Shown: positions 1 through 64,000 of the stretch, piece after piece
How positions within the stretch are numbered: the first letter of the stretch is position 1
Layout: each line of letters begins with the position of its first letter
NCBI GenBank assembly: GCA_963696305.1
Contig: CAVOJX010000015.1
Span: 44,505 to 108,504 of the forward strand
Origin: Bryobacterales bacterium
GTDB taxonomy: Bacteria; Acidobacteriota; Terriglobia; Bryobacterales; Bryobacteraceae
DNA length: 64,000 nucleotides
Direction: 5' to 3'
Made by a program: the position numbers and the translations under genes
Notes under the pieces: model-generated
Databases searched by the model: none
What the model was told of the DNA's origin: nothing
What the model saw: the letters and a program-made list of their open reading frames with translations, nothing else

Positions 1-284
1 TAGGCGAACTCTCCGGTGTCTCGCTCGATGCTTTTCGCTTTAGTTTTCCCATAGCGGCTGAAGGAACTGTGCTGGAAGGCTGCGATCTCAACATCGAAGT
101 CGAACCGGTCACCGTCTACTGCCCTACATGCAATGCCACGGGAAAGCTCGCCTCTCTGACCCGCTTCCGCTGTCCCGTCTGCGATACTCCTACCGCCGAC
201 CTGGTATCTGGCAAGCAATTCAGTATCGTGGCTATAGATGTTGAGATGACCGACGAGCCGCACAATGAATACGCGAATTGTTGA
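1..284 (+). CDS. hypA: Hydrogenase nickel-insertion protein HypA, 5'-truncated by the window edge
   Basis: Frame 3 is open from nt 3 (GELSGVSLDAFRFSFPIAAEGTVLEG...). The C-terminal zinc site has two CxxC pairs (CPTC ... CPVC). It overlaps the hypB start by 20 nt. Confidence 0.85.
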   Translation, partial: GELSGVSLDAFRFSFPIAAEGTVLEGCDLNIEVEPVTVYCPTCNATGKLASLTRFRCPVCDTPTADLVSGKQFSIVAIDVEMTDEPHNEYANC

Positions 285-942
285 AATCCGAAAAAACGTT
301 CTGAATAAGAACGATGCCTTGGCGCACAACCTGCGCGAACAATTTCATGCGGCGAATGTCACAGTCTTTAATTGGGTATCCAGTCCTGGAACCGGCAAGA
401 CCGAACTGCTGAAACGCTGCATGACGCTGCTAAAAGAACAAGGCCTGCGTCCAGCCGCGTTGGTGGGCGATCTGGAAACCGATAACGACGCCATACGTTT
501 ATCCGAAAGCGGCGCGCCTGTGAGACAAATAGAAACGCACACCATCTGTCATCTCGAAGCTGATATGGTGGCGCGGCATCTAGAAGGATGGGATCTAAAT
601 CAGTTCGACTTCTTGTTTATCGAAAACATCGGGAATTTAGTGTGCCCGGCCGCTTGGGATCTAGGCGAACAGGTTCGCATCGTTTTGCTAAGTGCGACCG
701 AGGGTGAAGATAAACCATTAAAATATCCGAAACTGTTCCACTCAGCCGACGCTGCTGTCATCACCAAAATGGATCTGGCTACCGCCTGTGAGTTCGACAT
801 TCAACAGGCAGAGGCAAATGTGCATGCCATCCGCCCCGACATCCCCATTTGGCGCACATCGGCAAAGAAGGGTCTCGGCTTGGAAGAGTTCTGCCGGTAC
901 ATGCTTTCCGTGCGCAACCAAGCGACCGTTGTACATCCCTAA
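265..942 (+). CDS. hypB: Hydrogenase nickel-incorporation GTPase HypB
   Basis: P-loop SSPGTGKT, metal-site CH motif (THTICHLEADM), ENIGNLVCP and TKMDL G-motifs. No His-rich or N-terminal CxxCGC tract. Confidence 0.95.
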   Translation: MNTRIVEIRKNVLNKNDALAHNLREQFHAANVTVFNWVSSPGTGKTELLKRCMTLLKEQGLRPAALVGDLETDNDAIRLSESGAPVRQIETHTICHLEADMVARHLEGWDLNQFDFLFIENIGNLVCPAAWDLGEQVRIVLLSATEGEDKPLKYPKLFHSADAAVITKMDLATACEFDIQQAEANVHAIRPDIPIWRTSAKKGLGLEEFCRYMLSVRNQATVVHP

Positions 943-961
943 GTTCGTTAGACTTAGTTTA

Positions 962-2668
962 GTGCCGCTGCTTGCAGTCGCTGATAGTCACCATCTGGCC
1001 GAAGGAGAACTCCAGGCCATTCGCACAACGGCCGCGCTCACTCTGAATGAGTTGGACACGCGCATCCTGGCCGGAGCTTTAGCTAAGCAAGCCACGAGTC
1101 TGTTCCATTGCGAGCGGGCGATGATTGCCGTCCTCGAAGGCGCGGAGCCCATCTATCGCGTTGCGTTTCAAGACGGCGGTCTGACGCAAGATTTCCAACT
1201 CGAGCTTGGCCGCGACAAAAGCGCCGGCAATACCGCCATGCGCCATCAGCAAAGCTATTTTTCGAATGCTCCCGTCATTGGAACCTCTTCCGGTCCAACA
1301 TTTGCTCTATCGCGATCTTGTCGTAATCTCCTAACCGTTCCCATCCTGAATCATCAACGCACCTTAATCGGCATCATTGAAGCGCACAACCGTCAAGACC
1401 GTGCGCTGATCAATCCAAACGATGTCCGGCTGGCCGAAGTGTTTTCCTGGCAAGCTGCAGTCGGTCTCGAACGTGCCCGGCTTTACGACCGTTTGAACGA
1501 TTGGTCGCAATCGTTGGAAATGCTGCTCGGTTTCAACGCCGCGGTAAACCAGCACCTTACTCCTCAAGCCCTCATCAGGCGCTTGGTGGAAAATGCTATT
1601 CGCTTCCTAAAAGCCGATGGCGGCCAAGCGGGTCTCGCAGTTCCAACCGACCAACATGACGGTCTCTGCATGGAAAGCGAGGGCTACCTTCACAAAAGCA
1701 CTTGGCATGAGCGATTGCAGCGCTGGCCACGTATGAGCGGCCTGCCTGGTGTAGTGCTGGAGAGCGAATTTCCCTATTTGATGAACGACTATCGCGACGA
1801 CCGCAACGCCGATCCTCAGCTCATGCAAGAGTTCGGCATCAGCCGCGCGCTCTGCGTACCCATCAAAAATGCCAAGGACGAAGTTCTAGGCTTCTTTGAA
1901 CTGCACAAATCCTCCGAGGGCCTTCCGTTTACATGGCAAGACGCCGCATTCTTGGAAAGCCTTGGCAGCACCACCGCTGTTGCTATTGAGAACGCTCAGC
2001 TTCTAAAAGCTCTCGAGCGAAAGAACCTGCAAATTCGAGCCTTAAGCGCGCACAACGTGCAACGCTTGGAAGAAGAGCGGCAGCATGTCGCCAGGGAACT
2101 GCACGACGAGGCTGGCCAAGCCTTGATCGGCATCAAACTTTCGCTGCAAGTTGTCGCCAAACAGATTCCGCCGGAAATGTCATCCTTGCGCGACGAATTA
2201 GACCGACTGCGCGAGCAGGTTAACCAGGCTACCGGACGTTTGAAAGACTTAGCTCGCGGCTTGCGGCCGGCAACGCTCGATCAACTCGGTATCGAAATCG
2301 CCCTTGGCCAGTTAGGCAGCGAATTTGAACGGCTTTCCAGCGTCAAGGTCGAACTGGATATTGATCGCTTGGATCCGCCTCCCTCGCAGGATTGTGCAAC
2401 TGCGATCTATCGTATTGCCCAGGAAGCGATAACGAATACTGGGCGTTACGCCGAAGCCAAGTTAGTTCGGCTCGCTCTTTGGCGCGATGCCGGTTTGCTG
2501 TTATTTGAATTCGAGGACGACGGCAAGGGCTTTGAGATGAAACAATCAACCCAGGGCCTCGGACTGTTGGGCATGCGCGAACGGGCGCGCATACTGGGGG
2601 CGAAAATCGATATCAGTTCACGCCTCGGAAGTGGCACCAGAATTACTTTGGAAGTGACGGAAAGCTAA
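962..2668 (+). CDS. Cytosolic sensor histidine kinase, GAF-GAF-HisKA_3-HATPase_c
   Basis: The ORF is 788..2668, but residues encoded before 942 are an out-of-frame shadow of hypB. GTG at 962 is the first plausible start, with no obvious SD, so the start is uncertain. H-box ARELHDEAGQALIGIKL (HisKA_3 type). C-terminal N/G boxes (AQEAITNTGRYA, DDGKGF, GLGLLGMRERA). No TM segments. Confidence 0.85.
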   Translation: MPLLAVADSHHLAEGELQAIRTTAALTLNELDTRILAGALAKQATSLFHCERAMIAVLEGAEPIYRVAFQDGGLTQDFQLELGRDKSAGNTAMRHQQSYFSNAPVIGTSSGPTFALSRSCRNLLTVPILNHQRTLIGIIEAHNRQDRALINPNDVRLAEVFSWQAAVGLERARLYDRLNDWSQSLEMLLGFNAAVNQHLTPQALIRRLVENAIRFLKADGGQAGLAVPTDQHDGLCMESEGYLHKSTWHERLQRWPRMSGLPGVVLESEFPYLMNDYRDDRNADPQLMQEFGISRALCVPIKNAKDEVLGFFELHKSSEGLPFTWQDAAFLESLGSTTAVAIENAQLLKALERKNLQIRALSAHNVQRLEEERQHVARELHDEAGQALIGIKLSLQVVAKQIPPEMSSLRDELDRLREQVNQATGRLKDLARGLRPATLDQLGIEIALGQLGSEFERLSSVKVELDIDRLDPPPSQDCATAIYRIAQEAITNTGRYAEAKLVRLALWRDAGLLLFEFEDDGKGFEMKQSTQGLGLLGMRERARILGAKIDISSRLGSGTRITLEVTES

Positions 2669-2675
2669 GTAAACG

Positions 2676-3332
2676 ATGAGTGTGAAGTGGAATGACCAGT
2701 ACCGAGTTTTTCTCGCCGACGATCACAACGTCGTGCGCAAAGGGCTTGCCAGTCTGCTTGAATCCGATCCCAGGTTGAAAGTAGTGGGCGAAGCCAGCAC
2801 GGGGGAAGAAGTTTTGGACGCAGTCGAAAAGCTGGATTTCGACTTGCTGCTCATCGACCTTCAGATGCCGCGCCTCAACGGTCTGGAAACCATTCGCCGT
2901 ATCGGCAAACGTTCCAAACCGAAGATATTGGTGCTTTCCATGTACGATGATGCCCAGTTTGTTTCGCAAGCTTTAGAGTACGGTGCCCGCGGATACTTGC
3001 TCAAACATGCCTTCGACGATCTGCTATTTGCCGCCATCGAAGCCATCATGCGCGGCGAAACGTATATCTGTCCCAGTATTGACATGAGCCGCGTACGCGC
3101 CTTGGAAAAAGATCATTTGGATTTAACCTCGCGCGAAAGGGAAGTGCTGCAACTCATCGCGGAAGGCTGTACAACGCAAGCGTTGGCCGAGACTCTAGGC
3201 ATAAGTCCACACACAGCAACCCGCCATCGCGCCAACTTGATGCAAAAATTAGACGCCCACAACCAGGTCGAACTGCTTCGCAACGCTAGCCGCAAAGGCC
3301 TGATTCTCATGCCACAGCGGCTTCAAGAATAA
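2676..3332 (+). CDS. NarL/FixJ-family response regulator (REC + LuxR-type HTH)
   Basis: Receiver motifs (LADDH, LLLIDLQMP, VLSMY). C-terminal LTSREREVLQLIAEGCTTQALAETLGISPHTATRHRANLMQKL. Starts 8 nt after the kinase stop. Confidence 0.9.
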   Translation: MSVKWNDQYRVFLADDHNVVRKGLASLLESDPRLKVVGEASTGEEVLDAVEKLDFDLLLIDLQMPRLNGLETIRRIGKRSKPKILVLSMYDDAQFVSQALEYGARGYLLKHAFDDLLFAAIEAIMRGETYICPSIDMSRVRALEKDHLDLTSREREVLQLIAEGCTTQALAETLGISPHTATRHRANLMQKLDAHNQVELLRNASRKGLILMPQRLQE

Positions 3333-3420
3333 CTTTTCTTGCAAATTACACACTTCTTGCTATTCCGTAAGACCACTTGTCGAGATAGAACTTAATACGG
3401 ACATTAAGGAGAACACCGGA

Positions 3421-4392
3421 ATGGCTTCTTTACTTTGGCTGCAGGGTGGCGCTTGCAGCGGCAATACCATGTCGTTCTTAAATGCGGAGGAACCAAGCGC
3501 TTGTGATTTGGTTACCGACTTCGGCATTGACGTTGCATGGCACCCCTCGCTGGGCATGGAACTCGGCGATAACGCCAAAAAGATTTTCAATGACATGGCG
3601 TCCGGCAAGCGGCCGTTAGACATCTTCGTTTTCGAAGGCACGGTCATCCAAGGTCCAAACGGTTCTGGCCGCTTCAACATGTTCGCTGACAGGCCAATGA
3701 AGGATTGGGTAAAGGAACTTTGTGCCGTCGCTGGAGCCGTGGTCGCGCTTGGCGATTGTGCCTGTTGGGGCGGCATTCCCGCAACCGAGCCTAACCCTGT
3801 GGACAATGTCGGTTTGCAATTTTTGAAGCGCAAACACGGTGGTTTTCTCGGTTCCGACTTCAAATCAAAATGGGGATTGCCGGTAATCAATATTCCGGGT
3901 TGCCCAACCCACCCGGATTGGGTAACACAGATTTTAGTTGCTGTCGCCTCCGGACGCGCCAAAGATCTGGCTTTGGACGATTTGCAGCGCCCCGCGACAT
4001 TCTTCAAAAGCTTCACGCAGACCGGCTGTACGCGCGTTCAGTTTTTCGAATACAAACAATCTCCACCTGAGTTCGGGCAGGGAACTCGCACCGGTTGCTT
4101 GTTCTATGAATTCGGTTGCCGTGGCCCCATGACGCATTCGCCTTGCAATCGGATTTTGTGGAACCGTCAAAGTTCCAAAACGCGCGCGGGCATGCCATGC
4201 ACTGGCTGCACAGAGCCCGAGTTTCCGTTCCACGACCTAAAGCCCGGCACTGTGTTCAAGACTCAGAAGATCAGCGGAACCATTCCGAAAGAAGTTCCAA
4301 CTGGCACCGACCACGTGACATACATGGCTCACGCCGCCGCCGCGCGCATTGCCGCGCCGCAATGGGCCAAAGAGGATATGTTCGTCGTCTAG
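3421..4392 (+). CDS. hupS: [NiFe]-hydrogenase small subunit, no Tat signal peptide (cyanobacterial HupS / Huc-like, group 2a-like)
   Basis: Begins directly at the conserved LWLQGGACSGNTMSFLNAEEP block. Also GDCACWGG, IPGCPTHP and C-terminal Fe-S Cys clusters (GCLFYEFGCRGP, MPCTGCTEPEF). SD aaggag lies upstream. Confidence 0.95.
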   Translation: MASLLWLQGGACSGNTMSFLNAEEPSACDLVTDFGIDVAWHPSLGMELGDNAKKIFNDMASGKRPLDIFVFEGTVIQGPNGSGRFNMFADRPMKDWVKELCAVAGAVVALGDCACWGGIPATEPNPVDNVGLQFLKRKHGGFLGSDFKSKWGLPVINIPGCPTHPDWVTQILVAVASGRAKDLALDDLQRPATFFKSFTQTGCTRVQFFEYKQSPPEFGQGTRTGCLFYEFGCRGPMTHSPCNRILWNRQSSKTRAGMPCTGCTEPEFPFHDLKPGTVFKTQKISGTIPKEVPTGTDHVTYMAHAAAARIAAPQWAKEDMFVV

Positions 4393-4430
4393 TTGCACCC
4401 GAAGAAAGGTTAAACAGGAGAAAACAGTAA

Positions 4431-6056
4431 ATGGCTACCACCACGCTCGTGCCACCGCAGGAAATGCGCATTAGTCCGCTAGGTCGCGTTGAAGGCGATC
4501 TCGATTTGAAAGTCGCCATTCGGGACGGCGTTGTCACCGACGCTTGGACTGAAGCCAGCATGTTCCGCGGTTTTGAAATCATCTTGAAGGGCAAAGATCC
4601 GCAAGCCGGTTTAATCGTCACTCCCAGAATTTGTGGAATCTGCGGCGGCAGCCATCTTTACAAAGCCTGCTACGCGCTCGACACTGCATGGAAGACGCAC
4701 GTTCCGAAGAACGCAACGTTGATTCGCAATATTGCCCAGGGCTGCGAGACACTGCAATCTATCCCTCGTTGGTACTACGCGCTGTTCGCCATCGACCTGA
4801 CAAATAAAAACTACTCGAAGCACCCCATGTATGACGAGGCCGTGCGTCGCTACGCTCCCTTTGTCGGAACCGCATACGAGAAAGGCGTCACCTTGTCGGG
4901 AAAGCCCGTCGAAGTCTATGCTATTTTCGGTGGTCAATGGCCGCATTCCAGTTTCATGATTCCAGGCGGCGTAATGTGCGCTCCCACTCTCTCCGACGTA
5001 ACACGTTCCATCGCCATCCTTGAGTATTGGAAGAACGAGTGGTTAGAGAAGGAATGGCTGGGATGTTCGCTTGATCGCTGGTTGGCGATCAAAAGCTGGA
5101 AGGACATGTTGGCTTGGGCCGACGAAAACGATTCCCAACGCAACAGCGACTGTGGCTTCCTCATCCGTTACGGCCATGAGATTGGATTAGACAAATTCGG
5201 AAAGGGCTGTGGCGCATTTCTTTCCACTGGCACATTCTTCCAACCAGAGCTTTATGAGAATCCCACCATCGACGGCCGCAACGCTGCTTTGATTGCCCGC
5301 TCCGGGGTCTACGATGGCAAAGATTTTCACGATTTTGACCAAGCCGCCGTTCGCGAAGACACTACCCACAGTCACTATCGCGGCAACACCTATTTGCACC
5401 CCTTCGACGGCGTCACAGAGCCGATTGATCCAGCCGATGGACACAAGCAAGGCAAATATTCATGGGCCAAGAGCCCGCGCTACGAAGTTCCTGGCATTGG
5501 CAGCTTACCGCTCGAAGCCGGACCGCTCTCCAGGCAGGTGATCGCCGGACGCCCGGCTACTGCTGCACATCAGGATTACGATCCGGTATTCCTAGATGCC
5601 ATTAGAACCGTTGGTCCCAGTGTCTTAGTTCGCGTCCTTGCGCGTACGCATGAGCTGGCGAAATACTACAAGAACGTTCGCAAATGGATTGATCAACTCG
5701 ACCTGCACGATAAGTTCTACTCCAAGCCAACCGAGTATGCCGAAGGACGCGGATTCGGTTCTACCGAAGCTGCTCGCGGCGCGCTGTCCGATTGGATCAC
5801 CATCAAGAACGGCCAAATCGAAAACTATCAAGTGGTCACGCCAACTGCTTGGAACATCGGCCCCATGGACGGCAAAAATGTTCACGGGCCAATGGAACAG
5901 GCCTTTATCGGCACTCCGATCGCGGATGTCAATGACCCGGTAGAACTCGGGCACGTGGCTCGCAGCTTTGACTCGTGTCTGGTGTGTACGGTCCACGCTT
6001 ACGACGAGAAAACCGGTCAGGAACTGTCTAGTTTCCGAATCGGCGATTCCTGCTAA
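4431..6056 (+). CDS. hupL: [NiFe]-hydrogenase large subunit
   Basis: N-terminal RVEGDL and Ni-Fe ligand motif RICGICGGSH. C-terminal ligand motif DSCLVCTVH followed by a 19-aa extension, the substrate for the downstream protease. Confidence 0.95.
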   Translation: MATTTLVPPQEMRISPLGRVEGDLDLKVAIRDGVVTDAWTEASMFRGFEIILKGKDPQAGLIVTPRICGICGGSHLYKACYALDTAWKTHVPKNATLIRNIAQGCETLQSIPRWYYALFAIDLTNKNYSKHPMYDEAVRRYAPFVGTAYEKGVTLSGKPVEVYAIFGGQWPHSSFMIPGGVMCAPTLSDVTRSIAILEYWKNEWLEKEWLGCSLDRWLAIKSWKDMLAWADENDSQRNSDCGFLIRYGHEIGLDKFGKGCGAFLSTGTFFQPELYENPTIDGRNAALIARSGVYDGKDFHDFDQAAVREDTTHSHYRGNTYLHPFDGVTEPIDPADGHKQGKYSWAKSPRYEVPGIGSLPLEAGPLSRQVIAGRPATAAHQDYDPVFLDAIRTVGPSVLVRVLARTHELAKYYKNVRKWIDQLDLHDKFYSKPTEYAEGRGFGSTEAARGALSDWITIKNGQIENYQVVTPTAWNIGPMDGKNVHGPMEQAFIGTPIADVNDPVELGHVARSFDSCLVCTVHAYDEKTGQELSSFRIGDSC

Positions 6057-6068
6057 AGTAGTCGCATC

Positions 6069-6581
6069 ATGCCTTCGCTCGACGCGCCTGCGCGTTTGTT
6101 GATTATCGGGTGCGGCAATCTATTGCGCGGAGACGACGCCTTCGGTCCCGTCGTTGTGCGAAAGCTTTGGGAGATCGGTCTACCGGATGGCGTTCGTTGT
6201 GCTGACGGCGGCACCGGCGGTATGGACGTTGCCTTTCAAATGCGCGGCGCAAAACGAGTCATCCTTATCGACGCTTGCCGCAGCGGTTCGGAGCCCGGAA
6301 CGCTATTTAAAGTTCCTGGTGAACAACTCGCCACCACTCCGCCGCTGACCGGCATTCATACTCACGCGTTTCGATGGGACCACGCACTGGCGTTTGGAAA
6401 GTGGCTGCTGAAAGCCGACTATCCTAGCGACATTGCTGTCTATCTCGCCGAAGCTACTTGCCTTGAATTAGGCGCTCCCTTGTCTGCGCCAATGGAAAGT
6501 GCAGCGGACAAGCTAATTGAAATTTTAAAGGCCGAAATGCGCGTTCCGGAGACCAGCACAGATGCGGTCGTGTCTGCTTGA
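6069..6581 (+). CDS. hupD: Hydrogenase maturation endopeptidase (HupD/HyaD/HupW family)
   Basis: LLIIGCGNLLRGDDAFGPVVV and GGTGGMDVAF motifs, about 170 aa, immediately downstream of the large subunit. Confidence 0.9.
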   Translation: MPSLDAPARLLIIGCGNLLRGDDAFGPVVVRKLWEIGLPDGVRCADGGTGGMDVAFQMRGAKRVILIDACRSGSEPGTLFKVPGEQLATTPPLTGIHTHAFRWDHALAFGKWLLKADYPSDIAVYLAEATCLELGAPLSAPMESAADKLIEILKAEMRVPETSTDAVVSA

Positions 6582-6867
6582 TTACGACGAGCGCGGCTAC
6601 CTGCTTGTCCCAAGTCAGGTTGCACAAGCCTGTTTTCCCAACGATGTACTTGTCGCCTTACCAAAACAAGGCGAAATCTGGCTTGTGCCTCTGCGCGGCG
6701 CAGCCGCTGGAGGGTTGCTGCTTAAACAGCGCAATGCCGCTGGAGACCGTAGCGTCCTCTTGTGGGAACAACTTCCGCCTGGCACAAAAGCCGGTAAGTG
6801 GCCCGCATTTTGGGATGAGGCAAACGGCGCCTTACGCGTGGCGTTTGGAGCTGGCGAACATGCCTGA
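6562..6867 (+). CDS. Hydrogenase-cluster hypothetical protein (101 aa)
   Basis: ORF overlaps the protease stop by 20 nt, and its own stop overlaps the next ATG. No motif recognised. Confidence 0.55.
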   Translation: MRSCLLDYDERGYLLVPSQVAQACFPNDVLVALPKQGEIWLVPLRGAAAGGLLLKQRNAAGDRSVLLWEQLPPGTKAGKWPAFWDEANGALRVAFGAGEHA

Positions 6868-7066
6868 GCCCAGTTTAGGCCTACGCGCTGAAGTGCGACA
6901 AGAAAACGGCCGCTGGGTCGTGTATCTTTGCTCTGTGTTCTGGGCCGCCGATTTGGACACTCCATTGCAAACGGTTGTGCGTCGAATTAAAGACTATTCA
7001 ACCAAACGAGAAGCCGAAGTGGCTGCACGCTGGATGGAAAGGTGTGCTGATAGAAATTCCGCATGA
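6860..7066 (+). CDS. Hydrogenase-cluster hypothetical small protein (68 aa)
   Basis: The internal ATG at 6860 of ORF 6578..7066 overlaps the upstream stop (ATGCCTGA). Its own stop overlaps the next start (ATGA at 7063). The part of the ORF upstream of 6860 is a shadow of the previous gene. Confidence 0.5.
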   Translation: MPEPSLGLRAEVRQENGRWVVYLCSVFWAADLDTPLQTVVRRIKDYSTKREAEVAARWMERCADRNSA

Positions 7067-8337
7067 CGATCCAAGTTAGACCGCAACCTATTGGTTATTT
7101 TCCGTTTCCGGCTGGTCTTCTCCTGCTGTCAAATACAAGCAGCGATCATGCCGGCGCGCTTAAGAACCTATTATTGGGAGAAATTCCTGAAGTTTTTCCA
7201 GACGAATGGCGATACTTTTTCCTGGCGTTGCGCGGCGAACGCGCTGCTGCTTTCGAACTTTTAGAGGCCGACGAAAGCCCACTCGGTAGTTACAATCGCT
7301 TTGTCCTCAGTGGCGATCCCGAGCTACTAGAGCAGTTGGAAGCACAAGGCGATGCGTTAATCCTTGCACTCGCCAGGGCTGTCGCCTACACCTTAGGATT
7401 GTCAGATTTTTCACCGGATCCCGGCTCAGCCGATGGCGAATTACGCGCCATGCTGGCCATGGTTGGCGCGGCGCACGCGATTGAGAAAAAACAAACTAAT
7501 CAGGCTGTAGAATTGCTTACTACCGGTATCGATGCCAGCGCCCAAAGTCCCTTGCTGGCCGCCCATCTTCTCGATCAACGCGCGCAACTACGGCGCGAGC
7601 AGCAAAGCGGAGGTCTCGCCATGCAAGACTGGCACCAGGCGCTTTGTTTGGCCGCAAATACGCACCTGCCTGAGCTTTTGGCGCATCTGCATCTCTCATT
7701 GGGGTCGGCCTTTCACGAAAGCGCAAATGGCCAGCGTGGCCCACTAGAACAGGCAGCCAAGCATTACCAGCAAGCCTTGTCGAATGGCTACTCGCTGGAA
7801 CAAAATCCCGAAATGTTCGCCTGGACCCAGCAGCAGTTGGCTGTGACGTACCTGGCCATGCCCCTGCAATCTGCGTCTGACCCATTGCGCATGGCCATAG
7901 CGGTGCAAAGTCTGCGTGAGGCTTTGAAGGTCTATACCAAAGAAACTCATTTGCAGCTTTGGACTGTAACCCAGCTCAATTTAGCCAATGCTTTGCAGTA
8001 TTTACCTAGCGCCCATCCGAAAGAAAATCTAGTTCAGGCCGTTGAGATTTATGAGCAATTACTACCGTTCCGCGAGCGCGCGTTCGACCCGGTGGGATAT
8101 GCGCGATTGCTATTCAATCAAGCCAACGCCCTCGCGCACCTCGGCGTTTTTCAACCCGCGCTGGAAAAATTGAATGAGGCCCACAAGTTATTCCATTGGC
8201 ACGATGAGCGGTCGCTCGCGGCTAGCGCTCTAGAACAGGTGGCGCATATCAATGAATTGATTGCCAGCCAAACACCATTGAAATCTGGAGTCGCGGATCG
8301 AATCTCCACGAAAAGCAATATTTTGATTTTCTTTTAA
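7063..8337 (+). CDS. Helical-repeat (TPR-like) protein of unknown function in the hydrogenase cluster
   Basis: 424-aa Leu/Ala/Gln-rich protein with repeated helical-hairpin-like segments (e.g. LNLANALQYLP..AVEIYEQLL, LLFNQANALAHLGVFQPALEKL). ATGA-coupled to the upstream ORF. Confidence 0.6.
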   Translation: MTIQVRPQPIGYFPFPAGLLLLSNTSSDHAGALKNLLLGEIPEVFPDEWRYFFLALRGERAAAFELLEADESPLGSYNRFVLSGDPELLEQLEAQGDALILALARAVAYTLGLSDFSPDPGSADGELRAMLAMVGAAHAIEKKQTNQAVELLTTGIDASAQSPLLAAHLLDQRAQLRREQQSGGLAMQDWHQALCLAANTHLPELLAHLHLSLGSAFHESANGQRGPLEQAAKHYQQALSNGYSLEQNPEMFAWTQQQLAVTYLAMPLQSASDPLRMAIAVQSLREALKVYTKETHLQLWTVTQLNLANALQYLPSAHPKENLVQAVEIYEQLLPFRERAFDPVGYARLLFNQANALAHLGVFQPALEKLNEAHKLFHWHDERSLAASALEQVAHINELIASQTPLKSGVADRISTKSNILIFF

Positions 8338-8366
8338 CCAACGCCGTTGAACGCTTTGTCGAACGG

Positions 8367-8657
8367 TTGGAACAGCGCAACGCTGGAGCCCAGAACGCTC
8401 TTGCGAGATTACGGTCGAATCCCAATGCGGAAGGCGTCTGGCTGGATGATTTTACGCGCGCGCTGTTTCGCGATTTTCTGTTGGATAACGTGGACGGCTA
8501 TTGCTTCATATTAAGCGCGCTCGCGCGTCGGCATGCTCACGCGGTACCTGCTTCAACCATTGAAGACGCTTTAGCATCGTTGGCGCATCATGCGTTTTCC
8601 GAGGTTCTGCGCGCAAAAACGGAAGAGCTCCTGGAGAAGCATTTGGCGGTAGCATGA
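8367..8657 (+). CDS. Hydrogenase-cluster hypothetical protein (96 aa)
   Basis: TTG start. The stop overlaps the start of the NifU-Rieske gene (ATGA at 8654). No motif recognised. Confidence 0.5.
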   Translation: MEQRNAGAQNALARLRSNPNAEGVWLDDFTRALFRDFLLDNVDGYCFILSALARRHAHAVPASTIEDALASLAHHAFSEVLRAKTEELLEKHLAVA

Positions 8658-9508
8658 CAACTAGCGTGAAGGTGGAAGAAACCAACTTGGCGAGGCTTGC
8701 CGCGAAAGTGGACGCGGCTGATGCGGAAGTACGCACCTTAGACGCACCATCGCAAGCTAAAGCATTAGCGCTCAAGACCGCCATCGAAGAGTTCCACAAA
8801 GAAGGATTGATCCGCATCGTTCGCGCCCTCAAAGAAGATCCGCGCGGCAAAGAAATTCTCTTCACGTTGGTGGATGTTCCGGAAGTCTACGCTTTGCTTT
8901 CCATGCATGGCTTAGTCCGTGCGGACTTGCGAACACGAGTGTCGCGCGTCATTGATATGGTTCGCCCGTACATGCAGTCGCATGGCGGTGATGTTGAACT
9001 GGTCGACGTCACTCCAACCACTGTCTTTGTGCGCCTATCGGGAGCTTGCCACGGTTGCTCCATGTCCGCCCAGACCTTGCGTAACAGCGTAGAAGAAGCC
9101 ATTCGTGAGCACATCACGGAGCCCCTGAAGGTGGAACAGCTTACCAACGAGCCTACAACTGCCTTTATACCGCTCGGCATGTTAGCGAACAATGCTGCCG
9201 GTTGGCATCCAGGGCCCATGGCGGCGGATCTGAAGGACGGTAAGCCGGTAAGTATTAACGTTGACAAAATCTCCATTCTGCTCCTCCGAACGGAAGATAA
9301 AATCCAAGCCTTCCGAAACTCCTGCGCGCATATGGGCCTACCCTTGGATGGTGGCATGGTCGATTGCGAAGCGCACGCCATTACTTGTCCCTGGCACGGC
9401 TTTCGCTTTGACACAGTTAGCGGAGAGTGTTTGAACGCACCGGGTGCCCAGCTCGAGCCGTTTCCCGTAAGAATTGAAGAAGGCTGCATCTACGTGCGGC
9501 CCAACTGA
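8654..9508 (+). CDS. NifU-like / Rieske [2Fe-2S] fusion protein (HucE/HhyE-like putative hydrogenase electron-transfer protein)
   Basis: Central NifU C-terminal-type motif GACHGCSMS. C-terminal Rieske ligands CAHMG ... CPWHG. Confidence 0.85.
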   Translation: MTTSVKVEETNLARLAAKVDAADAEVRTLDAPSQAKALALKTAIEEFHKEGLIRIVRALKEDPRGKEILFTLVDVPEVYALLSMHGLVRADLRTRVSRVIDMVRPYMQSHGGDVELVDVTPTTVFVRLSGACHGCSMSAQTLRNSVEEAIREHITEPLKVEQLTNEPTTAFIPLGMLANNAAGWHPGPMAADLKDGKPVSINVDKISILLLRTEDKIQAFRNSCAHMGLPLDGGMVDCEAHAITCPWHGFRFDTVSGECLNAPGAQLEPFPVRIEEGCIYVRPN

Positions 9509-9517
9509 GGCTGATCC

Positions 9518-10666
9518 ATGCCTGTGAACCCTCAAGCACAAGTCTGGGTTGGCGCTCCATCCAAGGGCGGTTTGGCATTGCCGGATGCTCATCCAACTGA
9601 TGCCACCTTATACGGTCCGCGCGGCGTGTATTTGGACGATCAATACCTAATCGTTGCGGATACAGGCAACCACAGGGTGCTGATCTGGCATACCGCACCG
9701 AAATCGGACCATTCCAAAGCGGATATCGTGCTTGGTCAGCGGGATTTCGAAACCGAAGGGCCAAACGCGCGCGGTGCTGGTCCTCAAAACGGCTTGAACA
9801 TGCCCACAGGTGTGTCCGTTGTTGGCGGCAATCTAGTCGTTGCCGATGCCTGGAACCATCGTCTGCTTGTTTGGGAGGGCGTCCCGCAAAGCTCATTCAT
9901 GCCTCCCTCTGCCGTCATTGGTCAAGCTGATTTCGCTAGTGTGAATTGCAACCGTGGCCGTGATCGGGGTGGCACAACTTTCAACTGGCCCTTCGGATTT
10001 CTCATCTCCCGCGACAGGTGGTTAATCATGGATACCGGGAATCGCCGCGTCCTGGGCTGGCATATTTCGCCTCTCGATGGACGCCCAGCCGACTTCGTCT
10101 TCGGCCAGCCAGACCTTGTCAGCGGTGACGAAAATCGAGGTGCGTCGGCTTCTGCCTCCAGTTTTCGTTGGCCCCACGCCGCGGCCGAATTCGACGAAAT
10201 CTTATGGATTGCTGATGCCGGCAACCATCGGCTATTGGGCTGGCCGCTCAATGCCTCTTACGATTCGCCAGCCGCTCGAGTGCTGGGACAGCATGACTTT
10301 GTCTCCAATCAGGAATTCGTCATGGCGCGCCAAAGCGCGGAAACAATGCGCTTTCCCTACGGCATCGCCTCGGCTAATGGTTGGATGGCAGTTGCAGATA
10401 CGGCGAACAACAGAGTGCTCGGCTGGAGCTCGAGCAGTCAAACGCTTGCGGCCGATTGGGTATTGGGTCAACCCGATTTTCACTCCAACGGAGAGAACCA
10501 TTGGAAAGCCGTTACGCACCAAACCTTCTGCTGGCCATACGGCTTGTGCGCCCATCGCAACCTACTGGCCGTTGCGGATTCTGGAAATAACCGCGTCATG
10601 ATATGGAATGTACCCACTTTGGGTGACAAAACGGAAAACGAAAAGGAAACCGCGCTATGTGTTTAG
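9518..10666 (+). CDS. NHL-repeat six-bladed beta-propeller protein
   Basis: Six spaced repeats of the form (A/M)D(T/A/S)GN(H/R/N)R(V/L)(L/M).W: ADTGNHRVLIW, ADAWNHRLLVW, MDTGNRRVLGW, ADAGNHRLLGW, ADTANNRVLGW, ADSGNNRVMIW. Confidence 0.85.
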   Translation: MPVNPQAQVWVGAPSKGGLALPDAHPTDATLYGPRGVYLDDQYLIVADTGNHRVLIWHTAPKSDHSKADIVLGQRDFETEGPNARGAGPQNGLNMPTGVSVVGGNLVVADAWNHRLLVWEGVPQSSFMPPSAVIGQADFASVNCNRGRDRGGTTFNWPFGFLISRDRWLIMDTGNRRVLGWHISPLDGRPADFVFGQPDLVSGDENRGASASASSFRWPHAAAEFDEILWIADAGNHRLLGWPLNASYDSPAARVLGQHDFVSNQEFVMARQSAETMRFPYGIASANGWMAVADTANNRVLGWSSSSQTLAADWVLGQPDFHSNGENHWKAVTHQTFCWPYGLCAHRNLLAVADSGNNRVMIWNVPTLGDKTENEKETALCV

Positions 10667-10938
10667 CAATACCGGGCCGAGTCGAATCTATATTTGAGGC
10701 CAACGGCGCGCGCATGGGGCAAGTCGATTTCGGCGGCGTTCGAAAAGAAGTTTGCCTGGCCTACGTGCCTGAACTCCAAGTGGGTGACTACACCATTGTG
10801 CATGTTGGCTTTGCGTTATCGAAGATCGATGAAGCTGCCGCCCGGCAAACACTAAAAGTATTTGCCGAAATGGGTTTACTGGACGACGAATTGGCCCAAA
10901 TGAAAGAAACGGAAACAACCAATGCGGTACTTGAATGA
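10657..10938 (+). CDS. hypC: Hydrogenase assembly chaperone HypC/HupF
   Basis: Diagnostic N-terminus MCLAIPGRV, about 90 aa, overlaps its neighbours on both sides. Confidence 0.9.
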
Positions 10939-12034
10939 GTTTCGTGACGGTCCGACTGCGCAGCGCATTGCCGCTGAGATCCACTCCATAACTCACGGCC
11001 AATGGGCGCTGATGGAGGTTTGCGGAGGCCAGACGCACTCCATTATTCGCAATGGCATTGACCAAATGCTGCCGCCTAACATCGAATTAATTCATGGCCC
11101 TGGCTGTCCGGTCTGTGTCACTCCGCTGGAAGTCATTGACCGCGCGCTAGCCATCGCAGCCCAACCCGGAGTCATCTTCTGCTCATTCGGAGATATGCTG
11201 CGCGTTCCTGGCTCGCACGAAGATCTGTTTCAAGTAAAGAGCCGTGGCGGAGATGTTCGCGTGGTTTACTCTCCACTTGACGCCGTAAGATTAGCCGCCA
11301 AGCATCCTGAGAAGCAGGTCGTCTTCTTCGCCATCGGCTTTGAAACTACTGCGCCCGCCAACGCCATGGCCGTCCTCCAAGCCCGCCAAATCGGCCTTGA
11401 GAATTTCTCCGTTCTGGTTTCTCATGTATTGGTTCCGCCCGCCATCGAAGCCATCATGCAAAGCCCGAATTGTCGCGTCCAAGCGTTCCTCGCCGCTGGG
11501 CATGTTTGTAGCGTCATGGGTTACAACCAATACTTCCCATTAGCCGCCCAATACAAGGTGCCCATCGTCGTCACAGGCTTCGAACCGCTCGACATCTTAG
11601 AAGGCATCCGCCGCGCTGTACTGCAATTGGAAAAGCGCGAAGCGAAAGTGGACAATGCCTATGAGCGCATTGTCTCCGAAGCTGGCAATACTGTCGCTCG
11701 AGGTATCTTGAACCAGGTGTTCGTTGTTTGCGATCGTGCTTGGCGTGGCATTGGCGAAATTCCAAAGTCCGGCTGGAAACTAGCTCCCGAATTTGAATCC
11801 TTCGATGCGGAAAAGCGCTTCGATGTTTCCGGCATAACCGCCCAGGAATCGCCACTGTGCAAGAGCGGCTTAGTTTTGCAAGGCAAACTCAAACCGAATC
11901 AATGTCCGGCCTTCGGCAAAGAATGCACGCCGCGCAAACCTCTCGGAGCAACCATGGTTTCCTCAGAAGGTGCCTGCGCCGCCTACTATAACAACGGTCG
12001 CTTCCTGCCCGTTGAAGACTTGATCAATGCCTGA
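10922..12034 (+). CDS. hypD: Hydrogenase maturation protein HypD
   Basis: [10 protein letters not shown]-terminus, [18 protein letters not shown] and FxTT motifs. Confidence 0.95.
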
Positions 12035-13085
12035 CGCTCCCGATTTTTCCAACTGGACTTGCCCGCTGCCCTTGCGCGACTATCCCAACATCGTTATGGC
12101 GCACGGTGGTGGTGGCAAGCTCACCCAGGAACTCATCGAAAACCTGTTCCTTCCTGCATTTTCCTCGCCGGAATTATCGCCCATGTCAGATGCGGCTGTG
12201 TTGACCGTCGCGCCAGGTAGGCTTGCATTTTCCACCGACACTTACGTAGTGCGGCCGCTATTTTTTCCGGGCTCATCCATCGGCGACTTAGCCATTAATG
12301 GCACCGTTAACGATCTCGCTATGCAGGGCGCAAAACCGCTTTATCTCAGCGCCGGCTTCATCCTGGAAGAAGGTCTGGCAATAAATGTGCTAGCCCAAAT
12401 TGTGCAGCGTATGGGGGAAGCCGCCCGCGCCGCCGGAGTGCGCATTGTTACCGGCGATACGAAAGTCGTCGAGCGCGGCTCGGCCGACCAGATTTTTATC
12501 AATACCGCCGGTGTCGGCCTCATTCCTGATGCGGTCGATCTAGGCCCGCACAGAATCCGACCGGGTGACAAGGTTCTGCTGTCCGGCACCATCGGCGACC
12601 ACGGCTTGGCTATCATGAGTGTCCGCGAAGGCTTGGAATTCGAATCCCCAATTTGCAGCGATTGCGCTCCGCTCCACAATCTAGCAGCTGCATTGCTGGA
12701 ACATCCGCCCGACATTCGGATGCTGCGAGACGCCACCAGAGGCGGGATTGCGGCCGTCCTAAATGAAATGGCTCAGACCAGCAAACTCGGCATCGCATTG
12801 AACGAATCTGCCATCCCGATAAAGCACGAAGTACAGTCCGCCTGTGACTTGCTTGGTCTTGATCCGTTTTACGTTGCCAACGAAGGAAAATTCATCGCGA
12901 TCGTTGCCGCCGATCAAGCCGAAACTTTGACCGCCAAACTCCGAAGCTTACTCTTCGGCTCCAATGCCTGCATCATCGGCGAAGTTCAAACGTCGCAGCC
13001 TGGCATGGTCAGTCTGCGCACTCGTATGGGAACCCGCCGCATTGTGCCAATGCCATTAGGCGAACAATTGCCGCGTATCTGCTGA
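12027..13085 (+). CDS. hypE: Hydrogenase maturation carbamoyl dehydratase HypE
   Basis: AIR-synthase-like fold motifs ([16 protein letters not shown]) and the diagnostic C-terminal PRIC. Confidence 0.95.
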
Positions 13086-13967
13086 CAGCTTCAATCGATT
13101 TTCCGGCACGCCTTGCACCTGCGTCTCCATCTTGAACAGACTGCCCGAGAGCCGCTCGCTGGATGCCGCCGTCGTCACATACAGCACGTTCAAATCGTCC
13201 CCGCCGAACGTACAGTTCGTGATGTTCTTAACCGGCATTTCAATAGTCTGATCCACTTTGCCGTTAGCTGAAACACGCACAATACAACCACCGCCATAGC
13301 GGCAATTCCACAGATAGCCATCTTTGTCAATCGCAGACCCATCCGGCAGTCCGCGCGGAAAATCGTCAAAATGATTGCCTAGTTTCCGAACTTCTCCACT
13401 TGCCGAGTCGTAGCTGTAACGCCAAATTACATTTGCTGGCGAATCACCAAAGTAAAAATACTTCGCGTCAGGACTCCAACAGACCGTATTGGAAATACCA
13501 ATCTCTCGATCTAACTCCGCCACGCTTCCGCCATGTTCTACGCGATATAAAACTCCGTCTCGCCCACCTTCCTCACCCGGGCTTCCATCTGGATTCACGT
13601 TGTTCCGCATCGATCCGGCAAACAATCGACCGGCAGGATCAATACCAGCATCATTCAAACGAGTTTTCGGCCAATCTGGCAGTCCAAAACCCATCGGGCT
13701 TCTATAATCCGTCTTGGGTTTCCAAAGAATCACCTTTGATCCCAGACAAACACACAGCAACTCATCCGCATCCGTCAGCAGCACGGAAGTAACAGGCTCT
13801 TCAAAGAACCAGGAACGCACCGCTTCGTCCTTGGTGTCGTAGCGGTGAATCAGAAATCGATTGATATCTGTCCAATAAATCGCTTTTTCGGCCGCAACCC
13901 ATAGAACGCCTTCACCACAGCGATCTCCAACTGGTGCGCAACAAATTGGTGGTCCAGTTAGCATCAA
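13056..13967 (-). CDS. SMP-30/gluconolactonase/LRE-family protein
   Basis: GEGVLW...IYWTDI N-terminal motif and beta-propeller-like repeats. Converges on hypE with a 30-nt overlap. Confidence 0.8.
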   Translation of the reverse strand: MMLTGPPICCAPVGDRCGEGVLWVAAEKAIYWTDINRFLIHRYDTKDEAVRSWFFEEPVTSVLLTDADELLCVCLGSKVILWKPKTDYRSPMGFGLPDWPKTRLNDAGIDPAGRLFAGSMRNNVNPDGSPGEEGGRDGVLYRVEHGGSVAELDREIGISNTVCWSPDAKYFYFGDSPANVIWRYSYDSASGEVRKLGNHFDDFPRGLPDGSAIDKDGYLWNCRYGGGCIVRVSANGKVDQTIEMPVKNITNCTFGGDDLNVLYVTTAASSERLSGSLFKMETQVQGVPENRLKLSADTRQLFA

Positions 13968-14878
13968 ATCTGAAAATCCAAAACGTAACCTTCCTGCGAA
14001 CTCTTGGAAATAACCTTCACATTATTAGCTTCTAGCAGCACCAAAGAATTCGGCGGAACACTTTGCGTGACAAACACGCTGGCGCCAATCGTACTTCCGG
14101 CGCCGATCACTGTGTCTCCGCCCATAATGGTCGATCCCGCATAAAGCGTCACCCGATCCTGAATGGTGGGATGCCGCTTGTGACCGCGCAACGCCTGCCC
14201 AGCCGCAAGCGACCGCGCCACCAACCCTACGCCTTGATACATCTTTACGTGGTTGCCAATATCTGCCGTCTCACCCACAACCGTCCCGGTGCCGTGATCA
14301 ACAAAAAAATGCGTTCCAATCTTTGCGCCTGGATGAAAATCCATCCCCGTGCGCGAATGCGCCCACTCCGTCATAATGCGCGGAATCAAAGGTACATGCG
14401 CCAAATACAATTCGTGCGCCAACCGCTGTACCGCAACAGCCTCCATAAACGGGTAGGCGACAATCACTTCTTCCTTGCTCAACGCCGCCGGGTCGCCGTT
14501 ATATGCCGCCTCGCTATCGGTCTCCAATAACTCTCGAACGCGTGCCAGATTTCCTAAAAACTTTGTCGTCAGCTCTTTCGCTAGTTCAGGCACATGCGCG
14601 TCAATCGTGCCAACCGTAGGCGCGTATTCCAAACTCTTTCGTATTTCATTCTCAAGTCGCGGCTGCACGCTTTCCAGCAGTGAACTGGTCACCGCTCGGA
14701 TTTCCGACGAATGAATCAGTGCCTCATCGAAGAATCCAGGAAACAATAGTCGCAGCAAATCAAGCGTAATGCCTGCAATCACATGTTTAGAAGGCAAATT
14801 CTTGCCATCCACGTGATTGATTCCGCCCTTGCGCGCGTAAGAAGCTAATAACTGCTCAGTGATCTGGGCTGTAGTCAA
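13964..14878 (-). CDS. cysE: Serine O-acetyltransferase (long form)
   Basis: Left-handed beta-helix hexapeptide repeats (GAKIGTHFFVDHGTGTVVGETADIGNHVKMYQGVGL; HPTIQDRVTLYAGSTIMGGDTVIGAGSTIGASVFV). TTG start. 4-nt overlap with the downstream gene. Confidence 0.8.
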   Translation of the reverse strand: MTTAQITEQLLASYARKGGINHVDGKNLPSKHVIAGITLDLLRLLFPGFFDEALIHSSEIRAVTSSLLESVQPRLENEIRKSLEYAPTVGTIDAHVPELAKELTTKFLGNLARVRELLETDSEAAYNGDPAALSKEEVIVAYPFMEAVAVQRLAHELYLAHVPLIPRIMTEWAHSRTGMDFHPGAKIGTHFFVDHGTGTVVGETADIGNHVKMYQGVGLVARSLAAGQALRGHKRHPTIQDRVTLYAGSTIMGGDTVIGAGSTIGASVFVTQSVPPNSLVLLEANNVKVISKSSQEGYVLDFQI

Positions 14879-14893
14879 ACTAGAATTGTACTA

Positions 14894-16006
14894 ATGATTG
14901 CAACCGCCGCTGATTGGATACAGCTTCGCGCCGAATTTCCGTCGCTCCAGCAATTCGCCTACCTGGACACCGCAAGCTTTGGACAAGTTCCACGCGTTGC
15001 CACCGAAGCGGTGATCAATCATTTCAAGCATCGCGATCTAACGGCCAGCTCGAAATTTCTAACTTGGTTTGACGACATGGATGCCGTCCGCCACGGTTGC
15101 GCACAACTGGTGAACGCGCACGCTGATGACATCGCTTTCATACCCACCGCCTCCACGGCCCTGTCCTATCTCATGCAAGGCTTGAAATGGGAAGCTGGCG
15201 ACGAAGTGATAACGCTCGAAGGCGAATTTCCCAATCAACTCTATCAAGGCGCAGCCGTTGAAAAGTTCGGAGTTAACTTTCGCGCGGTTCCCTGGCCAGG
15301 CTTTTATTCATCCATCGGTCTCAGCACCCGTGTTGTTCTGCTAAGCACCGTCAATTATGCCACTGGTCACCAACCTCCTATCCTGGAGATCAGCCGGTTT
15401 CTGCGCGAACGCGGCATACTTCTATACCTGGATGGCACCCAAAGTATCGGCGCGCTCCAATTCGACGTGCAGGCCGTCAAACCCGCCATGCTGGCCGTCG
15501 ATGCTTACAAGTGGATGCTCTCGCCAAACGGAGCCGGCTTTGTCTACATCGACCCCAACCTGCGCCAAGTATTAAATCCAACCGTCATCGGCTGGCGTAG
15601 CGACTCCGGTTGGCGGCAAGTGGGCTCCTTGAATCACGGTCTGCCTATATTTGCTCACTCGGCGGAAAAGTTCGAAGGCGGCATGCTTCCGTTTCCGTCA
15701 CTCTACGGCATGGGCGCGGTAATTGAAATGTTGCTCACCATCGGTATGCCCGCAATCGAAACCCGCGTGCTGGAATTGGCATCAAACACGCGTCGTATGT
15801 TGACCGAACTGGGCGCTGAAGTGAACGCAGATACTTCGCAAATCGTAACCGCACGTCTTCCCAATCGCGATGCCGCCAAAGTCGCGCAGGATCTGAACGC
15901 CCATCGCATTCTAGTTTCCGCCAGACATGGCCGCCTGCGCGTCTCGTCGCATTTTTACAATAATGAAAGTGACATAGAGTGTTTGCGTGCAGCGCTCTTA
16001 GGGTAA
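14894..16006 (+). CDS. Class-V aminotransferase (cysteine desulfurase / selenocysteine lyase-like)
   Basis: Fold-type I layout with the PLP-lysine context DAYKWMLSPNGAGFVY. Diverges from cysE across only 15 nt. Confidence 0.8.
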   Translation: MIATAADWIQLRAEFPSLQQFAYLDTASFGQVPRVATEAVINHFKHRDLTASSKFLTWFDDMDAVRHGCAQLVNAHADDIAFIPTASTALSYLMQGLKWEAGDEVITLEGEFPNQLYQGAAVEKFGVNFRAVPWPGFYSSIGLSTRVVLLSTVNYATGHQPPILEISRFLRERGILLYLDGTQSIGALQFDVQAVKPAMLAVDAYKWMLSPNGAGFVYIDPNLRQVLNPTVIGWRSDSGWRQVGSLNHGLPIFAHSAEKFEGGMLPFPSLYGMGAVIEMLLTIGMPAIETRVLELASNTRRMLTELGAEVNADTSQIVTARLPNRDAAKVAQDLNAHRILVSARHGRLRVSSHFYNNESDIECLRAALLG

Positions 16007-16009
16007 GTT

Positions 16010-16183
16010 ATGCAGCTACTGCCAGACATCGGCGACCTTCTTTTATTGATCGCACTTTTGTTTGGTGCGTTAATCGCAGTCTTTGAAACACTTGCCCGTC
16101 GCCAGGAACATCGCGATCGTACGCTGTTGCTTGATGATATTGCCCGCGAATACGCCGACTATCACCGCCTCGGCTACTTCTAA
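16010..16183 (+). CDS. Possible small single-pass membrane protein (57 aa), below the ORF-track length cutoff
   Basis: Read by hand: ATG 16010, MQLLPDIGDLLLLIALLFGALIAVFETLARRQEHRDRTLLLDDIAREYADYHRLGYF, stop 16181-16183. It exactly fills the gap between two converging genes. Confidence 0.35.
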   Translation: MQLLPDIGDLLLLIALLFGALIAVFETLARRQEHRDRTLLLDDIAREYADYHRLGYF

Positions 16184-16185
16184 AC

Positions 16186-17172
16186 CTATTGCTGTTGTTG
16201 CTGCTGCATAATAGCTGATCGCAGCGCTGGCGACGTGTCGTCAGCTTTTCCCGCCATGACAAGTCCCTTTTCTTCCGCCGGATACCCAGGTTCTGGGGGA
16301 AGCATCTTGTCCGAAATCGAGACCCGTACCCGAACCTTTAGTTCAGAAACTGCGGATCCACTGCCTACCATCGTTCCCTTCGTCGGCGGAACATCCGCAT
16401 AGTCGCGTCCAATCGCGGTTCTAATGTGGCGCGATGCCGCCACTACGTTATTCGTCGGATCGAAACCTACCCATCCCAAACCAGGCAGGAAGGCTTCTAC
16501 CCAGGCATGCGACGCGCTTTCCACCGAACGGTCCTTGTGCTTCGGATCCCTGTAAATATAACCGCTCACGTAACGCGAAGGAATGTGCAGATTCCTCAAC
16601 ATCGTGATCATGATGTGTGCAAAATCCTGACAAACCCCGCGCTTCGCTTTCAATGCCACATCAATAGGAGAATCAACCGTGGTGCTCTCCTTTGCATATT
16701 CAAACGTGTCGTAAAGCTGCTTGCTCAGTTCTCGGATTAACGTTAATGGATCACGCTCGTCGCGCTTGCTGACGCCCAGTGTTGTCGCCAACTCCTGCAG
16801 TTCAGCCGAAGGTTGCGCAAATTGGCTCGGCATCAGCATGTCCCAATAATCGTCGCGAGCGACAATCGCATCCAATTCCCGCCATGCGTCCGCGCCAAGA
16901 TGCGACGGAAGCCCGGGATGCGGCCCGACATCCACTAATGCATCCGCCACAATCGTCAAATCGTTATGCGGTTGCGGCATGTCGAAGTGGTAAATCGTGT
17001 TGCCCAAGTGGTCCATATAGGAAAACAGCCGCGCCTTTGGGACCACCGTCAGTTCAAATGCAAAACACCGCTGGTTATTCTCGCTTCTCGGATGCATTCG
17101 CACTTCCATCGTGCTCTGCGAAACCGGTTTGCTGTAGCGATATCGATTGAAATGCCGAATTGAATAAACCAT
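16186..17172 (-). CDS. Transglutaminase-like cysteine protease family protein (Bact_transglu_N + core)
   Basis: Catalytic context GVCQDFAHIM ... HAWVEAF ... GFDPTN. C-terminus ends in QQQQQQ. Confidence 0.85.
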   Translation of the reverse strand: MVYSIRHFNRYRYSKPVSQSTMEVRMHPRSENNQRCFAFELTVVPKARLFSYMDHLGNTIYHFDMPQPHNDLTIVADALVDVGPHPGLPSHLGADAWRELDAIVARDDYWDMLMPSQFAQPSAELQELATTLGVSKRDERDPLTLIRELSKQLYDTFEYAKESTTVDSPIDVALKAKRGVCQDFAHIMITMLRNLHIPSRYVSGYIYRDPKHKDRSVESASHAWVEAFLPGLGWVGFDPTNNVVAASRHIRTAIGRDYADVPPTKGTMVGSGSAVSELKVRVRVSISDKMLPPEPGYPAEEKGLVMAGKADDTSPALRSAIMQQQQQQ

Positions 17173-18113
17173 TACGCCTCAAATGCGGTTTCTACTGGAT
17201 AATCGATATAGGCTTCATGCACTGCCTCGTGCAATGTCTCACATTGCTGCACAATGTCCGCCAGAGTTTTTGCGAAATCGCGGTTCATCAAATCCTCAAT
17301 CTGCGCATACGCCAGCGACGAGCACAGTTTTCCCACTATCCGCTCCACACGCTGAAACTTCGCATCGCTAGCTGGCCGCGAAATGGCCCGCAGAGCATTT
17401 TGCATCTGTTCTGCCGAATAACGAACTGTATGCGGAAATACCGAATTCAACAAAAGAAATTCCGCCACATGGTCCGGCCGCATGTCCGCCGTATAAACTT
17501 TGCAATAAGCCTCGAACGCGGAGCAACTGGATAGCACGCCCACCCAATCTAAATCGTCCATCGTGTCGGCGCTCGAAAATACCGCATCCAGAAAAGAGGG
17601 CAGGGCACACGCACGCTCAATATACTTGCCCAATTGAATGAAGTGCCACGCCTCCCCATGGCTGATCGTTGCCGCAGTCACTCCGTGGAATCGATAAGCG
17701 CCCTCGCGCATCGTTGTGAAAATAGGTTGCACGCCGAATTCAGACGAATGCCGAAATTGCCCCGCCATCTGCGTAATCTCGTGGTAAAGCTGGTTCAATC
17801 GTTCCCACATTTCCGAACTGATTTGTTCGCGTACCTGGCTCGCGTTCTCTCGTGCGCCCGTAATGCAAGACACAATCGAAGATTGGTTTCCCAGGTCCGT
17901 CAGCAATTCCAACATCGCAGCCTGTGGCTCCAACGCGTTTGAATCCGGACCCAATCCCAGGTTTTCCGTAATGCGATGCCACCGCTCTTCCATCGCCGTT
18001 TTGGAAGGGTTCAACATCAGATTGTGATTCGCTTCCAGCACACGCGCGCTGTGGTCCGCGCGCTCGAAATAGCGGCTCATCCAATACAGGCTGTCGGCAA
18101 CTCGAGACAACAT
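17172..18113 (-). CDS. Alpha-E domain protein (DUF403)
   Basis: N-terminus MLSRVADSLYWMSRYFERADHSARVL is typical of the alpha-E family. 1-nt overlap with the transglutaminase gene. Confidence 0.85.
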   Translation of the reverse strand: MLSRVADSLYWMSRYFERADHSARVLEANHNLMLNPSKTAMEERWHRITENLGLGPDSNALEPQAAMLELLTDLGNQSSIVSCITGARENASQVREQISSEMWERLNQLYHEITQMAGQFRHSSEFGVQPIFTTMREGAYRFHGVTAATISHGEAWHFIQLGKYIERACALPSFLDAVFSSADTMDDLDWVGVLSSCSAFEAYCKVYTADMRPDHVAEFLLLNSVFPHTVRYSAEQMQNALRAISRPASDAKFQRVERIVGKLCSSLAYAQIEDLMNRDFAKTLADIVQQCETLHEAVHEAYIDYPVETAFEA

Positions 18114-18120
18114 AACTCTC

Positions 18121-19596
18121 CTAACTCTCCAACACCCAGGTATCTTTTGATCCGCCGCCCTGCGAAGAATTCACCACTAACGAACCCTTTCGCAACGCCA
18201 CACGCGTCAAACCGCCCGGCACAACGGTCACCTTGTCCCCAAACAGCACGTATGGACGCAAGTCAACGTGTCGCGGCTCAATCTTGCCGTCCTCCACAAA
18301 ACAAGGCGCCGTCGAAAGCGATATCGTCGGCTGCGCAATATAGTTGCGCGGGTCCTGCATGATGCGGTCGCGAAACTCCCTGCGCTGCGCCTCGCTGCTG
18401 TGCGGACCAATCAGCATTCCATATCCGCCTGATTCGCCAACCGCCTTCACCACATATTTATCCAGATTGCCGCAAACATGCTGTCGCGACTTTTCATCCG
18501 TCATCAGGAACGTCTCAACGTTGTTGATAATCGGATCTTCACCCAGATAGTATTTAATGATCTTCGGCACATAGGCATAGATCGCCTTATCGTCCGCAAC
18601 TCCGGTTCCCAATGCGTTTGCCAGCACCACATTCCCAGCGCGATAAGCGTTGAAAATTCCTGCCGCGCCCAGCGATGAATCAGGCCGAAATGTCAGCGCG
18701 TCCAAAAAGTCATCATCCACGCGCCGGTAAATCACGTCCACTCGCTTCAAGCCGCTGGTGGTTCGCATGTACACAAAGTTGTCATGCACAACCAGGTCGC
18801 GCCCCTCTACAAGCTCAATTCCCATTTGCCGCGCCAGGTACGAGTGCTCGAAATACGCGGAGTTGTACACGCCCGGGGTCAGCAAAACAATCGTCGCTTG
18901 CGATCGCCCTTCCGGTGCCAGCGAACGCAGCGTCGAAAGCAGCGCCTGGCTGTAGTGCTCAATCGGCTTTACGCCATATTTACGGAACAGCACCGGGAAC
19001 GTTTGCTTCATCACCCGGCGGCTGGTCAACATGTAGGAAACCCCGCTAGGAACGCGCAGGTTGTCCTCCAAAACCACGAAATTGCCGTCCGGCAATCGAA
19101 TCAGGTCCGTGCCGCAAACCGTTACGTACACATCGCGCGCCACTTTAACGCCGCGCATCTGCCGCCGAAAGTGCTTACAGGTGTAAATGGTTTCACCTGG
19201 AATCACGCCGTCCTTCAGAATTTTGCCGTCGTTATAAACGTCCTTCAGGAAAAGGTTCAGCGCCGTGATGCGTTGCGTCAGGCCCCGTTCTATTACTTCC
19301 CATTCAGCACATGGAATAATGCGCGGCAAAAGATCGTGAGGAAAAATACGTTCCGTGCCTTCTTCGCGCCCATAGACGGTAAAAGTTATTCCCTGATTAA
19401 AAAAGGAAAGATCCGCTTCCAGTTTGCTGCGCCGGAGTTCGTCGGCCGGGAGGCTTTGCAATTTGGTGAACAGTGACCGGTAGTGGGCTCGAGGCCGGTT
19501 CTGGGACCGGAACATCTCGTCGTAGGCAGTACCTAACTCGTAATCAGCAAAGGGAGCTGGGATATATCGCTCCGAAAGTATAGACGGCGTCGCCAT
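18121..19596 (-). CDS. Circularly permuted type-2 ATP-grasp protein (DUF404/DUF407)
   Basis: About 490 aa. Conserved context with the alpha-E and transglutaminase genes. Family-typical blocks (TFTVYG, RIFPFDLLPRII-like, VLKPV-like [16 protein letters not shown]). Confidence 0.85.
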
Positions 19597-19694
19597 GAGT
19601 CAATTTGAGTTGTCGCCGGAAACTCATCGACATGGAATCGCCCGGTGGAACGATTATTGAGTATATCGCCTGTGCCAGTTCAATGTCATTCATA

Positions 19695-20210
19695 TTAATA
19701 TTCTGGAAATGGTTTCGACAAAATGTCGTTTACCGAACCAGGTAATTTGTCGGCCTCTGCCAACAAAAAACTAACCTCCCACATTTGCTTCTCTGATAGC
19801 GACCTTGAGTATCCTGGCATCCCGGTCAGCCGAATTCCATTCGCAACTTTCCAATAAGTTTCACTTGCCGGATCATCGGTTACTCCCTTTCCCTTTAGCA
19901 ACTGCGGCGGATCTGGATACATACCCGCCGCAATCGCTGTCTTGTTCTGCCCAGGCAAACCATGGCACGCCGAGCAGTGCTCACGATAAAGGTGCGCTCC
20001 TTCCTGCAAATCCGATTCCGACGGTTGAAAAGTAGGATTCTTTGGCGCTTCCTTCTCAATTCGCGCATTCAGTGCCATGTGTGCCAGTTGTTTTTCAAAT
20101 GGCCATGGTGAAGAAGACGTTGCTACCGGCGCAAATCCGTACTTAAAATATCCATAAATAAACGCGCCAGCAACCAGAAACGCGAAAATGAAACCTGCGG
20201 CGAATCTCAT
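19695..20210 (-). CDS. Membrane-anchored class-I c-type cytochrome
   Basis: N-terminal TM helix, one haem motif CSACHG, and a distal Met region (LTGMPGY). Confidence 0.75.
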   Translation of the reverse strand: MRFAAGFIFAFLVAGAFIYGYFKYGFAPVATSSSPWPFEKQLAHMALNARIEKEAPKNPTFQPSESDLQEGAHLYREHCSACHGLPGQNKTAIAAGMYPDPPQLLKGKGVTDDPASETYWKVANGIRLTGMPGYSRSLSEKQMWEVSFLLAEADKLPGSVNDILSKPFPEY

Positions 20211-20228
20211 TCGGCTATTATAAGGTCG

Positions 20229-21212
20229 GTGAAAGTTGGCATTATTGGTTTAGGTTTCATGGGAGCCGCGCACGTCGCCGCTATTTCTGCATATCCAGCC
20301 GCAAAACTCGTTGCCGTGGCTGGGCGCGAAGAGAAAACTCGCAATGGAGATTTTTCTGACGTTGGCGGCAATCAGTCGCTGGGCAAGCGCGTCTTTGATT
20401 TTTCGGACGTGCGAAAGTACAGCGATTGGCGTGGCGTCATAGACGACAAAGATGTGGAGGCCGTATCCATTTGTCTGCCGTCCAACTATCATTGCGAAGC
20501 CACACTGGCCGCTTTGTCCGCCGGTAAGCATGTTCTCTGCGAAAAGCCCATGGCGTTAACGTCGTCCGACTGCGATCGCATGCTGGCTGCGGCTGCCGAC
20601 GAGAAACGCATACTCATGGTCGGCCACGTCCTCCGTTTTTGGCCGGAGTATTTGGCGCTGCGCAAGTTTGTTGAAAAAGGCGGCGTGCGCTATGCCATGT
20701 TCAACCGCAGATGTGCCCTCCCCGCCTGGAGTCCTTGGCTTCATGACGACTTGCACAGCGGCGGCGCCGTCCTCGATCTGCTCATCCACGATATTGATCA
20801 GATTCTGTCTCTCTTCGGCATGCCCGAACGTGTAACCGCTAAGCGCATTGGAGAGCACGATGCCCTCATGGCAAGCTTCCTCTATCCAGGCGGCCCGGAG
20901 GTTCGTTTGCAAGGCGGCTGGTTCGAATCCGGCGTTCCCTTCAGTATGTCGTTTCAAGTCCGCTCCGCGACCGGCGAAATGGAACTGACACCGGATGGTC
21001 TGATGCTCAGCGACAGCACTGGCGTTCGCTCCCGTGTGGATGTCGAACAGCAAGACGGCTACCAGACCGAGGTGCACTATTTTCTCGATTGCTGCCGCAG
21101 CAACACACAACCCCTCTTCTGCCCGCCAAACGAATCTGCCAAGGCTGTCAAAGTCGCGCTTGCGTTGAAACAATCACGCGCATTCGATGGGGAGCAAATT
21201 TCATGCAACTAG
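20229..21212 (+). CDS. Gfo/Idh/MocA-family NAD(P)-dependent oxidoreductase
   Basis: Rossmann N-terminus VGIIGLGFMGAAH and the EKP motif (VLCEKPMAL). GTG start. Confidence 0.85.
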   Translation: MKVGIIGLGFMGAAHVAAISAYPAAKLVAVAGREEKTRNGDFSDVGGNQSLGKRVFDFSDVRKYSDWRGVIDDKDVEAVSICLPSNYHCEATLAALSAGKHVLCEKPMALTSSDCDRMLAAAADEKRILMVGHVLRFWPEYLALRKFVEKGGVRYAMFNRRCALPAWSPWLHDDLHSGGAVLDLLIHDIDQILSLFGMPERVTAKRIGEHDALMASFLYPGGPEVRLQGGWFESGVPFSMSFQVRSATGEMELTPDGLMLSDSTGVRSRVDVEQQDGYQTEVHYFLDCCRSNTQPLFCPPNESAKAVKVALALKQSRAFDGEQISCN

Positions 21213-22045
21213 AGCCATTGGAAATTGGCGTCCTCTTCTGGGCCAAACCAGACGCGCGCCAGACTTTTCAGGAGGTCAAAAAATTCGGCCTCCGCGCCGG
21301 TCAAATCGGTTTCCCCGGCAACCTGCCTTTAGACGGCGCTGCAGACAACTGGCGGTCTGCTCTCTCCGGTGAAGCGTTCACACTAGTCACTGCGGTTTGT
21401 AGCTACGACGGTGAAATGTACTCCGACATTCCGACTGTAGAGGCCACCGTCGGCCTCATTCCTGAATCCACCCGAGCCCAACGCGTAGCCCGCACCAAAG
21501 CCGTATCCGACGTCGCCAAAATTCTGGGGATCGATTCCATCGCCTGCCACATCGGCGTCGTGCCTGCCGACACCGCCAGCCTTCGTTACCGTCAAGTGGT
21601 CGATCTCGCTCGCAACGTTTGCGATCACTGCGGCGCCAACGGCCAGCGCTTTACTCTCGAGACCGGACAAGAACCCGCCGACGAACTGTTGCGTTTCATC
21701 GCCGACGTAAAACGAGACAATCTGAAAATAAACTTCGATCCGGCGAACATGGTCTTGTATGGTAGTGATGATCCCATCGAAGCGTTGCGCACATTGGCGC
21801 CGCACGTCATCTCCGTCCATTGCAAAGATGGTGAATGGCCGCCCGAAGATCAACCAGGCGCCCTGGGTCTGGAAGTTGCCCTCGGCGAAGGCGAAGTGGG
21901 CATCGACATCTTTGTCCACACCTTGCGTGAAGTTGGCTATCAAGGTATCTTAAGCATCGAACGCGAATTTGAAAGTGCCGAACAGCGCCGTCAAGACATC
22001 ATTTCAGCAATCAAACTTCTCAAATGGTTAACCGGTCGCGATTGA
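21203..22045 (+). CDS. Sugar phosphate isomerase/epimerase (xylose-isomerase-like TIM barrel)
   Basis: The ORF is 21089..22045, but ATG 21203 (MQLEPLEIGV...) overlaps the upstream stop by 10 nt. The region before it is a shadow of the previous gene. Family-like blocks FTLETGQE, INFDPANM, HCKDG. Confidence 0.8.
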   Translation: MQLEPLEIGVLFWAKPDARQTFQEVKKFGLRAGQIGFPGNLPLDGAADNWRSALSGEAFTLVTAVCSYDGEMYSDIPTVEATVGLIPESTRAQRVARTKAVSDVAKILGIDSIACHIGVVPADTASLRYRQVVDLARNVCDHCGANGQRFTLETGQEPADELLRFIADVKRDNLKINFDPANMVLYGSDDPIEALRTLAPHVISVHCKDGEWPPEDQPGALGLEVALGEGEVGIDIFVHTLREVGYQGILSIEREFESAEQRRQDIISAIKLLKWLTGRD

Positions 22046-24717
22046 CTATTCGTCTTTTGTGGCTGTTGGCATTCAACGTTCTTCTTCTGCAAGCGCAAAC
22101 GCCTTCCGGCTTGCGTTGCGAATGGCAAACTCAGCCCATCGCCATACAAACAGATACGCCGCGCTTTAGCTGGATGATGTCCGGCACGCGTCCTGGCTTG
22201 TCCCAAACCGCTTATCGCGTGTTCGTCTCACACTCACATTCCGAAATCGCCAAGCATGTCGGTACAGAATGGGATTCAGGCCGCCTCGATTCTTCAGCAT
22301 CCTTACAAATCCGCTATGCCGGAACGAAACTAACCTCTTCCACCCCTTATTTTTGGACCGTCGAACTCTGGGATCAAGACGGCGCACCGCACTTCAGCGA
22401 TATCGCTACTTTTCAAACCGGCCTGCTCCGCCAAAACGATTGGAACGCGCTTTGGATCGCCGCCGCACAATCGCCTGAAAGAGAAACCAGTCTGCCACTA
22501 TTCCGGCGCGAGTTCAAAATCGACAAACGTGTCGCCCGCGCCATGGTCTACATTTCCGGACTCGGTCAATACGAACTCCACTTGAACGGCCAAAAGCTTG
22601 GCAAAGCTGTTCTTGCTCCCGGTTGGACAGACTATCGGAAAACTGTTCTCTATAACGCCTTCGACATCACAAACTCCCTCAAAAAAGGCGACAACGTTTT
22701 CGGCGTTTCCTTGGGCAACGGGATGTACAACGTCGAGCGAACAAAAGGCCGCTACACAAAGTTCAAAGGCAGTTTTGGTGAGCCCAAGTTGCTTTTTCAG
22801 GCGCAAATCACCTTCACTGACGGAACCAGCACGCAGATTGTCAGCGATCATTCCTGGTACACCGTTCAAGGCCCCATTACGTTTTCCTCTATCTACGGCG
22901 GAGAAGATTACGACGCCCGGCTCGAACAGCCGGGCTGGGACAAACCGGGCTTCAAACAGAAGGAATGGCTCCAAGCGCAGGAAACCGAAGGATCCGGTGG
23001 AAAGTTTGAAGCTCAACAAAGCCCGCCCATCGAAGTCGCGCAAACTTTCGATACCCGGAAAACCTCCGAACCGCAGCCCGGCGTCTTCGTATATGATCTT
23101 GGTCAAAACTTTTCCGGCTGGCCCGTCATTGCCGTCAAAGGTCCACGCGGCTCCTCGGTAAAACTAATCGCTGGCGAACTGCTCGACCGAAATGGCCTCG
23201 CCAGCCAGCGCAGTTCTGGCGGCCCACAGTGGTTCACTTACACACTCAAAGGCAACGGCGTGGAAGAATGGCATCCCAACTTCACTTATTGGGGCTTTCG
23301 CTATGTGCAAGTAGAACGCACTGCCGACGCAGGCGTCTATCCCGAAGTGCTCTCCGTTCGCGGTGAATTCACCCACGCCGCCGCCGAGCCTGTTGGAACA
23401 TTTGAGTCATCCAGTACTCTGTTGAACAACATCCACGAACTCATCGACAAAGCCATTCAAAGCAACCTGCAAAGCGTACTCACAGATTGTCCGCACCGCG
23501 AAAAACTCGGCTGGCTGGAACAATCGCATCTGGCCGGTTCCGCACTAACTTTTAACTTCGATCTCGCCACCACCTACGAAAAAATTGCGCAAGATATGGA
23601 CGACGCTCAACAGCCCGACGGTCTCGTACCCGACATCGCGCCCGAGTACACGGTTTTTGAAGCAGGCTTCCGCGATTCACCCGAATGGGGAAGCGCCATC
23701 GTCTTAGACCCCTGGCTTGCCTATCAAACTTATGGCGATACGGAAATCGTTGCCGCTCATTACGACGCCATGAAGCGCTATGTGGCCTATCTGTCCACCA
23801 AGTCGGAGAAAAACATACTTGCTTACGGTCTTGGAGATTGGTACGACATCGGCCCCGGCGATCCGGGCGAATCAAAACTCACCAGTCTCGGAGTCACTGC
23901 CACCGCGTTCTATTATCAGGACCTCGTGACGCTCTCAAAATGCGCGCATCTGCTAAACAAGCCGCAAGATGAAGCACTCTTTCGCCAGCAGGCTGACGCC
24001 GTGAAGGAAGCCTTCAACGCCAAGTTCTACAGTCCCGATATTCATGCGTACGATCACAACAGCCAGACTGCCTACGCTCTAGCTCTGGTTACCGGCATTG
24101 CGCCCGACGCTGACCGTACCATCCTGCTTGAGAAGTTGGTCAGCGACATCCGCGCGCACAATAACCACACAACCGCCGGCGACATCGGGTTTCATTACGT
24201 GGTGAAGGCCCTAACGGATGGCGGACGCTCCGATGTGCTGTTCGACATGTTGTCGCGCACCGACTCGCCCAGTTACGGCTATCAATTACAAAAAGGAGCA
24301 ACCGCCCTTACCGAAGCCTGGGACGCAAACCCCCAAAGCTCCCAGAATCATTTCATGCTGGGCCACGCCGAAGAATGGTTTTATCGCGGTCTCGCTGGAA
24401 TCGATTTCGATTACTCCCGTCCCCACGACCAGCGCCTCATCATCCAACCCGCTATCGTAGGCAATCTCACGTCTGCCGCTGCCACTTACGATTCGGTCTT
24501 CGGATTGATCTCCAGCTCTTGGCTGCGTTCCGAAGCCCAGCTAACTCTAACCATCGAGGTTCCGCCCAACCTGACAGCCCAAGTTATTTTCCCGGCAGCC
24601 CAAGTCGTTCCCGACACAAGCGCCGGGGTCAAGTTGCTCCGTTCCAGTGCCAACCAAAGCGTCTATCAAGTGCCATCCGGCCGCTACATCTTCCATTCAT
24701 CCCTACCGCCCCCGTAA
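22024..24717 (+). CDS. Secreted alpha-L-rhamnosidase (GH78 family)
   Basis: Signal peptide. N-terminal LRCEW...PRFSW...QTAYRVFVS pattern. Six-hairpin catalytic region with DCPHREKLGWLE. Confidence 0.8.
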   Translation: MVNRSRLTIRLLWLLAFNVLLLQAQTPSGLRCEWQTQPIAIQTDTPRFSWMMSGTRPGLSQTAYRVFVSHSHSEIAKHVGTEWDSGRLDSSASLQIRYAGTKLTSSTPYFWTVELWDQDGAPHFSDIATFQTGLLRQNDWNALWIAAAQSPERETSLPLFRREFKIDKRVARAMVYISGLGQYELHLNGQKLGKAVLAPGWTDYRKTVLYNAFDITNSLKKGDNVFGVSLGNGMYNVERTKGRYTKFKGSFGEPKLLFQAQITFTDGTSTQIVSDHSWYTVQGPITFSSIYGGEDYDARLEQPGWDKPGFKQKEWLQAQETEGSGGKFEAQQSPPIEVAQTFDTRKTSEPQPGVFVYDLGQNFSGWPVIAVKGPRGSSVKLIAGELLDRNGLASQRSSGGPQWFTYTLKGNGVEEWHPNFTYWGFRYVQVERTADAGVYPEVLSVRGEFTHAAAEPVGTFESSSTLLNNIHELIDKAIQSNLQSVLTDCPHREKLGWLEQSHLAGSALTFNFDLATTYEKIAQDMDDAQQPDGLVPDIAPEYTVFEAGFRDSPEWGSAIVLDPWLAYQTYGDTEIVAAHYDAMKRYVAYLSTKSEKNILAYGLGDWYDIGPGDPGESKLTSLGVTATAFYYQDLVTLSKCAHLLNKPQDEALFRQQADAVKEAFNAKFYSPDIHAYDHNSQTAYALALVTGIAPDADRTILLEKLVSDIRAHNNHTTAGDIGFHYVVKALTDGGRSDVLFDMLSRTDSPSYGYQLQKGATALTEAWDANPQSSQNHFMLGHAEEWFYRGLAGIDFDYSRPHDQRLIIQPAIVGNLTSAAATYDSVFGLISSSWLRSEAQLTLTIEVPPNLTAQVIFPAAQVVPDTSAGVKLLRSSANQSVYQVPSGRYIFHSSLPPP

Positions 24718-25346
24718 GACGGTTGAACAATGCGATCCGCGCATTTCTTTGGTACCCTTCAAGTGAGAAGGGCCTGCTCTTGTCGTCACGACAAAAGAGA
24801 ATTCGATATCTCGTCGTCATCGCTTTAATTGCGCTGCTATTGGGAGCGCTGTTCCTTCATGCCGCTACCCTCCCGGCCCTTGTAGCTGAAGTATTTTTCT
24901 TCCTGGTGCTGCTGACTCTTAGCAGTTATTTGCCCAAAGACACGATCAAAGCGACCCTGTCAATCAACGTGGGCAGTACAGCTCCCACCCGCGCCCCGCC
25001 GACATCCTCCTTCTAACTCCGCACCGGATGCACGCGAACCAAATCGCATAACTGCATCTTCTTTTGAATTAGCTGAATCTGGAGGAAATCTATGTCTATT
25101 TGTAATGGCATCGCGAGATTTGCTATCGCATCGGCTCGCAAACTTTTCAGCCGTCGATCCCGTGCATTAGTGGCAGGCGTTCTCCTCCTGCTGGGCGGCT
25201 TACCTTTCCGGCCCGAGGAAATCAAAGAACATATGCACACGATGAGCAAAGCCGAAATCATTCAAGCGTTGGAGCGTGATCAACAACCTTCAGAGACCCG
25301 CCGGGCCATGAAGAACCACTTGACACAAGCATTAATACCACAACAT

Positions 25347-25378
25347 AAAACAGCGCAGGTCCTTTCAAACCTGCGCTG
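25347..25378 (-). terminator. Intrinsic terminator downstream of the 119-aa ORF
   Basis: Minus-strand RNA: CAGCGCAGGU-UUGAAAGG-ACCUGCGCUG (10-bp perfect stem) followed by UUUU. Confidence 0.6.
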
Positions 25379-25402
25379 CTATTTGACTCGATGCAACAGG
25401 CT

Positions 25403-25762
25403 CTACTTGTCAAACGACGTACGATCAGTAGACGTCTTTCCAGACTGTGCGTCCGACAAAGTCGTAGTTCCGCTGCCGCGCCCCGGCGGTACCACTTGCG
25501 GTGCGGGTGAGCCGGATGTTGACGGAGTAACAGATGTTGACCCCGCTCCCGCGCCGGCTCCGGCACTCACGCCAGAAGTATCGACACCCTTCGAACCAAC
25601 CGACAAATTGGCGTCGCGCGCAATAGTATCGTTGATGCTCAAACCATGTGCTGTCTGCGAAGCTGTTCGAAAGCGCTCCGCTTCCCGTGCGCGGCGTTCC
25701 TCTTCCGTTAAGTCCTCTTCTGGGGTAACGATCTCATTGAATTTAGGATCAATCATACTCAT
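25403..25762 (-). CDS. Small acidic/low-complexity hypothetical protein
   Basis: 119-aa ORF (Ser/Thr/Gly/Ala-rich C-terminal half) followed 25 nt later by a strong hairpin + T-tract on the same strand. GGAG lies upstream, so the start may be the third codon, ATG 25756. Confidence 0.45.
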   Translation of the reverse strand: MSMIDPKFNEIVTPEEDLTEEERRAREAERFRTASQTAHGLSINDTIARDANLSVGSKGVDTSGVSAGAGAGAGSTSVTPSTSGSPAPQVVPPGRGSGTTTLSDAQSGKTSTDRTSFDK

Positions 25763-25878
25763 GTCTCCGCATGTTGGACCGGGAATGATAACGATGGGAT
25801 ATCTGCGAAAACTTCTAGAAAGTCGTTGCTAAAGGCCTCTTGCTAGAACAAACGCGTAGGCACACACTTATATACGAG

Positions 25879-27111
25879 CTAGTCGACAGACCCGCGAACT
25901 CTGTAACTAGGCAGCAGCCCAAACAGTGCAGCTGCGCCAATCACCATCCCCAGCGATACCATCAGCACGGCATGATACGAACCCGTATGGTCGAACACCG
26001 CACCCATAATCAACGGCCCGGTCGCACCTGCTACCGCATACACGCACCACGTGTATCCATACAGCCTCCCAAACCGCTCCAGCCCGAAGTAACGAGTCAG
26101 TAAATATGGCACCACGTCTGATTCTGCACCCATTCCTACGCCTATCAGAATCGCGCTCGTAATCGCCACCGGCCATTGATATCCGCGTAGAACCAGCACA
26201 AATCCAAGCGCGCACAAGGTCAAAAGCAGCGCCGCCACGCGATTCGCGCGAAATCGATCCAACAAGTATCCGGTACCCAACTTGCCGCCAAGCGCTGCCA
26301 TGCCGGCTATCGATAACACAAGTGCCGCTTCAGCCGCCGCCGCTCCTTGGTCCGTCAGTAGCGCGGCCCAATGCGTGTTCAATCCGTTTGTCGCGAAAGA
26401 GAACAACAAAAGCGCACCTGCTATCCCCAGAAACGGAATCGACCATACGCCGCTCCTGCCTTCTTGCTTCCCGTCGCCTTCCGCCGGAAGCATATTTGCG
26501 CCTTCTGGCTCACGCAGGAACAAGCTCGCCAATGGCATCGCGATCACCAAGATAACCACTCCGAACACGCCATAAGCCGTGCGCCAACTGTAGTTACTGA
26601 TAAGCCATTGCGCTAGCGGAGGGAACACCATCGAACCCAACCCCGAGCCTGCCATCACCGAAGCCAGTGCTTGCCCCCTGTGTTTGTCGAACCAAGCGCT
26701 CACAACGCGCGCGTACGCGAGCTGCGTCGTTCCATTTCCCACCGCCCCTAGCACTACGTAGATGACATAAAGATGCCACAAATGCGGTGTCAAAAACGCC
26801 ATCGATCCAAACGCCAGGCCATAGACCAGGGTGCATGGCAAGACAATTCGACGCGCCGGATACCGATCCAATAGATGTCCCAGCACCGGCGAACAAACCG
26901 CCACCGTCAACGCTGCCAGCGTGAATGCCAGCGACACCTCCCCGCGTGACCAATGAAAGCTCAACGTCAGCGGTTTTAGAAATATACCAAACGTATATAC
27001 GACAATGGACGCGAAGCTGACAAACACGCCGCAGCAAGCCGTGATGAGCACGGCCGCGCGGTCATTTCGTTGCAGGTTCGGGCGGGGGTTGTGAACTGCG
27101 AGCATAGCCAT
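25879..27111 (-). CDS. MFS transporter
   Basis: 410 aa, about 12 predicted hydrophobic helices, typical MFS loop 2-3 motif (GHLLDRYPARR). Confidence 0.85.
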   Translation of the reverse strand: MAMLAVHNPRPNLQRNDRAAVLITACCGVFVSFASIVVYTFGIFLKPLTLSFHWSRGEVSLAFTLAALTVAVCSPVLGHLLDRYPARRIVLPCTLVYGLAFGSMAFLTPHLWHLYVIYVVLGAVGNGTTQLAYARVVSAWFDKHRGQALASVMAGSGLGSMVFPPLAQWLISNYSWRTAYGVFGVVILVIAMPLASLFLREPEGANMLPAEGDGKQEGRSGVWSIPFLGIAGALLLFSFATNGLNTHWAALLTDQGAAAAEAALVLSIAGMAALGGKLGTGYLLDRFRANRVAALLLTLCALGFVLVLRGYQWPVAITSAILIGVGMGAESDVVPYLLTRYFGLERFGRLYGYTWCVYAVAGATGPLIMGAVFDHTGSYHAVLMVSLGMVIGAAALFGLLPSYRVRGSVD

Positions 27112-27688
27112 GAATTGCCGATCGTTTGGCGCCTACCGCATGTGCCGCATCGCTCATCGCGTGGACACCGCTCGCGTCAATCCAGCGGTTGTAAAAATTG
27201 AAAAGCGCACAAACTGTAATTGCGTAATAAATCGCCTCATCGGTGTAGCCGCTCGCATGCAGAACGTCAATGTCCTCCAGTTGAATGGTGTACGACACGT
27301 GATTCACCTTCACCACAAACCGCATCAGAACCTTCTCGGCCTCCGTCAGCGAAGATGTCTCCATATCTGCGAGTACGCTGTCCACGAGTTCCTTACTGCC
27401 CAATAATTCCGCCGCGACCGCGGCGTGTGACTTCGTTCAAAACGGGCACTGATTCAAGCTGGATGTGTAAGCTGCAATCAATTCCCTGAAACCGGGCGAC
27501 AGCGGAGAAGCCTCTCTCATCATTTCCTGCGTGAACCGCTCCAGGTGTGCCGTCGCTTTCATCTTGAATGAGAACATGTGGAGTATCTGTGGATACTCCG
27601 GTCCCATTCGCTTCATCATTTCAATGGCGCGTGTGTAGTTGTCGTCGCCTTTGTGCGCTTCAACATCTTTCAAAAACATTGGTTCCAT
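27062..27688 (-). CDS. AhpD-like / carboxymuconolactone-decarboxylase-family peroxidase-related protein with in-frame TGA (probable selenocysteine, CxxU)
   Basis: ORFs 27437..27688 and 27062..27403 share one frame, separated by a single TGA (27437-27439). The joined sequence reads ...LSPGFRELIAAYTSSLNQCPF-TGA-TKSHAAVAAELLG...ALFNFYNRW..., so the TGA falls on the second Cys of the family motif CxxCxxxH. Confidence 0.75.
27410..27425 (-). promoter_or_regulatory. Candidate bacterial SECIS hairpin
   Basis: The mRNA 11 nt after UGA reads CGCCGC-GGUC-GCGGCG: a 6 G-C pair stem with a GGUC tetraloop. Confidence 0.6.
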
Positions 27689-27703
27689 TGCTTAAACCCT
27701 TAT

Positions 27704-30700
27704 TTAGAAAATGAACTTCATTGCTAGTTGTAGCAGGCGAGGCGGAGCTGCCTGCAAGATTTGCCCAAAGTCCGGAGACGCCAGATCGTTCTCCGGCAGC
27801 ATAAAGTTCGGATGATTCACCACGTTGAAAGCCTCGACCCGCAATTGCACCCGCGACGATTCTGTTACTGCGAAGTTCTTGAAAAGCGAGAGATCAACCG
27901 TCGCCAGCCCAGGTCCGCGTATCGCATTCCGGCCCTCGTTTCCAAACTCTCCCGGATTCGCTTGCGGCGTCAATTCTTGGAAAGCGCTGCGGCTCACCCA
28001 CTCATTAGGCGTGTGCGGTCCGTTGTTCGGATTCGACAACAAATTGGGGCGGCTTGAATAAAATCCTGTGATCTCTGGTGAAGTTCCCTCCTCCGGCGCA
28101 TTGTCGCTGTCATAAACTGTGAATGGCGTACCCGAGCTTAAGCTGATAATCGTGTTCAGCTGCCATCCATTCAGTATTTGCCGCGCTGCATACGGTGCTG
28201 TCTTCCACTGAGGTAGTGCATAGGTTCCACTCAACACAAATCGGTTCGTTGCATCAAAGAGCGACGGTCCATGCTCCGCGCGCAAGTCAAATGGGTTCTG
28301 AGCCAAATCGTTCTCGCCTGCCACCAGTGTGGGTGCCGAGCCTGCAATATTCAGCGAAGATACATAATCTAAGCTCTTTGACCACCAGTACGATGCTTGA
28401 AAAGACAGTCTTGAGCTCAACTGCCGCGAAAGCGAAACCTGCAGCGCGTTGTAAGTGGAGCTGTTGTTGTCGGCAATCAATCCCACCGAAGCGAACGCAC
28501 AGGAACCGGCCGCATTGCAATCCGCATATTCGCGTCGCTGATCGGCGTTGTTTGTTGTCGCTCCTAGACCGAAAATAGATGGATTGGCTTCAATAAATCG
28601 CGGTAAGTGCGTTCCCTTATTGCCCACATACCGGATATCCAGCAAGTAAGAACTGGCGAATACGTGTTCCACCGAGAAATTCCAGTTTTGCGAGTATGGC
28701 GGCAGCATGCCGGATTGAACTGTCAGTACCGTGGCTGGCCGCACAAATTGTTGTAGGTCGAACGGAGGCGTAGCGCCATTGTAAGGATTCGCGAAGTTCA
28801 TACCCGGTCCGGGTAGCTGATAGGCCTCAGTCCACGGCAGCGCGCTCACTCCAGCTTGTAACGGCCCTCCGGTCCCGTTCGTATAGCCATCGTAGAATAT
28901 CCCATAACCCGCCCTTATCGTTGTCTTCGCATTGCCAGTCGGGTCCCACGCTAACCCAATCCTCGGCATGAACTCTTTGTAGTCCACGGCGGCAATCCCT
29001 GCCGGAACGCCCTTATCGCCTGGAAATAGCAGCCCTTCTGGCGCACTCGGATCCACTACTGACTGCCGCCCAGGTGCCCACGCGTTCAAGCGCTTGCGGA
29101 TGTCTGTGAACGGAGTATTCACTTCATACCGAAGTCCGTAACTCAGCGTCAGCTTCGAGTTAACGCGCCATTCATCCTGCGCATAACCTCCTACAATCCA
29201 CTTACGCAGGCCGCGGTTAAAATCCCCTCCTCCCTGAAAGAATTGCACCGGCTGACCTAACAGGAAACTGGCAAACGAATCACTCGCCGGGAAAGGTGCA
29301 AATACAAAAAAGCCGTTGGTGGCAATCCCCAGCAATACGTTGATTTGCTGCCGGTCCACATCCATCCCGAATTTCAGGTTGTGTGTACCGTGCGTCCATG
29401 CCAGCGAATAGTATCCTTGATAATCATTCTGATAAGTATTCTGCGGTCCCGTGATCGGGTTGCCAATATCCGAATAGCCGCTAATAATCAGGTACGGATC
29501 GCCTAACTCCGAGGCCAGCGTAGGTTGGTAAGTGAATCCAAGATCGCTGGCAGGGCTATGATTCGTTGCCGCTCCCTCCAAAAAGACGTTGCGAAAGAAT
29601 GCCACTCGCGCTGTTTGCACTAATGCGGGAGAAAACAGGTGAACATATGACACCGTGGCTGAGTTCGTAGTGATATTGTCTGTCACCGGAAATCCGGGAA
29701 CTCCGGAGCCATTAATCGGCAGCGGATCTAACTCGTGCTGGGACGACGTTGAGTAGCGTGCAAAAAGCTGATCGCTATTGTCGAAGTAGTGATCCAGCCT
29801 AAAACCGCCTTGATCGTAGTTATTAGTCAGCAATTGCGTCGACGAATAAAGCTCCGGCCCGATATTCGGCAGCGGAATCAGCGCTTCTGCCTTAAGTGCA
29901 ATCGGGTTCAGTAGAAATGGCGGAATTACACCCGAAACTCCGTTATAACTGAATGGCTGACCCGCAAATTCATTGATCAGCGGTTCAGGATTTCCATTGC
30001 TGTCGATCAGTCCAGAGAAGTCGCCCGCGCGCTCCGCCGCCGTCGGAACAATCGCCGTCCGCGTTTCTCCTTGCTCGCTGCGCTGCCCTTCGTAATACGC
30101 GAAAAAGAAATCCCGGTTGCGCCTGATCGGTCCTCCGAAAGTCGCGCCAAATTGATTCTGACGCAGGGGTTCAGTTGACGCCGCAAAGAAGTTGCGAGCG
30201 TCCATCGCATTGTTCCTCAAATAGTCGTACACATCGCCGTGAAACTGATTGGTGCCCGATTTCGTCACCACGCTCGTCGTAGCACCGCTCGTTTCTCCAT
30301 ATTCCGGAGGAGCGTTGGATGTCAGTATTCGGAACTCCGTCACCGCGTCCGGAGGCGTACGAATCGCAAATCCTCCGTTCACGCTATCGACGTTGCTCAC
30401 TCCGTCAAGCAGATAGTTATTCGATTCGGGTGGCTCGCCATTCACCGCATACGCTTGGTTCTGGCGTGCAATACCACCAGCCTGCAACAGGCCGAATGTC
30501 AAAGGTGCTACGCCCGGCTGCAGCAGCCCCAATTGAGTTAGATTGCGCCCATTCAATGGCAAATCGACCGCGTCATGCGCCGAGATCACGTTTCCAATCG
30601 CCGAACTAACATCCACAGTTGCGGCCATCGCGCTCACTTCTTCTGTCTGTTTTGTTCCTGCCACCGTCAAGGTTACAGGTAAATTGACCACCCGATCCAC

Positions 30701-30997
30701 ATCTAAGCCAATGCCGGTCGTCTCAAAATCCGCGAAGCCCTTCGTCACTATCCGTAAGCGATATGTTCCCACCGGAAGGTACGAGAAGCGGAACTCACCG
30801 CTGGCCGACGAATTCTGATCCGCGCCAAATCCCGTAGATAAGTTCGTGACGGTGATCTGTGCTTTCGGCACTAAGGCGCCCGATGGATCAGTGATCTTCC
30901 CTTCAACTATGCCGGTAGGATCTTGGCAAAGCGCGAGCGACGTGAAAAGTGACAAAAAAGAAAGACCGGCCAAGGGCCGTTTGAATAATTGCAACAT
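27704..30997 (-). CDS. TonB-dependent-type outer-membrane receptor with N-terminal CarboxypepD_reg domain (Oar-like)
   Basis: Signal peptide, carboxypeptidase-regulatory-like Ig domain (GKITDPSGALVPKAQITVTN...GEFRFSYLPVGTYRL), plug region, about 1100 aa, terminal aromatic residue (KFIF). Confidence 0.9.
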   Translation of the reverse strand: MLQLFKRPLAGLSFLSLFTSLALCQDPTGIVEGKITDPSGALVPKAQITVTNLSTGFGADQNSSASGEFRFSYLPVGTYRLRIVTKGFADFETTGIGLDVDRVVNLPVTLTVAGTKQTEEVSAMAATVDVSSAIGNVISAHDAVDLPLNGRNLTQLGLLQPGVAPLTFGLLQAGGIARQNQAYAVNGEPPESNNYLLDGVSNVDSVNGGFAIRTPPDAVTEFRILTSNAPPEYGETSGATTSVVTKSGTNQFHGDVYDYLRNNAMDARNFFAASTEPLRQNQFGATFGGPIRRNRDFFFAYYEGQRSEQGETRTAIVPTAAERAGDFSGLIDSNGNPEPLINEFAGQPFSYNGVSGVIPPFLLNPIALKAEALIPLPNIGPELYSSTQLLTNNYDQGGFRLDHYFDNSDQLFARYSTSSQHELDPLPINGSGVPGFPVTDNITTNSATVSYVHLFSPALVQTARVAFFRNVFLEGAATNHSPASDLGFTYQPTLASELGDPYLIISGYSDIGNPITGPQNTYQNDYQGYYSLAWTHGTHNLKFGMDVDRQQINVLLGIATNGFFVFAPFPASDSFASFLLGQPVQFFQGGGDFNRGLRKWIVGGYAQDEWRVNSKLTLSYGLRYEVNTPFTDIRKRLNAWAPGRQSVVDPSAPEGLLFPGDKGVPAGIAAVDYKEFMPRIGLAWDPTGNAKTTIRAGYGIFYDGYTNGTGGPLQAGVSALPWTEAYQLPGPGMNFANPYNGATPPFDLQQFVRPATVLTVQSGMLPPYSQNWNFSVEHVFASSYLLDIRYVGNKGTHLPRFIEANPSIFGLGATTNNADQRREYADCNAAGSCAFASVGLIADNNSSTYNALQVSLSRQLSSRLSFQASYWWSKSLDYVSSLNIAGSAPTLVAGENDLAQNPFDLRAEHGPSLFDATNRFVLSGTYALPQWKTAPYAARQILNGWQLNTIISLSSGTPFTVYDSDNAPEEGTSPEITGFYSSRPNLLSNPNNGPHTPNEWVSRSAFQELTPQANPGEFGNEGRNAIRGPGLATVDLSLFKNFAVTESSRVQLRVEAFNVVNHPNFMLPENDLASPDFGQILQAAPPRLLQLAMKFIF

Positions 30998-31282
30998 GTG
31001 AGGCTTCTGAGCAGGTTATAAGACAAACCGATCATTAGTCTTGGGCCTGCGGATCGAAGTTTTCGTCCATCCTCGGATGTATGGTAGATGTCCTGGTCCC
31101 GCTTACCGTTCGCCTCTCTCAAATGACAGCTTTGCTCGATACTCCGATTGCTGAGACTTGGCGTGCGTGTGATCGCCGATGTTTGATGCAGCTGCCAGTT
31201 TTGAAGGTGAATCTAGATGCCGAAATGAATCCGCAGTACGGTCAAACCGAAAACCTCAGCTTCATCAACCACACCACGCGAA

Positions 31283-32344
31283 TCAGATCCGAATAACCCA
31301 ATTCTTCTTGTAAAGCCCCCAAGCAGCCAAATACATCAGCAATGTAAATGCCAGCGCCCATAACAGCGATGCAATATACGGATTGCCCACCGGCGCAAAT
31401 AAAGTCCGGTAAAGCCAATCCTGCACCGTAATCCCCAGCGCCTCAGCCAGCAACTCCGAAAGCATGTAAATCGCGATCGCATTGCGACCAAAAATAAGAA
31501 ACGGTTTAAAGAACCGAGTCTTGCCGCAAATGTCCAACACCCACACAAACATCGCCAGAAGCACAAAGTCCAACCCTGCCATGAATAGGGAGAACGAACT
31601 GGTCCAAAGCTTCTTGTTAATCGGCAGCCATACATTGCAGATCATGCCCAGCGCCAGCAGCCCATTCCCGGCCACCAGCAAAATCGTTGTGCGCTCCGTC
31701 ATCGCTCTCGTAGATCGCACTATTCCCCCCGCCAAGATCCCAAACAATGCTGTAGCAATCGCGGGCAGGGTACTGACAATGCCCTCCGGGTCCCACGTCT
31801 TTGTGTTCGCATAGTTGTGTTTTCCCAAAACTACGCTGTCCACGTAGTGCGCCAGATTGCCTTCCACATCTAGCCTGCCCGCGCCATAACCGGGCACAGG
31901 TACCAACGTCATCAACAGCCAGTAACTGATTAGCAGAAAAACAATCCACCCGCCAATCCACTTCCAACTCGAACTGCGCATGTAAATCAACGACGCCGCG
32001 AAGTAGCAAATCGCAATCCGTTGCAACACCCCGAGAACACGCATCGTGGAAAAGTCGAAGTAGGGAAACAAATAAACCAGCAGACCAAGCGCATAGATAA
32101 TCGCGCTGCGGCGCAGAATCTTCCCAAACGAGTGCGGCGCCAGCGTAATCGCAATGCCCACAATGAAAAGAAAAGTGGGAAAAACAACGTCTGTGATTGT
32201 CCACCCATTCCAGAGTGAGTGTGACAGCGGCGTAAACGTGTGGTCGCCATCCCCCGCATTATTCACCAACACCATCAGGGCGATCGTCGCTCCACGAAAC
32301 GCATCAATGGATTGCAATCGATTCGGCTTCGGCTGAACATTCAT
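31283..32344 (-). CDS. Membrane acyltransferase, heparan-alpha-glucosaminide N-acetyltransferase-like (DUF1624/DUF5009)
   Basis: N-terminal RLQSIDAFRGATIALMVLVNN...W.G....D.VFPTFLF motif, multi-pass membrane protein. ATGA overlap with the ligase stop. Confidence 0.75.
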   Translation of the reverse strand: MNVQPKPNRLQSIDAFRGATIALMVLVNNAGDGDHTFTPLSHSLWNGWTITDVVFPTFLFIVGIAITLAPHSFGKILRRSAIIYALGLLVYLFPYFDFSTMRVLGVLQRIAICYFAASLIYMRSSSWKWIGGWIVFLLISYWLLMTLVPVPGYGAGRLDVEGNLAHYVDSVVLGKHNYANTKTWDPEGIVSTLPAIATALFGILAGGIVRSTRAMTERTTILLVAGNGLLALGMICNVWLPINKKLWTSSFSLFMAGLDFVLLAMFVWVLDICGKTRFFKPFLIFGRNAIAIYMLSELLAEALGITVQDWLYRTLFAPVGNPYIASLLWALAFTLLMYLAAWGLYKKNWVIRI

Positions 32345-33861
32345 TGGATAGATGAATGATACAGCGCTTCCAGCGCAGAGATTTCATCAGCCTCATCCGC
32401 CGTCTTGTCTTTACGCCAGCGCACTATCCGTGGACACCGCAGGGCGTACCCGCCTTTGTGACGCGCACTCCGCTGCACGCCATCGAAAGCCACTTCCAAA
32501 ACCACATCCGGTTTTACCAGAATTACCCGCCGCCCGAACTTTTCCGTCCTTCCTGCGCGCAGAACTCTGCTCAACTCCTTCACCTCGGCGACCTTCAATC
32601 CGGAATCGGTTTTCCCTACATTCGCAAATCCATCCGCGCTTCGAACCGCAATCGTGTAAGCGGAAAAATAGAGGGCGTTGTTTCCTGTTCCTCGTTCGGC
32701 CGCCGAAATCACCACGTCCAATGTTGCGAAAGCCCGTTTCAACTTCTGCCATGCCCCGCTGCGCTTTCCCGGTTCGTACAGGCTCCCTTTTCGCTTCAAC
32801 ACCAGGCCTTCATTGCCACGCGCTATCGCCTCTTTGAAAATCCGTCCCAACGCTTCTGTGTCGCCCGCGGCTCTCTGCTCTGAAACTCTCAGCATCACGG
32901 GCGAACCCCGCATCATGGTTTCTAAAGCGCCGCGGCGAACCTCCAGTGGCTCATCCATAATTAACCTGCCGTTGTGATAAATCGCATCGTAAGCCACGAA
33001 CACAACCTCCGCAACAGCCTTCTTAGCGATGCGCTGCTCAAGCAAATTAAAATCCTGAGGACGCCCGTCGCGCCACGCAACAATCTCTCCATCAACCACG
33101 CCGCTGCCCCCAATCCTTGCGCCTGCCTCAACAATCTCATGAAACGAGCGAGTTATATCCTCCATGCCACGCGAAAATATCTGCACGTGTCCGTTGTCAA
33201 AATGAACCTGCGCCCGGACTCCGTCAAACTTGTCCTCCACCATCCACATCTCCGGCTCCGTCAAGTCGTCTGGCCGCCCCAATGTCTTCGCCAGCATGAA
33301 TTCCATCGGATGAAAAATTCTCTCGGCAGATACCTCGCATGCCAGCGCCCGCGCCTCTTCCACCATGCGATGCGTCAATCCAATGCGAAGTGTACGCGTT
33401 AGACATCTAATGAAATACTTGATCGTCAGCGGCTTATATCGGCGATATATTTCAACCAACAGATCCTGCTTTTTAGAAGCATTCGCCAGCCGTTGATAAA
33501 GTTCGCAAGCCTCTTCCAGCGACATCGGCGTCTCCACCGCGATGCCGCTCAGCAAAAGACACGCCGTCTCACCCGCATCCCCCGTCGCATCGAAGCACGC
33601 GCGCATCGTGTCACCATCCCAGCCAACAGCCGTCTGCAGCGCGTGACGAATAATGCCTCGGCTAATCGATATCGTGCGCTTTTCTGCTGTCTGGAAAAGC
33701 GAATGCTTCACTTCAACCGTCGGTCCGGTCCCCAGTAACTGGACCGCCGTTTGCAAATCCGTTTCCTCTAACGCCTTTAGATAAGCGGCCAAAATCTCAA
33801 TCTTCTTCGCTTTACCAGGAAAACGCGCTATATCTTCGCAAACCACGGCTAGCCCGTCCAC
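32341..33861 (-). CDS. ATP-dependent DNA ligase (ligase-associated DNA damage response type)
   Basis: Adenylation motif I EDKFDGVR, motif-V-like EGLVLKR, about 506 aa, abuts the exonuclease gene. GTG start. Confidence 0.9.
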   Translation of the reverse strand: MDGLAVVCEDIARFPGKAKKIEILAAYLKALEETDLQTAVQLLGTGPTVEVKHSLFQTAEKRTISISRGIIRHALQTAVGWDGDTMRACFDATGDAGETACLLLSGIAVETPMSLEEACELYQRLANASKKQDLLVEIYRRYKPLTIKYFIRCLTRTLRIGLTHRMVEEARALACEVSAERIFHPMEFMLAKTLGRPDDLTEPEMWMVEDKFDGVRAQVHFDNGHVQIFSRGMEDITRSFHEIVEAGARIGGSGVVDGEIVAWRDGRPQDFNLLEQRIAKKAVAEVVFVAYDAIYHNGRLIMDEPLEVRRGALETMMRGSPVMLRVSEQRAAGDTEALGRIFKEAIARGNEGLVLKRKGSLYEPGKRSGAWQKLKRAFATLDVVISAAERGTGNNALYFSAYTIAVRSADGFANVGKTDSGLKVAEVKELSRVLRAGRTEKFGRRVILVKPDVVLEVAFDGVQRSARHKGGYALRCPRIVRWRKDKTADEADEISALEALYHSSIQ

Positions 33862-34860
33862 TCAGCCTTCGTCCTCCACACCGCTGCGCTCCGAAGTTCG
33901 CTCCGGTGCCGCCGCCGAAATGCCGCGCGTTTGTAGAATATGCGCAAACGCTTCGGTATACCCATGCACCACATCCACATGCTTCGCGCCCGATTGTTCC
34001 ACTAATGCCAGTAACTCGTCGAAATCCGCGTGGTCGGAGTAGGGAATTAACTCTTCCGCTCCGCCTCTGGTGCGCGCATTATCAACCGCCGCCCAGCCCG
34101 AAACGTACGCTTCACGCAAATTCCTTCCGCTGGCCTTCAAAACCTCCGTGTGTCCAGGAACTACCACCAGCGCTTTGCCTGCAATGTTCTTGGCGTCATA
34201 CGGCTCCCATCCCGGAAACTGAAAGCCATGCTCCTCATACACAGGAATGTATCTCGCAATCGCTCCATGCACTGCAACTTGAAATCCCGCGTTCGTAAGC
34301 ACGTGCACAATCTCCTGTCCGCGGCCCAGCGCATATCCGGTGAACGCTGGAATCTGACCCAATGCAAAACACTCCCGCGCAAAGCCGATAATTCTCGCTT
34401 GCGCCTGTTCACGCGAAACGAATTTGTAAATCGGCAGGCCAAACGTAGATTCAATAATCAAATGGTCGCAAGCAATAACCTGCGTTCCCGCACCCGCCAA
34501 CCCCGGCCGCAACTTTATGTCACCCGTATAAACCAGTCGCTCGCCTCGAAACTCCACCAGCAGTTGCGCCGCTCCCAGAATGTGGCTTGCCGGGTATGCG
34601 CTAAGCGTCGCGCCGTTCCAGCGAATGCCTTCGCCAAATTCCAGCGTCAGCATCTGCGGCGATATCCCATTCTCCGGCACATACACACGCATCTGGTACA
34701 GCCGCAGCGTTGCCGGAGTTCCAATCGCTAAACGGTGGTTGCCGCGCGCATGGTCGCTATGCGCGTGTGAAATCCACGTAGCGTCGCACGGCTGCGTATT
34801 GTCCAGCCAGAGATCGATCTCTGGAAGATAAATGCCGCTCTCGGTGAAGTCAACGCGCAC
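33862..34860 (-). CDS. Ligase-associated DNA damage response exonuclease (metallo-beta-lactamase fold)
   Basis: MBL motif ISHAHSDHARG, about 330 aa, directly upstream of and contiguous with the ATP-dependent ligase. Confidence 0.8.
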   Translation of the reverse strand: MRVDFTESGIYLPEIDLWLDNTQPCDATWISHAHSDHARGNHRLAIGTPATLRLYQMRVYVPENGISPQMLTLEFGEGIRWNGATLSAYPASHILGAAQLLVEFRGERLVYTGDIKLRPGLAGAGTQVIACDHLIIESTFGLPIYKFVSREQAQARIIGFARECFALGQIPAFTGYALGRGQEIVHVLTNAGFQVAVHGAIARYIPVYEEHGFQFPGWEPYDAKNIAGKALVVVPGHTEVLKASGRNLREAYVSGWAAVDNARTRGGAEELIPYSDHADFDELLALVEQSGAKHVDVVHGYTEAFAHILQTRGISAAAPERTSERSGVEDEG

Positions 34861-34865
34861 AACGT

Positions 34866-36101
34866 CTAAACATCAGATGCCAACAGACCGTGTGTCGTGC
34901 CTTTTCTCCTGCCGCCCATCAAGTGCGATTCAAACATAATCAAAATGGCAAGTATCAAAACCACAACCGACGCAATCGCCGGAATCAGCATTACCCAGCG
35001 CATGCCGAAATACTCAGCCACGTAGCCCAGCAGCCAGGGTGTCGCCATCGCTCCCGTCATCGCAAATGAGATCGCGCCGCTGTAAAACCCAGGATGGTAG
35101 GAAAACCGGTGATCAAGCCGCTCGGCCATCAGCGGATAAATCGCCGCATGCCCTAATCCAATCACCACCGCCGCGACCACTGCCAAAAAAGTCACTCCGG
35201 TTATGCTCAACAATAAATAACCGAACATCGCAGTCAAAGTGCTGAAAATCAACATTTTCCTGTGACTCACAATTGGCAGTAACGCTTGAATCACAAGTCG
35301 TCCAATAATGAGCGCTAGAAAATAAAGCCCCAGTGCACCAATCGCTACTACCGGACTCGATCCCAGTGTTCGAGTCATAAATATCGGTAGCCATCCGCCA
35401 ATCGCCCACTCGCAAGCGAACTGGAAGAATATCAACAAACTGATTAACATCGTCGCGATACTGCGAAGATCCTTCAGCGTATCCCGCAAAATATCATCAT
35501 TCGCTCGGCGCGGCGGTTTCCTCGCAGGCTCGAAGCGGTCCAAAATCAAAATCGGTAAATAAACTGCCGGAAAAATCGCCAGCAAAAGCGGCTGAATATG
35601 TATGGAGCCGGAAAAATAAGTGCTGCCGATAACAAACGCCGCGATCAATCCGCCGCCCACAAAAAGTGCGCCTGCCAGGTTCGCTGCCACCGCCGGTTGC
35701 GACTCAAATCGTGATTCATTTGCAAAAAAAAGTGCGTATGTCAGTGCCCCTGCCGCTGCGCCCGCCGCCGCTAAAGAATAAATTCGCCAAGCTTCCGGAA
35801 CCGGCGGCGCGCACCAAGCCAAACTCAGCAGAGAAAGCAGTGCCAAACCCGTCGCCCAAATCCCCACTGTTCGTACCGGAATGCGCCCCAGCAAACGCTG
35901 CGCCCCTTGAGACGATACGACGAACCCCGCGCCCATTGCCAGGAAATGCGTCCCCACCGAACTCGATTCTTCTTCAATGTGATAGTGCCAAACCATCACC
36001 AGCGACCCCAGCATCCCAAGCAGAATACCCAGCAGTAGGAACCCGGCCATCCAGGCGGCGGAGCCCGACTTGTAATATTCCTCAGCTGTTGTCGTTGACA
36101 C
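34866..36101 (-). CDS. MFS-type membrane transporter
   Basis: 411 aa, about 12 hydrophobic helices. First gene of the minus-strand exonuclease/ligase string. Confidence 0.75.
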   Translation of the reverse strand: MSTTTAEEYYKSGSAAWMAGFLLLGILLGMLGSLVMVWHYHIEEESSSVGTHFLAMGAGFVVSSQGAQRLLGRIPVRTVGIWATGLALLSLLSLAWCAPPVPEAWRIYSLAAAGAAAGALTYALFFANESRFESQPAVAANLAGALFVGGGLIAAFVIGSTYFSGSIHIQPLLLAIFPAVYLPILILDRFEPARKPPRRANDDILRDTLKDLRSIATMLISLLIFFQFACEWAIGGWLPIFMTRTLGSSPVVAIGALGLYFLALIIGRLVIQALLPIVSHRKMLIFSTLTAMFGYLLLSITGVTFLAVVAAVVIGLGHAAIYPLMAERLDHRFSYHPGFYSGAISFAMTGAMATPWLLGYVAEYFGMRWVMLIPAIASVVVLILAILIMFESHLMGGRRKGTTHGLLASDV

Positions 36102-36200
36102 GTCTCAAACCTGAATTTACACTAAAGACATCACTGAGGAAGGAGGTGGTCCAGGAATAATGAATTCTGGTAGTGAATGTAACATACCCACGCGTGAGGT

Positions 36201-36288
36201 GGCTGACTCTTAAGAGTCGCCCTCTTACGCTCAGTGCGAATCGATAGCCTCGACTCTCGTGCCGCCGGCAAGAGGGTCGGGGCTTTTT
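36201..36288 (+). promoter_or_regulatory. Attenuator-like structured element upstream of rpmE (three mutually exclusive hairpins, last one + U5)
   Basis: H1 pairs 36201-36209 with 36214-36221 and contains the perfect palindrome GACTCTTAAGAGTC. The alternative helix pairs AGAGTCG 36213-19 with CGACTCT 36251-57. The terminator pairs GCCTCGACTC 36247-56 with GGGTCGGGGC 36274-83 (10 bp, 2 G-U) followed by TTTTT 36284-88. Confidence 0.4.
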
Positions 36289-36349
36289 GCGCCTGTTCGT
36301 GATATATTTAAACTTACCCACCGATTTTTCTCGAAAGGATTCAGGACAA

Positions 36350-36616
36350 ATGAAAGCAGGGATTCATCCCGCCTACGACGACGTGAAAGTGATTTGCGCA
36401 TGTGGCTCGACGTTTGCCACCCGCTCCACTCACAAGGGCGACCTGCGCGTTGAAATCTGTTCCAGCTGCCACCCGTTCTTCACCGGACGCCAGAAGCTGG
36501 TAGACACCGAAGGCCGCGTTGATCGCTTCCAAAAGAAGGCTGCCAAGGCAAAAGAAATGCAAGCGCAGAAAAAAGCTTCCGTCGATGCCAAAGCGGCAAA
36601 GAAGCTCGTCAACTAA
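36350..36616 (+). CDS. rpmE: 50S ribosomal protein L31 (Zn-ribbon type A)
   Basis: [22 protein letters not shown]...[15 protein letters not shown] 36350 is preceded by aaagga. The ORF-track start at 36287 is an upstream extension. Confidence 0.95.
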
Positions 36617-36639
36617 CCAGATCTTTATACTTGCAAGCA

Positions 36640-36675
36640 AGCGCCGCGTCCAAAAGATGCGGCGCTTTTCTCTTT
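36640..36675 (+). terminator. Intrinsic (possibly bidirectional) terminator between rpmE and the converging regulator gene
   Basis: AGCGCCGCGTC-CAAAA-GATGCGGCGCT (11-bp stem including one G-U) followed by TTTCTCTTT. Confidence 0.7.
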
Positions 36676-37303
36676 ACTGTGGTGCCACCAACCCCTTGCG
36701 GATCGCAAACAGCACCAGTTCGGCAGTCCGGTGAATATTCATCTTCTCCATCAAATTCGCCCGATGTACCGAAACCGTGTTCACTGAAAGGTCCAGCAGC
36801 GTAGCAATCTCTTTATTTGATTTCCCTTGCGCAATCAACTGCAAAACCTGCTTTTCGCGCGAAGTCAGCTTGCGTAGTTCGTCATCCAGCTCACCCACCA
36901 CGTACTTCACGCCTGAACTCATAAATCTGCGTCCTTGCGAAACCGTACGAATAGCGCCCACCAAATCCACGTCAATCGCGCTCTTTAGCAAATACCCCTT
37001 CGCGCCCGCATCCAATGCATTGCGCACATAATTATCGTCGGCATGCATGCTCAGCACCAGAATCTCCGTGCCTGGAATATCTTTTAAGATCTCCTTCGTC
37101 GCCTGAATGCCATCCAGTTCCGGCATCGACAGATCCATCACCACCACACGCGGCCTTAATTCGCGGGTAAGCTTAATGGCGTCCACACCGTTGCTCGCTT
37201 CACCCACAACTTTAATTCCCTCCTCGTCCTCCAACAGCCGTCTGAAACCGCTTCGCACCAGTGCGTGATCATCAGCCAATAATACGGTTATTTCTTCGCT
37301 CAT
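36674..37303 (-). CDS. NarL/FixJ-family response regulator
   Basis: REC (LLADDH, VVVMDLSMP) plus LuxR HTH (LTSREKQVLQLIAQGKSNKEIATLLDLSVNTVSVHRANLMEKM). Confidence 0.9.
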   Translation of the reverse strand: MSEEITVLLADDHALVRSGFRRLLEDEEGIKVVGEASNGVDAIKLTRELRPRVVVMDLSMPELDGIQATKEILKDIPGTEILVLSMHADDNYVRNALDAGAKGYLLKSAIDVDLVGAIRTVSQGRRFMSSGVKYVVGELDDELRKLTSREKQVLQLIAQGKSNKEIATLLDLSVNTVSVHRANLMEKMNIHRTAELVLFAIRKGLVAPQ

Positions 37304-37312
37304 AAAAAATCT

Positions 37313-38671
37313 TCAACTCTCCCGTCCCACTGCAAGTTCCAATTCTTCCGGACTCATCGTGGGGCTCGCATCCATTTGTTGCAAAGGTATGGTCAACTCA
37401 ACTGTCGTACCAGCGCCGGGAGTCGAATGTACTTCCAGTGTCCCACGCAGCAGAGACGCGCGTTCGCGCATTGCGATCAAACCCAATCCGCGGCTTTCGC
37501 TCGATTTCAAGCCGCGTCCAAAATCAATAATAGTGATCACTAGATTCACAGCGTCAAATTTCAAATCCACTTCAGCGCGTTTCGCTCCCGAATGCTTGGC
37601 GGCATTATTCAAAGCTTCCTGCACGATGCGAAAACAATGCGTCGCTGGTTGGCCCACTATGCGTTCCGGCACGCCCTCAATATGCACCTTTGTTTCAATT
37701 CCTGTCTGCTTTTGGAAAACATCGGCAAACCACTCCACGCCTTTCACCAAACCGTAATCATCAATAACGGACGGATGCAGCATTTGCGAAAGGCTTCGCA
37801 TTTTTTCCAATGTGTTGTGTGTGATTTTTCGAATCTCGGTCAATTCCGTCCGCAAAGGAGAATCCGGCGGAATGCCCTTCTTTTCCGCCCGCGTCAGCAT
37901 CGCGCCCACCGCTGTCAAAATCTGCCCGAACTCATCGTGAAGCTCGCGTGAAACCGATCGCAAAACCTCCTCCTGAACCGTGATCAACCTGGCCGCCAGC
38001 ACACGCCGTTGCTTAGACATCGCCTCAATCCGCGCAAACAAACGGCGGTTGGAATAAATCGTATAAGAACTGCTAACCAGAATGCCGACGATCGTTGCCG
38101 CCAAAACCGCGTAGATATCGCCCTTCACGCCTTCATAGATCGACGCCACTTTGTTGTCCGCTTGCTCTTCGGCCTGGTTATTCTTTTCCAATAGATCGGA
38201 GACCAAAGCCGAAAGCGTATTCTGCTGCGTGAATAAACTCGTGCCGGCTAGAACGCGTGCATCCGTCTCGTGTCCGCTAGCTGCATCCGCAAACACTTGA
38301 CTGGAAGTTCTCGAAAACTCGTTCAGTGCCGTAGCTAAGGCGCTTGATCGGGCCGGGTCCAGTGAAAATTTCTGTTCACGGCCAATGGAATCCTGCAAAT
38401 CGTCGCCCAGCTTGTCGAATTCCGGCTGAAAATGAATCAGGCCTTGACTGGGTCCCGACGCCACCATATCCCGCACTCGCAGGCCAATCTGGTTTAAATC
38501 CGTCTCGGCGCGAATCAGCATTAAGCTATCATGACGGTTTAAATCAATCGTATCCGTCTGGAGTCGTCGCAACGTCCTAAGCTGGTACAGCGTATAAGCC
38601 GAGAAGCCTGCGACCGCCGCTAACGTAATGACCAATCCAATTAGCAAACGTAACGTTGGTGACTTGATCAT
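37313..38671 (-). CDS. Membrane sensor histidine kinase (HisKA_3 + HATPase_c)
   Basis: Two TM helices flanking an ~170-aa extracytoplasmic helical domain. H-box SRELHDEFGQILTAV. G-boxes DFGRGL and GLGLIAMRERA. Confidence 0.85.
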   Translation of the reverse strand: MIKSPTLRLLIGLVITLAAVAGFSAYTLYQLRTLRRLQTDTIDLNRHDSLMLIRAETDLNQIGLRVRDMVASGPSQGLIHFQPEFDKLGDDLQDSIGREQKFSLDPARSSALATALNEFSRTSSQVFADAASGHETDARVLAGTSLFTQQNTLSALVSDLLEKNNQAEEQADNKVASIYEGVKGDIYAVLAATIVGILVSSSYTIYSNRRLFARIEAMSKQRRVLAARLITVQEEVLRSVSRELHDEFGQILTAVGAMLTRAEKKGIPPDSPLRTELTEIRKITHNTLEKMRSLSQMLHPSVIDDYGLVKGVEWFADVFQKQTGIETKVHIEGVPERIVGQPATHCFRIVQEALNNAAKHSGAKRAEVDLKFDAVNLVITIIDFGRGLKSSESRGLGLIAMRERASLLRGTLEVHSTPGAGTTVELTIPLQQMDASPTMSPEELELAVGRES

Positions 38672-38722
38672 TTAGGAGTTGGCGAGCCACTTTCCTGTTG
38701 TAACTAGTGTCTCTCATTTAGT

Positions 38723-39466
38723 ATGACGATTCAAACACCCACTTTGTTGCGTTTATGCGCATGTTTCGCCGTTGTTTTGCTAGGCAGCTCGCTTGTTTTC
38801 GCCCAAAACGACCTCCTCAACCATTCCGCCTGGGCGATTGCCACACAAGCCACTATGGACGATCCGCAAGATGTCCGCGAAACTAGCGAAGAAGTTCCCA
38901 ACAGCATCACGCATGCCGGACAGCCGAATCAAGGGAATTCGAACGCCGGTCCGAACGAACGCTGGGACGGCCAAATTGGAAAAACTCGCATGGGCCACTT
39001 AGCAACCATCCCAGTTTTGGTTCGTTGGGATAGTGCGGCCGTCATCCGAAAAGCGCTCACCGAGCAGCACGATGCGAATGTCGCAGACTTCACCGCATCC
39101 GCCAACGATCACTTCATTTTGACTGTCGTTGGATTGCTGCCCGCGAAGGGCATAAAAGGCGTGGCCACCATCGCACCGAAAAGTAGCAACAATGAAGACG
39201 ATACAACGCAAGCCCGCAGTGCGGAAGAAATTCTCGAGTGGTTTATGGCCAATTCGTTGATTCTCTTGAAGGGACAACCCTCGTTGCGTCCCGAAAACGT
39301 CAAAGTGGATGCTGACACCGGAACGCTGCATCTATATTTCCCGCGCTCTGAAAAATTTGCCACCGGCAAACATGAACTTTTGTTCGCCACGCGCTACGGG
39401 TCAATGGCGGTGCAAGCCAAGTTTCGTGTCAAAGACATGACAGTGAATGGACAGCCGGATTTATAA
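38723..39466 (+). CDS. Secreted hypothetical protein
   Basis: Signal peptide (LLRLCACFAVVLLGSSLVFAQ). No motif recognised. Diverges from the two-component system. Confidence 0.5.
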   Translation: MTIQTPTLLRLCACFAVVLLGSSLVFAQNDLLNHSAWAIATQATMDDPQDVRETSEEVPNSITHAGQPNQGNSNAGPNERWDGQIGKTRMGHLATIPVLVRWDSAAVIRKALTEQHDANVADFTASANDHFILTVVGLLPAKGIKGVATIAPKSSNNEDDTTQARSAEEILEWFMANSLILLKGQPSLRPENVKVDADTGTLHLYFPRSEKFATGKHELLFATRYGSMAVQAKFRVKDMTVNGQPDL

Positions 39467-39490
39467 GAACCTCCGTTCTACCATCAGAGT

Positions 39491-41323
39491 TTGCGCAACA
39501 TTACCCTCCTGCTTAGTCTGCTCGCTTCTGGATATTTGTCAGCCGAGCCTACTGTTCGTTACGACATTTCATTTCCCAACGCGACACATCATGAAGCGGA
39601 AATCCGAGCCACATTCTCCGGCGTGGATTTATCCAAACCTTTAAAAGTGGTAATGAGTCGTTCATCTCCCGGACGCTACGCCCTTCACGAATTTGCCAAA
39701 AACGTCTCGCGCTTCCGGGCCACCGACGCGCAATCAAACGCGCTTCGCGTGGAGCACAAAGATCCTTACAGTTGGGACGTAACCCCGCAAAGCGAAACCA
39801 TCATTTGCTACTACACCCTTTATGGAGATTTGGTGGATGGTACCTACGCCGCCATTGACCAGACACACGCGCATTTGAACCTCCCCGCGACGCTCATTTG
39901 GGCCGAAGGCATGGCAGGCGTTCCGGCAACGCTTGCGTTTCATGTCCCGGAAGGCTCTGGTTGGAAAGCCGCAACCCAGCTCATTCCCAATCCCGATGGT
40001 ACATTCTCTGCGCCTGCTATCGCGGGCTCCGCATTGGAGTGGATGATGGATAGCCCAGTCGAACTGAGCGCCAGTCCCATCAGGGAGTGGACCTACGCCG
40101 GCCAAACCTTCCGCTTAGCTCTGCATCATCAGGGCAGCGATGCGGACGCTGAACAATTTGAAGATCTGTGCAAGCGAGTCGTAGCCGAGGAACGCGGTGT
40201 CTTCGGCGAACTTCCTCACTACGATCACGGAACCTATACATTTCTCGTCGACTTTCTCCCCTGGGCACACGCCGATGGCATGGAGCATCGTGATTCAACC
40301 GTCATTACTGGAGACCTTGAATTGAAGAACTCCATGCAACGCGCCATAGGCATCGTCTCGCATGAGTTTTTTCATTCCTGGAACGTCAAACGCATTCGGC
40401 CGAAGTCGCTTGAGCCGTTTGCTTTTGAACGCGCCGACATGTCAGGGGAACTGTGGTTTGCCGAAGGCTTCACTAATTACTACGGCGACTTGGTGCTCAA
40501 GCGCGCCGGCCTAGACACCTTAGATGATTTCGCCCAGAATATGAGCGGGGCTCTCAATGCTGTCCTCAACGACCCCGGCCACAATGTGGCATCGGCTGTC
40601 GAAATGAGTCAGGACGCGCCGTTTGTCGATGCCGCGAAATCCGTAGATCCAACCAATTGGGGCAACAACTTCATTTCGTATTACATCTACGGGCAAGCGC
40701 TGGCGTTTGGAATCGATCTCGCAATTCGCGAGCGATTTCCAGGCAAGTCGCTGGACGACTGGATGCGTACGATCTGGCGCGAACATCCCGACATCGAAAA
40801 GCCTTACACCATCGCAGATCTTGAGAACACGCTGGCCAAGACCACTGGCGATCCAGCGTTTGCTCATCAAATCTTTACGGACAACATCACCGGCTTAAAG
40901 CCACTGGACTACGCAACTTTGTCCGATCACGCCGGATTCGCATTGATATTGGCCCATCCAGGTAAACCCTGGTTAGGCGGTCCGGATTTGCAGGAATCGG
41001 AGAACGGCTTGCGCGTGGCAGATCCCACCTTGCGTGGGTCGCCGGTTTATGCGGTCGGAATTGACACTGGCGACGCAATATATAGCTGTGGACAGGACGA
41101 AGTGAAGACGATAAGCAATTTGAGTGCTTGTTTAGCCCTGCACAAGCCCGGCGACGCCGTAGTTCTTGGGGTTCGAGGGCGTGGCGGCGACAGAACGGTT
41201 ACAGTTCAACTAGGGCAAGATCCAACCTTGGAATTGAAGGCATACGAACAGTTGGGTCGGTCAGTGCCGAGTGACATAGAAAGATTTCGGAAGGAGTGGC
41301 TTGGCTCGAGGAGTGCGAACTAA
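39491..41323 (+). CDS. M61-family glycyl aminopeptidase-like metallopeptidase with C-terminal PDZ-like domain
   Basis: Signal peptide, zinc motif HEFFHSWNVKRIRP plus a downstream Glu (WFAEGFTNYY). TTG start. Confidence 0.85.
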   Translation: MRNITLLLSLLASGYLSAEPTVRYDISFPNATHHEAEIRATFSGVDLSKPLKVVMSRSSPGRYALHEFAKNVSRFRATDAQSNALRVEHKDPYSWDVTPQSETIICYYTLYGDLVDGTYAAIDQTHAHLNLPATLIWAEGMAGVPATLAFHVPEGSGWKAATQLIPNPDGTFSAPAIAGSALEWMMDSPVELSASPIREWTYAGQTFRLALHHQGSDADAEQFEDLCKRVVAEERGVFGELPHYDHGTYTFLVDFLPWAHADGMEHRDSTVITGDLELKNSMQRAIGIVSHEFFHSWNVKRIRPKSLEPFAFERADMSGELWFAEGFTNYYGDLVLKRAGLDTLDDFAQNMSGALNAVLNDPGHNVASAVEMSQDAPFVDAAKSVDPTNWGNNFISYYIYGQALAFGIDLAIRERFPGKSLDDWMRTIWREHPDIEKPYTIADLENTLAKTTGDPAFAHQIFTDNITGLKPLDYATLSDHAGFALILAHPGKPWLGGPDLQESENGLRVADPTLRGSPVYAVGIDTGDAIYSCGQDEVKTISNLSACLALHKPGDAVVLGVRGRGGDRTVTVQLGQDPTLELKAYEQLGRSVPSDIERFRKEWLGSRSAN

Positions 41324-41409
41324 TATCTAATATGATATTGTTATCTTCATGAGCTAGACCGGGTATGGGTCCAGGCTGGAGCCGACCAGCTCATTGTCAA
41401 TATAAGAAT

Positions 41410-41808
41410 ATGGCTGCAGGGCAGTGCAGAGAGTGCGGGGGATTGCTTCGGAGGTCGAAGCGAAGGCTTGTGGAGCGTATCTTCTACGCCGAAGCGCATA
41501 AGTGTGCCAAATGCGGCACACGGTCCAAAACCGCTATTCTCGACTTCAAAAACATCCGCTACGCTAAGTGCCCCTGCTGCAAGTCGGTTGATCTCACCGT
41601 GCTTAAGCGCGTGGACAAAATTGACCGAATGAACAGCGGCTTCCGCAATTTTGTGAATCGGATCCTCGGCGGCAAGCTCTACCACTGTTGGTTCTGCCGC
41701 GTGCAGTTCTACGACACGCGGAAACGGCTTCTGGCCGGACGGGAACCCGGACTAAATCCTTTGTCAATGCCGAATGAAGACAGCGGCGACGTTAAGATTG
41801 CTTCTTGA
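41410..41808 (+). CDS. Zinc-ribbon hypothetical protein (four CxxC pairs)
   Basis: CRECGG...CAKCG...CPCC...CWFC. ATG 41410 is preferred over the upstream start at 41365, but the start is uncertain. Confidence 0.5.
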   Translation: MAAGQCRECGGLLRRSKRRLVERIFYAEAHKCAKCGTRSKTAILDFKNIRYAKCPCCKSVDLTVLKRVDKIDRMNSGFRNFVNRILGGKLYHCWFCRVQFYDTRKRLLAGREPGLNPLSMPNEDSGDVKIAS

Positions 41809-41846
41809 GTTTCGGGTAGAATGCAAGGGTCACAAATAAGGCCCTC

Positions 41847-42632
41847 ATGCAAAGACGTACCTTCCTACAATCCTCCCTGTCGGCATCGGCAATTGCGTTT
41901 GCCAAAGCCGAAGCTCAAGACAAAACCCCACGCGAATATTACGAACTCCGCCAGTACAAGCTGGAAAACGGACCTCAGAACCAGCTCACACATGGCTATC
42001 TGGAGAAGGCGTTGATACCGGCGCTGAATCGTATGGGCATGAACCGCATTGGCGCGTTCAACCTGTATCTAGGTTCCGAAACGCCTATGCTCTACGTGCT
42101 CATTCCCAGTGAATCGCTGGAAAAGTTGGCCACAGCCGAATTGAAACTGGCCGAGGACGAAGAATACCAGCGCGCCGGAACAGCTTTTCTAAAGGCGCCC
42201 GCCAAAGAACCAGCCTATGTTCGCGTCGAAAGCCAATTGCTGGTCGCCTTTGCAGGCTATCCCAAGTTAACTCCGCCGCCCGTTACCGAAAAGCACGGCT
42301 CGCGCGTGTTCCAATTGCGCACTTACGAAAGTCCCAGCAACGAAGACCACCGCATCAAGGTCGATATGTTCCACCACGGCGAATTCGATTACTTTCAGAA
42401 AGCCGGCTTCTGGCAAGTGTTCTATGGCGACGCGTTAATCGGCCCCCGCATGCCGCATCTAACTTACATGCTGGCGTTTCCCGAACTCGCAGCTATGGAC
42501 GGAATGTGGAACGCTTTCTCTAACGACCCCGATTGGAAAAAGCTCTCCTCATCACCCAAATACGCATTTGAAAGCATCGTTTCCAACATCGACAGCCTGA
42601 TTCTCAAACCCACTGCCTATTCGCAGATTTAG
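41847..42632 (+). CDS. NIPSNAP-domain protein with twin-arginine-like signal
   Basis: MQRRTFLQSSLSASAIAFA signal. Duplicated YELRQYKL / FQLRTYES dimeric alpha-beta-barrel starts typical of NIPSNAP. Confidence 0.7.
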   Translation: MQRRTFLQSSLSASAIAFAKAEAQDKTPREYYELRQYKLENGPQNQLTHGYLEKALIPALNRMGMNRIGAFNLYLGSETPMLYVLIPSESLEKLATAELKLAEDEEYQRAGTAFLKAPAKEPAYVRVESQLLVAFAGYPKLTPPPVTEKHGSRVFQLRTYESPSNEDHRIKVDMFHHGEFDYFQKAGFWQVFYGDALIGPRMPHLTYMLAFPELAAMDGMWNAFSNDPDWKKLSSSPKYAFESIVSNIDSLILKPTAYSQI

Positions 42633-42634
42633 AC

Positions 42635-43522
42635 ATGCTACGTCTGGCTTTCGCATTTCTCACTTCCATGAGCATCCTGTCCGCCGCCCCGCCATTTGTG
42701 CCCTTGTTTCCCAATGGGGTTCCCGGCGGCAAACGCGACCTGGGCCCCGAGCGGGATACAACCACAGCCAAAGACAATCTTGTCGCCGGCCATTCGGTCA
42801 TCCGGCTCGGCAATGTAGCTGAGCCTGCCATCGCCTTCTACCCTGCGCCCGACGCTAGCAACTCGGGTGCAACCGTCATCGTGTTTCCGGGCGGCGGCTA
42901 CCGCATTCTAGCCATGGATCTCGAAGGCACCGAGGTTTGCCAATGGCTCAATTCCATCGGCGTCAATGCCGCGCTTGTGAAGTATCGCGTGCCCGAACCA
43001 GAAGGCATGCCACGTTATCAAGAGCCTTTGCAAGACGCTCAACGAGCAGTCAGCTACGTTCGCAGCAAAGCAACCGAGTGGCGCTTAGATCCGAAAAAAA
43101 TCGGAGTGCTTGGCTTCTCCGCTGGCGGACACCTTGTCGCCATGGTCAGCAACAGCTTTGACAAACGTACTTATCCAGCGCAAGATGCCATCGATGAAAT
43201 CAGCAGCCGCCCAGACTTCGCCGTGCTCATCTATCCCGCTTATCTCGCAGTTGGAGACAAACTCGACAAACTAGCCCCCGAAGTGTTCCTGAAGCCAAAC
43301 GGACCTCCCGCCTTCATCGTCCAAACCGAAGACGATCCGGTACATGTCGAAAGCAGCTTGGTCTATTACCGCGCACTTAAGGACGCGAAAGTGAAAGCCG
43401 AACTGCATCTCTTCTCCGTAGGCGGCCACGGATATGGCATGCGACCCGATCCCTCCAAACCCGTCACCGACTGGCCCAAGCTAGCCGAAGCCTGGTTGCG
43501 AGGACAGGGAATTCTCCGCTAG
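42635..43522 (+). CDS. Secreted alpha/beta hydrolase (esterase/lipase-like)
   Basis: Signal peptide, oxyanion VFPGGGY, nucleophile elbow GFSAGGH, catalytic D/H region (EDDPV..., GGHGYG). Confidence 0.8.
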   Translation: MLRLAFAFLTSMSILSAAPPFVPLFPNGVPGGKRDLGPERDTTTAKDNLVAGHSVIRLGNVAEPAIAFYPAPDASNSGATVIVFPGGGYRILAMDLEGTEVCQWLNSIGVNAALVKYRVPEPEGMPRYQEPLQDAQRAVSYVRSKATEWRLDPKKIGVLGFSAGGHLVAMVSNSFDKRTYPAQDAIDEISSRPDFAVLIYPAYLAVGDKLDKLAPEVFLKPNGPPAFIVQTEDDPVHVESSLVYYRALKDAKVKAELHLFSVGGHGYGMRPDPSKPVTDWPKLAEAWLRGQGILR

Positions 43523-43599
43523 CGCACTTACATGATTTGGTGCGGATTCAGTCGCTCCGAGTGAGGGCAAGGCATTCGGACCGCCTGCCGCCGGGTGGT

Positions 43600-43956
43600 T
43601 TACTGCCCAGACGACGCTGCTTTTGAGTGCGCTACCTCCAGGTGTCGTTTGTATTGTGCCAAAGCTTCGTCCGTTGCGAGCTTTGCTGCACGCACCTGTT
43701 GCTTAATGGCTTTTGCTTGCTCAGGCTCAACCTCGCTGGAACTGCGAAGAACTAGGTTCCAGTGATCATCGGCGGTTTTCTCCAGCAACGCTTCTAACTC
43801 AGCACACGTCGCGCAACCACGCACTGATGACTCCTTCCAATAGCCACGATCATGCTTCAAATCCGGCGTGGCGGGCAGCAAGTAATCGCCCCCGCGTATT
43901 ATGGCACCTTTTCGCCATGGCTGGTGTGGCAACCAACAGTAAAAATACACAGTCAC
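43600..43956 (-). CDS. Hypothetical protein (118 aa)
   Basis: ORF only (GTG start). The C-terminal half looks helical. No motif recognised. Confidence 0.35.
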   Translation of the reverse strand: MTVYFYCWLPHQPWRKGAIIRGGDYLLPATPDLKHDRGYWKESSVRGCATCAELEALLEKTADDHWNLVLRSSSEVEPEQAKAIKQQVRAAKLATDEALAQYKRHLEVAHSKAASSGQ

Positions 43957-44107
43957 AAATACCGGGATAAATTAATCAGGGAAAAAAGGCTTCGCCCGCT
44001 AGCGATTGGATGTACAATTCAGCTAACAAAAATGGCCGATCGACGCTCAGATTTGCCCCCACCGCGACTAGCGCGCTGCTCCGGCACACCTAACTAAGGG
44101 AGATTTC

Positions 44108-45118
44108 ATGAATATCAGGATGACCGCAAAGCACAGAAACATACTCAAGACGTTTGTTACTGGTTCCATGCGTCTTGCGGAATTTGCCATTACCAATGAA
44201 TGCGTCGCCAAGTGCACCTTCTGCGACATCTGGAAGCAGCGACCCAGGCAATACGTCGACAAGGAGAAAGGGCTGCTGGCGATTGATAAACTTGCCGACT
44301 TTGGCGTCGCCCATATCACTCTCACCGGCGGCGAACCGCTGCTTCACCCCAACATCATCGATTTTGCCAAGAAATGCACTTCCCGTAATATCCATAACGC
44401 GGTTCTTGACGCGGCCCCTTCACTCGTCACCGAGCCCATACTCGACGGCCTGGACGAAGCGCTCACTGACATGATCTCCATCTCATTCGACTCGGATGAT
44501 CCTAAGGTCTGCGAGGAATCCAGACGGATTCCCAACATCCTGCCCGAAATCGAAAACGCGGTGCAGAGGATCAAGCGGACGAAGATCAAATCCATGGCTT
44601 CCATCCTTATCTGGAACAATAACCACGATCGGATGGAAAAGGTCTTCATCAAGGCGACGGATATGGGATTCGACCACATCTCCGTCAATTACCCGACTTT
44701 CTCCAAATCAGTTTTATATCCCCTGGGCGGAGAAGGAATCAGCCTGTCAAGAGGCGCGGTGATTCAGTCGCTCAAAAGCATCATTGAAATCAAGAAGCTG
44801 AACAAGTACCCGATCGTCAACTCCATCGCGTCGATGGAGAATATTATCCAGTACCTCACAGATCCGGCGAAGGTGCGCTACCAATGTCTGGGAGGGTCTC
44901 GTGTCATGTTCGTGGACTGGTTCTTAGATGTGAGGCCGTGCATGCAGCTTCCGCAGGTGCTGGGCAACATCCTCACGATGACAAAAGATGACTTTGCCAC
45001 AGAACCATGCAACAGGTGCAACATGAGCTGGTACCGCGATTTCAGCACCTTTTTCCATGGAGTGAAATCGTTCCCTGTTTACCTGGAATCGGCAACCTCG
45101 TCTCGCGGATTGTATTAA
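44108..45118 (+). CDS. Orphan radical-SAM enzyme with C-terminal Cys-rich (twitch/SPASM-like) region
   Basis: CxxxCxxC cluster motif (NECVAKCTFCDIW), GGEPLL SAM-binding motif, C-terminal C-x17-C-x22-C-x2-C. SD aagggag lies 6 nt upstream of the ATG. Confidence 0.85.
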   Translation: MNIRMTAKHRNILKTFVTGSMRLAEFAITNECVAKCTFCDIWKQRPRQYVDKEKGLLAIDKLADFGVAHITLTGGEPLLHPNIIDFAKKCTSRNIHNAVLDAAPSLVTEPILDGLDEALTDMISISFDSDDPKVCEESRRIPNILPEIENAVQRIKRTKIKSMASILIWNNNHDRMEKVFIKATDMGFDHISVNYPTFSKSVLYPLGGEGISLSRGAVIQSLKSIIEIKKLNKYPIVNSIASMENIIQYLTDPAKVRYQCLGGSRVMFVDWFLDVRPCMQLPQVLGNILTMTKDDFATEPCNRCNMSWYRDFSTFFHGVKSFPVYLESATSSRGLY

Positions 45119-45149
45119 CCCGTCGGCGGGGTCGGTCCACACCTGCGAC

Positions 45150-45938
45150 CTATCGCGCCTCATGCCAAGTAGGGCTCGCCAGTCCAATCTGCCAAAGCGG
45201 GCCGCCCTCGTACAGCACTGTCTCCAGCTTCAAAAATCCAGGAGCTTTTCCGCCGATAATCCAGATGCGCCCATCCGGAGGCTGCTTGCCAATAAAAGGA
45301 GCAATCAACCCGGCGATCCCACCGATATCAATCTTGAACTTATAGCAAAATGCCTTTCTCTCTATTCCATCTAGATAGAAAGAATCCTCCCCTGCAGGCG
45401 TAATCTCAAGCTTGACAATGACCGGCTTTGGTGTTGCAATGAGCATCGAAACAGTTGTCTTTGGAGAGTCTGGATCGACGTCCATAATCAGCGTTGGCAA
45501 CATCCCATTCACAAGATCAGGCGGCAGTTTCAAGCGATCGGATATCGTCTTCTCCTTACCGTCTTCATCCTTGTCATGCACCGTCACCAAACCCTTGCCA
45601 ACATTTAACGACAGATCAATCGCATGCTTGAAGCTGGGACCTTTTTGAATTAAGTGGTAAGTCAGCAACTGATACGTGCTTCGCTGCGCGTAAAGGGCGG
45701 TCTCCTCATGTAACGACCCATCTTTGAAATGAAAAATGAGCTCTGCCGTTACCCGGTTCCCTTTTGTGGTTTGCAAAAGATCGCCCGATGCCAGCGCCCT
45801 ACCTTCCATATCGCGCAGCACCAAAAAGCCGTGAATCAATCCTTGCTGATGGTGGACAGTAACCGGATCGGCAGCCGCCAGAACGGAAAATGTAAGTCCC
45901 AAGGCAAGGGCTCGCAAGCGAACGCCGCCGCAGTGCAC
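45150..45938 (-). CDS. Secreted hypothetical protein (262 aa)
   Basis: Signal-peptide-like N-terminus (LRALALGLTFSVLAAA). The GTG start overlaps the BON gene stop by 1 nt. Confidence 0.5.
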   Translation of the reverse strand: MHCGGVRLRALALGLTFSVLAAADPVTVHHQQGLIHGFLVLRDMEGRALASGDLLQTTKGNRVTAELIFHFKDGSLHEETALYAQRSTYQLLTYHLIQKGPSFKHAIDLSLNVGKGLVTVHDKDEDGKEKTISDRLKLPPDLVNGMLPTLIMDVDPDSPKTTVSMLIATPKPVIVKLEITPAGEDSFYLDGIERKAFCYKFKIDIGGIAGLIAPFIGKQPPDGRIWIIGGKAPGFLKLETVLYEGGPLWQIGLASPTWHEAR

Positions 45939-46390
45939 TAATGACTGCCCACTACAATCTGGTTTCGCACCTGCGTCACACCTTCCACTTGAGCCGCAGC
46001 CGTCTCAGCTGCTTTTTTTTGGTCCTCGTTCGCAACCGTCCCGGTAAGGGTCACCACGCTTCCTGCCAAGTGGACGTCCACATCGGTGAGCGTAGTAAGC
46101 CCGGCGTCGGACGCCACTTTCGTTTTCACTTTGGCCAGCAGTGCTGCGTGGCTCAACGCCACCTGCGCGTGCCCTGCTGGATCCTGCCTCTCAGGACCAA
46201 CAGCGGCCTGCACCTTGGAGCTCAAATCTTTGGCTTCTTTTGTAATCTCCTGGTCAGCCTTCTTGGCTCCCTCCGCGACCTCATGACCAGCGTCGCGCGT
46301 CTGTTGCTTCGCTTTTTCTTGTCCGGATGAACTGCACGCCGTTAAGCCGATCACTAGAATAATTCCCAGCAATGCAAATGAGGGTCTCAT
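45938..46390 (-). CDS. BON-domain lipoprotein (OsmY-like)
   Basis: ATG 46390 is preceded by AGGAG at 6-nt spacing. Lipobox LTAC. C-terminal BON motif (VDVHLAGSVVTLTGTVANEDQKKAAETAAAQVEGVTQVRNQI). Confidence 0.75.
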   Translation of the reverse strand: MRPSFALLGIILVIGLTACSSSGQEKAKQQTRDAGHEVAEGAKKADQEITKEAKDLSSKVQAAVGPERQDPAGHAQVALSHAALLAKVKTKVASDAGLTTLTDVDVHLAGSVVTLTGTVANEDQKKAAETAAAQVEGVTQVRNQIVVGSH

Positions 46391-46609
46391 CAGGCGCTCC
46401 TTCAAGGAAGACTTGCACCTGAATATTTCGTTTCCCTATATTGCGAAGCTACTCCGCAGTATGACCACCTAAAACCGGCGCCCGAAAGCAACGTGTTACC
46501 GCCGAACAAAAGGAAAAATTAACCGGGATAACCGGTAAACTCAGGCGCAATATTGACCGTTCTAGCGTCTTTAGGCTTAGGTTCGCTCTAACTCAATACC
46601 CATATTTTT

Positions 46610-47578
46610 ATGAATCCAAAAAATCGCCGCTACCAAGTTAAGGACGGAGACTCTTTGTCAAAGATTGCACGTGAACAGTATGGAGATCCGATGGTTTGGT
46701 CGCATATTGCGCAGGCCAATCGAGTACCAAATAGCGGGCTCATTCTGATTGGAATGACGCTAGATCTACCTTCGATACAAACCGTTCAGCGGCCATCTTC
46801 ATTCAGGACGGACGTCATGCCTATGGCTCCGGGCGGCGGCGGTGGATCAACACCGGCTCACCATTTATCTTGGCCAGCTATCACTTTCTCATTTGAACGA
46901 AATTTCAAACCATTTACTTTTACCGTTCAGGACGGCGAGTTCGAAGTGGAAGTAAAACTGACGGGCGAGATTACCATGTGGAAGAAGGGAAGTGTCGGCA
47001 ATTTCGAAATTGATGGAGCCAATGGTAAAGTTTCAGCCGGACTCGTAAAAGAATACAAGACACAGTTTGCGCAGTTTGTTGGTGAAACAAAGTTTTTCTA
47101 TGATGCGAAGTCGAAGAAAGCAGGACTTGAGGGCGGCCTGGCCGTAACGTCCGGCGACGCCACTCCCAACTGGGCACCGCAGGTTCAATCCAATGGACCG
47201 ACCATTGACTTCATCCAGAATCCGCCCATACCCGTCCAATTCACCGCCGGACCACAATGGAAATTCAAGGGCGATTTGGGCTACGACATTGGTATCACGG
47301 TAAAACCAAGCGGGGATAACCGTTTTGGGCCCAATCCGGCCTACGTCTTGGAAACGGTCAAATCGGCGAGTCTTGTACAATCCGGCGGCTCAAATATACT
47401 GAGCGGGCTGTTACACATCTTCGAAGACGTTCTAGGTGGAATTATCGCGGCAGGCGGAATCATTGTCACAATTGGTAAGGCGGTAACTAGCGAGCCACTC
47501 CCAGTGCCTGCTGTAGTCAGGCAAGTTTCATTCGCAGAAGCGGCGCGACTCTACAACTGGTCGCCGCAAATTCTATAA
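46610..47578 (+). CDS. LysM-domain protein without signal peptide, with a C-terminal hydrophobic segment
   Basis: N-terminal LysM (YQVKDGDSLSKIAREQYGDPMVWSHIAQANRVPNSGLILIGMTLDLP), Gly-rich linker, unknown ~200-aa domain, hydrophobic GGIIAAGGIIVTIG near the C-terminus. Confidence 0.75.
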   Translation: MNPKNRRYQVKDGDSLSKIAREQYGDPMVWSHIAQANRVPNSGLILIGMTLDLPSIQTVQRPSSFRTDVMPMAPGGGGGSTPAHHLSWPAITFSFERNFKPFTFTVQDGEFEVEVKLTGEITMWKKGSVGNFEIDGANGKVSAGLVKEYKTQFAQFVGETKFFYDAKSKKAGLEGGLAVTSGDATPNWAPQVQSNGPTIDFIQNPPIPVQFTAGPQWKFKGDLGYDIGITVKPSGDNRFGPNPAYVLETVKSASLVQSGGSNILSGLLHIFEDVLGGIIAAGGIIVTIGKAVTSEPLPVPAVVRQVSFAEAARLYNWSPQIL

Positions 47579-47600
47579 AAGTTCGCTGAGCCCTTCAGTT

Positions 47601-47792
47601 TCACTTCTTAGGAAATTGCTTTCTAAATTCGGCGATTTCTTTATGGGTCGGAGGCCAATCCGTATCGCACGTATTGCAGTGGAATACCAACGTGCCGGAT
47701 TCAAGCAATGCTTCAAACTCGCTCTGCGTAAATTTCACCGTCTGGTTATGGTTATTAGGACATACAATCTCGAACGCCACACGCTCGCTCAT
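47601..47792 (-). CDS. Small zinc-ribbon-like hypothetical protein (63 aa)
   Basis: CPNNH ... CNTC pairs. The ATG directly follows the TAG of the upstream small ORF. Confidence 0.4.
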   Translation of the reverse strand: MSERVAFEIVCPNNHNQTVKFTQSEFEALLESGTLVFHCNTCDTDWPPTHKEIAEFRKQFPKK

Positions 47793-48032
47793 CTAAGCTT
47801 CCTCCCGCTCGACAGCTTCGCCAATGGTTTGCTCTACGATTATGGTCACTTGCTGATGATAACGCGCGTCTCCGGCCGCCTGCGTATTAAAGTGGTCATC
47901 CGGCACTGGCAGTAACTGGTCATTGTGTTCGGGCGTTGCTTCCAGCATGCTAGGAAGAGGCCCTCCAACCGTGAGAATCGAACTCGGAACAGCAGCACTC
48001 ATAACTTTGTCTGCCTTGAATCTCCCGCTCAT
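47793..48032 (-). CDS. Small acidic hypothetical protein (79 aa as listed; a 51-aa version from ATG 47948 avoids overlap with DUF1223)
   Basis: ORF only. Stop-start adjacency with the 63-aa ORF. Confidence 0.3.
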   Translation of the reverse strand: MSGRFKADKVMSAAVPSSILTVGGPLPSMLEATPEHNDQLLPVPDDHFNTQAAGDARYHQQVTIIVEQTIGEAVEREEA

Positions 48033-48786
48033 TGCCCAACTTCACGCTGGTGATGGTGACAGCTCGCTGCCCGTTCTTACCCGTGCTGCATTCGTTCCGC
48101 CGGACGCGCCCGACAAAACGCCTGTTCTCCTGGAACTCTTCACCTCGCTGGGCTGCTCTAGCTGTCCACCGGCCGATAAATTGCTCTCTGAGATCGATCG
48201 CCGACAACCAATTCCCGGCGCGCGCCTAATTGTCTTGAGCGAGCACGTAGATTACTGGAACACCCCACAATGGTCCGATCCGTTCGCTTCTTTCTACTAC
48301 ACGGAGCGACAAAAAGAATACGATATGCGCATTGGCGTCGAGGCCTACACACCACAGCTGGTTATCAATGGAACCACGGCCCTTGTCGGGAGTAACTGGG
48401 CAAAGGCTGCAGATGCCATTCAACGCGTCTTGCAAGGTCCGCGCATCCCGGTCCATGTGACCGCAGCCCGCGAACCGGGGAAGGCGAAAATCGATATCAC
48501 GGCTGGCCCGAACGCTGCTGCCAACAAAGCCGTCGTGATCCTCGCACTCGCTCACAACCAAGCCGAAGCGCCCGGTGGCGCCGAAAACGCCGGCCGCGAT
48601 CTTAGTGAAGTTGCCGTTGCATACTCAATCAGGCAACTCGGCAAGATCGATGCCCAGTCCACATTTATCAAGTCGCTTTCCATTGACTTACCCACGAAGT
48701 CTCAAGTCGGAGATCTTCGCGTAATCGCCTTTGTGCGGAAATCTGACACGATGCAGGTAATCGGAGCAGATCAACTCGTTTTCTGA
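47971..48786 (+). CDS. DUF1223 (thioredoxin-like) secreted protein
   Basis: Family signature LELFTSLGCSSCPPAD ... SEHVDYWN...W.DPF ... YTPQLVING. GTG 47971 gives a signal peptide. The ORF-track start at 47923 is less plausible. Confidence 0.8.
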   Translation: MRIELGTAALITLSALNLPLIAQLHAGDGDSSLPVLTRAAFVPPDAPDKTPVLLELFTSLGCSSCPPADKLLSEIDRRQPIPGARLIVLSEHVDYWNTPQWSDPFASFYYTERQKEYDMRIGVEAYTPQLVINGTTALVGSNWAKAADAIQRVLQGPRIPVHVTAAREPGKAKIDITAGPNAAANKAVVILALAHNQAEAPGGAENAGRDLSEVAVAYSIRQLGKIDAQSTFIKSLSIDLPTKSQVGDLRVIAFVRKSDTMQVIGADQLVF

Positions 48787-49016
48787 CTTCTCGGCGCATG
48801 CTCTGTGCTCGTCCCTTAGTCCAGTCAATGGCTTCGAGGTCATTACAAGCTGATACGAGGTTACGATCACTCCAAAGTTCAGCTACCGCCAGAACACCAT
48901 TTGAAGCGGCCGCAACCGCCGACCCAACAACTAACCAATACCTAAAGCGTTATCCGAAAAGCCACATCGCTGAGTTCCCCAAACCACAAACAAGCCACCA
49001 GAGCCCGCTGCCGAAT

Positions 49017-49670
49017 TCATGAGCCCTTCCTCCGCCGCCAAACACCGCTGAAGCGCGCATTAAGTGCTCCGCATTTCTGGTTGTCGCTAGCGAGAATGTA
49101 ATCACCAATCAGCTTCATATCGACCACGCACCCTCCGGTATCGCCATCGGTGTAATGCAACTCATTCCCTACGGGTGTGGCTTCACCTTTGAGGTTGCCA
49201 AAGTGCTGATTGCCGTTGGATCCATTCCAGATCGCCGTTCCCTTGAGCGTTAGCCGGCCATTGGTCTGCGAGGGTAGGATATCAACCAAGTCCTCGCCTC
49301 CATGCCAGATCCCGAACCAGGCCTTCAGAGACGGGTTAGCATCTGCGTCAACCGCTGTAAGGTCGGAACTGGGAATCCAAGCTGGTCCGGCACCTTTAGC
49401 AGTCGTCACATATCCGCAGGTCCAACCGTCTGTCGTGTTAACAGGCTGGACGGTATCGCCTCTCTGTGCCTCACCAGAGGAGCAATTTCCATTGGCGTAG
49501 CACTGCCAGGATGTAGTTGCAGTCGACTTCACAACGGACAGTTGCTGTCTGCCGACATCTAACTCTGGCAACGAGCACATGCTTTGGGGATGATCTTGGC
49601 CCAAGGCAAGCAAGGTGAAAATCAGAAACGAGCACACGAGACAAATTCGGCGAGCCATTTTGCTGCTCAC
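49017..49670 (-). CDS. Secreted Cys-containing hypothetical protein (217 aa)
   Basis: Signal peptide (RICLVCSFLIFTLLALGQD). No motif recognised. Confidence 0.5.
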   Translation of the reverse strand: MSSKMARRICLVCSFLIFTLLALGQDHPQSMCSLPELDVGRQQLSVVKSTATTSWQCYANGNCSSGEAQRGDTVQPVNTTDGWTCGYVTTAKGAGPAWIPSSDLTAVDADANPSLKAWFGIWHGGEDLVDILPSQTNGRLTLKGTAIWNGSNGNQHFGNLKGEATPVGNELHYTDGDTGGCVVDMKLIGDYILASDNQKCGALNARFSGVWRRRKGS

Positions 49671-49758
49671 CTAGACGGTGTTTGCCGCGAAAAAGGTTAC
49701 CGTTGTGCCACAGCCGGATTAGACGGAGAATTGCTAGGATCGTGCCTTCACGCGCCGC

Positions 49759-51066
49759 TTACTGCGCCCCATTCCCATGCACGACTTGTTGCTTGGTCCA
49801 ATTCCCAGGTATCACGCCGTTTGGATTCGCGTTCGAGTCATTCGTTTGATAGCCGACTTTGCCGGTGCTATCAACCCACGTATAGCTGTACGAGCTGGAT
49901 GCTTTAGTCAACTGCCCTGTATTCGGATCCACCACGGTTTGGCGGTCCAGCGCGTAATCCACCCAATCGGATGCCGCCGTAGAGCGCGCGTTCATGCCCG
50001 CCTGCGTCTGCTGCATCGACATGTTTGTGCCACGCTGCACGGTCGCCATGAACTCGTTGTGCATCCGCTGACGAGATGCTTGCTGTTCATCGAAATTCTG
50101 CTGTTGTGCCTGACGCTGCGCAGCCGCCTGATTAGCCATCTCTCGCGACGCCTGATATTGTTTATTCACCGCCTCATTCGTCGCAGCTACAAACTGGTCA
50201 CTGCGCTGCTGGCTCCGCTGCATATAGGCATTCTGCCAGGCTTCATTCCCGTGTCCCATCATCCCCGGTGCCTTCCAAACTCGCATCAGCGCGTCAAACT
50301 GGTTTTCCGGGCTTGTGAAGTAATTCAGATGGGTTTCACACTGGTCGGTAGTCGATGTGCCCCCCATCGTGTAATACTGTTCCCTGCAAGTCAAAACCAG
50401 TCCAAATTCCCCTTTCATCGCAAAGCTTCCGTTCTTGTAGCGGACAATCGCTTGCGCCAGTTCCACCGTTACCTTCGGGGGCCGCACCCGCATCGCCGCA
50501 TACTTCCCTGCAACCGAAGCCTCAGCATCGCGCTGGTCCTTCTGTACCCTTGCATTTACCTCGGCTGGAACTGGATCGTCCGCCACATATTCCACTTTCA
50601 TAACCTGGGCCAGATGTTTCAAGAAGTCTTGAGCGCTCATGGGCCCACCTAGCGGCAGACAACCCGGTCGAGCTTTAAACATCGGTCCCGAGCCCCATAC
50701 CCATCCCATCCTCGGCATCAGTTCCTCATAACTCAATCCATCGGGACTCGATGCACGCCAAACCATGGACGCCCCGCCAATGCAACCATCCTGCTGCATC
50801 ACCATTCCTCGGAAATGCCACGTCGCCGGAATGGTGACCGAAAAAGCTTTCATATTGTTCATGCTCGGGTCCAGGATGTCCTCAGTGCGTGTGCCGCTTG
50901 CGGTGACGTTGCTGACAGCCTCCGTGACGCCGGCTGGACTGGCCGCTGCAGTTTCCGTCGGACGTTGGCAGCCCAAGAAAACGAGCGCCATGACGCTGAT
51001 CCCGGTCCTAACTGTGAAGCTTTTCCTGTTGTTTCGCATCTGTGCCCTCGCTTGGTGAGGCGTCAA
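49759..51066 (-). CDS. Putative lipoprotein with Gln-rich central region
   Basis: A likely start at ATG 51039 gives MRNNRKSFTVRTGISVMALVFLGC (lipobox-like). Q-rich low-complexity stretch (AAQRQAQQQNFDEQQASRQ). Confidence 0.5.
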   Translation of the reverse strand: MTPHQARAQMRNNRKSFTVRTGISVMALVFLGCQRPTETAAASPAGVTEAVSNVTASGTRTEDILDPSMNNMKAFSVTIPATWHFRGMVMQQDGCIGGASMVWRASSPDGLSYEELMPRMGWVWGSGPMFKARPGCLPLGGPMSAQDFLKHLAQVMKVEYVADDPVPAEVNARVQKDQRDAEASVAGKYAAMRVRPPKVTVELAQAIVRYKNGSFAMKGEFGLVLTCREQYYTMGGTSTTDQCETHLNYFTSPENQFDALMRVWKAPGMMGHGNEAWQNAYMQRSQQRSDQFVAATNEAVNKQYQASREMANQAAAQRQAQQQNFDEQQASRQRMHNEFMATVQRGTNMSMQQTQAGMNARSTAASDWVDYALDRQTVVDPNTGQLTKASSSYSYTWVDSTGKVGYQTNDSNANPNGVIPGNWTKQQVVHGNGAQ

Positions 51067-51270
51067 CCAAAGCCATACTGCCTCACTGATTCAATCCAAT
51101 TTCGCGGAAAAACATGTAGCGGCAGTACCTTACCTTGGTTTCTCAGTGGCGAGGCACTTGTTTCCAAAGCTTTAGTCTTTGAGTAGGAATGAGCCATTAA
51201 CAAACGCAGTGCGGGAACTCATATCTGGGCTTAGGGGTCTAAAGAGAATAACCGCCAACGCATTTGCGGC

Positions 51271-52440
51271 ATGCCTAAACTATTCCTTGCATTCACGATT
51301 CCGTTGATCCTTGCAGGCATCTGCGTCTATGCGTGTTCTTCAGGAAGCCCGATTTGGTCAAAAAGTGCGAAGTCCGACACCGCTCTATTTCGATTTGTCG
51401 TTGGGACGGATAAGGACGCCAGGGCCGGATACATTGACATAAACGGCAAAGTTGTCATTCCGCCGATTTTCCAGAGTTACGGCAACGATGAGGTGGACGA
51501 TTTCTTCGATGGGATTGCGTTGGTGCGGATCGCGGACCAGGAGTGGTACATCGATTCGAAAGGCAACAAGCTATTTCGCAACCGGAGATCCGGGGTTTTT
51601 TCAGAAGGCTTGACCACTTTCGAGCAAGGTGCCAAGGTTGGATATCTCAACAAACAAGGCTTGGTCTCCATTCCGCCCCTCTTTGATTCGGCGGACAGCT
51701 TTTCAGAAGAGCTTGCGGCGGTTGAAGTCGGAGATCGATACGGTTATATAAGTCGCACGGGCATCCTAGTTATCAAGCCTGCGTATGTGCTGGCTCTGCC
51801 GTTCAGCAACGGGATAGCGCGCGTCGTTAAACAGGGCGGATGCCTCTACATTGGCTACGGTGCCTGTGATCCGTTCAACCCCTTGGTGCTGCCCTTCCAG
51901 CCTGGCAAATATCGGCACCCCACAATGCATGAGCGTCCCTGTGCCTACTCTTTCATAGATAAAACCGGACGGGAACTGTCCCCAACGACATACCGCGACG
52001 CGAAGGATTTTGCTGAAGGATTGGCACCCGTTGGCGACGGAAGTCGATGGGGCTTCGTCAATGTGAATGGAAGCATCGCCATTCCTTTGCAGTACCAGAA
52101 TGCCCAGCCATTCTCGGAAGGTCTTGCGGCAGTTGAGATGAATGGTAAATGGGGTTATGTCAATCACTCCGGCGCGATAGCTATACCGGCCACCTATGCC
52201 GCCGCTCTCGGTTTTTCTGAAGGGATCGGGCTGATTCTCGATGCCTCGGGGCAATACCAATTCATCGACAAGCAAGGACGCCAGGCCATTCCTGGATCTT
52301 TCATTGTGGCGAGCAGTTTCGCCATGGGTCGTGCTCACGTGCGCACTGGCATCGGCTACGATACGGCAAGATGGGCATACATAGACCGCTCTGGTCGGGC
52401 TATTTTCCGTTATACCGCGAATGGCGAGATCAGACCGTGA
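51271..52440 (+). CDS. WG-repeat (KWG) containing lipoprotein
   Basis: Repeated ~35-aa units with (R/K)WG(F/Y)(V/I)N..G...IP..Y......F(S)EGLA. N-terminal signal with Cys. Confidence 0.75.
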   Translation: MPKLFLAFTIPLILAGICVYACSSGSPIWSKSAKSDTALFRFVVGTDKDARAGYIDINGKVVIPPIFQSYGNDEVDDFFDGIALVRIADQEWYIDSKGNKLFRNRRSGVFSEGLTTFEQGAKVGYLNKQGLVSIPPLFDSADSFSEELAAVEVGDRYGYISRTGILVIKPAYVLALPFSNGIARVVKQGGCLYIGYGACDPFNPLVLPFQPGKYRHPTMHERPCAYSFIDKTGRELSPTTYRDAKDFAEGLAPVGDGSRWGFVNVNGSIAIPLQYQNAQPFSEGLAAVEMNGKWGYVNHSGAIAIPATYAAALGFSEGIGLILDASGQYQFIDKQGRQAIPGSFIVASSFAMGRAHVRTGIGYDTARWAYIDRSGRAIFRYTANGEIRP

Positions 52441-52691
52441 TAATGAAATGTTCCTCGCCTGCGGTGCCGTAGTTATCGGTGTCCAAGAACTCACATCGCT
52501 TGCCTCTGGCGCGTAATTCGGATCATTCGTAGTGCGGTAGTTTCCAAACCCCCCTTGTTAATCAGCCATTCGCTCGCCATACCAACTAGAAACAATACTT
52601 GCGGCATCATCCTGGAGTCAGTAGTTGCGCTTCTAACTAAAGAGAAACTACTACCGGTCGATACAACCACTGAAAGGTTCACATCGGCACA

Positions 52692-53234
52692 ATGAAAAAT
52701 TCAAACACAATACAATCGATAACTCGGAGAGTACTCCAGGGAGTCTCGACGTTGGCGTTTCTCGCATCCACGGCAATATCAGCTCACGCACAAGATAGCA
52801 TTGGAGGACACATTGGCTTTGTGCTCCCCCTCGTGACCACTGCTGGCGGTCAGACAACTACTATTGCAGACGGATTTTCAATCGGATTTCCAGTCGGAAT
52901 CACCGTTAAGAGCAAAGGTCCGTTAGCATTTGACATGGAACTCGTTCCTTCCGTCCAAGGCTCTCCTAGGAAAGTAGATACAACAATCCATCCTGGACTT
53001 TTGTGGTCATTGGGAAAAGGCTTTACTGTTGGAATGCGGGCGGCGTTTGTCGTGAATTCATCAGAGTATGGTTTTACTCCACTCCTAAACAAAAGCTGGC
53101 CGATCAAAAGTGAGGACGGCTTCTTTAAGGCTTACTTCGTCGAAGCCGACCTGCCCGTCCGTTTTGATCGTCCTGCCGGTGGACCGGCTACAAATCCCGT
53201 CACATTTGCCATGCATTTTGGCTTAGGCTTCTGA
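52692..53234 (+). CDS. Small outer-membrane beta-barrel-like protein
   Basis: Signal peptide ending AHAQD, alternating hydrophobic beta-strand pattern, C-terminal ...HFGLGF. Confidence 0.55.
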   Translation: MKNSNTIQSITRRVLQGVSTLAFLASTAISAHAQDSIGGHIGFVLPLVTTAGGQTTTIADGFSIGFPVGITVKSKGPLAFDMELVPSVQGSPRKVDTTIHPGLLWSLGKGFTVGMRAAFVVNSSEYGFTPLLNKSWPIKSEDGFFKAYFVEADLPVRFDRPAGGPATNPVTFAMHFGLGF

Positions 53235-53335
53235 TCCGTCACTGCTCACATATCGGCATGCACAACGACTACCGTCGTCAAACAGAGCCACACTGTGAAG
53301 CATTTGCTAGATCACCACATTATTCCAACCCCCAC

Positions 53336-53363
53336 TTGACACGCCTGAAGCCTTCGCTATATC
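53336..53363 (+). promoter_or_regulatory. Sigma-70-like promoter of the PadR-ADOP operon
   Basis: TTGACA (53336-41), 16-nt spacer, TATATC (53358-63). The predicted TSS falls at the first arm of the palindrome. Confidence 0.45.
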
Positions 53364-53367
53364 CTTT

Positions 53368-53393
53368 ACCTAGCTAGCAATGCCTAGCTAGGT
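53368..53393. promoter_or_regulatory. Perfect inverted repeat, candidate PadR operator
   Basis: ACCTAGCTAG-caatgc-CTAGCTAGGT (10-bp arms, 6-nt spacer) ending immediately before the padR ATG at 53394. Confidence 0.5.
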
Positions 53394-53729
53394 ATGCCAA
53401 AAAGCAAAAACGATAAACTGCAGGGCACTTTGACGCTCCTCGTCCTGCGCACGCTGGAAAGTCGCGGAGCCTTGCATGGTTACGGCCTCTGCGAACACAT
53501 TCGCCAGGTATCGGGTGCCCTCCTCGAAATGGAAGAAGGCTCGCTTTATCCCGCCCTACATCGCATGGAGCAAGATGCCTGGGTCTCCTCCAAATGGGAA
53601 CTCACCGACAAAGGTCGCCAAGCGAAGGTTTATGCCATTACCGCGCGTGGAAAACAACAACTAGCCCACGAGCAGGAAAGCTGGGAACGCCTCACAAGTG
53701 GCGTTAAGAGAGTGTTGCGGTATTCCTAA
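53394..53729 (+). CDS. PadR-family transcriptional regulator (acidobacterial type)
   Basis: Winged-helix motif LLVLRTLESRGALHGYGLCEHI...EGSLYPALHRMEQDAWV...VYAITARG. Confidence 0.9.
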   Translation: MPKSKNDKLQGTLTLLVLRTLESRGALHGYGLCEHIRQVSGALLEMEEGSLYPALHRMEQDAWVSSKWELTDKGRQAKVYAITARGKQQLAHEQESWERLTSGVKRVLRYS

Positions 53730-56461
53730 TGCCTTGGTATCAGCGCTGGCGCAACGTTTTTCGGCCCGAGAAGCTCAACGCCGAGTTGGATCGGGAATTC
53801 CAATACCACTTGGCGGAAGCAACGGACCGTTTGATGGCGGAAGGAATGCCGCGCGAGGAAGCACTGGCGGAAGCGCGGCTCCGGCTGGGCAATTATTCGA
53901 TTCAAAAGGAAAGCACACGGGATATGAACATCGCGGCTTGGCTTGATTCGACGCGTGCCGACATTGTTTATGGACTTCGGCAGCTAAAACTCAATCCCGG
54001 ATTCACCACCATAGCCGTTCTCTCGCTGGCACTCGGAATTGGTGCGAATGCCGCCATTTTTCAGCTGGTCAATGCCATCCGGCTAAAAACATTGCCGGTT
54101 CCCAATCCCCAGGAATTGGTCTTGATCGATTTCGAAGATGGCTCGGTGCGGCATGGCTCGGGCTGGGGTCCGCACGGAATTGCCAGCTATCCGCAGTGGG
54201 ACCAAATCCGAACTCATCAAAGGGCATTCAGCGATGTCATGGCGTGGCACCAGGAACAGTTCAACCTGGCTTTGGGTGGCGAGCCGCATTATGCGCGCGG
54301 CCTGTACGTCAGCGGCAGCTTCTTTCGAGGCCTGGGTGTCAGCGCAATACTGGGACGCACTCTGACTGAGCGCGACGACAGCGATACGTGTTCGGCTGGA
54401 ACCGTGATCAGCTACGCGTTTTGGCAGCGCCAATTCTCGGGCGACCCTGGCGTCATTGGCCGCAAGCTAACTCTGAATGGATATCCATTCGCAATCATCG
54501 GAGTGACACCGCCGTCCTTCTTTGGACTCGAAGTGGGAGGCCAGTACGACGTCGCAATCCCCATTTGCGCGGATCGCCTGTTGGCGCACGGTTGGAAGGG
54601 TCGCATACCGCTTAACACAGGATTTTGGCTTGCGATTTTGGGACGTCTAAATCCAGGCTGGACCACTGCGCGAGCGACTGCGCATTTGCGTGCGATATCA
54701 CCGGAGGTTATGCGGGCGACATTGCCCACAAGCTACCGGCCAGAAGAAGCCAAGGGCTATCTGGCCAACAAGTTAAAAGCAACGGAAGCGGGTTCTGGCG
54801 TTTCGGAATTGCGGACTGCATACGAACGTCCGCTATGGTTGCTTCTAGCAACTACTGGGCTTGTCTTGCTGATATCGTGCGCCAATCTGGCCAACCTGCT
54901 ATTGGCGCGTGCGGCGGTTCGCGAACCTGAGATTGCCATGCGCCTAGCCATCGGTGCATCGCGCTGGCGATTAGTGCGGCAACTACTGGCCGAGAGTGTC
55001 CTCTTAGCCGCCGCCGGGGCTTTACTGGGATCTGGTCTGGCTCTGATACTCAGCCGCAGCCTGATGCTGCTGATGAAGGTGTTTGTTGACCTGGCGCCCG
55101 ATTGGCGGATGCTTGTATTCACAGCCGGGGTAGCAACACTGACATGTCTTCTGTTTGGACTGTTGCCGGCGGTCCGAGCCGCCTATCTGTCGCCCGCCTC
55201 AGCTATGCGTGCAGGCGTGCGCGTGACGTCTGGTCGTGAGCGGTTCAGTTTCCGCCGAGGGCTGGTTGCAACACAAATCGCCATGTCGCTGGTGTTGCTG
55301 TTTGGCGCGTTGTTGTTCGTAAGAACTCTTAATAACCTTTCGACCGAAGACCCCGGATTCAAGGCTGACGGAATAGTAACGGCCAACATCGACTTCGGCA
55401 AGTCACCTATCGACTACGTCGCACGAGACGCTAGCGTCTCTGAAACCCAGCGCTCCTCCGAGAAGAGACGTTCCATCTACCACGAAATCTCCAAAAGGTT
55501 TTCCGCCATTCCCGGTGTCGCTTCAGTCGCGCAGGTGGATTTTACGCCCGTAAGCGACAGCAGTCGGGACAATCTCGTTGGCGTCGATGGCACAGCGGCG
55601 GTTAATGGAAAGGACTGCAACTTCGACTCACTCGGCCCTGGCTATTTCAGAACCATGGGGACAACTGTTCTTGCGGGCCGCGAGTTCAATGACCGCGATA
55701 CCCTTTCGGCTCCCAATGTGGCGATTGTGAACGAAACATTCGCGCGTACCTTCTTGGGCGGAGCCAATCCGGTCGGACACACATTCCGTGTATCAGCCGA
55801 GGCCGGAAAGGCTGAACCGGTATATCAAATCGTCGGACTGGTTAGGGATTCCAAATACCATGATTTGCGCGAAGATTTCCAGCCCATCGCGTTCTTCCCG
55901 AAGACTCAGGATGACGCGCCGGAATCGCAAGCCACCTTCGTCCTAAGAACCTCACTGCGCCCAGGGTCAGTGATGAAGGCCGCCAAGAACGCAATCCGAG
56001 ACATGGACCCGGCCATCGAAATTGAAATCCACGCTCTCTCAACGCAGCTTCAGAATTCCCTCCTACGCGAGAGGCTGATGGCAACGCTGTCTGGAGGCTT
56101 CGGTTTTCTTGCTGCCGTGCTGGCGATGCTCGGATTATACGGCGTCATTTCGTACACTGTGGCGCAGCGGCGCAACGAGATTGGCGTGCGCGTGGCGCTG
56201 GGAGCAAATCGCGCCAACGTTGTGGGCTTGGTAATGCGAGAGGCGTGCTTGTTGCTGGCCGTAGGATTAGTCGTAGGCATCGGGTTATCGCTGTGGGCTG
56301 GAACAGCGGCCGCCACGCTGCTGTTCGGTCTGAAGCCACATGACGCTGTTTCGCTTACGGCGGCAGCAGCTTTGTTAGCGTTGATTGCACTGCTGGCCAG
56401 TTATGTGCCGGCTAGACGTGCCGCAGGCTCGGATCCCATGTCGGCGTTGCGAAGCGAATAA
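53729..56461 (+). CDS. ADOP-family duplicated FtsX-like ABC permease
   Basis: About 910 aa with two MacB-PCD/FtsX halves. N-terminal WYQRWRNVFRPEKLNAELDREFQYHL and C-terminal DPMSALRSE are typical of the family. 1-nt overlap with padR. Confidence 0.9.
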   Translation: MPWYQRWRNVFRPEKLNAELDREFQYHLAEATDRLMAEGMPREEALAEARLRLGNYSIQKESTRDMNIAAWLDSTRADIVYGLRQLKLNPGFTTIAVLSLALGIGANAAIFQLVNAIRLKTLPVPNPQELVLIDFEDGSVRHGSGWGPHGIASYPQWDQIRTHQRAFSDVMAWHQEQFNLALGGEPHYARGLYVSGSFFRGLGVSAILGRTLTERDDSDTCSAGTVISYAFWQRQFSGDPGVIGRKLTLNGYPFAIIGVTPPSFFGLEVGGQYDVAIPICADRLLAHGWKGRIPLNTGFWLAILGRLNPGWTTARATAHLRAISPEVMRATLPTSYRPEEAKGYLANKLKATEAGSGVSELRTAYERPLWLLLATTGLVLLISCANLANLLLARAAVREPEIAMRLAIGASRWRLVRQLLAESVLLAAAGALLGSGLALILSRSLMLLMKVFVDLAPDWRMLVFTAGVATLTCLLFGLLPAVRAAYLSPASAMRAGVRVTSGRERFSFRRGLVATQIAMSLVLLFGALLFVRTLNNLSTEDPGFKADGIVTANIDFGKSPIDYVARDASVSETQRSSEKRRSIYHEISKRFSAIPGVASVAQVDFTPVSDSSRDNLVGVDGTAAVNGKDCNFDSLGPGYFRTMGTTVLAGREFNDRDTLSAPNVAIVNETFARTFLGGANPVGHTFRVSAEAGKAEPVYQIVGLVRDSKYHDLREDFQPIAFFPKTQDDAPESQATFVLRTSLRPGSVMKAAKNAIRDMDPAIEIEIHALSTQLQNSLLRERLMATLSGGFGFLAAVLAMLGLYGVISYTVAQRRNEIGVRVALGANRANVVGLVMREACLLLAVGLVVGIGLSLWAGTAAATLLFGLKPHDAVSLTAAAALLALIALLASYVPARRAAGSDPMSALRSE

Positions 56462-56753
56462 CCAAGCTCCTTGTTAGCCCAACCGCCTACAATCTACTAC
56501 CTCAGTCGATTCGTCGTGTTCCCGCCGGAGCGAGCATCGCCAACAGCCTGCGCCTACCGTGTGCGATTCCATCAATTCATTTTGCGTACAATCGGTGGCT
56601 CTTTGATACTCCAACGTAACCGGCACATAGGCCACTGGCACCATCGGTTCCCGTATCTCTCGACACCGTGCGTCTCCACTCCGGGGCCACATTCATGACT
56701 CACCTACGCGCCGAAAGCATTTCATCCTTCGCTGCGGTAGGGAAGACCATTTC

Positions 56754-59495
56754 CTATTCGCTCCGAAGCGCCGCCAGTGGATCAATTCGCGATGCACGCC
56801 TGGCCGGCGCATAGCCAGCTAGCATTGCGGCGCTCAGCAGGATCCCACCCGCCACCACCAACGTTCCCGGATCATTGGGCTGCGTCTCAAACAGAAACGA
56901 TTTAACCAGCCGCGACCCGATCAACGCGGCTGGCACGCTGATCGCAAGTCCCACCGCTACCAGTATTAAAACGCGTCGCAAAACCATCCAAACCACGGCA
57001 CCGCGTCGCGCGCCCACAGCCATCCGGATTCCAATTTCGCCCACCTGCCGCGCAACGCTATAAGACATTGTTCCGTATAGCCCCACGCACGCAGTCAACA
57101 GCGCCAGAATCGCAAAACCGGTGCAAAGTTTCGCGAACGTGAGTTCCCGGCTGATCGTCCGATCAATCTCCGCAGCCTGTGTCACCAAGTTTGTAACAGG
57201 TATGCGGGAATCTGCCTCCCGCACAATCTCGCGCACGCTCTGCGCCAATCTCAGCGGATCACCCGTAGTGCGAAGCGCGTAAGTAACTCGGTCCGAAGGA
57301 TACTGGCTAACCGCTACCAATACGGTCATGGCGCTCTCCTCTTCATTTTTCAAACCGCCGTACCGCACGTTGGCCGACACACCGACAATTTGCAGATCGC
57401 GCTTCTCATCCGGAAGCGTGATGCGCTGGCCCACCGGATTCTCGTGCTCGAAATAAGTCCGCGCTAGTCGCTCGCTGATCACGGCAACCGGCATGGAGCC
57501 CGCTTGGTCGCGCTCGTCAATCTCACGCCCGGCCAGAATCGGAATCTGCATTGTCGTCAGAAATCGTGGTCCCGCAGCCATAACGCGCGCGCCTTGGATG
57601 GTAACCGCACCAATCTTCATCGGCCCCTTGATAGCCTGCCCGGTGTGGGCGGCGTTTATGATTGACGATTGTGAAAGCGTCGCGTTACTGACTCCAGGAA
57701 TCAATTCGAAGCGTTTGCGCAAGCCCGCGTAAAAATTGATCATCTCCGGCTCGCGATGCCCGGCTTGGCGCGCATTCAAAGAAAACAGAAGGATGTTCTC
57801 GCGAGCATACCCCAGTTGGACCGAGTGCAGGTTGTTGAGTGTCCGCACAAACAGACCCGCGCTGAACAGGATGACAAAAGAGATCGCGATTTGGGCAACC
57901 ACCAAAACGTGCTGCGCTCGGCGTCGTGGTCCACCTCCACGGCCGTTTTTCAAGGCGGGCAAAACGTCCGGCCTCGTCGATTGGATCGCCGGAACAAGCC
58001 CAAATAACAGCCCGCAAAGCATTGAGAGCACCGCCGTCACCACCAGCACTTTCCAGTTCAATTCCGCGTGCAGCGTAAAGTTCTCCTTCCCATTGGAAAG
58101 CAGAAACGTCAACCATCGCACGCCCCAAATCGCAAACAGAACCCCCAATGCTCCGCCCAGCGACGCCAGCATCACACTCTCGGTAAGCAACTGCCGCACT
58201 AGCCGGAATCGTCCCGCTCCCAAACTCAGCCGAACTGCCATTTCGCGGCGTCGCGCGGCGGCCCTTGCCAGCAATAGGTTGGCAATGTTCGCACACGCAA
58301 TCGCCAGAATCAATCCCACCATCGCCAACAGCAAGTACAAAGGCTTGGAGTACTGGCGGCGCAAACTACCTAGACCAGCGGCCCCAGGATTCAAAGTCAG
58401 AGCAGGTAATTTCGCGCGCTCACCGTCCGTCGTCGCGGTGGCGGCAACCCACTGATGAAAACGAGGAGCCAGTGCCGCCTGCGCTTGAGCCATGCTTACA
58501 CCCGGACGCAGCCGACCCATCATTTCAATCCAGTAAAAGTTTCCGTCCGGATACATTTTAGCCGCGCGTGCGCCTTGCACCAGCACATTCGAATGCAACG
58601 GAAGGTAAAGATCCGGTGCTGCGGCAGGGTCCACACCAAAGAATTCCGGAGGCGCAACGCCAATCACCGTGAAAGGAATGTTGTCTACTAGTATCAACTG
58701 TCCAATCGCATTCTGCGGCCCCCCAAAGCGCTGCTGGCTGGTCGCAGAGCTGATGACTGCAGTCGGTGCTGCACCGGGACTGTCATCTTCGGAGTCAATC
58801 AGACGTCCCGCGGCCGCTGGCACTCCCAGTCCGCGAAAATACCCGCCGCTAACGTATTCCGTGCTCGCGCTCGTGGCCTGCCCTCGGATGGACAGGGTGC
58901 TGGTCAGTCCGTTGAAGTATCCGAAAAGCGTTGAAAAAGCCGGATTCTCTTCCCGAAGCGTCTCAAACGCGCCGTACGGAAACATCCCGCTCACCATGCT
59001 GCCTTTGGCGCCCGGCCACGCAATCCCTTGCACACCGTGCATAACGTGAACCCATTCCTTGCTCGCGTTATACGGCGGCGGGCTATGCCAATTTAAGACC
59101 ACCAGCGACTCGGGATTAGCCACGGGAAGCGATCGCAACAGAATCGATTCCATGAAGCTGTAGATCGTAGTGTTTGCTCCGATGCCCAGTGCCAGCGACA
59201 AGACCGCCAGTGCGCTGAACACCTTGTTGGCGATCATCGTGCGAATGCCATAGCGGACATCCTGCCCAAGTTCCGACCAAAACCGTGTCATCCAAATCTC
59301 CCGTGACTCTTCCTGCTTCAGCCCGACATTGCCAAATCGCCGCCGTGCTTCCACTCGCGCGTCCTGCGCCGTCATGCCCTCCGCGTGCAGTTCCGCAGCC
59401 TTTTCTGCAAGGTGGAGTTCCATTTCCTCACGCAACGCCTCGCTGCGCCTCGTGCTTTGTATCCAATACCTCAGTCTTCGCCACACGCCCGTCAC
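56754..59495 (-). CDS. ADOP-family duplicated FtsX-like ABC permease (paralogue)
   Basis: 913 aa, same architecture and terminal motifs (DPLAALRSE). 4-nt overlap with its padR. Confidence 0.9.
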   Translation of the reverse strand: MTGVWRRLRYWIQSTRRSEALREEMELHLAEKAAELHAEGMTAQDARVEARRRFGNVGLKQEESREIWMTRFWSELGQDVRYGIRTMIANKVFSALAVLSLALGIGANTTIYSFMESILLRSLPVANPESLVVLNWHSPPPYNASKEWVHVMHGVQGIAWPGAKGSMVSGMFPYGAFETLREENPAFSTLFGYFNGLTSTLSIRGQATSASTEYVSGGYFRGLGVPAAAGRLIDSEDDSPGAAPTAVISSATSQQRFGGPQNAIGQLILVDNIPFTVIGVAPPEFFGVDPAAAPDLYLPLHSNVLVQGARAAKMYPDGNFYWIEMMGRLRPGVSMAQAQAALAPRFHQWVAATATTDGERAKLPALTLNPGAAGLGSLRRQYSKPLYLLLAMVGLILAIACANIANLLLARAAARRREMAVRLSLGAGRFRLVRQLLTESVMLASLGGALGVLFAIWGVRWLTFLLSNGKENFTLHAELNWKVLVVTAVLSMLCGLLFGLVPAIQSTRPDVLPALKNGRGGGPRRRAQHVLVVAQIAISFVILFSAGLFVRTLNNLHSVQLGYARENILLFSLNARQAGHREPEMINFYAGLRKRFELIPGVSNATLSQSSIINAAHTGQAIKGPMKIGAVTIQGARVMAAGPRFLTTMQIPILAGREIDERDQAGSMPVAVISERLARTYFEHENPVGQRITLPDEKRDLQIVGVSANVRYGGLKNEEESAMTVLVAVSQYPSDRVTYALRTTGDPLRLAQSVREIVREADSRIPVTNLVTQAAEIDRTISRELTFAKLCTGFAILALLTACVGLYGTMSYSVARQVGEIGIRMAVGARRGAVVWMVLRRVLILVAVGLAISVPAALIGSRLVKSFLFETQPNDPGTLVVAGGILLSAAMLAGYAPARRASRIDPLAALRSE

Positions 59496-59830
59496 TCCGC
59501 TCCCATCACGCGCGCGATCGCCAACGTAAGTTTGGCGTATTGGCGGGTCTCAACGGCCAGTTGTTTCCGGCCCGCCGCGGTAATCTTGTAGATCCTCGCC
59601 CGTCGATTATTCGCGGTGACGCCCCAGGCACCGTCTATCCAGCCGTGTAACTCCAGCCGCTGCAGAGCGGGGTAAAGCGAACCTTCCTCTACCAGCAACT
59701 CATTGTCGGACGATTGTTGAATGAACTGGACGATGCCGTATCCATGCAGGTCGCGCAACGACAGCGTTCGCAGAATCAACATGTCCAGTGAACCAGGCAG
59801 CGAATCGTTTTTCTGCGCCTTACGTCCCAT
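59492..59830 (-). CDS. PadR-family transcriptional regulator (paralogue)
   Basis: LDMLILRTLSLRDLHGYGIVQFI...EGSLYPALQRLELHGWI...IYKITAAG. Confidence 0.9.
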   Translation of the reverse strand: MGRKAQKNDSLPGSLDMLILRTLSLRDLHGYGIVQFIQQSSDNELLVEEGSLYPALQRLELHGWIDGAWGVTANNRRARIYKITAAGRKQLAVETRQYAKLTLAIARVMGAE

Positions 59831-59833
59831 ACC

Positions 59834-59873
59834 AAGAATTCTTAGCTTACAGCTTTGAGAACCCGCAAGTCAA
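59834..59873 (-). promoter_or_regulatory. Promoter-like elements plus 10-bp palindrome upstream of the second padR
   Basis: Minus strand: TTGACT (59873-68), 18 nt, TAAGCT (59849-44), then palindrome AAGAATTCTT (59843-34), 3 nt before the ATG. Confidence 0.35.
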
Positions 59874-60060
59874 GATCAGAATCGCTGCCGGTGCCAGGAA
59901 CCCAACGACGCGGTTTGCCTCAATTTGTAGAAGTTAACTAACGCCCGCCATCAGAAATGCTGCTAGGCCGTCGCCCTCGCATTCAGCTCAGGTGTTTGCG
60001 CCTAAAGGCAAGTCACCGCGGATTCCAGTCGCAAAGCTAAGGCCTCGGTGCAAATATCTT

Positions 60061-60324
60061 TCACATCGTATAACCGGTCTCCCTAAGCGCCATTCTCGTC
60101 GCGGACGTCAAACCCAGTCGGACATACGCGGCCCGATGATTCGCAAGGAACCCACGCCAGGGCTCGCTCGACCATTGCATCGGAGTACGCGCAGATAGCC
60201 GCTCCGGTAACCGCAGATCGTCGCCCATACAAATCTCATCAGCGTAGCGACTTACCTGCGTTACCGGCAGCGTCGTCAGATGTCGCCGATTTTCACGCCC
60301 GCTTCCACTCGCCGCTCCAAACAA
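60061..60324 (-). pseudogene. Relic of a GH13 alpha-amylase-family (trehalose-synthase-like) gene
   Basis: The 87-aa ORF contains LTTLPVTQVSRYADEICMGDDLRLPERLSARTPMQWSSEP. This matches the conserved GH13 region (TLPGTP..YGDEIGMGD...R..RTPMQWS) of enzymes more than 500 aa long. The flanks are not coding. Confidence 0.55.
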
Positions 60325-60370
60325 CTATCGTGCCGGTGCGTTTTGCGGCCTCCTCAGATCGGAGATCCTT

Positions 60371-60832
60371 TTATTTCACGCTGTTGTAATCTTTATCGCT
60401 GACAGGATCTAACCAAACAGTCTTTCCCTTTTGGGTCGGTGTAACCGCTATATACGCAAATCCGCTTCCCGGTGATGCGGCGTGCCAGTGCTCAACGCCC
60501 GGAAGGCACTTGATTACATCCCCTTTTTGAACGATTCGCACCGGCTTTCCCCGCTCCTGATAATATCCGGTGCCTTCGGTGACAAGCAGCACTTGACCAC
60601 CCGGATGAATATGCCAATCCAGCTTTGCACCAGCATCATAGGTAGCTATAGCAATACTGGGATCGAACGTACTATCTCCTACGTTCAACTCTTTCAGCCA
60701 AATATTCCCCGTGTGATTCTTAACCGTGGATAACTCACCTCTCGGGAAAACCGAATCCGCTGTTTGTGCATCTGACCTTACGCTAAATAAAAGAATCACA
60801 GCGCAAGCAGCAATTGAAGCTTTTGTTCTCAT
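60371..60832 (-). CDS. Secreted cupin-domain protein
   Basis: Signal peptide. Cupin motifs LDWHIHPGGQVLLVTEG and PGVEHWH. Confidence 0.75.
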   Translation of the reverse strand: MRTKASIAACAVILLFSVRSDAQTADSVFPRGELSTVKNHTGNIWLKELNVGDSTFDPSIAIATYDAGAKLDWHIHPGGQVLLVTEGTGYYQERGKPVRIVQKGDVIKCLPGVEHWHAASPGSGFAYIAVTPTQKGKTVWLDPVSDKDYNSVK

Positions 60833-60857
60833 GTTTTTCTTCTCCTTCGGTATTTTC

Positions 60858-61766
60858 TTAGTTGTTACGTACTGCTATGTTCGGCTTCGTCAGTCCGCGC
60901 GCTTCCAGCCACCAGTAGAACTCTTCTATCCAGTGATCACTGGTCGTGCCTTGCTTCCGCATGCTCCAGCCATGGCCGCCATGCTCATAGATATGAAATT
61001 CGGGCTTGTATCCGGCTACCTTCATCGCGTCGCAAAAAGCAACGATTTGCGGCCCCGCAAGATTGTCATCCTGAGCCATCTCCATAAATACGGGCGGTAC
61101 GCCTTTGGGGATCGCAGGTACGTCGGGGAAAGGAGCACCATAAATTGGAGCGGCGAAATTGGGCCGCGCGCTCGCATCAGGATTCACGGCAGTGTATTCC
61201 GCAATCATGCCGCCTGCCGAAAAGCCCATGAATCCAACCCGATCTGGAAAGATCCCCCACTCGGCCGCATGCTCGCGTACTACCTTGATAGCTTGAATCC
61301 CATCGGCGATACCATACTTTCCGTCTTCGGCGATCAAGGCATGGTTGCCAAGTTGTGCCCCAAAGCGCGCGCCGCCCGATTGGCCTAATTGCGCATCCGT
61401 TTCGCCTTCCAGATGCGCCGTCCGATATTTCAAAACGAATCCCGCAATGCCCCTCGCAGCCAGCCACTCCGCGACTTCATGTGTATCTGTACCTAGGAAG
61501 ACAAATCCTCCGCCTGGAGCGATAATGACGGCGGTGCCTGTCGCCTTAGCCGGATCCGGCAGATAAGCCGTCAGAGTCGGCGTCGTCACATTCACAATCG
61601 ATTGCATCGGTCCGGCACTGATCGTCGCCTCCTTCTGCTTCCATTGCTCCGATCCCGGAGCGACACCCGGCCAAATATTGATGACGGTCTGAGCGCTTAT
61701 TGAACCGGCCAAGATCGCCGTTACCAACGCAACTCCGATAAAAGACTTTCGACATACGCCGTACAT
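60858..61766 (-). CDS. Secreted alpha/beta hydrolase
   Basis: ATG 61766 gives the signal peptide MYGVCRKSFIGVALVTAILAGSISAQ. The longer ORF-track start overlaps the upstream gene. APGGGF oxyanion, GFSAGG nucleophile elbow, C-terminal GGHGW. Confidence 0.8.
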   Translation of the reverse strand: MYGVCRKSFIGVALVTAILAGSISAQTVINIWPGVAPGSEQWKQKEATISAGPMQSIVNVTTPTLTAYLPDPAKATGTAVIIAPGGGFVFLGTDTHEVAEWLAARGIAGFVLKYRTAHLEGETDAQLGQSGGARFGAQLGNHALIAEDGKYGIADGIQAIKVVREHAAEWGIFPDRVGFMGFSAGGMIAEYTAVNPDASARPNFAAPIYGAPFPDVPAIPKGVPPVFMEMAQDDNLAGPQIVAFCDAMKVAGYKPEFHIYEHGGHGWSMRKQGTTSDHWIEEFYWWLEARGLTKPNIAVRNN

Positions 61767-61779
61767 AGTTTCTCCTGCG

Positions 61780-62676
61780 CTAAGTGCTACTGCTTGAACC
61801 TTGCGTGTCTGTGAATACATGTTTTCTCCAAAACTCAATCGCCCACCCTACCCAGCCATACGCATCCGTCCCTTCGCCCACCCCGAAGCCATGGCCGGCA
61901 TTCTTGTATCTGCGGTATTCCACTTCTACTCCCGCCTCGCGCAAGTTCCGAACCCGCGCGTCAACCGTTGCCGCATTGGCTATCGGATCGTCCGCACTTG
62001 CCGTGATGAATGCAGGTGGGAAATCACCTGAATAACTCCTCTGTCCCGTATAGGCGATAACTACAATGGCCGGTTTCGGAAGATCGCCGCGAAGAACAAT
62101 ATTGCCCACCATCCGTGCGCCGGCGGATCCTCCCCACAACGAATAATCTTGCCTGTCAACGCCAAGCGTATCCGCATTCTTCTTCACGTAACGGATAGCC
62201 GCCGCCAGATCTTCCGTGGCTTTTTGTTCGCCGACTCGATACCGGATCACGAAAGCATTCAATCCCTTTTGACTAATCTCCCGCGCAATCGGAAAGCCTT
62301 CCTGCAGCGAACCGACATACGAAAAGCCCCCGCCCGGACAAACAATCGCGAATGGTGCTGCTGGCTCTCCACGGTAGAAAAAGAGACCGGTGTATTTCTT
62401 GGCTATGTCGTCCTGCTTTTGCCGGTCGCTATAAAAGTCGTAGAAGACCGTGAGCCCAGCGCTCACTTCGTCAATGAGTCCGTTCAGCGAATCCACCACC
62501 ACATCGGCGCTTACATGACTGTGGTATGGCATCAGCAAGCCAACCTTATCCAGTCGCGTATCGAAATACTTGCGGTTATCCTCCCACGGCAAAATCAGTT
62601 CCCCGAAGCCTCTGAATGCAGGGTGATTGACAACGTCCCGGACGAAATGATCGGGGGTTAAATACTTGGCCGACAC
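61780..62676 (-). CDS. Alpha/beta hydrolase (esterase)
   Basis: CPGGGF oxyanion, GGSAGA elbow, SADDP and AGHGFG catalytic regions. The GTG start directly follows the AKR stop. Confidence 0.8.
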   Translation of the reverse strand: MSAKYLTPDHFVRDVVNHPAFRGFGELILPWEDNRKYFDTRLDKVGLLMPYHSHVSADVVVDSLNGLIDEVSAGLTVFYDFYSDRQKQDDIAKKYTGLFFYRGEPAAPFAIVCPGGGFSYVGSLQEGFPIAREISQKGLNAFVIRYRVGEQKATEDLAAAIRYVKKNADTLGVDRQDYSLWGGSAGARMVGNIVLRGDLPKPAIVVIAYTGQRSYSGDFPPAFITASADDPIANAATVDARVRNLREAGVEVEYRRYKNAGHGFGVGEGTDAYGWVGWAIEFWRKHVFTDTQGSSSST

Positions 62677-63675
<999 letters not shown>

Positions 63676-63692
63676 CTAGTCTTCCTGTTGTT

Positions 63693-64000
63693 TCAAACTT
63701 TCTTCGTGGGCGCTTCCACCCCCGAGAGCCCTAAGACCCCTGCAGGCAATCGTGCGCCATGAACGGGCGTGCGGGCAAGCCCGGCATTCAACTCGCTAAC
63801 TTCCTCAGGCGTGAAATGGACCCCATCTGCGCCCACATTGTCGTTCATATGCGCCATCTTGGTCGTTCCCGGAATAACAACAATCCAAGGCTTTTGAGCC
63901 ATCAGCCAAGCCAGAGCAATCTGCGCAGGTGTTGCTCCCTTACGATGCGCCCATTCCTTCACCAGCGCAACAATTGCCAGATTGCCCGCGCGGTTCTCCG
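63693..64000 (-). CDS. Aldo/keto reductase paralogue, 5'-truncated by the window edge
   Basis: The frame stays open to nt 64000 (..[54 protein letters not shown]), closely parallel to the C-terminus of the adjacent AKR. Confidence 0.85.
   Translation of the reverse strand, partial: ENRAGNLAIVALVKEWAHRKGATPAQIALAWLMAQKPWIVVIPGTTKMAHMNDNVGADGVHFTPEEVSELNAGLARTPVHGARLPAGVLGLSGVEAPTKKV

Follow-up and report, generated by a model that had tools for sequence, protein, structure and literature searches.

A candidate two-component system within Huc-type (group 2a) [NiFe]-hydrogenase clusters and its predicted operator

Introduction

With Huc-type enzymes bacteria can subsist on atmospheric H2, and these enzymes contribute to setting the global H2 sink. 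Two-component control of uptake-hydrogenase genes is known from HoxBC-HoxJ-HoxA and HupUV-HupT-HupR, in which a sensory group 2b hydrogenase works with a PAS kinase and a sigma-54 activator of the NtrC type. In E. coli, the GAF-domain sensor FhlA switches on the hyc structural and the hyp maturation operons together. This formate-sensing, one-component sigma-54 activator serves a fermentative group 4 enzyme. In a further system, DosS/DosT-DosR, soluble tandem-GAF HisKA_3 kinases act with a palindrome-binding regulator of the NarL family. This system reportedly controls two hydrogenases of the aerobic organism M. smegmatis, Hhy and Hyh, and DosR has a reported regulon of more than 50 genes (PMC13098282). 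The same study, published in 2026 on a model organism, states that no regulator with a direct action on huc has yet been identified. A preliminary description of the locus studied here had called the regulators of Huc/Hhy-type enzymes largely undefined and had suggested a new regulatory logic for trace-gas hydrogenases. In view of that study, the first statement is fair for Huc. The second overlooked DosS/DosT-DosR, which has the same architecture and reportedly controls Hhy/Hyh, so the logic is not without parallel.

Here we analyzed a stretch of 64,000 nucleotides (the window) from a Bryobacterales genome, in which a kinase-regulator pair is encoded inside a hydrogenase cluster. While DosR serves its large regulon, the pair described here lies within one hydrogenase cluster and has a predicted regulon of two promoters, and its predicted target is Huc (group 2a) instead of Hhy/Hyh. 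No description of such a pair in group 2a/Huc clusters came up in a literature search, and neither a kinase nor a regulator is listed in the Fig. S4 legend of Islam 2020.

Results

The pair lies between hypAB and the genes of a group 2a hydrogenase

The genes at the beginning of the window are arranged as follows.

3-284, plus strand: hypA, 3' part (Pfam HypA, E 1.8e-17, and TIGR00100); the gene starts before the window and is complete at C15:44372-44788 of the contig
265-942, plus strand: hypB, Ni-insertion GTPase (TIGR00073 hypB, 241 bits against a cut-off of 121 bits)
962-2668, plus strand: kinase gene
2676-3332, plus strand: regulator gene
3333-3420, plus strand: regulator-hucS intergenic region of 88 nt, with a putative internal promoter region (from sequence)
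3421-4392, plus strand: hucS/hupS, small subunit without Tat signal (Pfam Oxidored_q6 and NiFe_hyd_SSU_C)
4431-6056, plus strand: hucL/hupL, large subunit of group 2a, 541 aa (match to HucL in the PDB, E about 3e-270)

The assignment to group 2a, made already in the preliminary description, is correct, as shown by the match of the large subunit to Huc of M. smegmatis (PDB 7UTD, E 3.6e-270; 7UUS, E 2.9e-270). The hucS product shares 84-92% identity between phyla. Downstream of the hydrogenase genes we found a gene for a NifU+Rieske (HucE-like) protein and an NHL gene. HucL/HucS orthology, the Tat-less small subunit and these two genes identify the cluster as group 2a (Huc), and this gene set is the one given for group 2a in PMC7784904. 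The kinase and regulator genes are indeed placed between hypAB and the hydrogenase structural genes, and the architecture proposed for their products, a kinase without transmembrane segments and a NarL-type regulator, was likewise recovered as described below.

A cytoplasmic tandem-GAF kinase and a NarL-type regulator

The kinase ORF reads from a GTG start, which is supported by close homologues that start M-P-L at the same position. It encodes a cytoplasmic protein of 568 aa with the order GAF-A/GAF-B/HisKA_3/HATPase_c. Pfam GAF, GAF_2 and GAF_3 match two regions, at residues 38-171 and at 199-343, followed by HisKA_3 at 372-439 (E 7.7e-14) and HATPase_c at 480-565 (E 7e-10). No transmembrane segment was detected in the kinase, the best 19-residue Kyte-Doolittle mean being 0.99.

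1073-1474, plus strand: GAF-A, residues about 38-171, weakly conserved (Pfam GAF_3 at 38-171)
1556-1990, plus strand: GAF-B, residues about 199-343, strongly conserved sensor domain (Pfam GAF/GAF_2)
2075-2656, plus strand: HisKA_3 dimerisation/phospho-His and HATPase_c catalytic domains (Pfam; PDB sequence matches to DesK and VraS)

The H-box His of HisKA_3 and the N, G1 and G2 boxes of HATPase_c are all present. Across 42 homologues there is no variation at H381, N492, D519/G521/G523 and G532/G534. Within the same 42 sequences GAF-B retains W248, G260, G263, F270, Y277, G310, F323, W325 and Q326 without exception, and GAF-A shows few invariant columns (P127), with H131/Q132 kept at 90% or more. 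The genome encodes the full-length kinase as a single copy.

The regulator (218 aa) is of NarL/LuxR type, with a Response_reg domain at 11-121 (E 3e-26) and a C-terminal GerE HTH at 150-202 (E 5e-17). Its receiver carries the acidic pocket (D15/D16), the phospho-Asp (D61), the Ser/Thr (S88) and the Lys (K110) expected of a two-component regulator. In the recognition helix, residues P178, H179, T182, R183 and Q197 are clade-specific; H179, T182 and R183 are conserved at 84-100% in 19 orthologues, against 0-3% in 68 paralogues. Neither the kinase nor the regulator reached the cut-off of any NCBIfam equivalog.

The pair is linked to Huc clusters in four phyla

In the genome scan, full-length kinase orthologues (E <= 1e-108) were separated from paralogues (E >= 1e-51). 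The orthologues adjoin hydrogenase genes in 12/12 genome loci, eleven of them Huc-type and one group 1h. At least one proteobacterial MAG has the pair beside a group 1h enzyme. None of the 68 paralogue loci holds hydrogenase genes, and just a weak small-subunit-like match was seen in one of them. Six metagenome contexts agree with the linkage. The kinase lies 2-3.5 kb from hucL in all sampled genomes of Acidobacteriota (3/3) and Gemmatimonadota (5/5) that encode this type of HucL (at least 74% identity). When loci were selected by HucL alone, the pair was present in five of six. The Oscillochloris Huc locus (78% HucL) lacks it, so not every member of the Huc clade has the pair, and we know of no such kinase-regulator pair at huc of M. 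smegmatis. Gene order differs between loci (in-line, as a divergent block, or with kinase and regulator first, as in Chloroflexota), yet the linkage is kept throughout.

The loci counted here are partly related and hence are not independent samples. The pair adjoins Huc genes in Acidobacteriota, Gemmatimonadota, Planctomycetota and Chloroflexota, and together with the 18-bp site described below it travels with the Huc cluster in at least these four bacterial phyla. Conservation of the neighborhood, on which the preliminary description had made its proposal of a system dedicated to the hydrogenase depend, thus extends well beyond this genome and strongly supports that proposal. Judged by this comparison, the pair is not a passenger of the hydrogenase cluster.

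A conserved inverted repeat precedes hucS and the maturation genes

The 88-nt gap before hucS contains two copies of TTCTTGC with an 18-nt period, and this direct repeat had been proposed as the site of the regulator. Both copies are present. However, when the gap was shuffled at matched composition, 13% of the shuffles also contained an exact non-overlapping 7-mer direct repeat, and orthologous loci do not conserve the first copy. We therefore rejected the direct repeat as a chance-level feature and replaced it by a conserved 18-bp inverted repeat; the suggestion that the gap holds a site for the regulator is retained.

3336-3342, plus strand: TTCTTGC, first copy
3346-3363, no strand assigned: predicted operator TTACACAC-TT-CTTGCTAT, the window copy of the 8-2-8 inverted repeat ATRGCAWG-NN-CWTGCYAT
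3354-3360, plus strand: TTCTTGC, second copy, within the right half-site of the predicted operator
3363-3391, plus strand: putative promoter, with -35-like TTCCGT (3363-3368), a 17-nt spacer and a weak -10-like TAGAAC (3386-3391)

The position weight matrix (PWM) was trained solely on 13 sites upstream of hucS. The predicted operator in the window has the top score in the whole 5.9-Mb genome and is itself one of the 13 training sites. Its left half-site is a poor palindrome match (3/8), so the reading as an inverted repeat rests on the other loci. The repeat is found upstream of hucS in all loci that contain the pair (22 loci). A second site, which was not part of the training, was recovered in the intergenic region upstream of DUF1641-hypAB(-kinase-regulator) in almost every locus with the pair. 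In the genome studied here this second site is found about 1 kb before the window, in the promoter region between hypF and the divergent DUF1641-hypA-hypB-kinase-regulator genes, and the two sites are the best intergenic PWM matches of this genome. At a threshold of 13 bits, 17 loci covering about 330 kb gave no further matches. In Gemmatimonas aurantiaca the hypF/DUF1641 site is the single zero-mismatch match genome-wide. The kinase and regulator genes of strain T-27 are located a short distance upstream of hucS and hucL (GAU_0412).

G. aurantiaca hucS site: CTACCTAGTTCTTGCTAT
hypF/DUF1641 site: ATGGCAAGATCATGCTAT

Huc loci that lack the pair, namely Oscillochloris (78% HucL) and two distant loci, also lack the motif. 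A wider regulon in the own genome was discarded, as the other top PWM and pattern matches fall inside ORFs. These are located at C25:379911 (an unannotated 305-aa ORF), at C7:315949 and, as two identical copies, in tandem 719-aa paralogues on C21. A 15-bit match at a second Huc-like locus without the pair (L097) is also inside an ORF.

The assignment of a promoter to 3363-3391 is our inference from the base pattern, in which the -10 element is weak and was picked as the best of three spacings. Downstream of the palindrome, the 17 loci examined share a layout of TTGnnn, 17+/-1 nt and a weak -10; TTG itself is present in 14/17. A simple sigma-70 scan returned no promoter, and terminator-like sites were not detected in 3333-3420. 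A riboswitch or attenuator in the gap was dismissed as well (no Rfam match at E <= 1; fold z-score of -0.05 against shuffles). The predicted operator abuts the -35-like hexamer and is thus positioned as in a lux box or a class II activator site.

Discussion

We consider it likely, judging from gene content and conservation, that the pair, encoded within the cluster, forms a dedicated two-component system for transcriptional control of the maturation genes and of the Huc-type (group 2a) [NiFe]-hydrogenase itself. The tandem GAF module, with GAF-B as its conserved domain, would read a cytoplasmic signal. The kinase would autophosphorylate on H381 and pass the phosphate to D61 of the regulator, and a regulator dimer would bind the 18-bp inverted repeat. 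One predicted site abuts the -35-like hexamer before hucS and the second lies in the divergent hypF/DUF1641 promoter region; with sites at both promoters, the structural and maturation genes would be turned on jointly with the genes of the system itself. Activation appears rather more probable than repression. The arrangement is similar to LuxR/TraR at the lux box and to NarL 7-2-7 sites, where a GerE/LuxR HTH dimer occupies an inverted repeat of 18-20 bp that overlaps the -35. The NarL heptamer is TACYYMT, and the left half of the hucS sites, TACCTAG, resembles it. LuxR/TraR are activated by acyl-homoserine lactone, whereas we propose phosphorylation, and the site as well as H179, T182 and R183 are specific to the clade described here. 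Compared to FhlA, the pair would use a phosphorelay and a LuxR-type output and would serve an aerobic uptake enzyme.

What the kinase senses may be approached through GAF-B. In a tentative extension of our main reading, suggested by modeling, GAF-B might bind a cyclic nucleotide or a similar small metabolite, and the system might report the carbon/energy status. The nearest folds of the GAF-B AF2 model (pLDDT 87) are cNMP-binding GAF domains; its neighbors include PDE5A, CyaB2, PDE2A, PDE6 and Lcd1 (TM 0.63-0.83), and the best PDB sequence match of GAF-B is the PDE5 GAF. However, fold likeness does not fix the ligand, and NKFDE, the motif of cNMP-binding GAF domains, is only partly kept, with K, F and D (H315-K316...F323...D327-A328). 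Physiology agrees with the idea, since Huc expression reportedly follows carbon and growth state (PMC13098282, PMC7784904). In G. aurantiaca T-27 hucL was reported to be unchanged between ambient and 10% H2 and 51-fold lower in stationary phase (PMC7784904). This organism carries the system and its hucL reportedly ignores H2; the signal is therefore probably not H2, and a growth-, energy- or carbon-state cue is probable.

DosS GAF-A is also among the fold neighbors of GAF-B, and GAF-B weakly matches DevS/DosT GAF-A (E about 1e-4). Together with the shared GAF-GAF-HisKA_3-HATPase_c and NarL-type architecture, this could indicate a haem-based sensor of O2/NO/CO or of redox state, of the DosS/DosT-DosR type, through which hydrogenase expression would be tied to hypoxia. 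We regard this as unlikely. Actinobacterial DosS-like paralogues carry GFPxxHPPM...YGNLYLTEK, but in a MAFFT alignment with seven of them the columns of the DosS haem ligands (proximal His H149, distal Tyr Y171) hold S117 and E140. Across the clade the His column is varied and non-His, and neither column is conserved, which led us to reject a DosS-type haem site. In GAF-B, counted by offset from the conserved VP, E290 and F312/E313 occupy these positions, and neither GAF contains an invariant Cys or His in 42 homologues. Similarity to DosS-like kinases is about 30% and limited to residues from 120 onward, and the DevS/DosT domains in the PDB match the kinase at just E 1e-4 to 7e-3. DosS-like loci sort with the paralogues (E >= 1e-41, against <= 1e-108 for orthologues), hence the kinase is not an ortholog of DevS/DosT. 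The DosR box also differs in sequence from the predicted operator.

The motif could be bound by another factor. The 18-bp element would then be a promoter element or a foreign site, such as a sigma-54-like -24/-12, and the pair would regulate something else. The right half indeed has TTGCT, like a sigma-54 -12 box, and some DUF1641-side sites read ATGGCA. Yet the hucS sites lack GG at the -24 position, the ATGGCA variants fall one base short of the canonical sigma-54 GG-to-GC spacing, and the regulator has no AAA+ domain; a sigma-54 promoter was rejected on these grounds. A promoter element is also at odds with a palindrome that scores on both strands in several loci. The motif occurs in all loci with the pair and is absent where a Huc locus lacks the pair, and the recognition helix is clade-specific, which makes any other factor improbable.

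That the pair responds to H2, as a functional analogue of HoxBC-HoxJ-HoxA or HupUV-HupT-HupR, is suggested by its location within a hydrogenase cluster but is highly improbable, as the cluster has no sensory hydrogenase, the kinase no PAS domain and the regulator no NtrC-type sigma-54 AAA+ module, the other [NiFe] large-subunit genes in this 83%-complete genome are Hox-type group 3d and group 1h-like, with no sensory group 2b enzyme found, and hucL of G. aurantiaca T-27, which has the same system, is reported to be H2-unresponsive.

The dedicated two-component system proposed here is, on the genomic evidence, the strongest candidate at present for the direct regulator that Huc has been missing. 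It provides a concrete candidate sensor-regulator pair with a predicted operator at two promoters, and with G. aurantiaca T-27 a cultured, already studied host that carries both the pair and the predicted operators. On/off control of atmospheric H2 oxidation thereby becomes directly testable outside mycobacteria, and the promoter-regulator module could serve controlled Huc expression. More speculatively, the pair may act as the direct transcriptional switch for hydrogenases that oxidise atmospheric H2 in Acidobacteriota, Gemmatimonadota, Planctomycetota and Chloroflexota, reading an intracellular growth- or energy-state messenger via the previously uncharacterised GAF-B pocket and acting at ATRGCAWG-NN-CWTGCYAT. 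If so, organic-carbon/energy status, and not H2, would set the soil H2 sink in these phyla.

Kinase and regulator genes inside a group 2a hydrogenase cluster

The kinase-regulator pair and its neighbors are arranged as follows.

Upstream flank of the kinase gene: hypA and hypB
Window 962-2668: sensor kinase, 568 aa, GTG start; two GAF domains (38-171, 199-343), HisKA_3 (372-439) and HATPase_c (480-565), by Pfam
Window 2676-3332: response regulator, 218 aa; receiver and GerE/LuxR domains, with D15/D16, D61, S88 and K110 present
Window 3421-4392: Tat-less hydrogenase small subunit
Window 4431-6056: hydrogenase large subunit, 541 aa
Further downstream: maturation protease, small unknown ORFs, NifU-Rieske (HucE-like), NHL gene, hypCDE

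Pfam and hydropathy analyses confirmed the preliminary description of a soluble GAF-GAF-HisKA_3 kinase and a LuxR-HTH regulator between hypAB and the structural genes. The best 19-residue hydropathy mean of the kinase is only 0.99 and therefore a membrane segment is not predicted. Seven bases separate the two genes, and no NCBIfam equivalog cut-off was reached for either product. The large subunit matches M. smegmatis HucL (PDB 7UTD/7UUS) with E ~3e-270, which identifies the enzyme as group 2a (Huc), as had been proposed. The genome holds a single full-length copy of the kinase; its remaining matches span the catalytic core only. A second HisKA_3 kinase (452 aa; window 36674-38671, - strand), adjoined by a 209-aa ORF, is a paralogue with 31% identity over the catalytic core and no GAF-GAF match to the studied kinase.

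Linkage of the pair to hydrogenase genes across phyla

The whole kinase architecture is common to more than 100 protein clusters with 43-79% identity. A genome scan with one genome per species revealed a sharp break between 12 full-length (E <= 1e-108) and 68 partial matches (E >= 1e-51). The full-length loci come from Acidobacteriaceae, Holophagales, Pirellulales, Gemmatimonadaceae, Anaerolineales, another Chloroflexota genome and an alphaproteobacterial MAG. Hydrogenase genes adjoin 12/12 of these orthologues and 0/68 of the paralogues, one of which shows only a weak small-subunit-like match; the claim that the pair is conserved next to hydrogenase genes in relatives thus stands. Eleven of the 12 loci are Huc-type (HucS 84-92%, HucL 74-80% identical). 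The twelfth encodes a group 1h enzyme (best PDB match HofG 5AA5, E 5e-150): in the alphaproteobacterial MAG the orthologous pair adjoins this HofG-like hydrogenase and not Huc (L021 4776-9568 and 9845-12381). The kinase-regulator clade may act for high-affinity hydrogenases of both types, Huc and group 1h. Six metagenome contexts of full-architecture homologues were also inspected (identity down to 44%). Four have the in-line order DUF1641-hypA-hypB-kinase-regulator-hucS-hucL, a fifth (Pirellulales) has the DUF1641-hypAB-kinase-regulator block divergent from hucSL, and the sixth has this block with hypF, without adjacent hucSL.

On the hydrogenase side, HucL of at least 78% identity was found in 3/401 sampled genomes of the window's phylum (its own genome included), with the kinase 2-3 kb upstream in 3/3. 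The kinase was absent at three more distant Huc-like loci in the same 401 genomes (HucL 40-56% identity). The acidobacterium G266 carries a Huc cluster with the pair and a second, more distant Huc-like locus without it (L097 5307-10732, on G266:C108; HucL 54%). In Gemmatimonadota, Huc occurs in 5/201 genomes and the kinase in 5/5 of these. Among six loci picked by HucL similarity alone, five have the pair, the exception being Oscillochloris sp. ZM17-4. Gene order varies among phyla, while the linkage persists. The Oscillochloris cluster (L104), which also lacks the motif described below, has cNMP-binding (Crp-like) and PadR genes upstream and a PAS/GAF histidine kinase of >1100 aa downstream (2825-5275 and 17217-19626), and these may be alternative regulators.

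In almost all examined Huc loci of the clade, the first gene of the hypA-hypB(-kinase-regulator) operon encodes a protein of 260-290 aa with DUF1641 (PF07849) at its C-terminus (G000:C15:43572-44408 in the window's own genome, ~100-930 nt before window position 1; L009 6106-6948; L012 6055-6888). The gene is present in Oscillochloris despite the missing pair and absent from the group 1h locus L021. NicO-type nickel/cobalt transporter genes adjoin hypF or lie between divergent operons at several loci (L102 214-882, L109 170-874, L103 6960-7640), which suggests that nickel supply belongs to the same island.

A predicted operator upstream of hucS

When the hucS upstream regions of 13 loci were aligned, a conserved block became apparent, TAC[AC][TA]AGTTCTTGCTATTG, 59-143 nt before the hucS ATG. 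The 88-nt gap in the window does hold both TTCTTGC copies where the preliminary description had placed them, but their reading as a direct repeat bound by the regulator was not upheld. Such a repeat arises in 13% of shuffles, and only the second copy, the core of the conserved block, is conserved; the conserved element is instead an inverted repeat. The gap contains no Rfam family, significant RNA fold or terminator-like site.

We scanned the window's own genome in full (5.9 Mb) with a 21-nt position weight matrix (PWM) derived from the hucS-upstream sites. The top match was the hucS site, itself a training site, and the second and third lie inside ORFs. The fourth (C15:43495) is ~1 kb before the window, where 64 nt separate hypF from a divergent operon in which the DUF1641 gene comes first, followed by hypAB, kinase and regulator. 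This untrained second site recurs in the hypF/DUF1641-type intergenic region of nearly all pair-carrying loci, and 17 loci (~330 kb) yielded no further match at a threshold of 13 bits; for loci added later, the threshold was 9-11 bits. In both Chloroflexota loci only one site is present, located between the regulator gene and the operon that starts with DUF1641/hypA and includes hucSL. Loci with a divergent arrangement of the DUF1641-hypAB-kinase-regulator block and hucSL have two sites or, in two cases, one that is shared. Pooled, the sites form the inverted repeat ATRGCAWG-NN-CWTGCYAT, whose copy in the window is at 3346-3363. In G. aurantiaca the hypF/DUF1641 site is the only zero-mismatch match to this pattern genome-wide, and in another acidobacterium the equivalent site is the only one-mismatch match.

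Huc loci without the pair gave no PWM match at 9-11 bits or above, except one 15-bit match in L097, which lies within a 320-aa ORF, close to its start. Cross-regulation may occur here. The divergent region of L021 holds a weaker palindrome, ATAGCAAT-GT-TGGGCTAT. Two tandem 719-aa paralogous ORFs in the window's own genome (G000:C21:87906-92221) each carry an identical 18-bp near-palindrome in their coding sequence, TTGGCATGATCTTGCCAT, whose one-mismatch likeness to the operator is probably coincidence.

The last base of the palindrome is also the first T of a -35-like hexamer in the 17 hucS promoters that we examined. This hexamer starts with TTG in 14/17 and with TTC in the window, and 17+/-1 nt further downstream there is a -10-like hexamer, which is weak. 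In this layout the dyad would be centered near -43, comparable to a lux box.

We compared 19 orthologous regulators with 68 paralogues. The orthologue recognition helix reads S-P-H-T-A-T-R-H-R-A-N, with P178 (89% of orthologues versus 13% of paralogues), H179 (95% versus 0%), T182 (84% versus 0%) and R183 (100% versus 3%). These clade-specific residues are kept across phyla and go together with a clade-specific palindrome, which is confined to loci with the pair. This co-occurrence is our main argument that the regulator would bind the predicted palindrome.

Sensor domains and possible signal

The kinase shares its architecture with DosS/DosT. The DosS-like kinases encoded at paralogue loci have GFPxxHPPM...YGNLYLTEK, whereas the DosS His and Tyr columns are variable in the studied clade and hold neither residue; the kinase in the window has S117 and E140 there. 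GAF-B has E290 and F312/E313 at the corresponding positions, by offset, and neither GAF contains an invariant Cys or His. Membership of the pair in the DosST/DosR family was rejected, as it fails both the haem-ligand and the orthology test. GAF-A is weakly conserved and GAF-B strongly, with W248, F270, Y277, F323, W325 and Q326 invariant. The closest folds to the GAF-B AlphaFold model (pLDDT 87) are the cNMP-binding GAFs of PDE5A, CyaB2, PDE2A, PDE6 and Lcd1 (TM 0.63-0.83), with DosS GAF-A ranking ~38th. We take this modeled likeness to cNMP-binding GAF domains as a lead and not as a ligand assignment.

One sampled genome, G472, belongs to Gemmatimonas aurantiaca T-27 or to a strain nearly identical to it, since the two published HucL qPCR primers each have an exact match within its hucL. 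Here hypF is divergent from DUF1641-hypA-hypB-kinase-regulator, with one site in the intergenic region and a 32-bit site after the regulator gene, followed by hucS and hucL. For G. aurantiaca, hucL was reported not to respond to 10% H2 but to be 51-fold lower in stationary phase (Islam et al., 2020, PMC7784904). Therefore, if the pair controls hucL, its signal would be growth or energy state and not H2. A sensory hydrogenase was not found in the window's own genome, where only a Hox-type group 3d cluster (G000:C1:4148-11042) and a group 1h-like cluster (G000:C17:11522-14451) were detected. The small and large subunit genes of the latter are each split over two frames, a sign of a pseudogene or else of a frameshift or assembly error.

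Relation to known regulators

Direct huc regulators in M. smegmatis are stated to be unresolved, and DosST/DosR is stated to control Hhy and Hyh in this organism (Kropp et al., 2026, PMC13098282). The legend to the operon figure of Islam et al. names no kinase or regulator, a 2025 neighborhood survey of [NiFe]-hydrogenases does not pick out this architecture, and we found no description of the pair in group 2a/Huc clusters in the literature. The preliminary interpretation finds support in its core, but DosST/DosR is a precedent and the closest analogue, and the pair is otherwise an ordinary two-component system in molecular terms. Conserved linkage and a conserved site across phyla support the central claim of a two-component system dedicated to the hydrogenase, and we consider it likely that the pair is a dedicated regulator of this cluster, acting through the palindrome. 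New features are the orthologous group as such, the strict linkage of this group to Huc clusters in several phyla and the operator predicted for it.

Follow-up and report, generated by a model that had tools for sequence, protein, structure and literature searches.

Selenoproteins of the AhpD-like family (COG2128 / TIGR01926), which carry a CxxU redox motif, were among the predictions made for the Sargasso Sea and GOS selenoproteomes and appear in reviews of 2022 and 2026 (PMC2398784, PMC9312934, PMC13188914). In the AhpD protein of Mycobacterium tuberculosis, the residues of the proton relay are Glu118, Cys130, Cys133, and His137 (PMC3141380). A mutant of Deinococcus radiodurans in DR1765 (PDB 6K40), the nearest characterised relative of the protein described here, is sensitive to H2O2, and the CxxC motif of this protein is needed (PMC8945050). 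On the RNA side, the E. coli fdhF SECIS, an experimentally defined SelB-binding element whose sequence we read from the genome, has a GGUC loop at nucleotides 22-25 and an 11-nt spacer after the UGA codon. The criteria used here for bacterial SECIS elements are those of the Zhang and Gladyshev model (bSECIS) as summarised in a recent review. The model asks for an apical loop of 3-9 nt on an upper stem of 4-16 bp, for a G at one or both of the first two positions of that loop, for flanking loop positions N1/N2 that are able to pair, and for a minimum free energy no higher than -7.5 kcal/mol (PMC13188914).

Here we report a further member of this family in a 64-kb stretch of DNA from a soil bacterium of the Bryobacteraceae (Acidobacteriota), referred to below as the window. 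It is a new example of a published selenoprotein family, whose motif and mechanism have already been described; an earlier note on this DNA had stated that CxxU AhpD-like selenoproteins were predicted in computational surveys, and the published record bears this out. From the sequence and its comparison with relatives, we consider it highly probable that positions 27688-27062 form one gene encoding a 208-residue AhpD-like thiol/selenol oxidoreductase, in which the UGA at codon 84 is decoded as selenocysteine (Sec). The gene shares with the catalogued family the TIGR01926 assignment, a CxxU motif with the predicted Sec in second place, the existence of Cys-containing homologues, and a SECIS hairpin just 3' of the UGA. 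The published AhpD-like sets consist mainly of marine metagenome reads, whereas the lineage considered here is one of soil Bryobacteraceae and has a very uniform short SECIS, a conserved order of TonB-receptor, AhpD-like, and MFS genes, and, in some genomes, directly linked selABCD genes.

A single reading frame of the AhpD/CMD family

One minus-strand frame leads from an ATG at 27688 to a terminal TGA and contains a single internal TGA (Table 1). Translated across the internal codon it reads ...LNQ-C-P-F-*-T-K-S-H-AAVAAELL, in agreement with the earlier note, which had placed the TGA at the second Cys of the motif. The read-through product scores 97.9 bits against the NCBIfam model TIGR01926 (peroxidase-related enzyme, AhpD/CMD superfamily; curated cutoff 81.8) and 28.1 bits against the AhpD core domain model TIGR00778 (cutoff 27.8), and it matches the Pfam CMD domain PF02627 at residues 47-124 with 37.6 bits (cutoff 23). 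Because this last match runs over the TGA at residue 84, each half alone would be a truncated domain, as had been supposed. A gene caller did split the gene, as anticipated, into pieces of 83 and 107 residues. Two models of selenoprotein-specific AhpD relatives, NF041238 (AhpD_rel_CFYUT; 42.5 bits, cutoff 175) and NF053654 (GroundWater_YciW; 24.2 bits, cutoff 310), do not include the product, which shares with them the superfamily and a Sec in a CxxU-type motif. The sequence also matches the solved AhpD-like structures 2pfx (E = 7e-16) and 6k40 (E = 8e-14), a distant similarity (~1e-13 to 1e-16) that nevertheless suffices to settle the fold, and the alignments to these structures continue straight through the TGA site.

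Table 1. Features of the AhpD-like locus (coordinates within the 64-kb window)
Feature	Position	Strand	Remarks
TonB-dependent-receptor-like outer-membrane protein (CarboxypepD_reg + OMP beta-barrel)	27704..30997	minus	PF13620, PF25183
AhpD-like (TIGR01926 / CMD) gene, highly probable selenoprotein	27062..27688	minus	208 codons including predicted Sec84; own terminator TGA 27062-27064
Glu69 codon, 12 residues before Cys81	27482..27484	minus	E in 100% of sequences (codon -15)
Cys81 codon TGC, first position of CxxU redox motif	27446..27448	minus	invariant in Sec forms (codon -3)
Stretch with reduced synonymous variation, from codon -1 (TTT) to +10 (GAA)	27407..27442	minus	marks RNA-level constraint
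In-frame UGA, predicted Sec, residue 84, second position of CxxU	27437..27439	minus	TGA kept in orthologues
His88 codon CAC, His of CxxUxxxH	27425..27427	minus	CAC in 80 sequences, CAT in 1
SECIS hairpin (predicted)	27410..27425	minus	6-bp G+C stem, 4-nt apical loop GGUC, 11-nt spacer after UGA
5' arm CGCCGC	27425-27420	minus	paired with 3' arm
Loop GGUC	27419-27416	minus	G21 G22 U23 C24 (U of UGA = 1)
3' arm GCGGCG	27415-27410	minus	paired with 5' arm
MFS transporter (lactate or oxalate/formate-type)	25879..27111	minus	NF049980 170.8 bits, TIGR00890 110.6 bits, both below cutoffs

Residues Glu69, Cys81, Sec84, and His88 are all invariant among the orthologues. They reproduce the E-x11-C-x2-C-x3-H spacing of the M. 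tuberculosis AhpD relay (PMC3141380), with the second Cys replaced by the predicted Sec. Natural TxxC variants retain solely the position aligned with Sec84. In M. tuberculosis AhpD, this position is occupied by Cys133, which we take to be the residue activated by the Glu-His-water relay. The earlier note regarded the replaced residue as the resolving Cys; the alignment with Cys133 and the TxxC variants point the other way, and Sec84 probably replaces the catalytic Cys. The locus further differs from those of M. tuberculosis AhpD and DR1765 in the Sec itself, which stands in place of their second Cys, and in its surroundings, where the flanking genes encode a TonB-dependent-receptor-like protein and an MFS transporter and no ahpC peroxiredoxin gene is adjacent; we therefore use the name AhpD-like rather than AhpD.

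By homology with M. tuberculosis AhpD and DR1765, a peroxidase or AhpC-reducing activity is putative for the product. Within the AhpD fold, Sec84 together with Cys81, His88, and Glu69 would form an E-x11-C-x2-U-x3-H centre, in which the selenolate would attack a peroxide or an oxidised partner; Cys81 would then resolve the adduct to a selenenylsulfide, which would be re-reduced by a donor.

Conservation of the TGA codon and selection on both halves

Full-length orthologues were found in 80 genomes, and TGA occupies codon 84 in 81/81 genome sequences at 64-88% amino-acid identity. When metagenome loci are added to the genomes of Bryobacteraceae/Acidobacteriota, the codon is TGA in all 119 distinct orthologous sequences. 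The same position is Cys (CxxC) in 89 homologues of greater distance and, at the DNA level, in 33 Cys-form sequences; the Cys-form homologues are single chains. The expectation that an alignment of orthologues would reveal TGC or TGT at this codon is thus borne out among the more distant homologues, with TGA kept throughout the closer set. Both halves of the gene are under purifying selection, with dN/dS of about 0.065 upstream and about 0.08 downstream of the TGA.

These data bear directly on whether the locus is a pseudogene, or the TGA a nonsense mutation or assembly error by which an ordinary AhpD-like gene with CxxC is cut short. Such a reading could draw on the two fragments delivered by gene callers and on one relative, locus L026, which has an additional stop, a TAG at codon 54. 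But the other 79 of the 80 genome copies contain no stops or frameshifts besides the TGA, the identical codon recurs in every one of the 119 distinct sequences from independent assemblies, and the low dN/dS persists downstream of it; moreover, the same sequence is present in an independent Logan assembly, in which a 16-kb contig is identical to part of the window. The search for close relatives carrying the same TGA plus further lesions, proposed earlier as a way to expose a pseudogene, therefore yielded L026 alone, and we regard the pseudogene reading, effectively refuted by the comparative data, as having a negligible probability.

The possibility that the locus makes two polypeptides, an 83-residue N-terminal product and a C-terminal restart product, with the hairpin serving to couple termination and reinitiation, finds some encouragement in the in-frame TTG/GTG codons downstream of the TGA (e.g., at 27403), which gene callers chose as starts. 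However, the residues T-K-S-H-A-A-V-A-A-E-L-L that precede any restart are kept as protein: T-K-S-H (+1 to +4) is conserved at the amino-acid level with synonymous variation at codons +1 to +3, and this stretch contains the catalytic His of CxxCxxxH. In addition, the CMD domain and the structure alignments cross the site unbroken, and homologues with Cys are not divided. On these comparative grounds we reject the two-polypeptide reading and give it almost no credence.

The hairpin downstream of the TGA codon

The hairpin CGCCGC-GGUC-GCGGCG described in the earlier note lies 11 nt downstream of the TGA with its loop G and U at +22/+23, just as described, and the third base of the His88 codon doubles as the first base of the stem. 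Measured against the bSECIS model, with which it agrees in all four constraints, its 4-nt loop and 6-bp stem are within the size limits, and the distance amounts to 17 nt, made up of the 11-nt spacer and the 6-nt stem arm, which also agrees with the model. The isolated 20-nt hairpin has a free energy of -12.4 kcal/mol, below the required value. Both loops seen among the orthologues, GGUC and AGUU, conform to the loop rule, since positions 1 and 4 switch jointly from G..C to A..U around an invariant central GU.

The closeness to the fdhF geometry pointed out in the earlier note is essentially borne out, with an offset of one nucleotide. The two elements have the GGUC loop and the 11-nt spacer in common; G/U are at nucleotides 22/23 here and at 23/24 in fdhF, placing the loop one nucleotide nearer to the UGA. 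The present stem is also a perfect 6-bp G+C helix that lacks the bulged U17 of fdhF and a conserved lower stem reaching back to the UGA, and its orthologues admit AGUU as a second permitted loop.

Taken as a single sequence, a 66-nt stretch containing the hairpin does not fold significantly better than expected (z = -0.24); thermodynamics alone therefore cannot support the hairpin, and its support is comparative. No Rfam SECIS match was obtained in a gathering scan of the whole window or in a permissive scan of 27300-27500, a result that is uninformative because the bacterial SECIS models of Rfam are clade-specific. On both strands of the window, no other TGA has behind it a stem of 5 bp or more that closes a GGUC, AGUU, or GGUCU loop, and of the 60 pairs of frames joined by a TGA, this one alone combines a GGUC loop with a stem made up entirely of G-C pairs; no other in-frame TGA candidate in the window has a comparable hairpin.

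In the orthologue alignment, 99.6% of hairpin cells are paired. At the fourth stem pair, most sequences have C-G, 7 have U-A (a compensatory double change), and 1 has the intermediate U-G. The loop takes two forms, GGUC (100 sequences) and AGUU (19), and mixtures of the two do not occur. This covariation may reflect few evolutionary events: the 7 sequences with U-A may all belong to a single clade, and so may those with AGUU. Constraint at the RNA level is also visible in codon usage. At the His/Ala/Val/Glu codons +4 to +10 of the Sec forms, codon entropy is 0.10-0.63 bits, compared with 1.4-1.9 bits at Ala/Val codons elsewhere in the gene and at the same codons in the Cys forms, and synonymous sites are frozen at codons +4 to +10 only. 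All six stem pairs are present in 110/119 Sec forms vs 4/33 Cys forms, and, when only genes encoding the identical peptide HAAVAAE are considered, the full hairpin is found in 99 of 105 Sec forms vs 1 of 8 Cys forms; the Fisher tests applied to the hairpin treat related sequences as independent. Conservation of the hairpin is thus largely confined to genes with TGA, in line with what had been predicted for a true recoding signal.

Taken with the unbroken retention of TGA and the Cys in more distant homologues, this pattern upholds the selenocysteine interpretation advanced in the earlier note. According to the mechanism that we infer, a ribosome arriving at the UGA would meet the short mRNA hairpin 11 nt downstream, whose GGUC loop would present G22 and U23 to the C-terminal domain of SelB carrying Sec-tRNA(Sec); binding would lead to insertion of Sec rather than termination, and the UGA at 27062-27064, having no hairpin, would terminate the gene.

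Selenocysteine machinery and gene neighbourhood

The window itself contains neither selA, selB, selD, nor tRNA-Sec. A tRNA scan of the window did not find tRNA-Sec; tblastn with E. coli SelA, SelB, and SelD as probes gave no match in the window and did match in loci L062 and L074; and an NCBIfam screen of 20 ORFs in all, including the larger ORFs of the window, detected no Sec enzymes there. Elsewhere in the lineage, the orthologue is adjoined by selA, selD, and tRNA-Sec in L074 and by tRNA-Sec, selD, selA, and selB in L172/L062, with all of these matches exceeding curated or gathering cutoffs, and a search with an acidobacterial SelB shows that this protein is widespread in Acidobacteriota. 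A complete Sec apparatus exists in the lineage. In five loci, a DUF3179 gene with a UxxC motif, a second catalogued selenoprotein, lies 3' of the AhpD-like gene with a GGUC-containing hairpin. The [NiFe]-hydrogenase of the window, matched by NiFeSe models, was considered as a second selenoprotein and rejected, since its C-terminal motif DSCLVCTVH has Cys.

The lack of Sec machinery within the 64-kb window is a point in favour of another kind of read-through, by which the UGA would be decoded as Ser, Trp, Cys, or Gly by a suppressor or near-cognate tRNA and the hairpin would be a generic stimulator of pausing or read-through. Another is the presence in Acidobacteria of unusual tRNAs for which a role in nonsense suppression has been proposed (PMC5389517); the candidates include the tRNA-Sec-like 'allo-tRNAs' of this group. 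Against this, the codon falls on the redox Cys of CxxC, where homologues have Cys, the classical mark of a Sec/Cys pair; the hairpin fits the bSECIS model and agrees in loop sequence and spacing with the fdhF element, which binds SelB; and selC, selD, and selA stand beside the gene in two relatives, joined by selB in one of them. Furthermore, TGA acts as an ordinary stop in the window, where it ends 11 of 36 long ORFs as well as the AhpD-like gene itself. We judge non-Sec read-through to be quite improbable and retain selenocysteine as the preferred reading.

The upstream TonB-receptor-like gene stops 15 nt short of the start codon of the AhpD-like gene, and a homologue is found upstream in 41/80 loci; on the other side, the start of the MFS gene overlaps the final 50 nt of the AhpD-like gene, an arrangement preserved by a homologue in 43/80 loci. 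The AhpD-like gene is probably co-transcribed with both neighbours. A broader picture may be sketched, which as a whole we hold only tentatively and consider rather unlikely to be right in all its parts. In Bryobacteraceae, the Sec apparatus may be kept chiefly to serve the AhpD-like protein, sometimes together with the DUF3179 UxxC selenoprotein encoded next to it, some genomes having selC-selD and selA-selB directly in front of the gene in a 'selenoprotein operon'; the AhpD-like protein may supply the redox function in an envelope module that also comprises the TonB-dependent receptor and the MFS transporter, instead of being a partner of AhpC; and its SECIS may represent a minimal class specific to this lineage, in which what is in effect a stem of 7 bp closes on a GU dinucleotide that is flipped out.

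No concept is changed by this finding, and its most immediate consequence is for annotation. The gene is now either split into 'hypothetical' fragments of 83 and roughly 107 residues or mistranslated with Trp, and this error recurs in 119 or more related sequences; once the fragments are joined, a conserved redox enzyme is regained for a group of bacteria that is abundant in soil. As a natural example of a SECIS, the orthologue set is unusually clear-cut: a matched comparison of Sec and Cys forms separates constraint at the RNA level from that at the protein level. For the organisms themselves, the sequences predict that Bryobacteraceae use selenocysteine.

Reading frame and protein family

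Re-reading of the window bore out the coordinates proposed in the earlier note for the frame, its internal TGA and the hairpin, which are listed in the table. Read through the TGA, the minus-strand frame gives MEPMFL...SSLNQ-C-P-F-(TGA)-T-K-S-H-AAVAAELL...FNFYNRWIDASGVH..., with the recoded codon at residue 84. Elsewhere in this organism TGA serves as a usual stop codon, terminating 11 of the window's 36 long frames as well as the AhpD-like gene itself.

Features of the AhpD-like locus, in window positions
Feature	Position	Strand	Remarks
TonB-dependent-receptor-like gene	27704-30997		upstream of the AhpD-like gene, 15 nt gap
AhpD-like gene	27688 (ATG) to 27062-27064 (terminal TGA)	minus	one frame, 208-residue product
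Internal in-frame TGA	27437-27439	minus	sole interruption of the frame
Hairpin CGCCGC-GGUC-GCGGCG	27425-27410	minus	11 nt past the UGA
MFS transporter gene	25879-27111		first 50 nt (27062-27111) shared with the 3' end of the AhpD-like gene

The full product, scored with Cys in place of the internal stop, exceeded the cutoffs of Pfam CMD (PF02627; 37.6 bits, cutoff 23; match at residues 47-124, crossing position 84), NCBIfam TIGR01926 'peroxidase-related enzyme' (97.9 bits, cutoff 81.8), and the AhpD core domain TIGR00778 (28.1 bits, cutoff 27.8), which upholds its assignment to the AhpD/CMD family. It fell below the cutoffs of the NCBIfam models NF041238 and NF053654, both of which are specific to selenoproteins related to AhpD. 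Solved AhpD-like structures were also matched, namely 2pfx (E = 7e-16), 6k40, which is Deinococcus radiodurans DR1765 (E = 8e-14), 2oyo, 3c1l, and 2prr, and C81 and position 84 align with their CxxC motif. The relay residues Glu118, Cys130, Cys133, and His137 of Mycobacterium tuberculosis AhpD (PMC3141380) recur here with the same spacing as Glu69, Cys81, position 84, and His88. By homology, the protein would be an oxidoreductase with the AhpD fold and a CxxU motif; since no ahpC is found among the immediate neighbors of the gene, we call it AhpD-like, not AhpD. The nearest characterized relative, DR1765, guards against H2O2 and requires its CxxC motif (PMC8945050). Among the database homologues, P0003-P0010 are 323-336 aa long and have a full CxxC domain preceded, on its N-terminal side, by an additional partial copy corresponding to the domain's C-terminal half, an architecture that we read as duplicated or fused.

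Conservation of the TGA codon and of the downstream hairpin

A genome scan with one genome per species yielded 80 loci, all from Bryobacteraceae or other Acidobacteriota MAGs, whose full-length proteins share 64-88% identity with the window product. The TGA occupies exactly the position-84 codon in all 80 loci and in the window, in one uninterrupted alignment, and it is kept in 119 of 119 distinct sequences after more loci were added by a metagenome scan. Distant homologues, at about 50-60% identity, have CxxC at the motif, the distribution of TGA and Cys codons foreseen in the earlier note. Between the window and its orthologues, dN/dS is ~0.08 downstream of the TGA (codons +11 to +99) and ~0.065 over the 51 codons preceding it, values that are approximate because dS is near saturation. 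The amino acids T-K-S-H at codons +1 to +4 are kept while their codons vary, therefore the stretch directly after the UGA is translated. A single locus, L026, has an extra in-frame TAG at codon 54 (3160-3162; CAG in the window) together with Tyr in place of Cys in the conserved segment ITVCALF, and may be a decaying copy or a mis-assembly. Taken from the alignment, the TGA is conserved, not accidental.

In this G+C-rich DNA, the hairpin is not singled out by single-sequence folding (z = -0.24), and it has no match in Rfam, so that the case for it rests on comparison. Across the orthologues with TGA (Sec forms), codon entropy at codons +4 to +10 (CAC GCC GCG GUC GCG GCG GAA) drops to 0.10-0.47 bits, and the gene's other Ala and Val codons reach 1.4-1.9 bits. 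The six stem pairs are formed in 99.6% of the cells of the Sec-form alignment; pair 4 is mostly C-G, with both sides changed to U-A in seven sequences and U-G in one. The loop (columns 27416-27419) is GGUC in 100 and AGUU in 19 of the 119 Sec forms, always with a central GU; the two versions differ at the third base of two neighboring codons (GCG/GTC to GCA/GTT), and both differences are synonymous. As no mixed loops occur, positions 1 and 4 co-vary from G..C to A..U and look like a seventh pair closing the GU dinucleotide, which fits the pairing of flanking loop positions N1 and N2 in the bacterial SECIS pattern (PMC13188914).

At codons +4 to +10, entropy is 1.6-1.8 bits in the 33 distinct genes with a Cys codon at the motif (Cys forms); these genes have 17 different 'loop' sequences, and all six pairs are formed in only four of them. 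When only genes that code for the same peptide, HAAVAAE, are compared, 99 of 105 Sec forms have the complete hairpin with an xGUx loop, versus one of eight Cys forms (Fisher p ~3e-7, with independence overstated, the sequences being related), in line with the earlier expectation that the hairpin would be conserved only together with TGA. No other TGA on either strand of the window is followed by such a hairpin. These comparisons argue for selection on the hairpin at the RNA level, restricted to genes in which the codon is TGA.

Under the published bacterial SECIS constraints (PMC13188914), the apical loop is 3-9 nt (4 nt here), the upper stem 4-16 bp (6 bp), the distance from UGA to loop 16-37 nt (17 nt), and the MFE -7.5 kcal/mol or lower (-12.4 kcal/mol), with a G in loop positions 1-2 (GG or AG). 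Numbered from the U of UGA as nt 1, the loop reads G21 G22 U23 C24. The likeness to E. coli fdhF noted earlier holds for the GGUC loop (nt 22-25 in the E. coli genome sequence) and the 11-nt spacer, whereas the bulged U is missing here and there is no conserved lower stem. The predicted SECIS of the AhpD-like gene fits the known model.

Selenocysteine genes and gene neighborhood

No tRNA and no SelA, SelB, or SelD homologue was found in the 64-kb window. In two related loci, L074 and L172, the AhpD-like orthologue lies inside a Sec gene cluster. L074 (52-3591) contains selA (462 bits, cutoff 268), selD (381, cutoff 125), and tRNA-Sec (RF01852; 79.5, cutoff 47), followed by the AhpD-like gene. 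In L172, a wider view of the 2.27-Mb contig of L062, the order at 7337-12596 is tRNA-Sec (76.1 bits), selD, selA, selB (328 bits, cutoff 242), and the AhpD-like gene, which begins 50 nt past selB. Such a cluster may form a 'selenoprotein operon'. SelB homologues are common in Acidobacteriota, with Acidisarcina polymorpha among the named matches.

Directly downstream of the AhpD-like gene in L172 and four metagenome loci (L133, L139, L141, and L150) is a DUF3179 gene whose frame contains a TGA within a UxxC motif (VATY-U-TLCH; L172 12593-13846, equal to L062 3627-4880); selenoprotein catalogues list DUF3179 UxxC/T as a family. Past this TGA comes a conserved hairpin, ACACC-GGUCU-GGUGU, again with GGU in the loop. 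This use of the same kind of element by a second gene supports reading the hairpin as the SECIS of the lineage.

The receptor gene is found upstream in 41 of the 80 loci. The MFS transporter gene overlaps the AhpD-like gene as it does in the window in 43 of them, and this recurring overlap suggests translational coupling. Cys-form relatives have such neighbors too. Elsewhere in the window, [NiFe]-hydrogenase small and large subunit genes (3421-6056) matched NiFeSe models below cutoff, and the large subunit was ruled out as a selenoprotein by its C-terminal motif DSCLVCTVH, with Cys; a likely hydrogenase maturation protease gene starts just past 6100. Two convergent genes for ADOP-family duplicated permeases, which are typical of Acidobacteria, lie at 53729-56461 (+) and 56754-59495 (-) (TIGR03434, 848 and 868 bits). 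The genes at 32341-33861 (-), 22024-24717 (+), 788-2668 (+), and 37313-38671 (-) are all ordinary, comprising an ATP-dependent DNA ligase, an alpha-L-rhamnosidase, and two UhpB/NarX-like sensor histidine kinases.

Decoding, catalytic residue, and place in a known family

The selenocysteine recoding first proposed from the sequence is supported by the comparisons of orthologues, hairpins, and the Sec clusters of relatives, and the window gene is very probably a Sec-decoded AhpD-like gene. Following its anatomy and the E. coli paradigm, the hairpin would tether SelB carrying Sec-tRNA(Sec), and Sec would be delivered with the UGA in the A site, competing with release factor 2.

In the alignment, the counterpart of position 84 in M. 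tuberculosis AhpD is Cys133, which is reportedly, in the work of Nunn in 2002 and Koshkin in 2003, the residue activated by a Glu118-His137-water relay. Sec generally takes the place of an attacking residue. A few close homologues (P0040, P0056, P0071, and locus L089, 3241-3252) have TxxC, with the first Cys lost and the second kept, which suggests that the Sec-occupied position is the indispensable one. On these grounds, Sec84 is more likely the attacking residue than the resolving one, the opposite of the role given to the replaced Cys in the earlier note. The wording in PMC3141380 differs, calling Cys130 of M. tuberculosis AhpD 'essential'.

In the GOS metagenomes, the 'AhpD-like (COG2128), CxxU' family ranked fourth in abundance among selenoprotein families, with 299 sequences (PMC2398784). 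It was already present in a 2006 bacterial survey, in which Acidobacteria had three selenoprotein families (PMC1794560), and is listed as COG2128 in a 2022 review (PMC9312934) and as 'AhpD-like protein, TIGR01926, CxxU' in a 2026 review (PMC13188914). The statement in the earlier note that surveys had predicted such proteins was correct, and the gene adds a new member or lineage to an already known selenoprotein family. Judged apart from BSepDB, what appears mildly new is the minimal, uniform SECIS whose loop alternates between GGUC and AGUU, the linkage in some genomes to selABCD and to a DUF3179 selenoprotein gene, and the receptor / AhpD-like / MFS gene order.

The closest database proteins carry C-P-F-W at the motif, which occurs, on short contigs, in 26 of the 120 best-ranked homologues (P0001, P0002, P0011-P0036, and others); metagenome gene callers had therefore changed to code 4, in which TGA is read as Trp. 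Splitting by gene callers, as anticipated, is seen for the window gene and again in L172, where the AhpD-like gene is cut into 83-aa and 115-aa pieces; the DUF3179 gene is likewise divided into 161-aa and 248-aa pieces. Translation of the Sec-TGA as Trp leads to wrong protein sequences in public collections.
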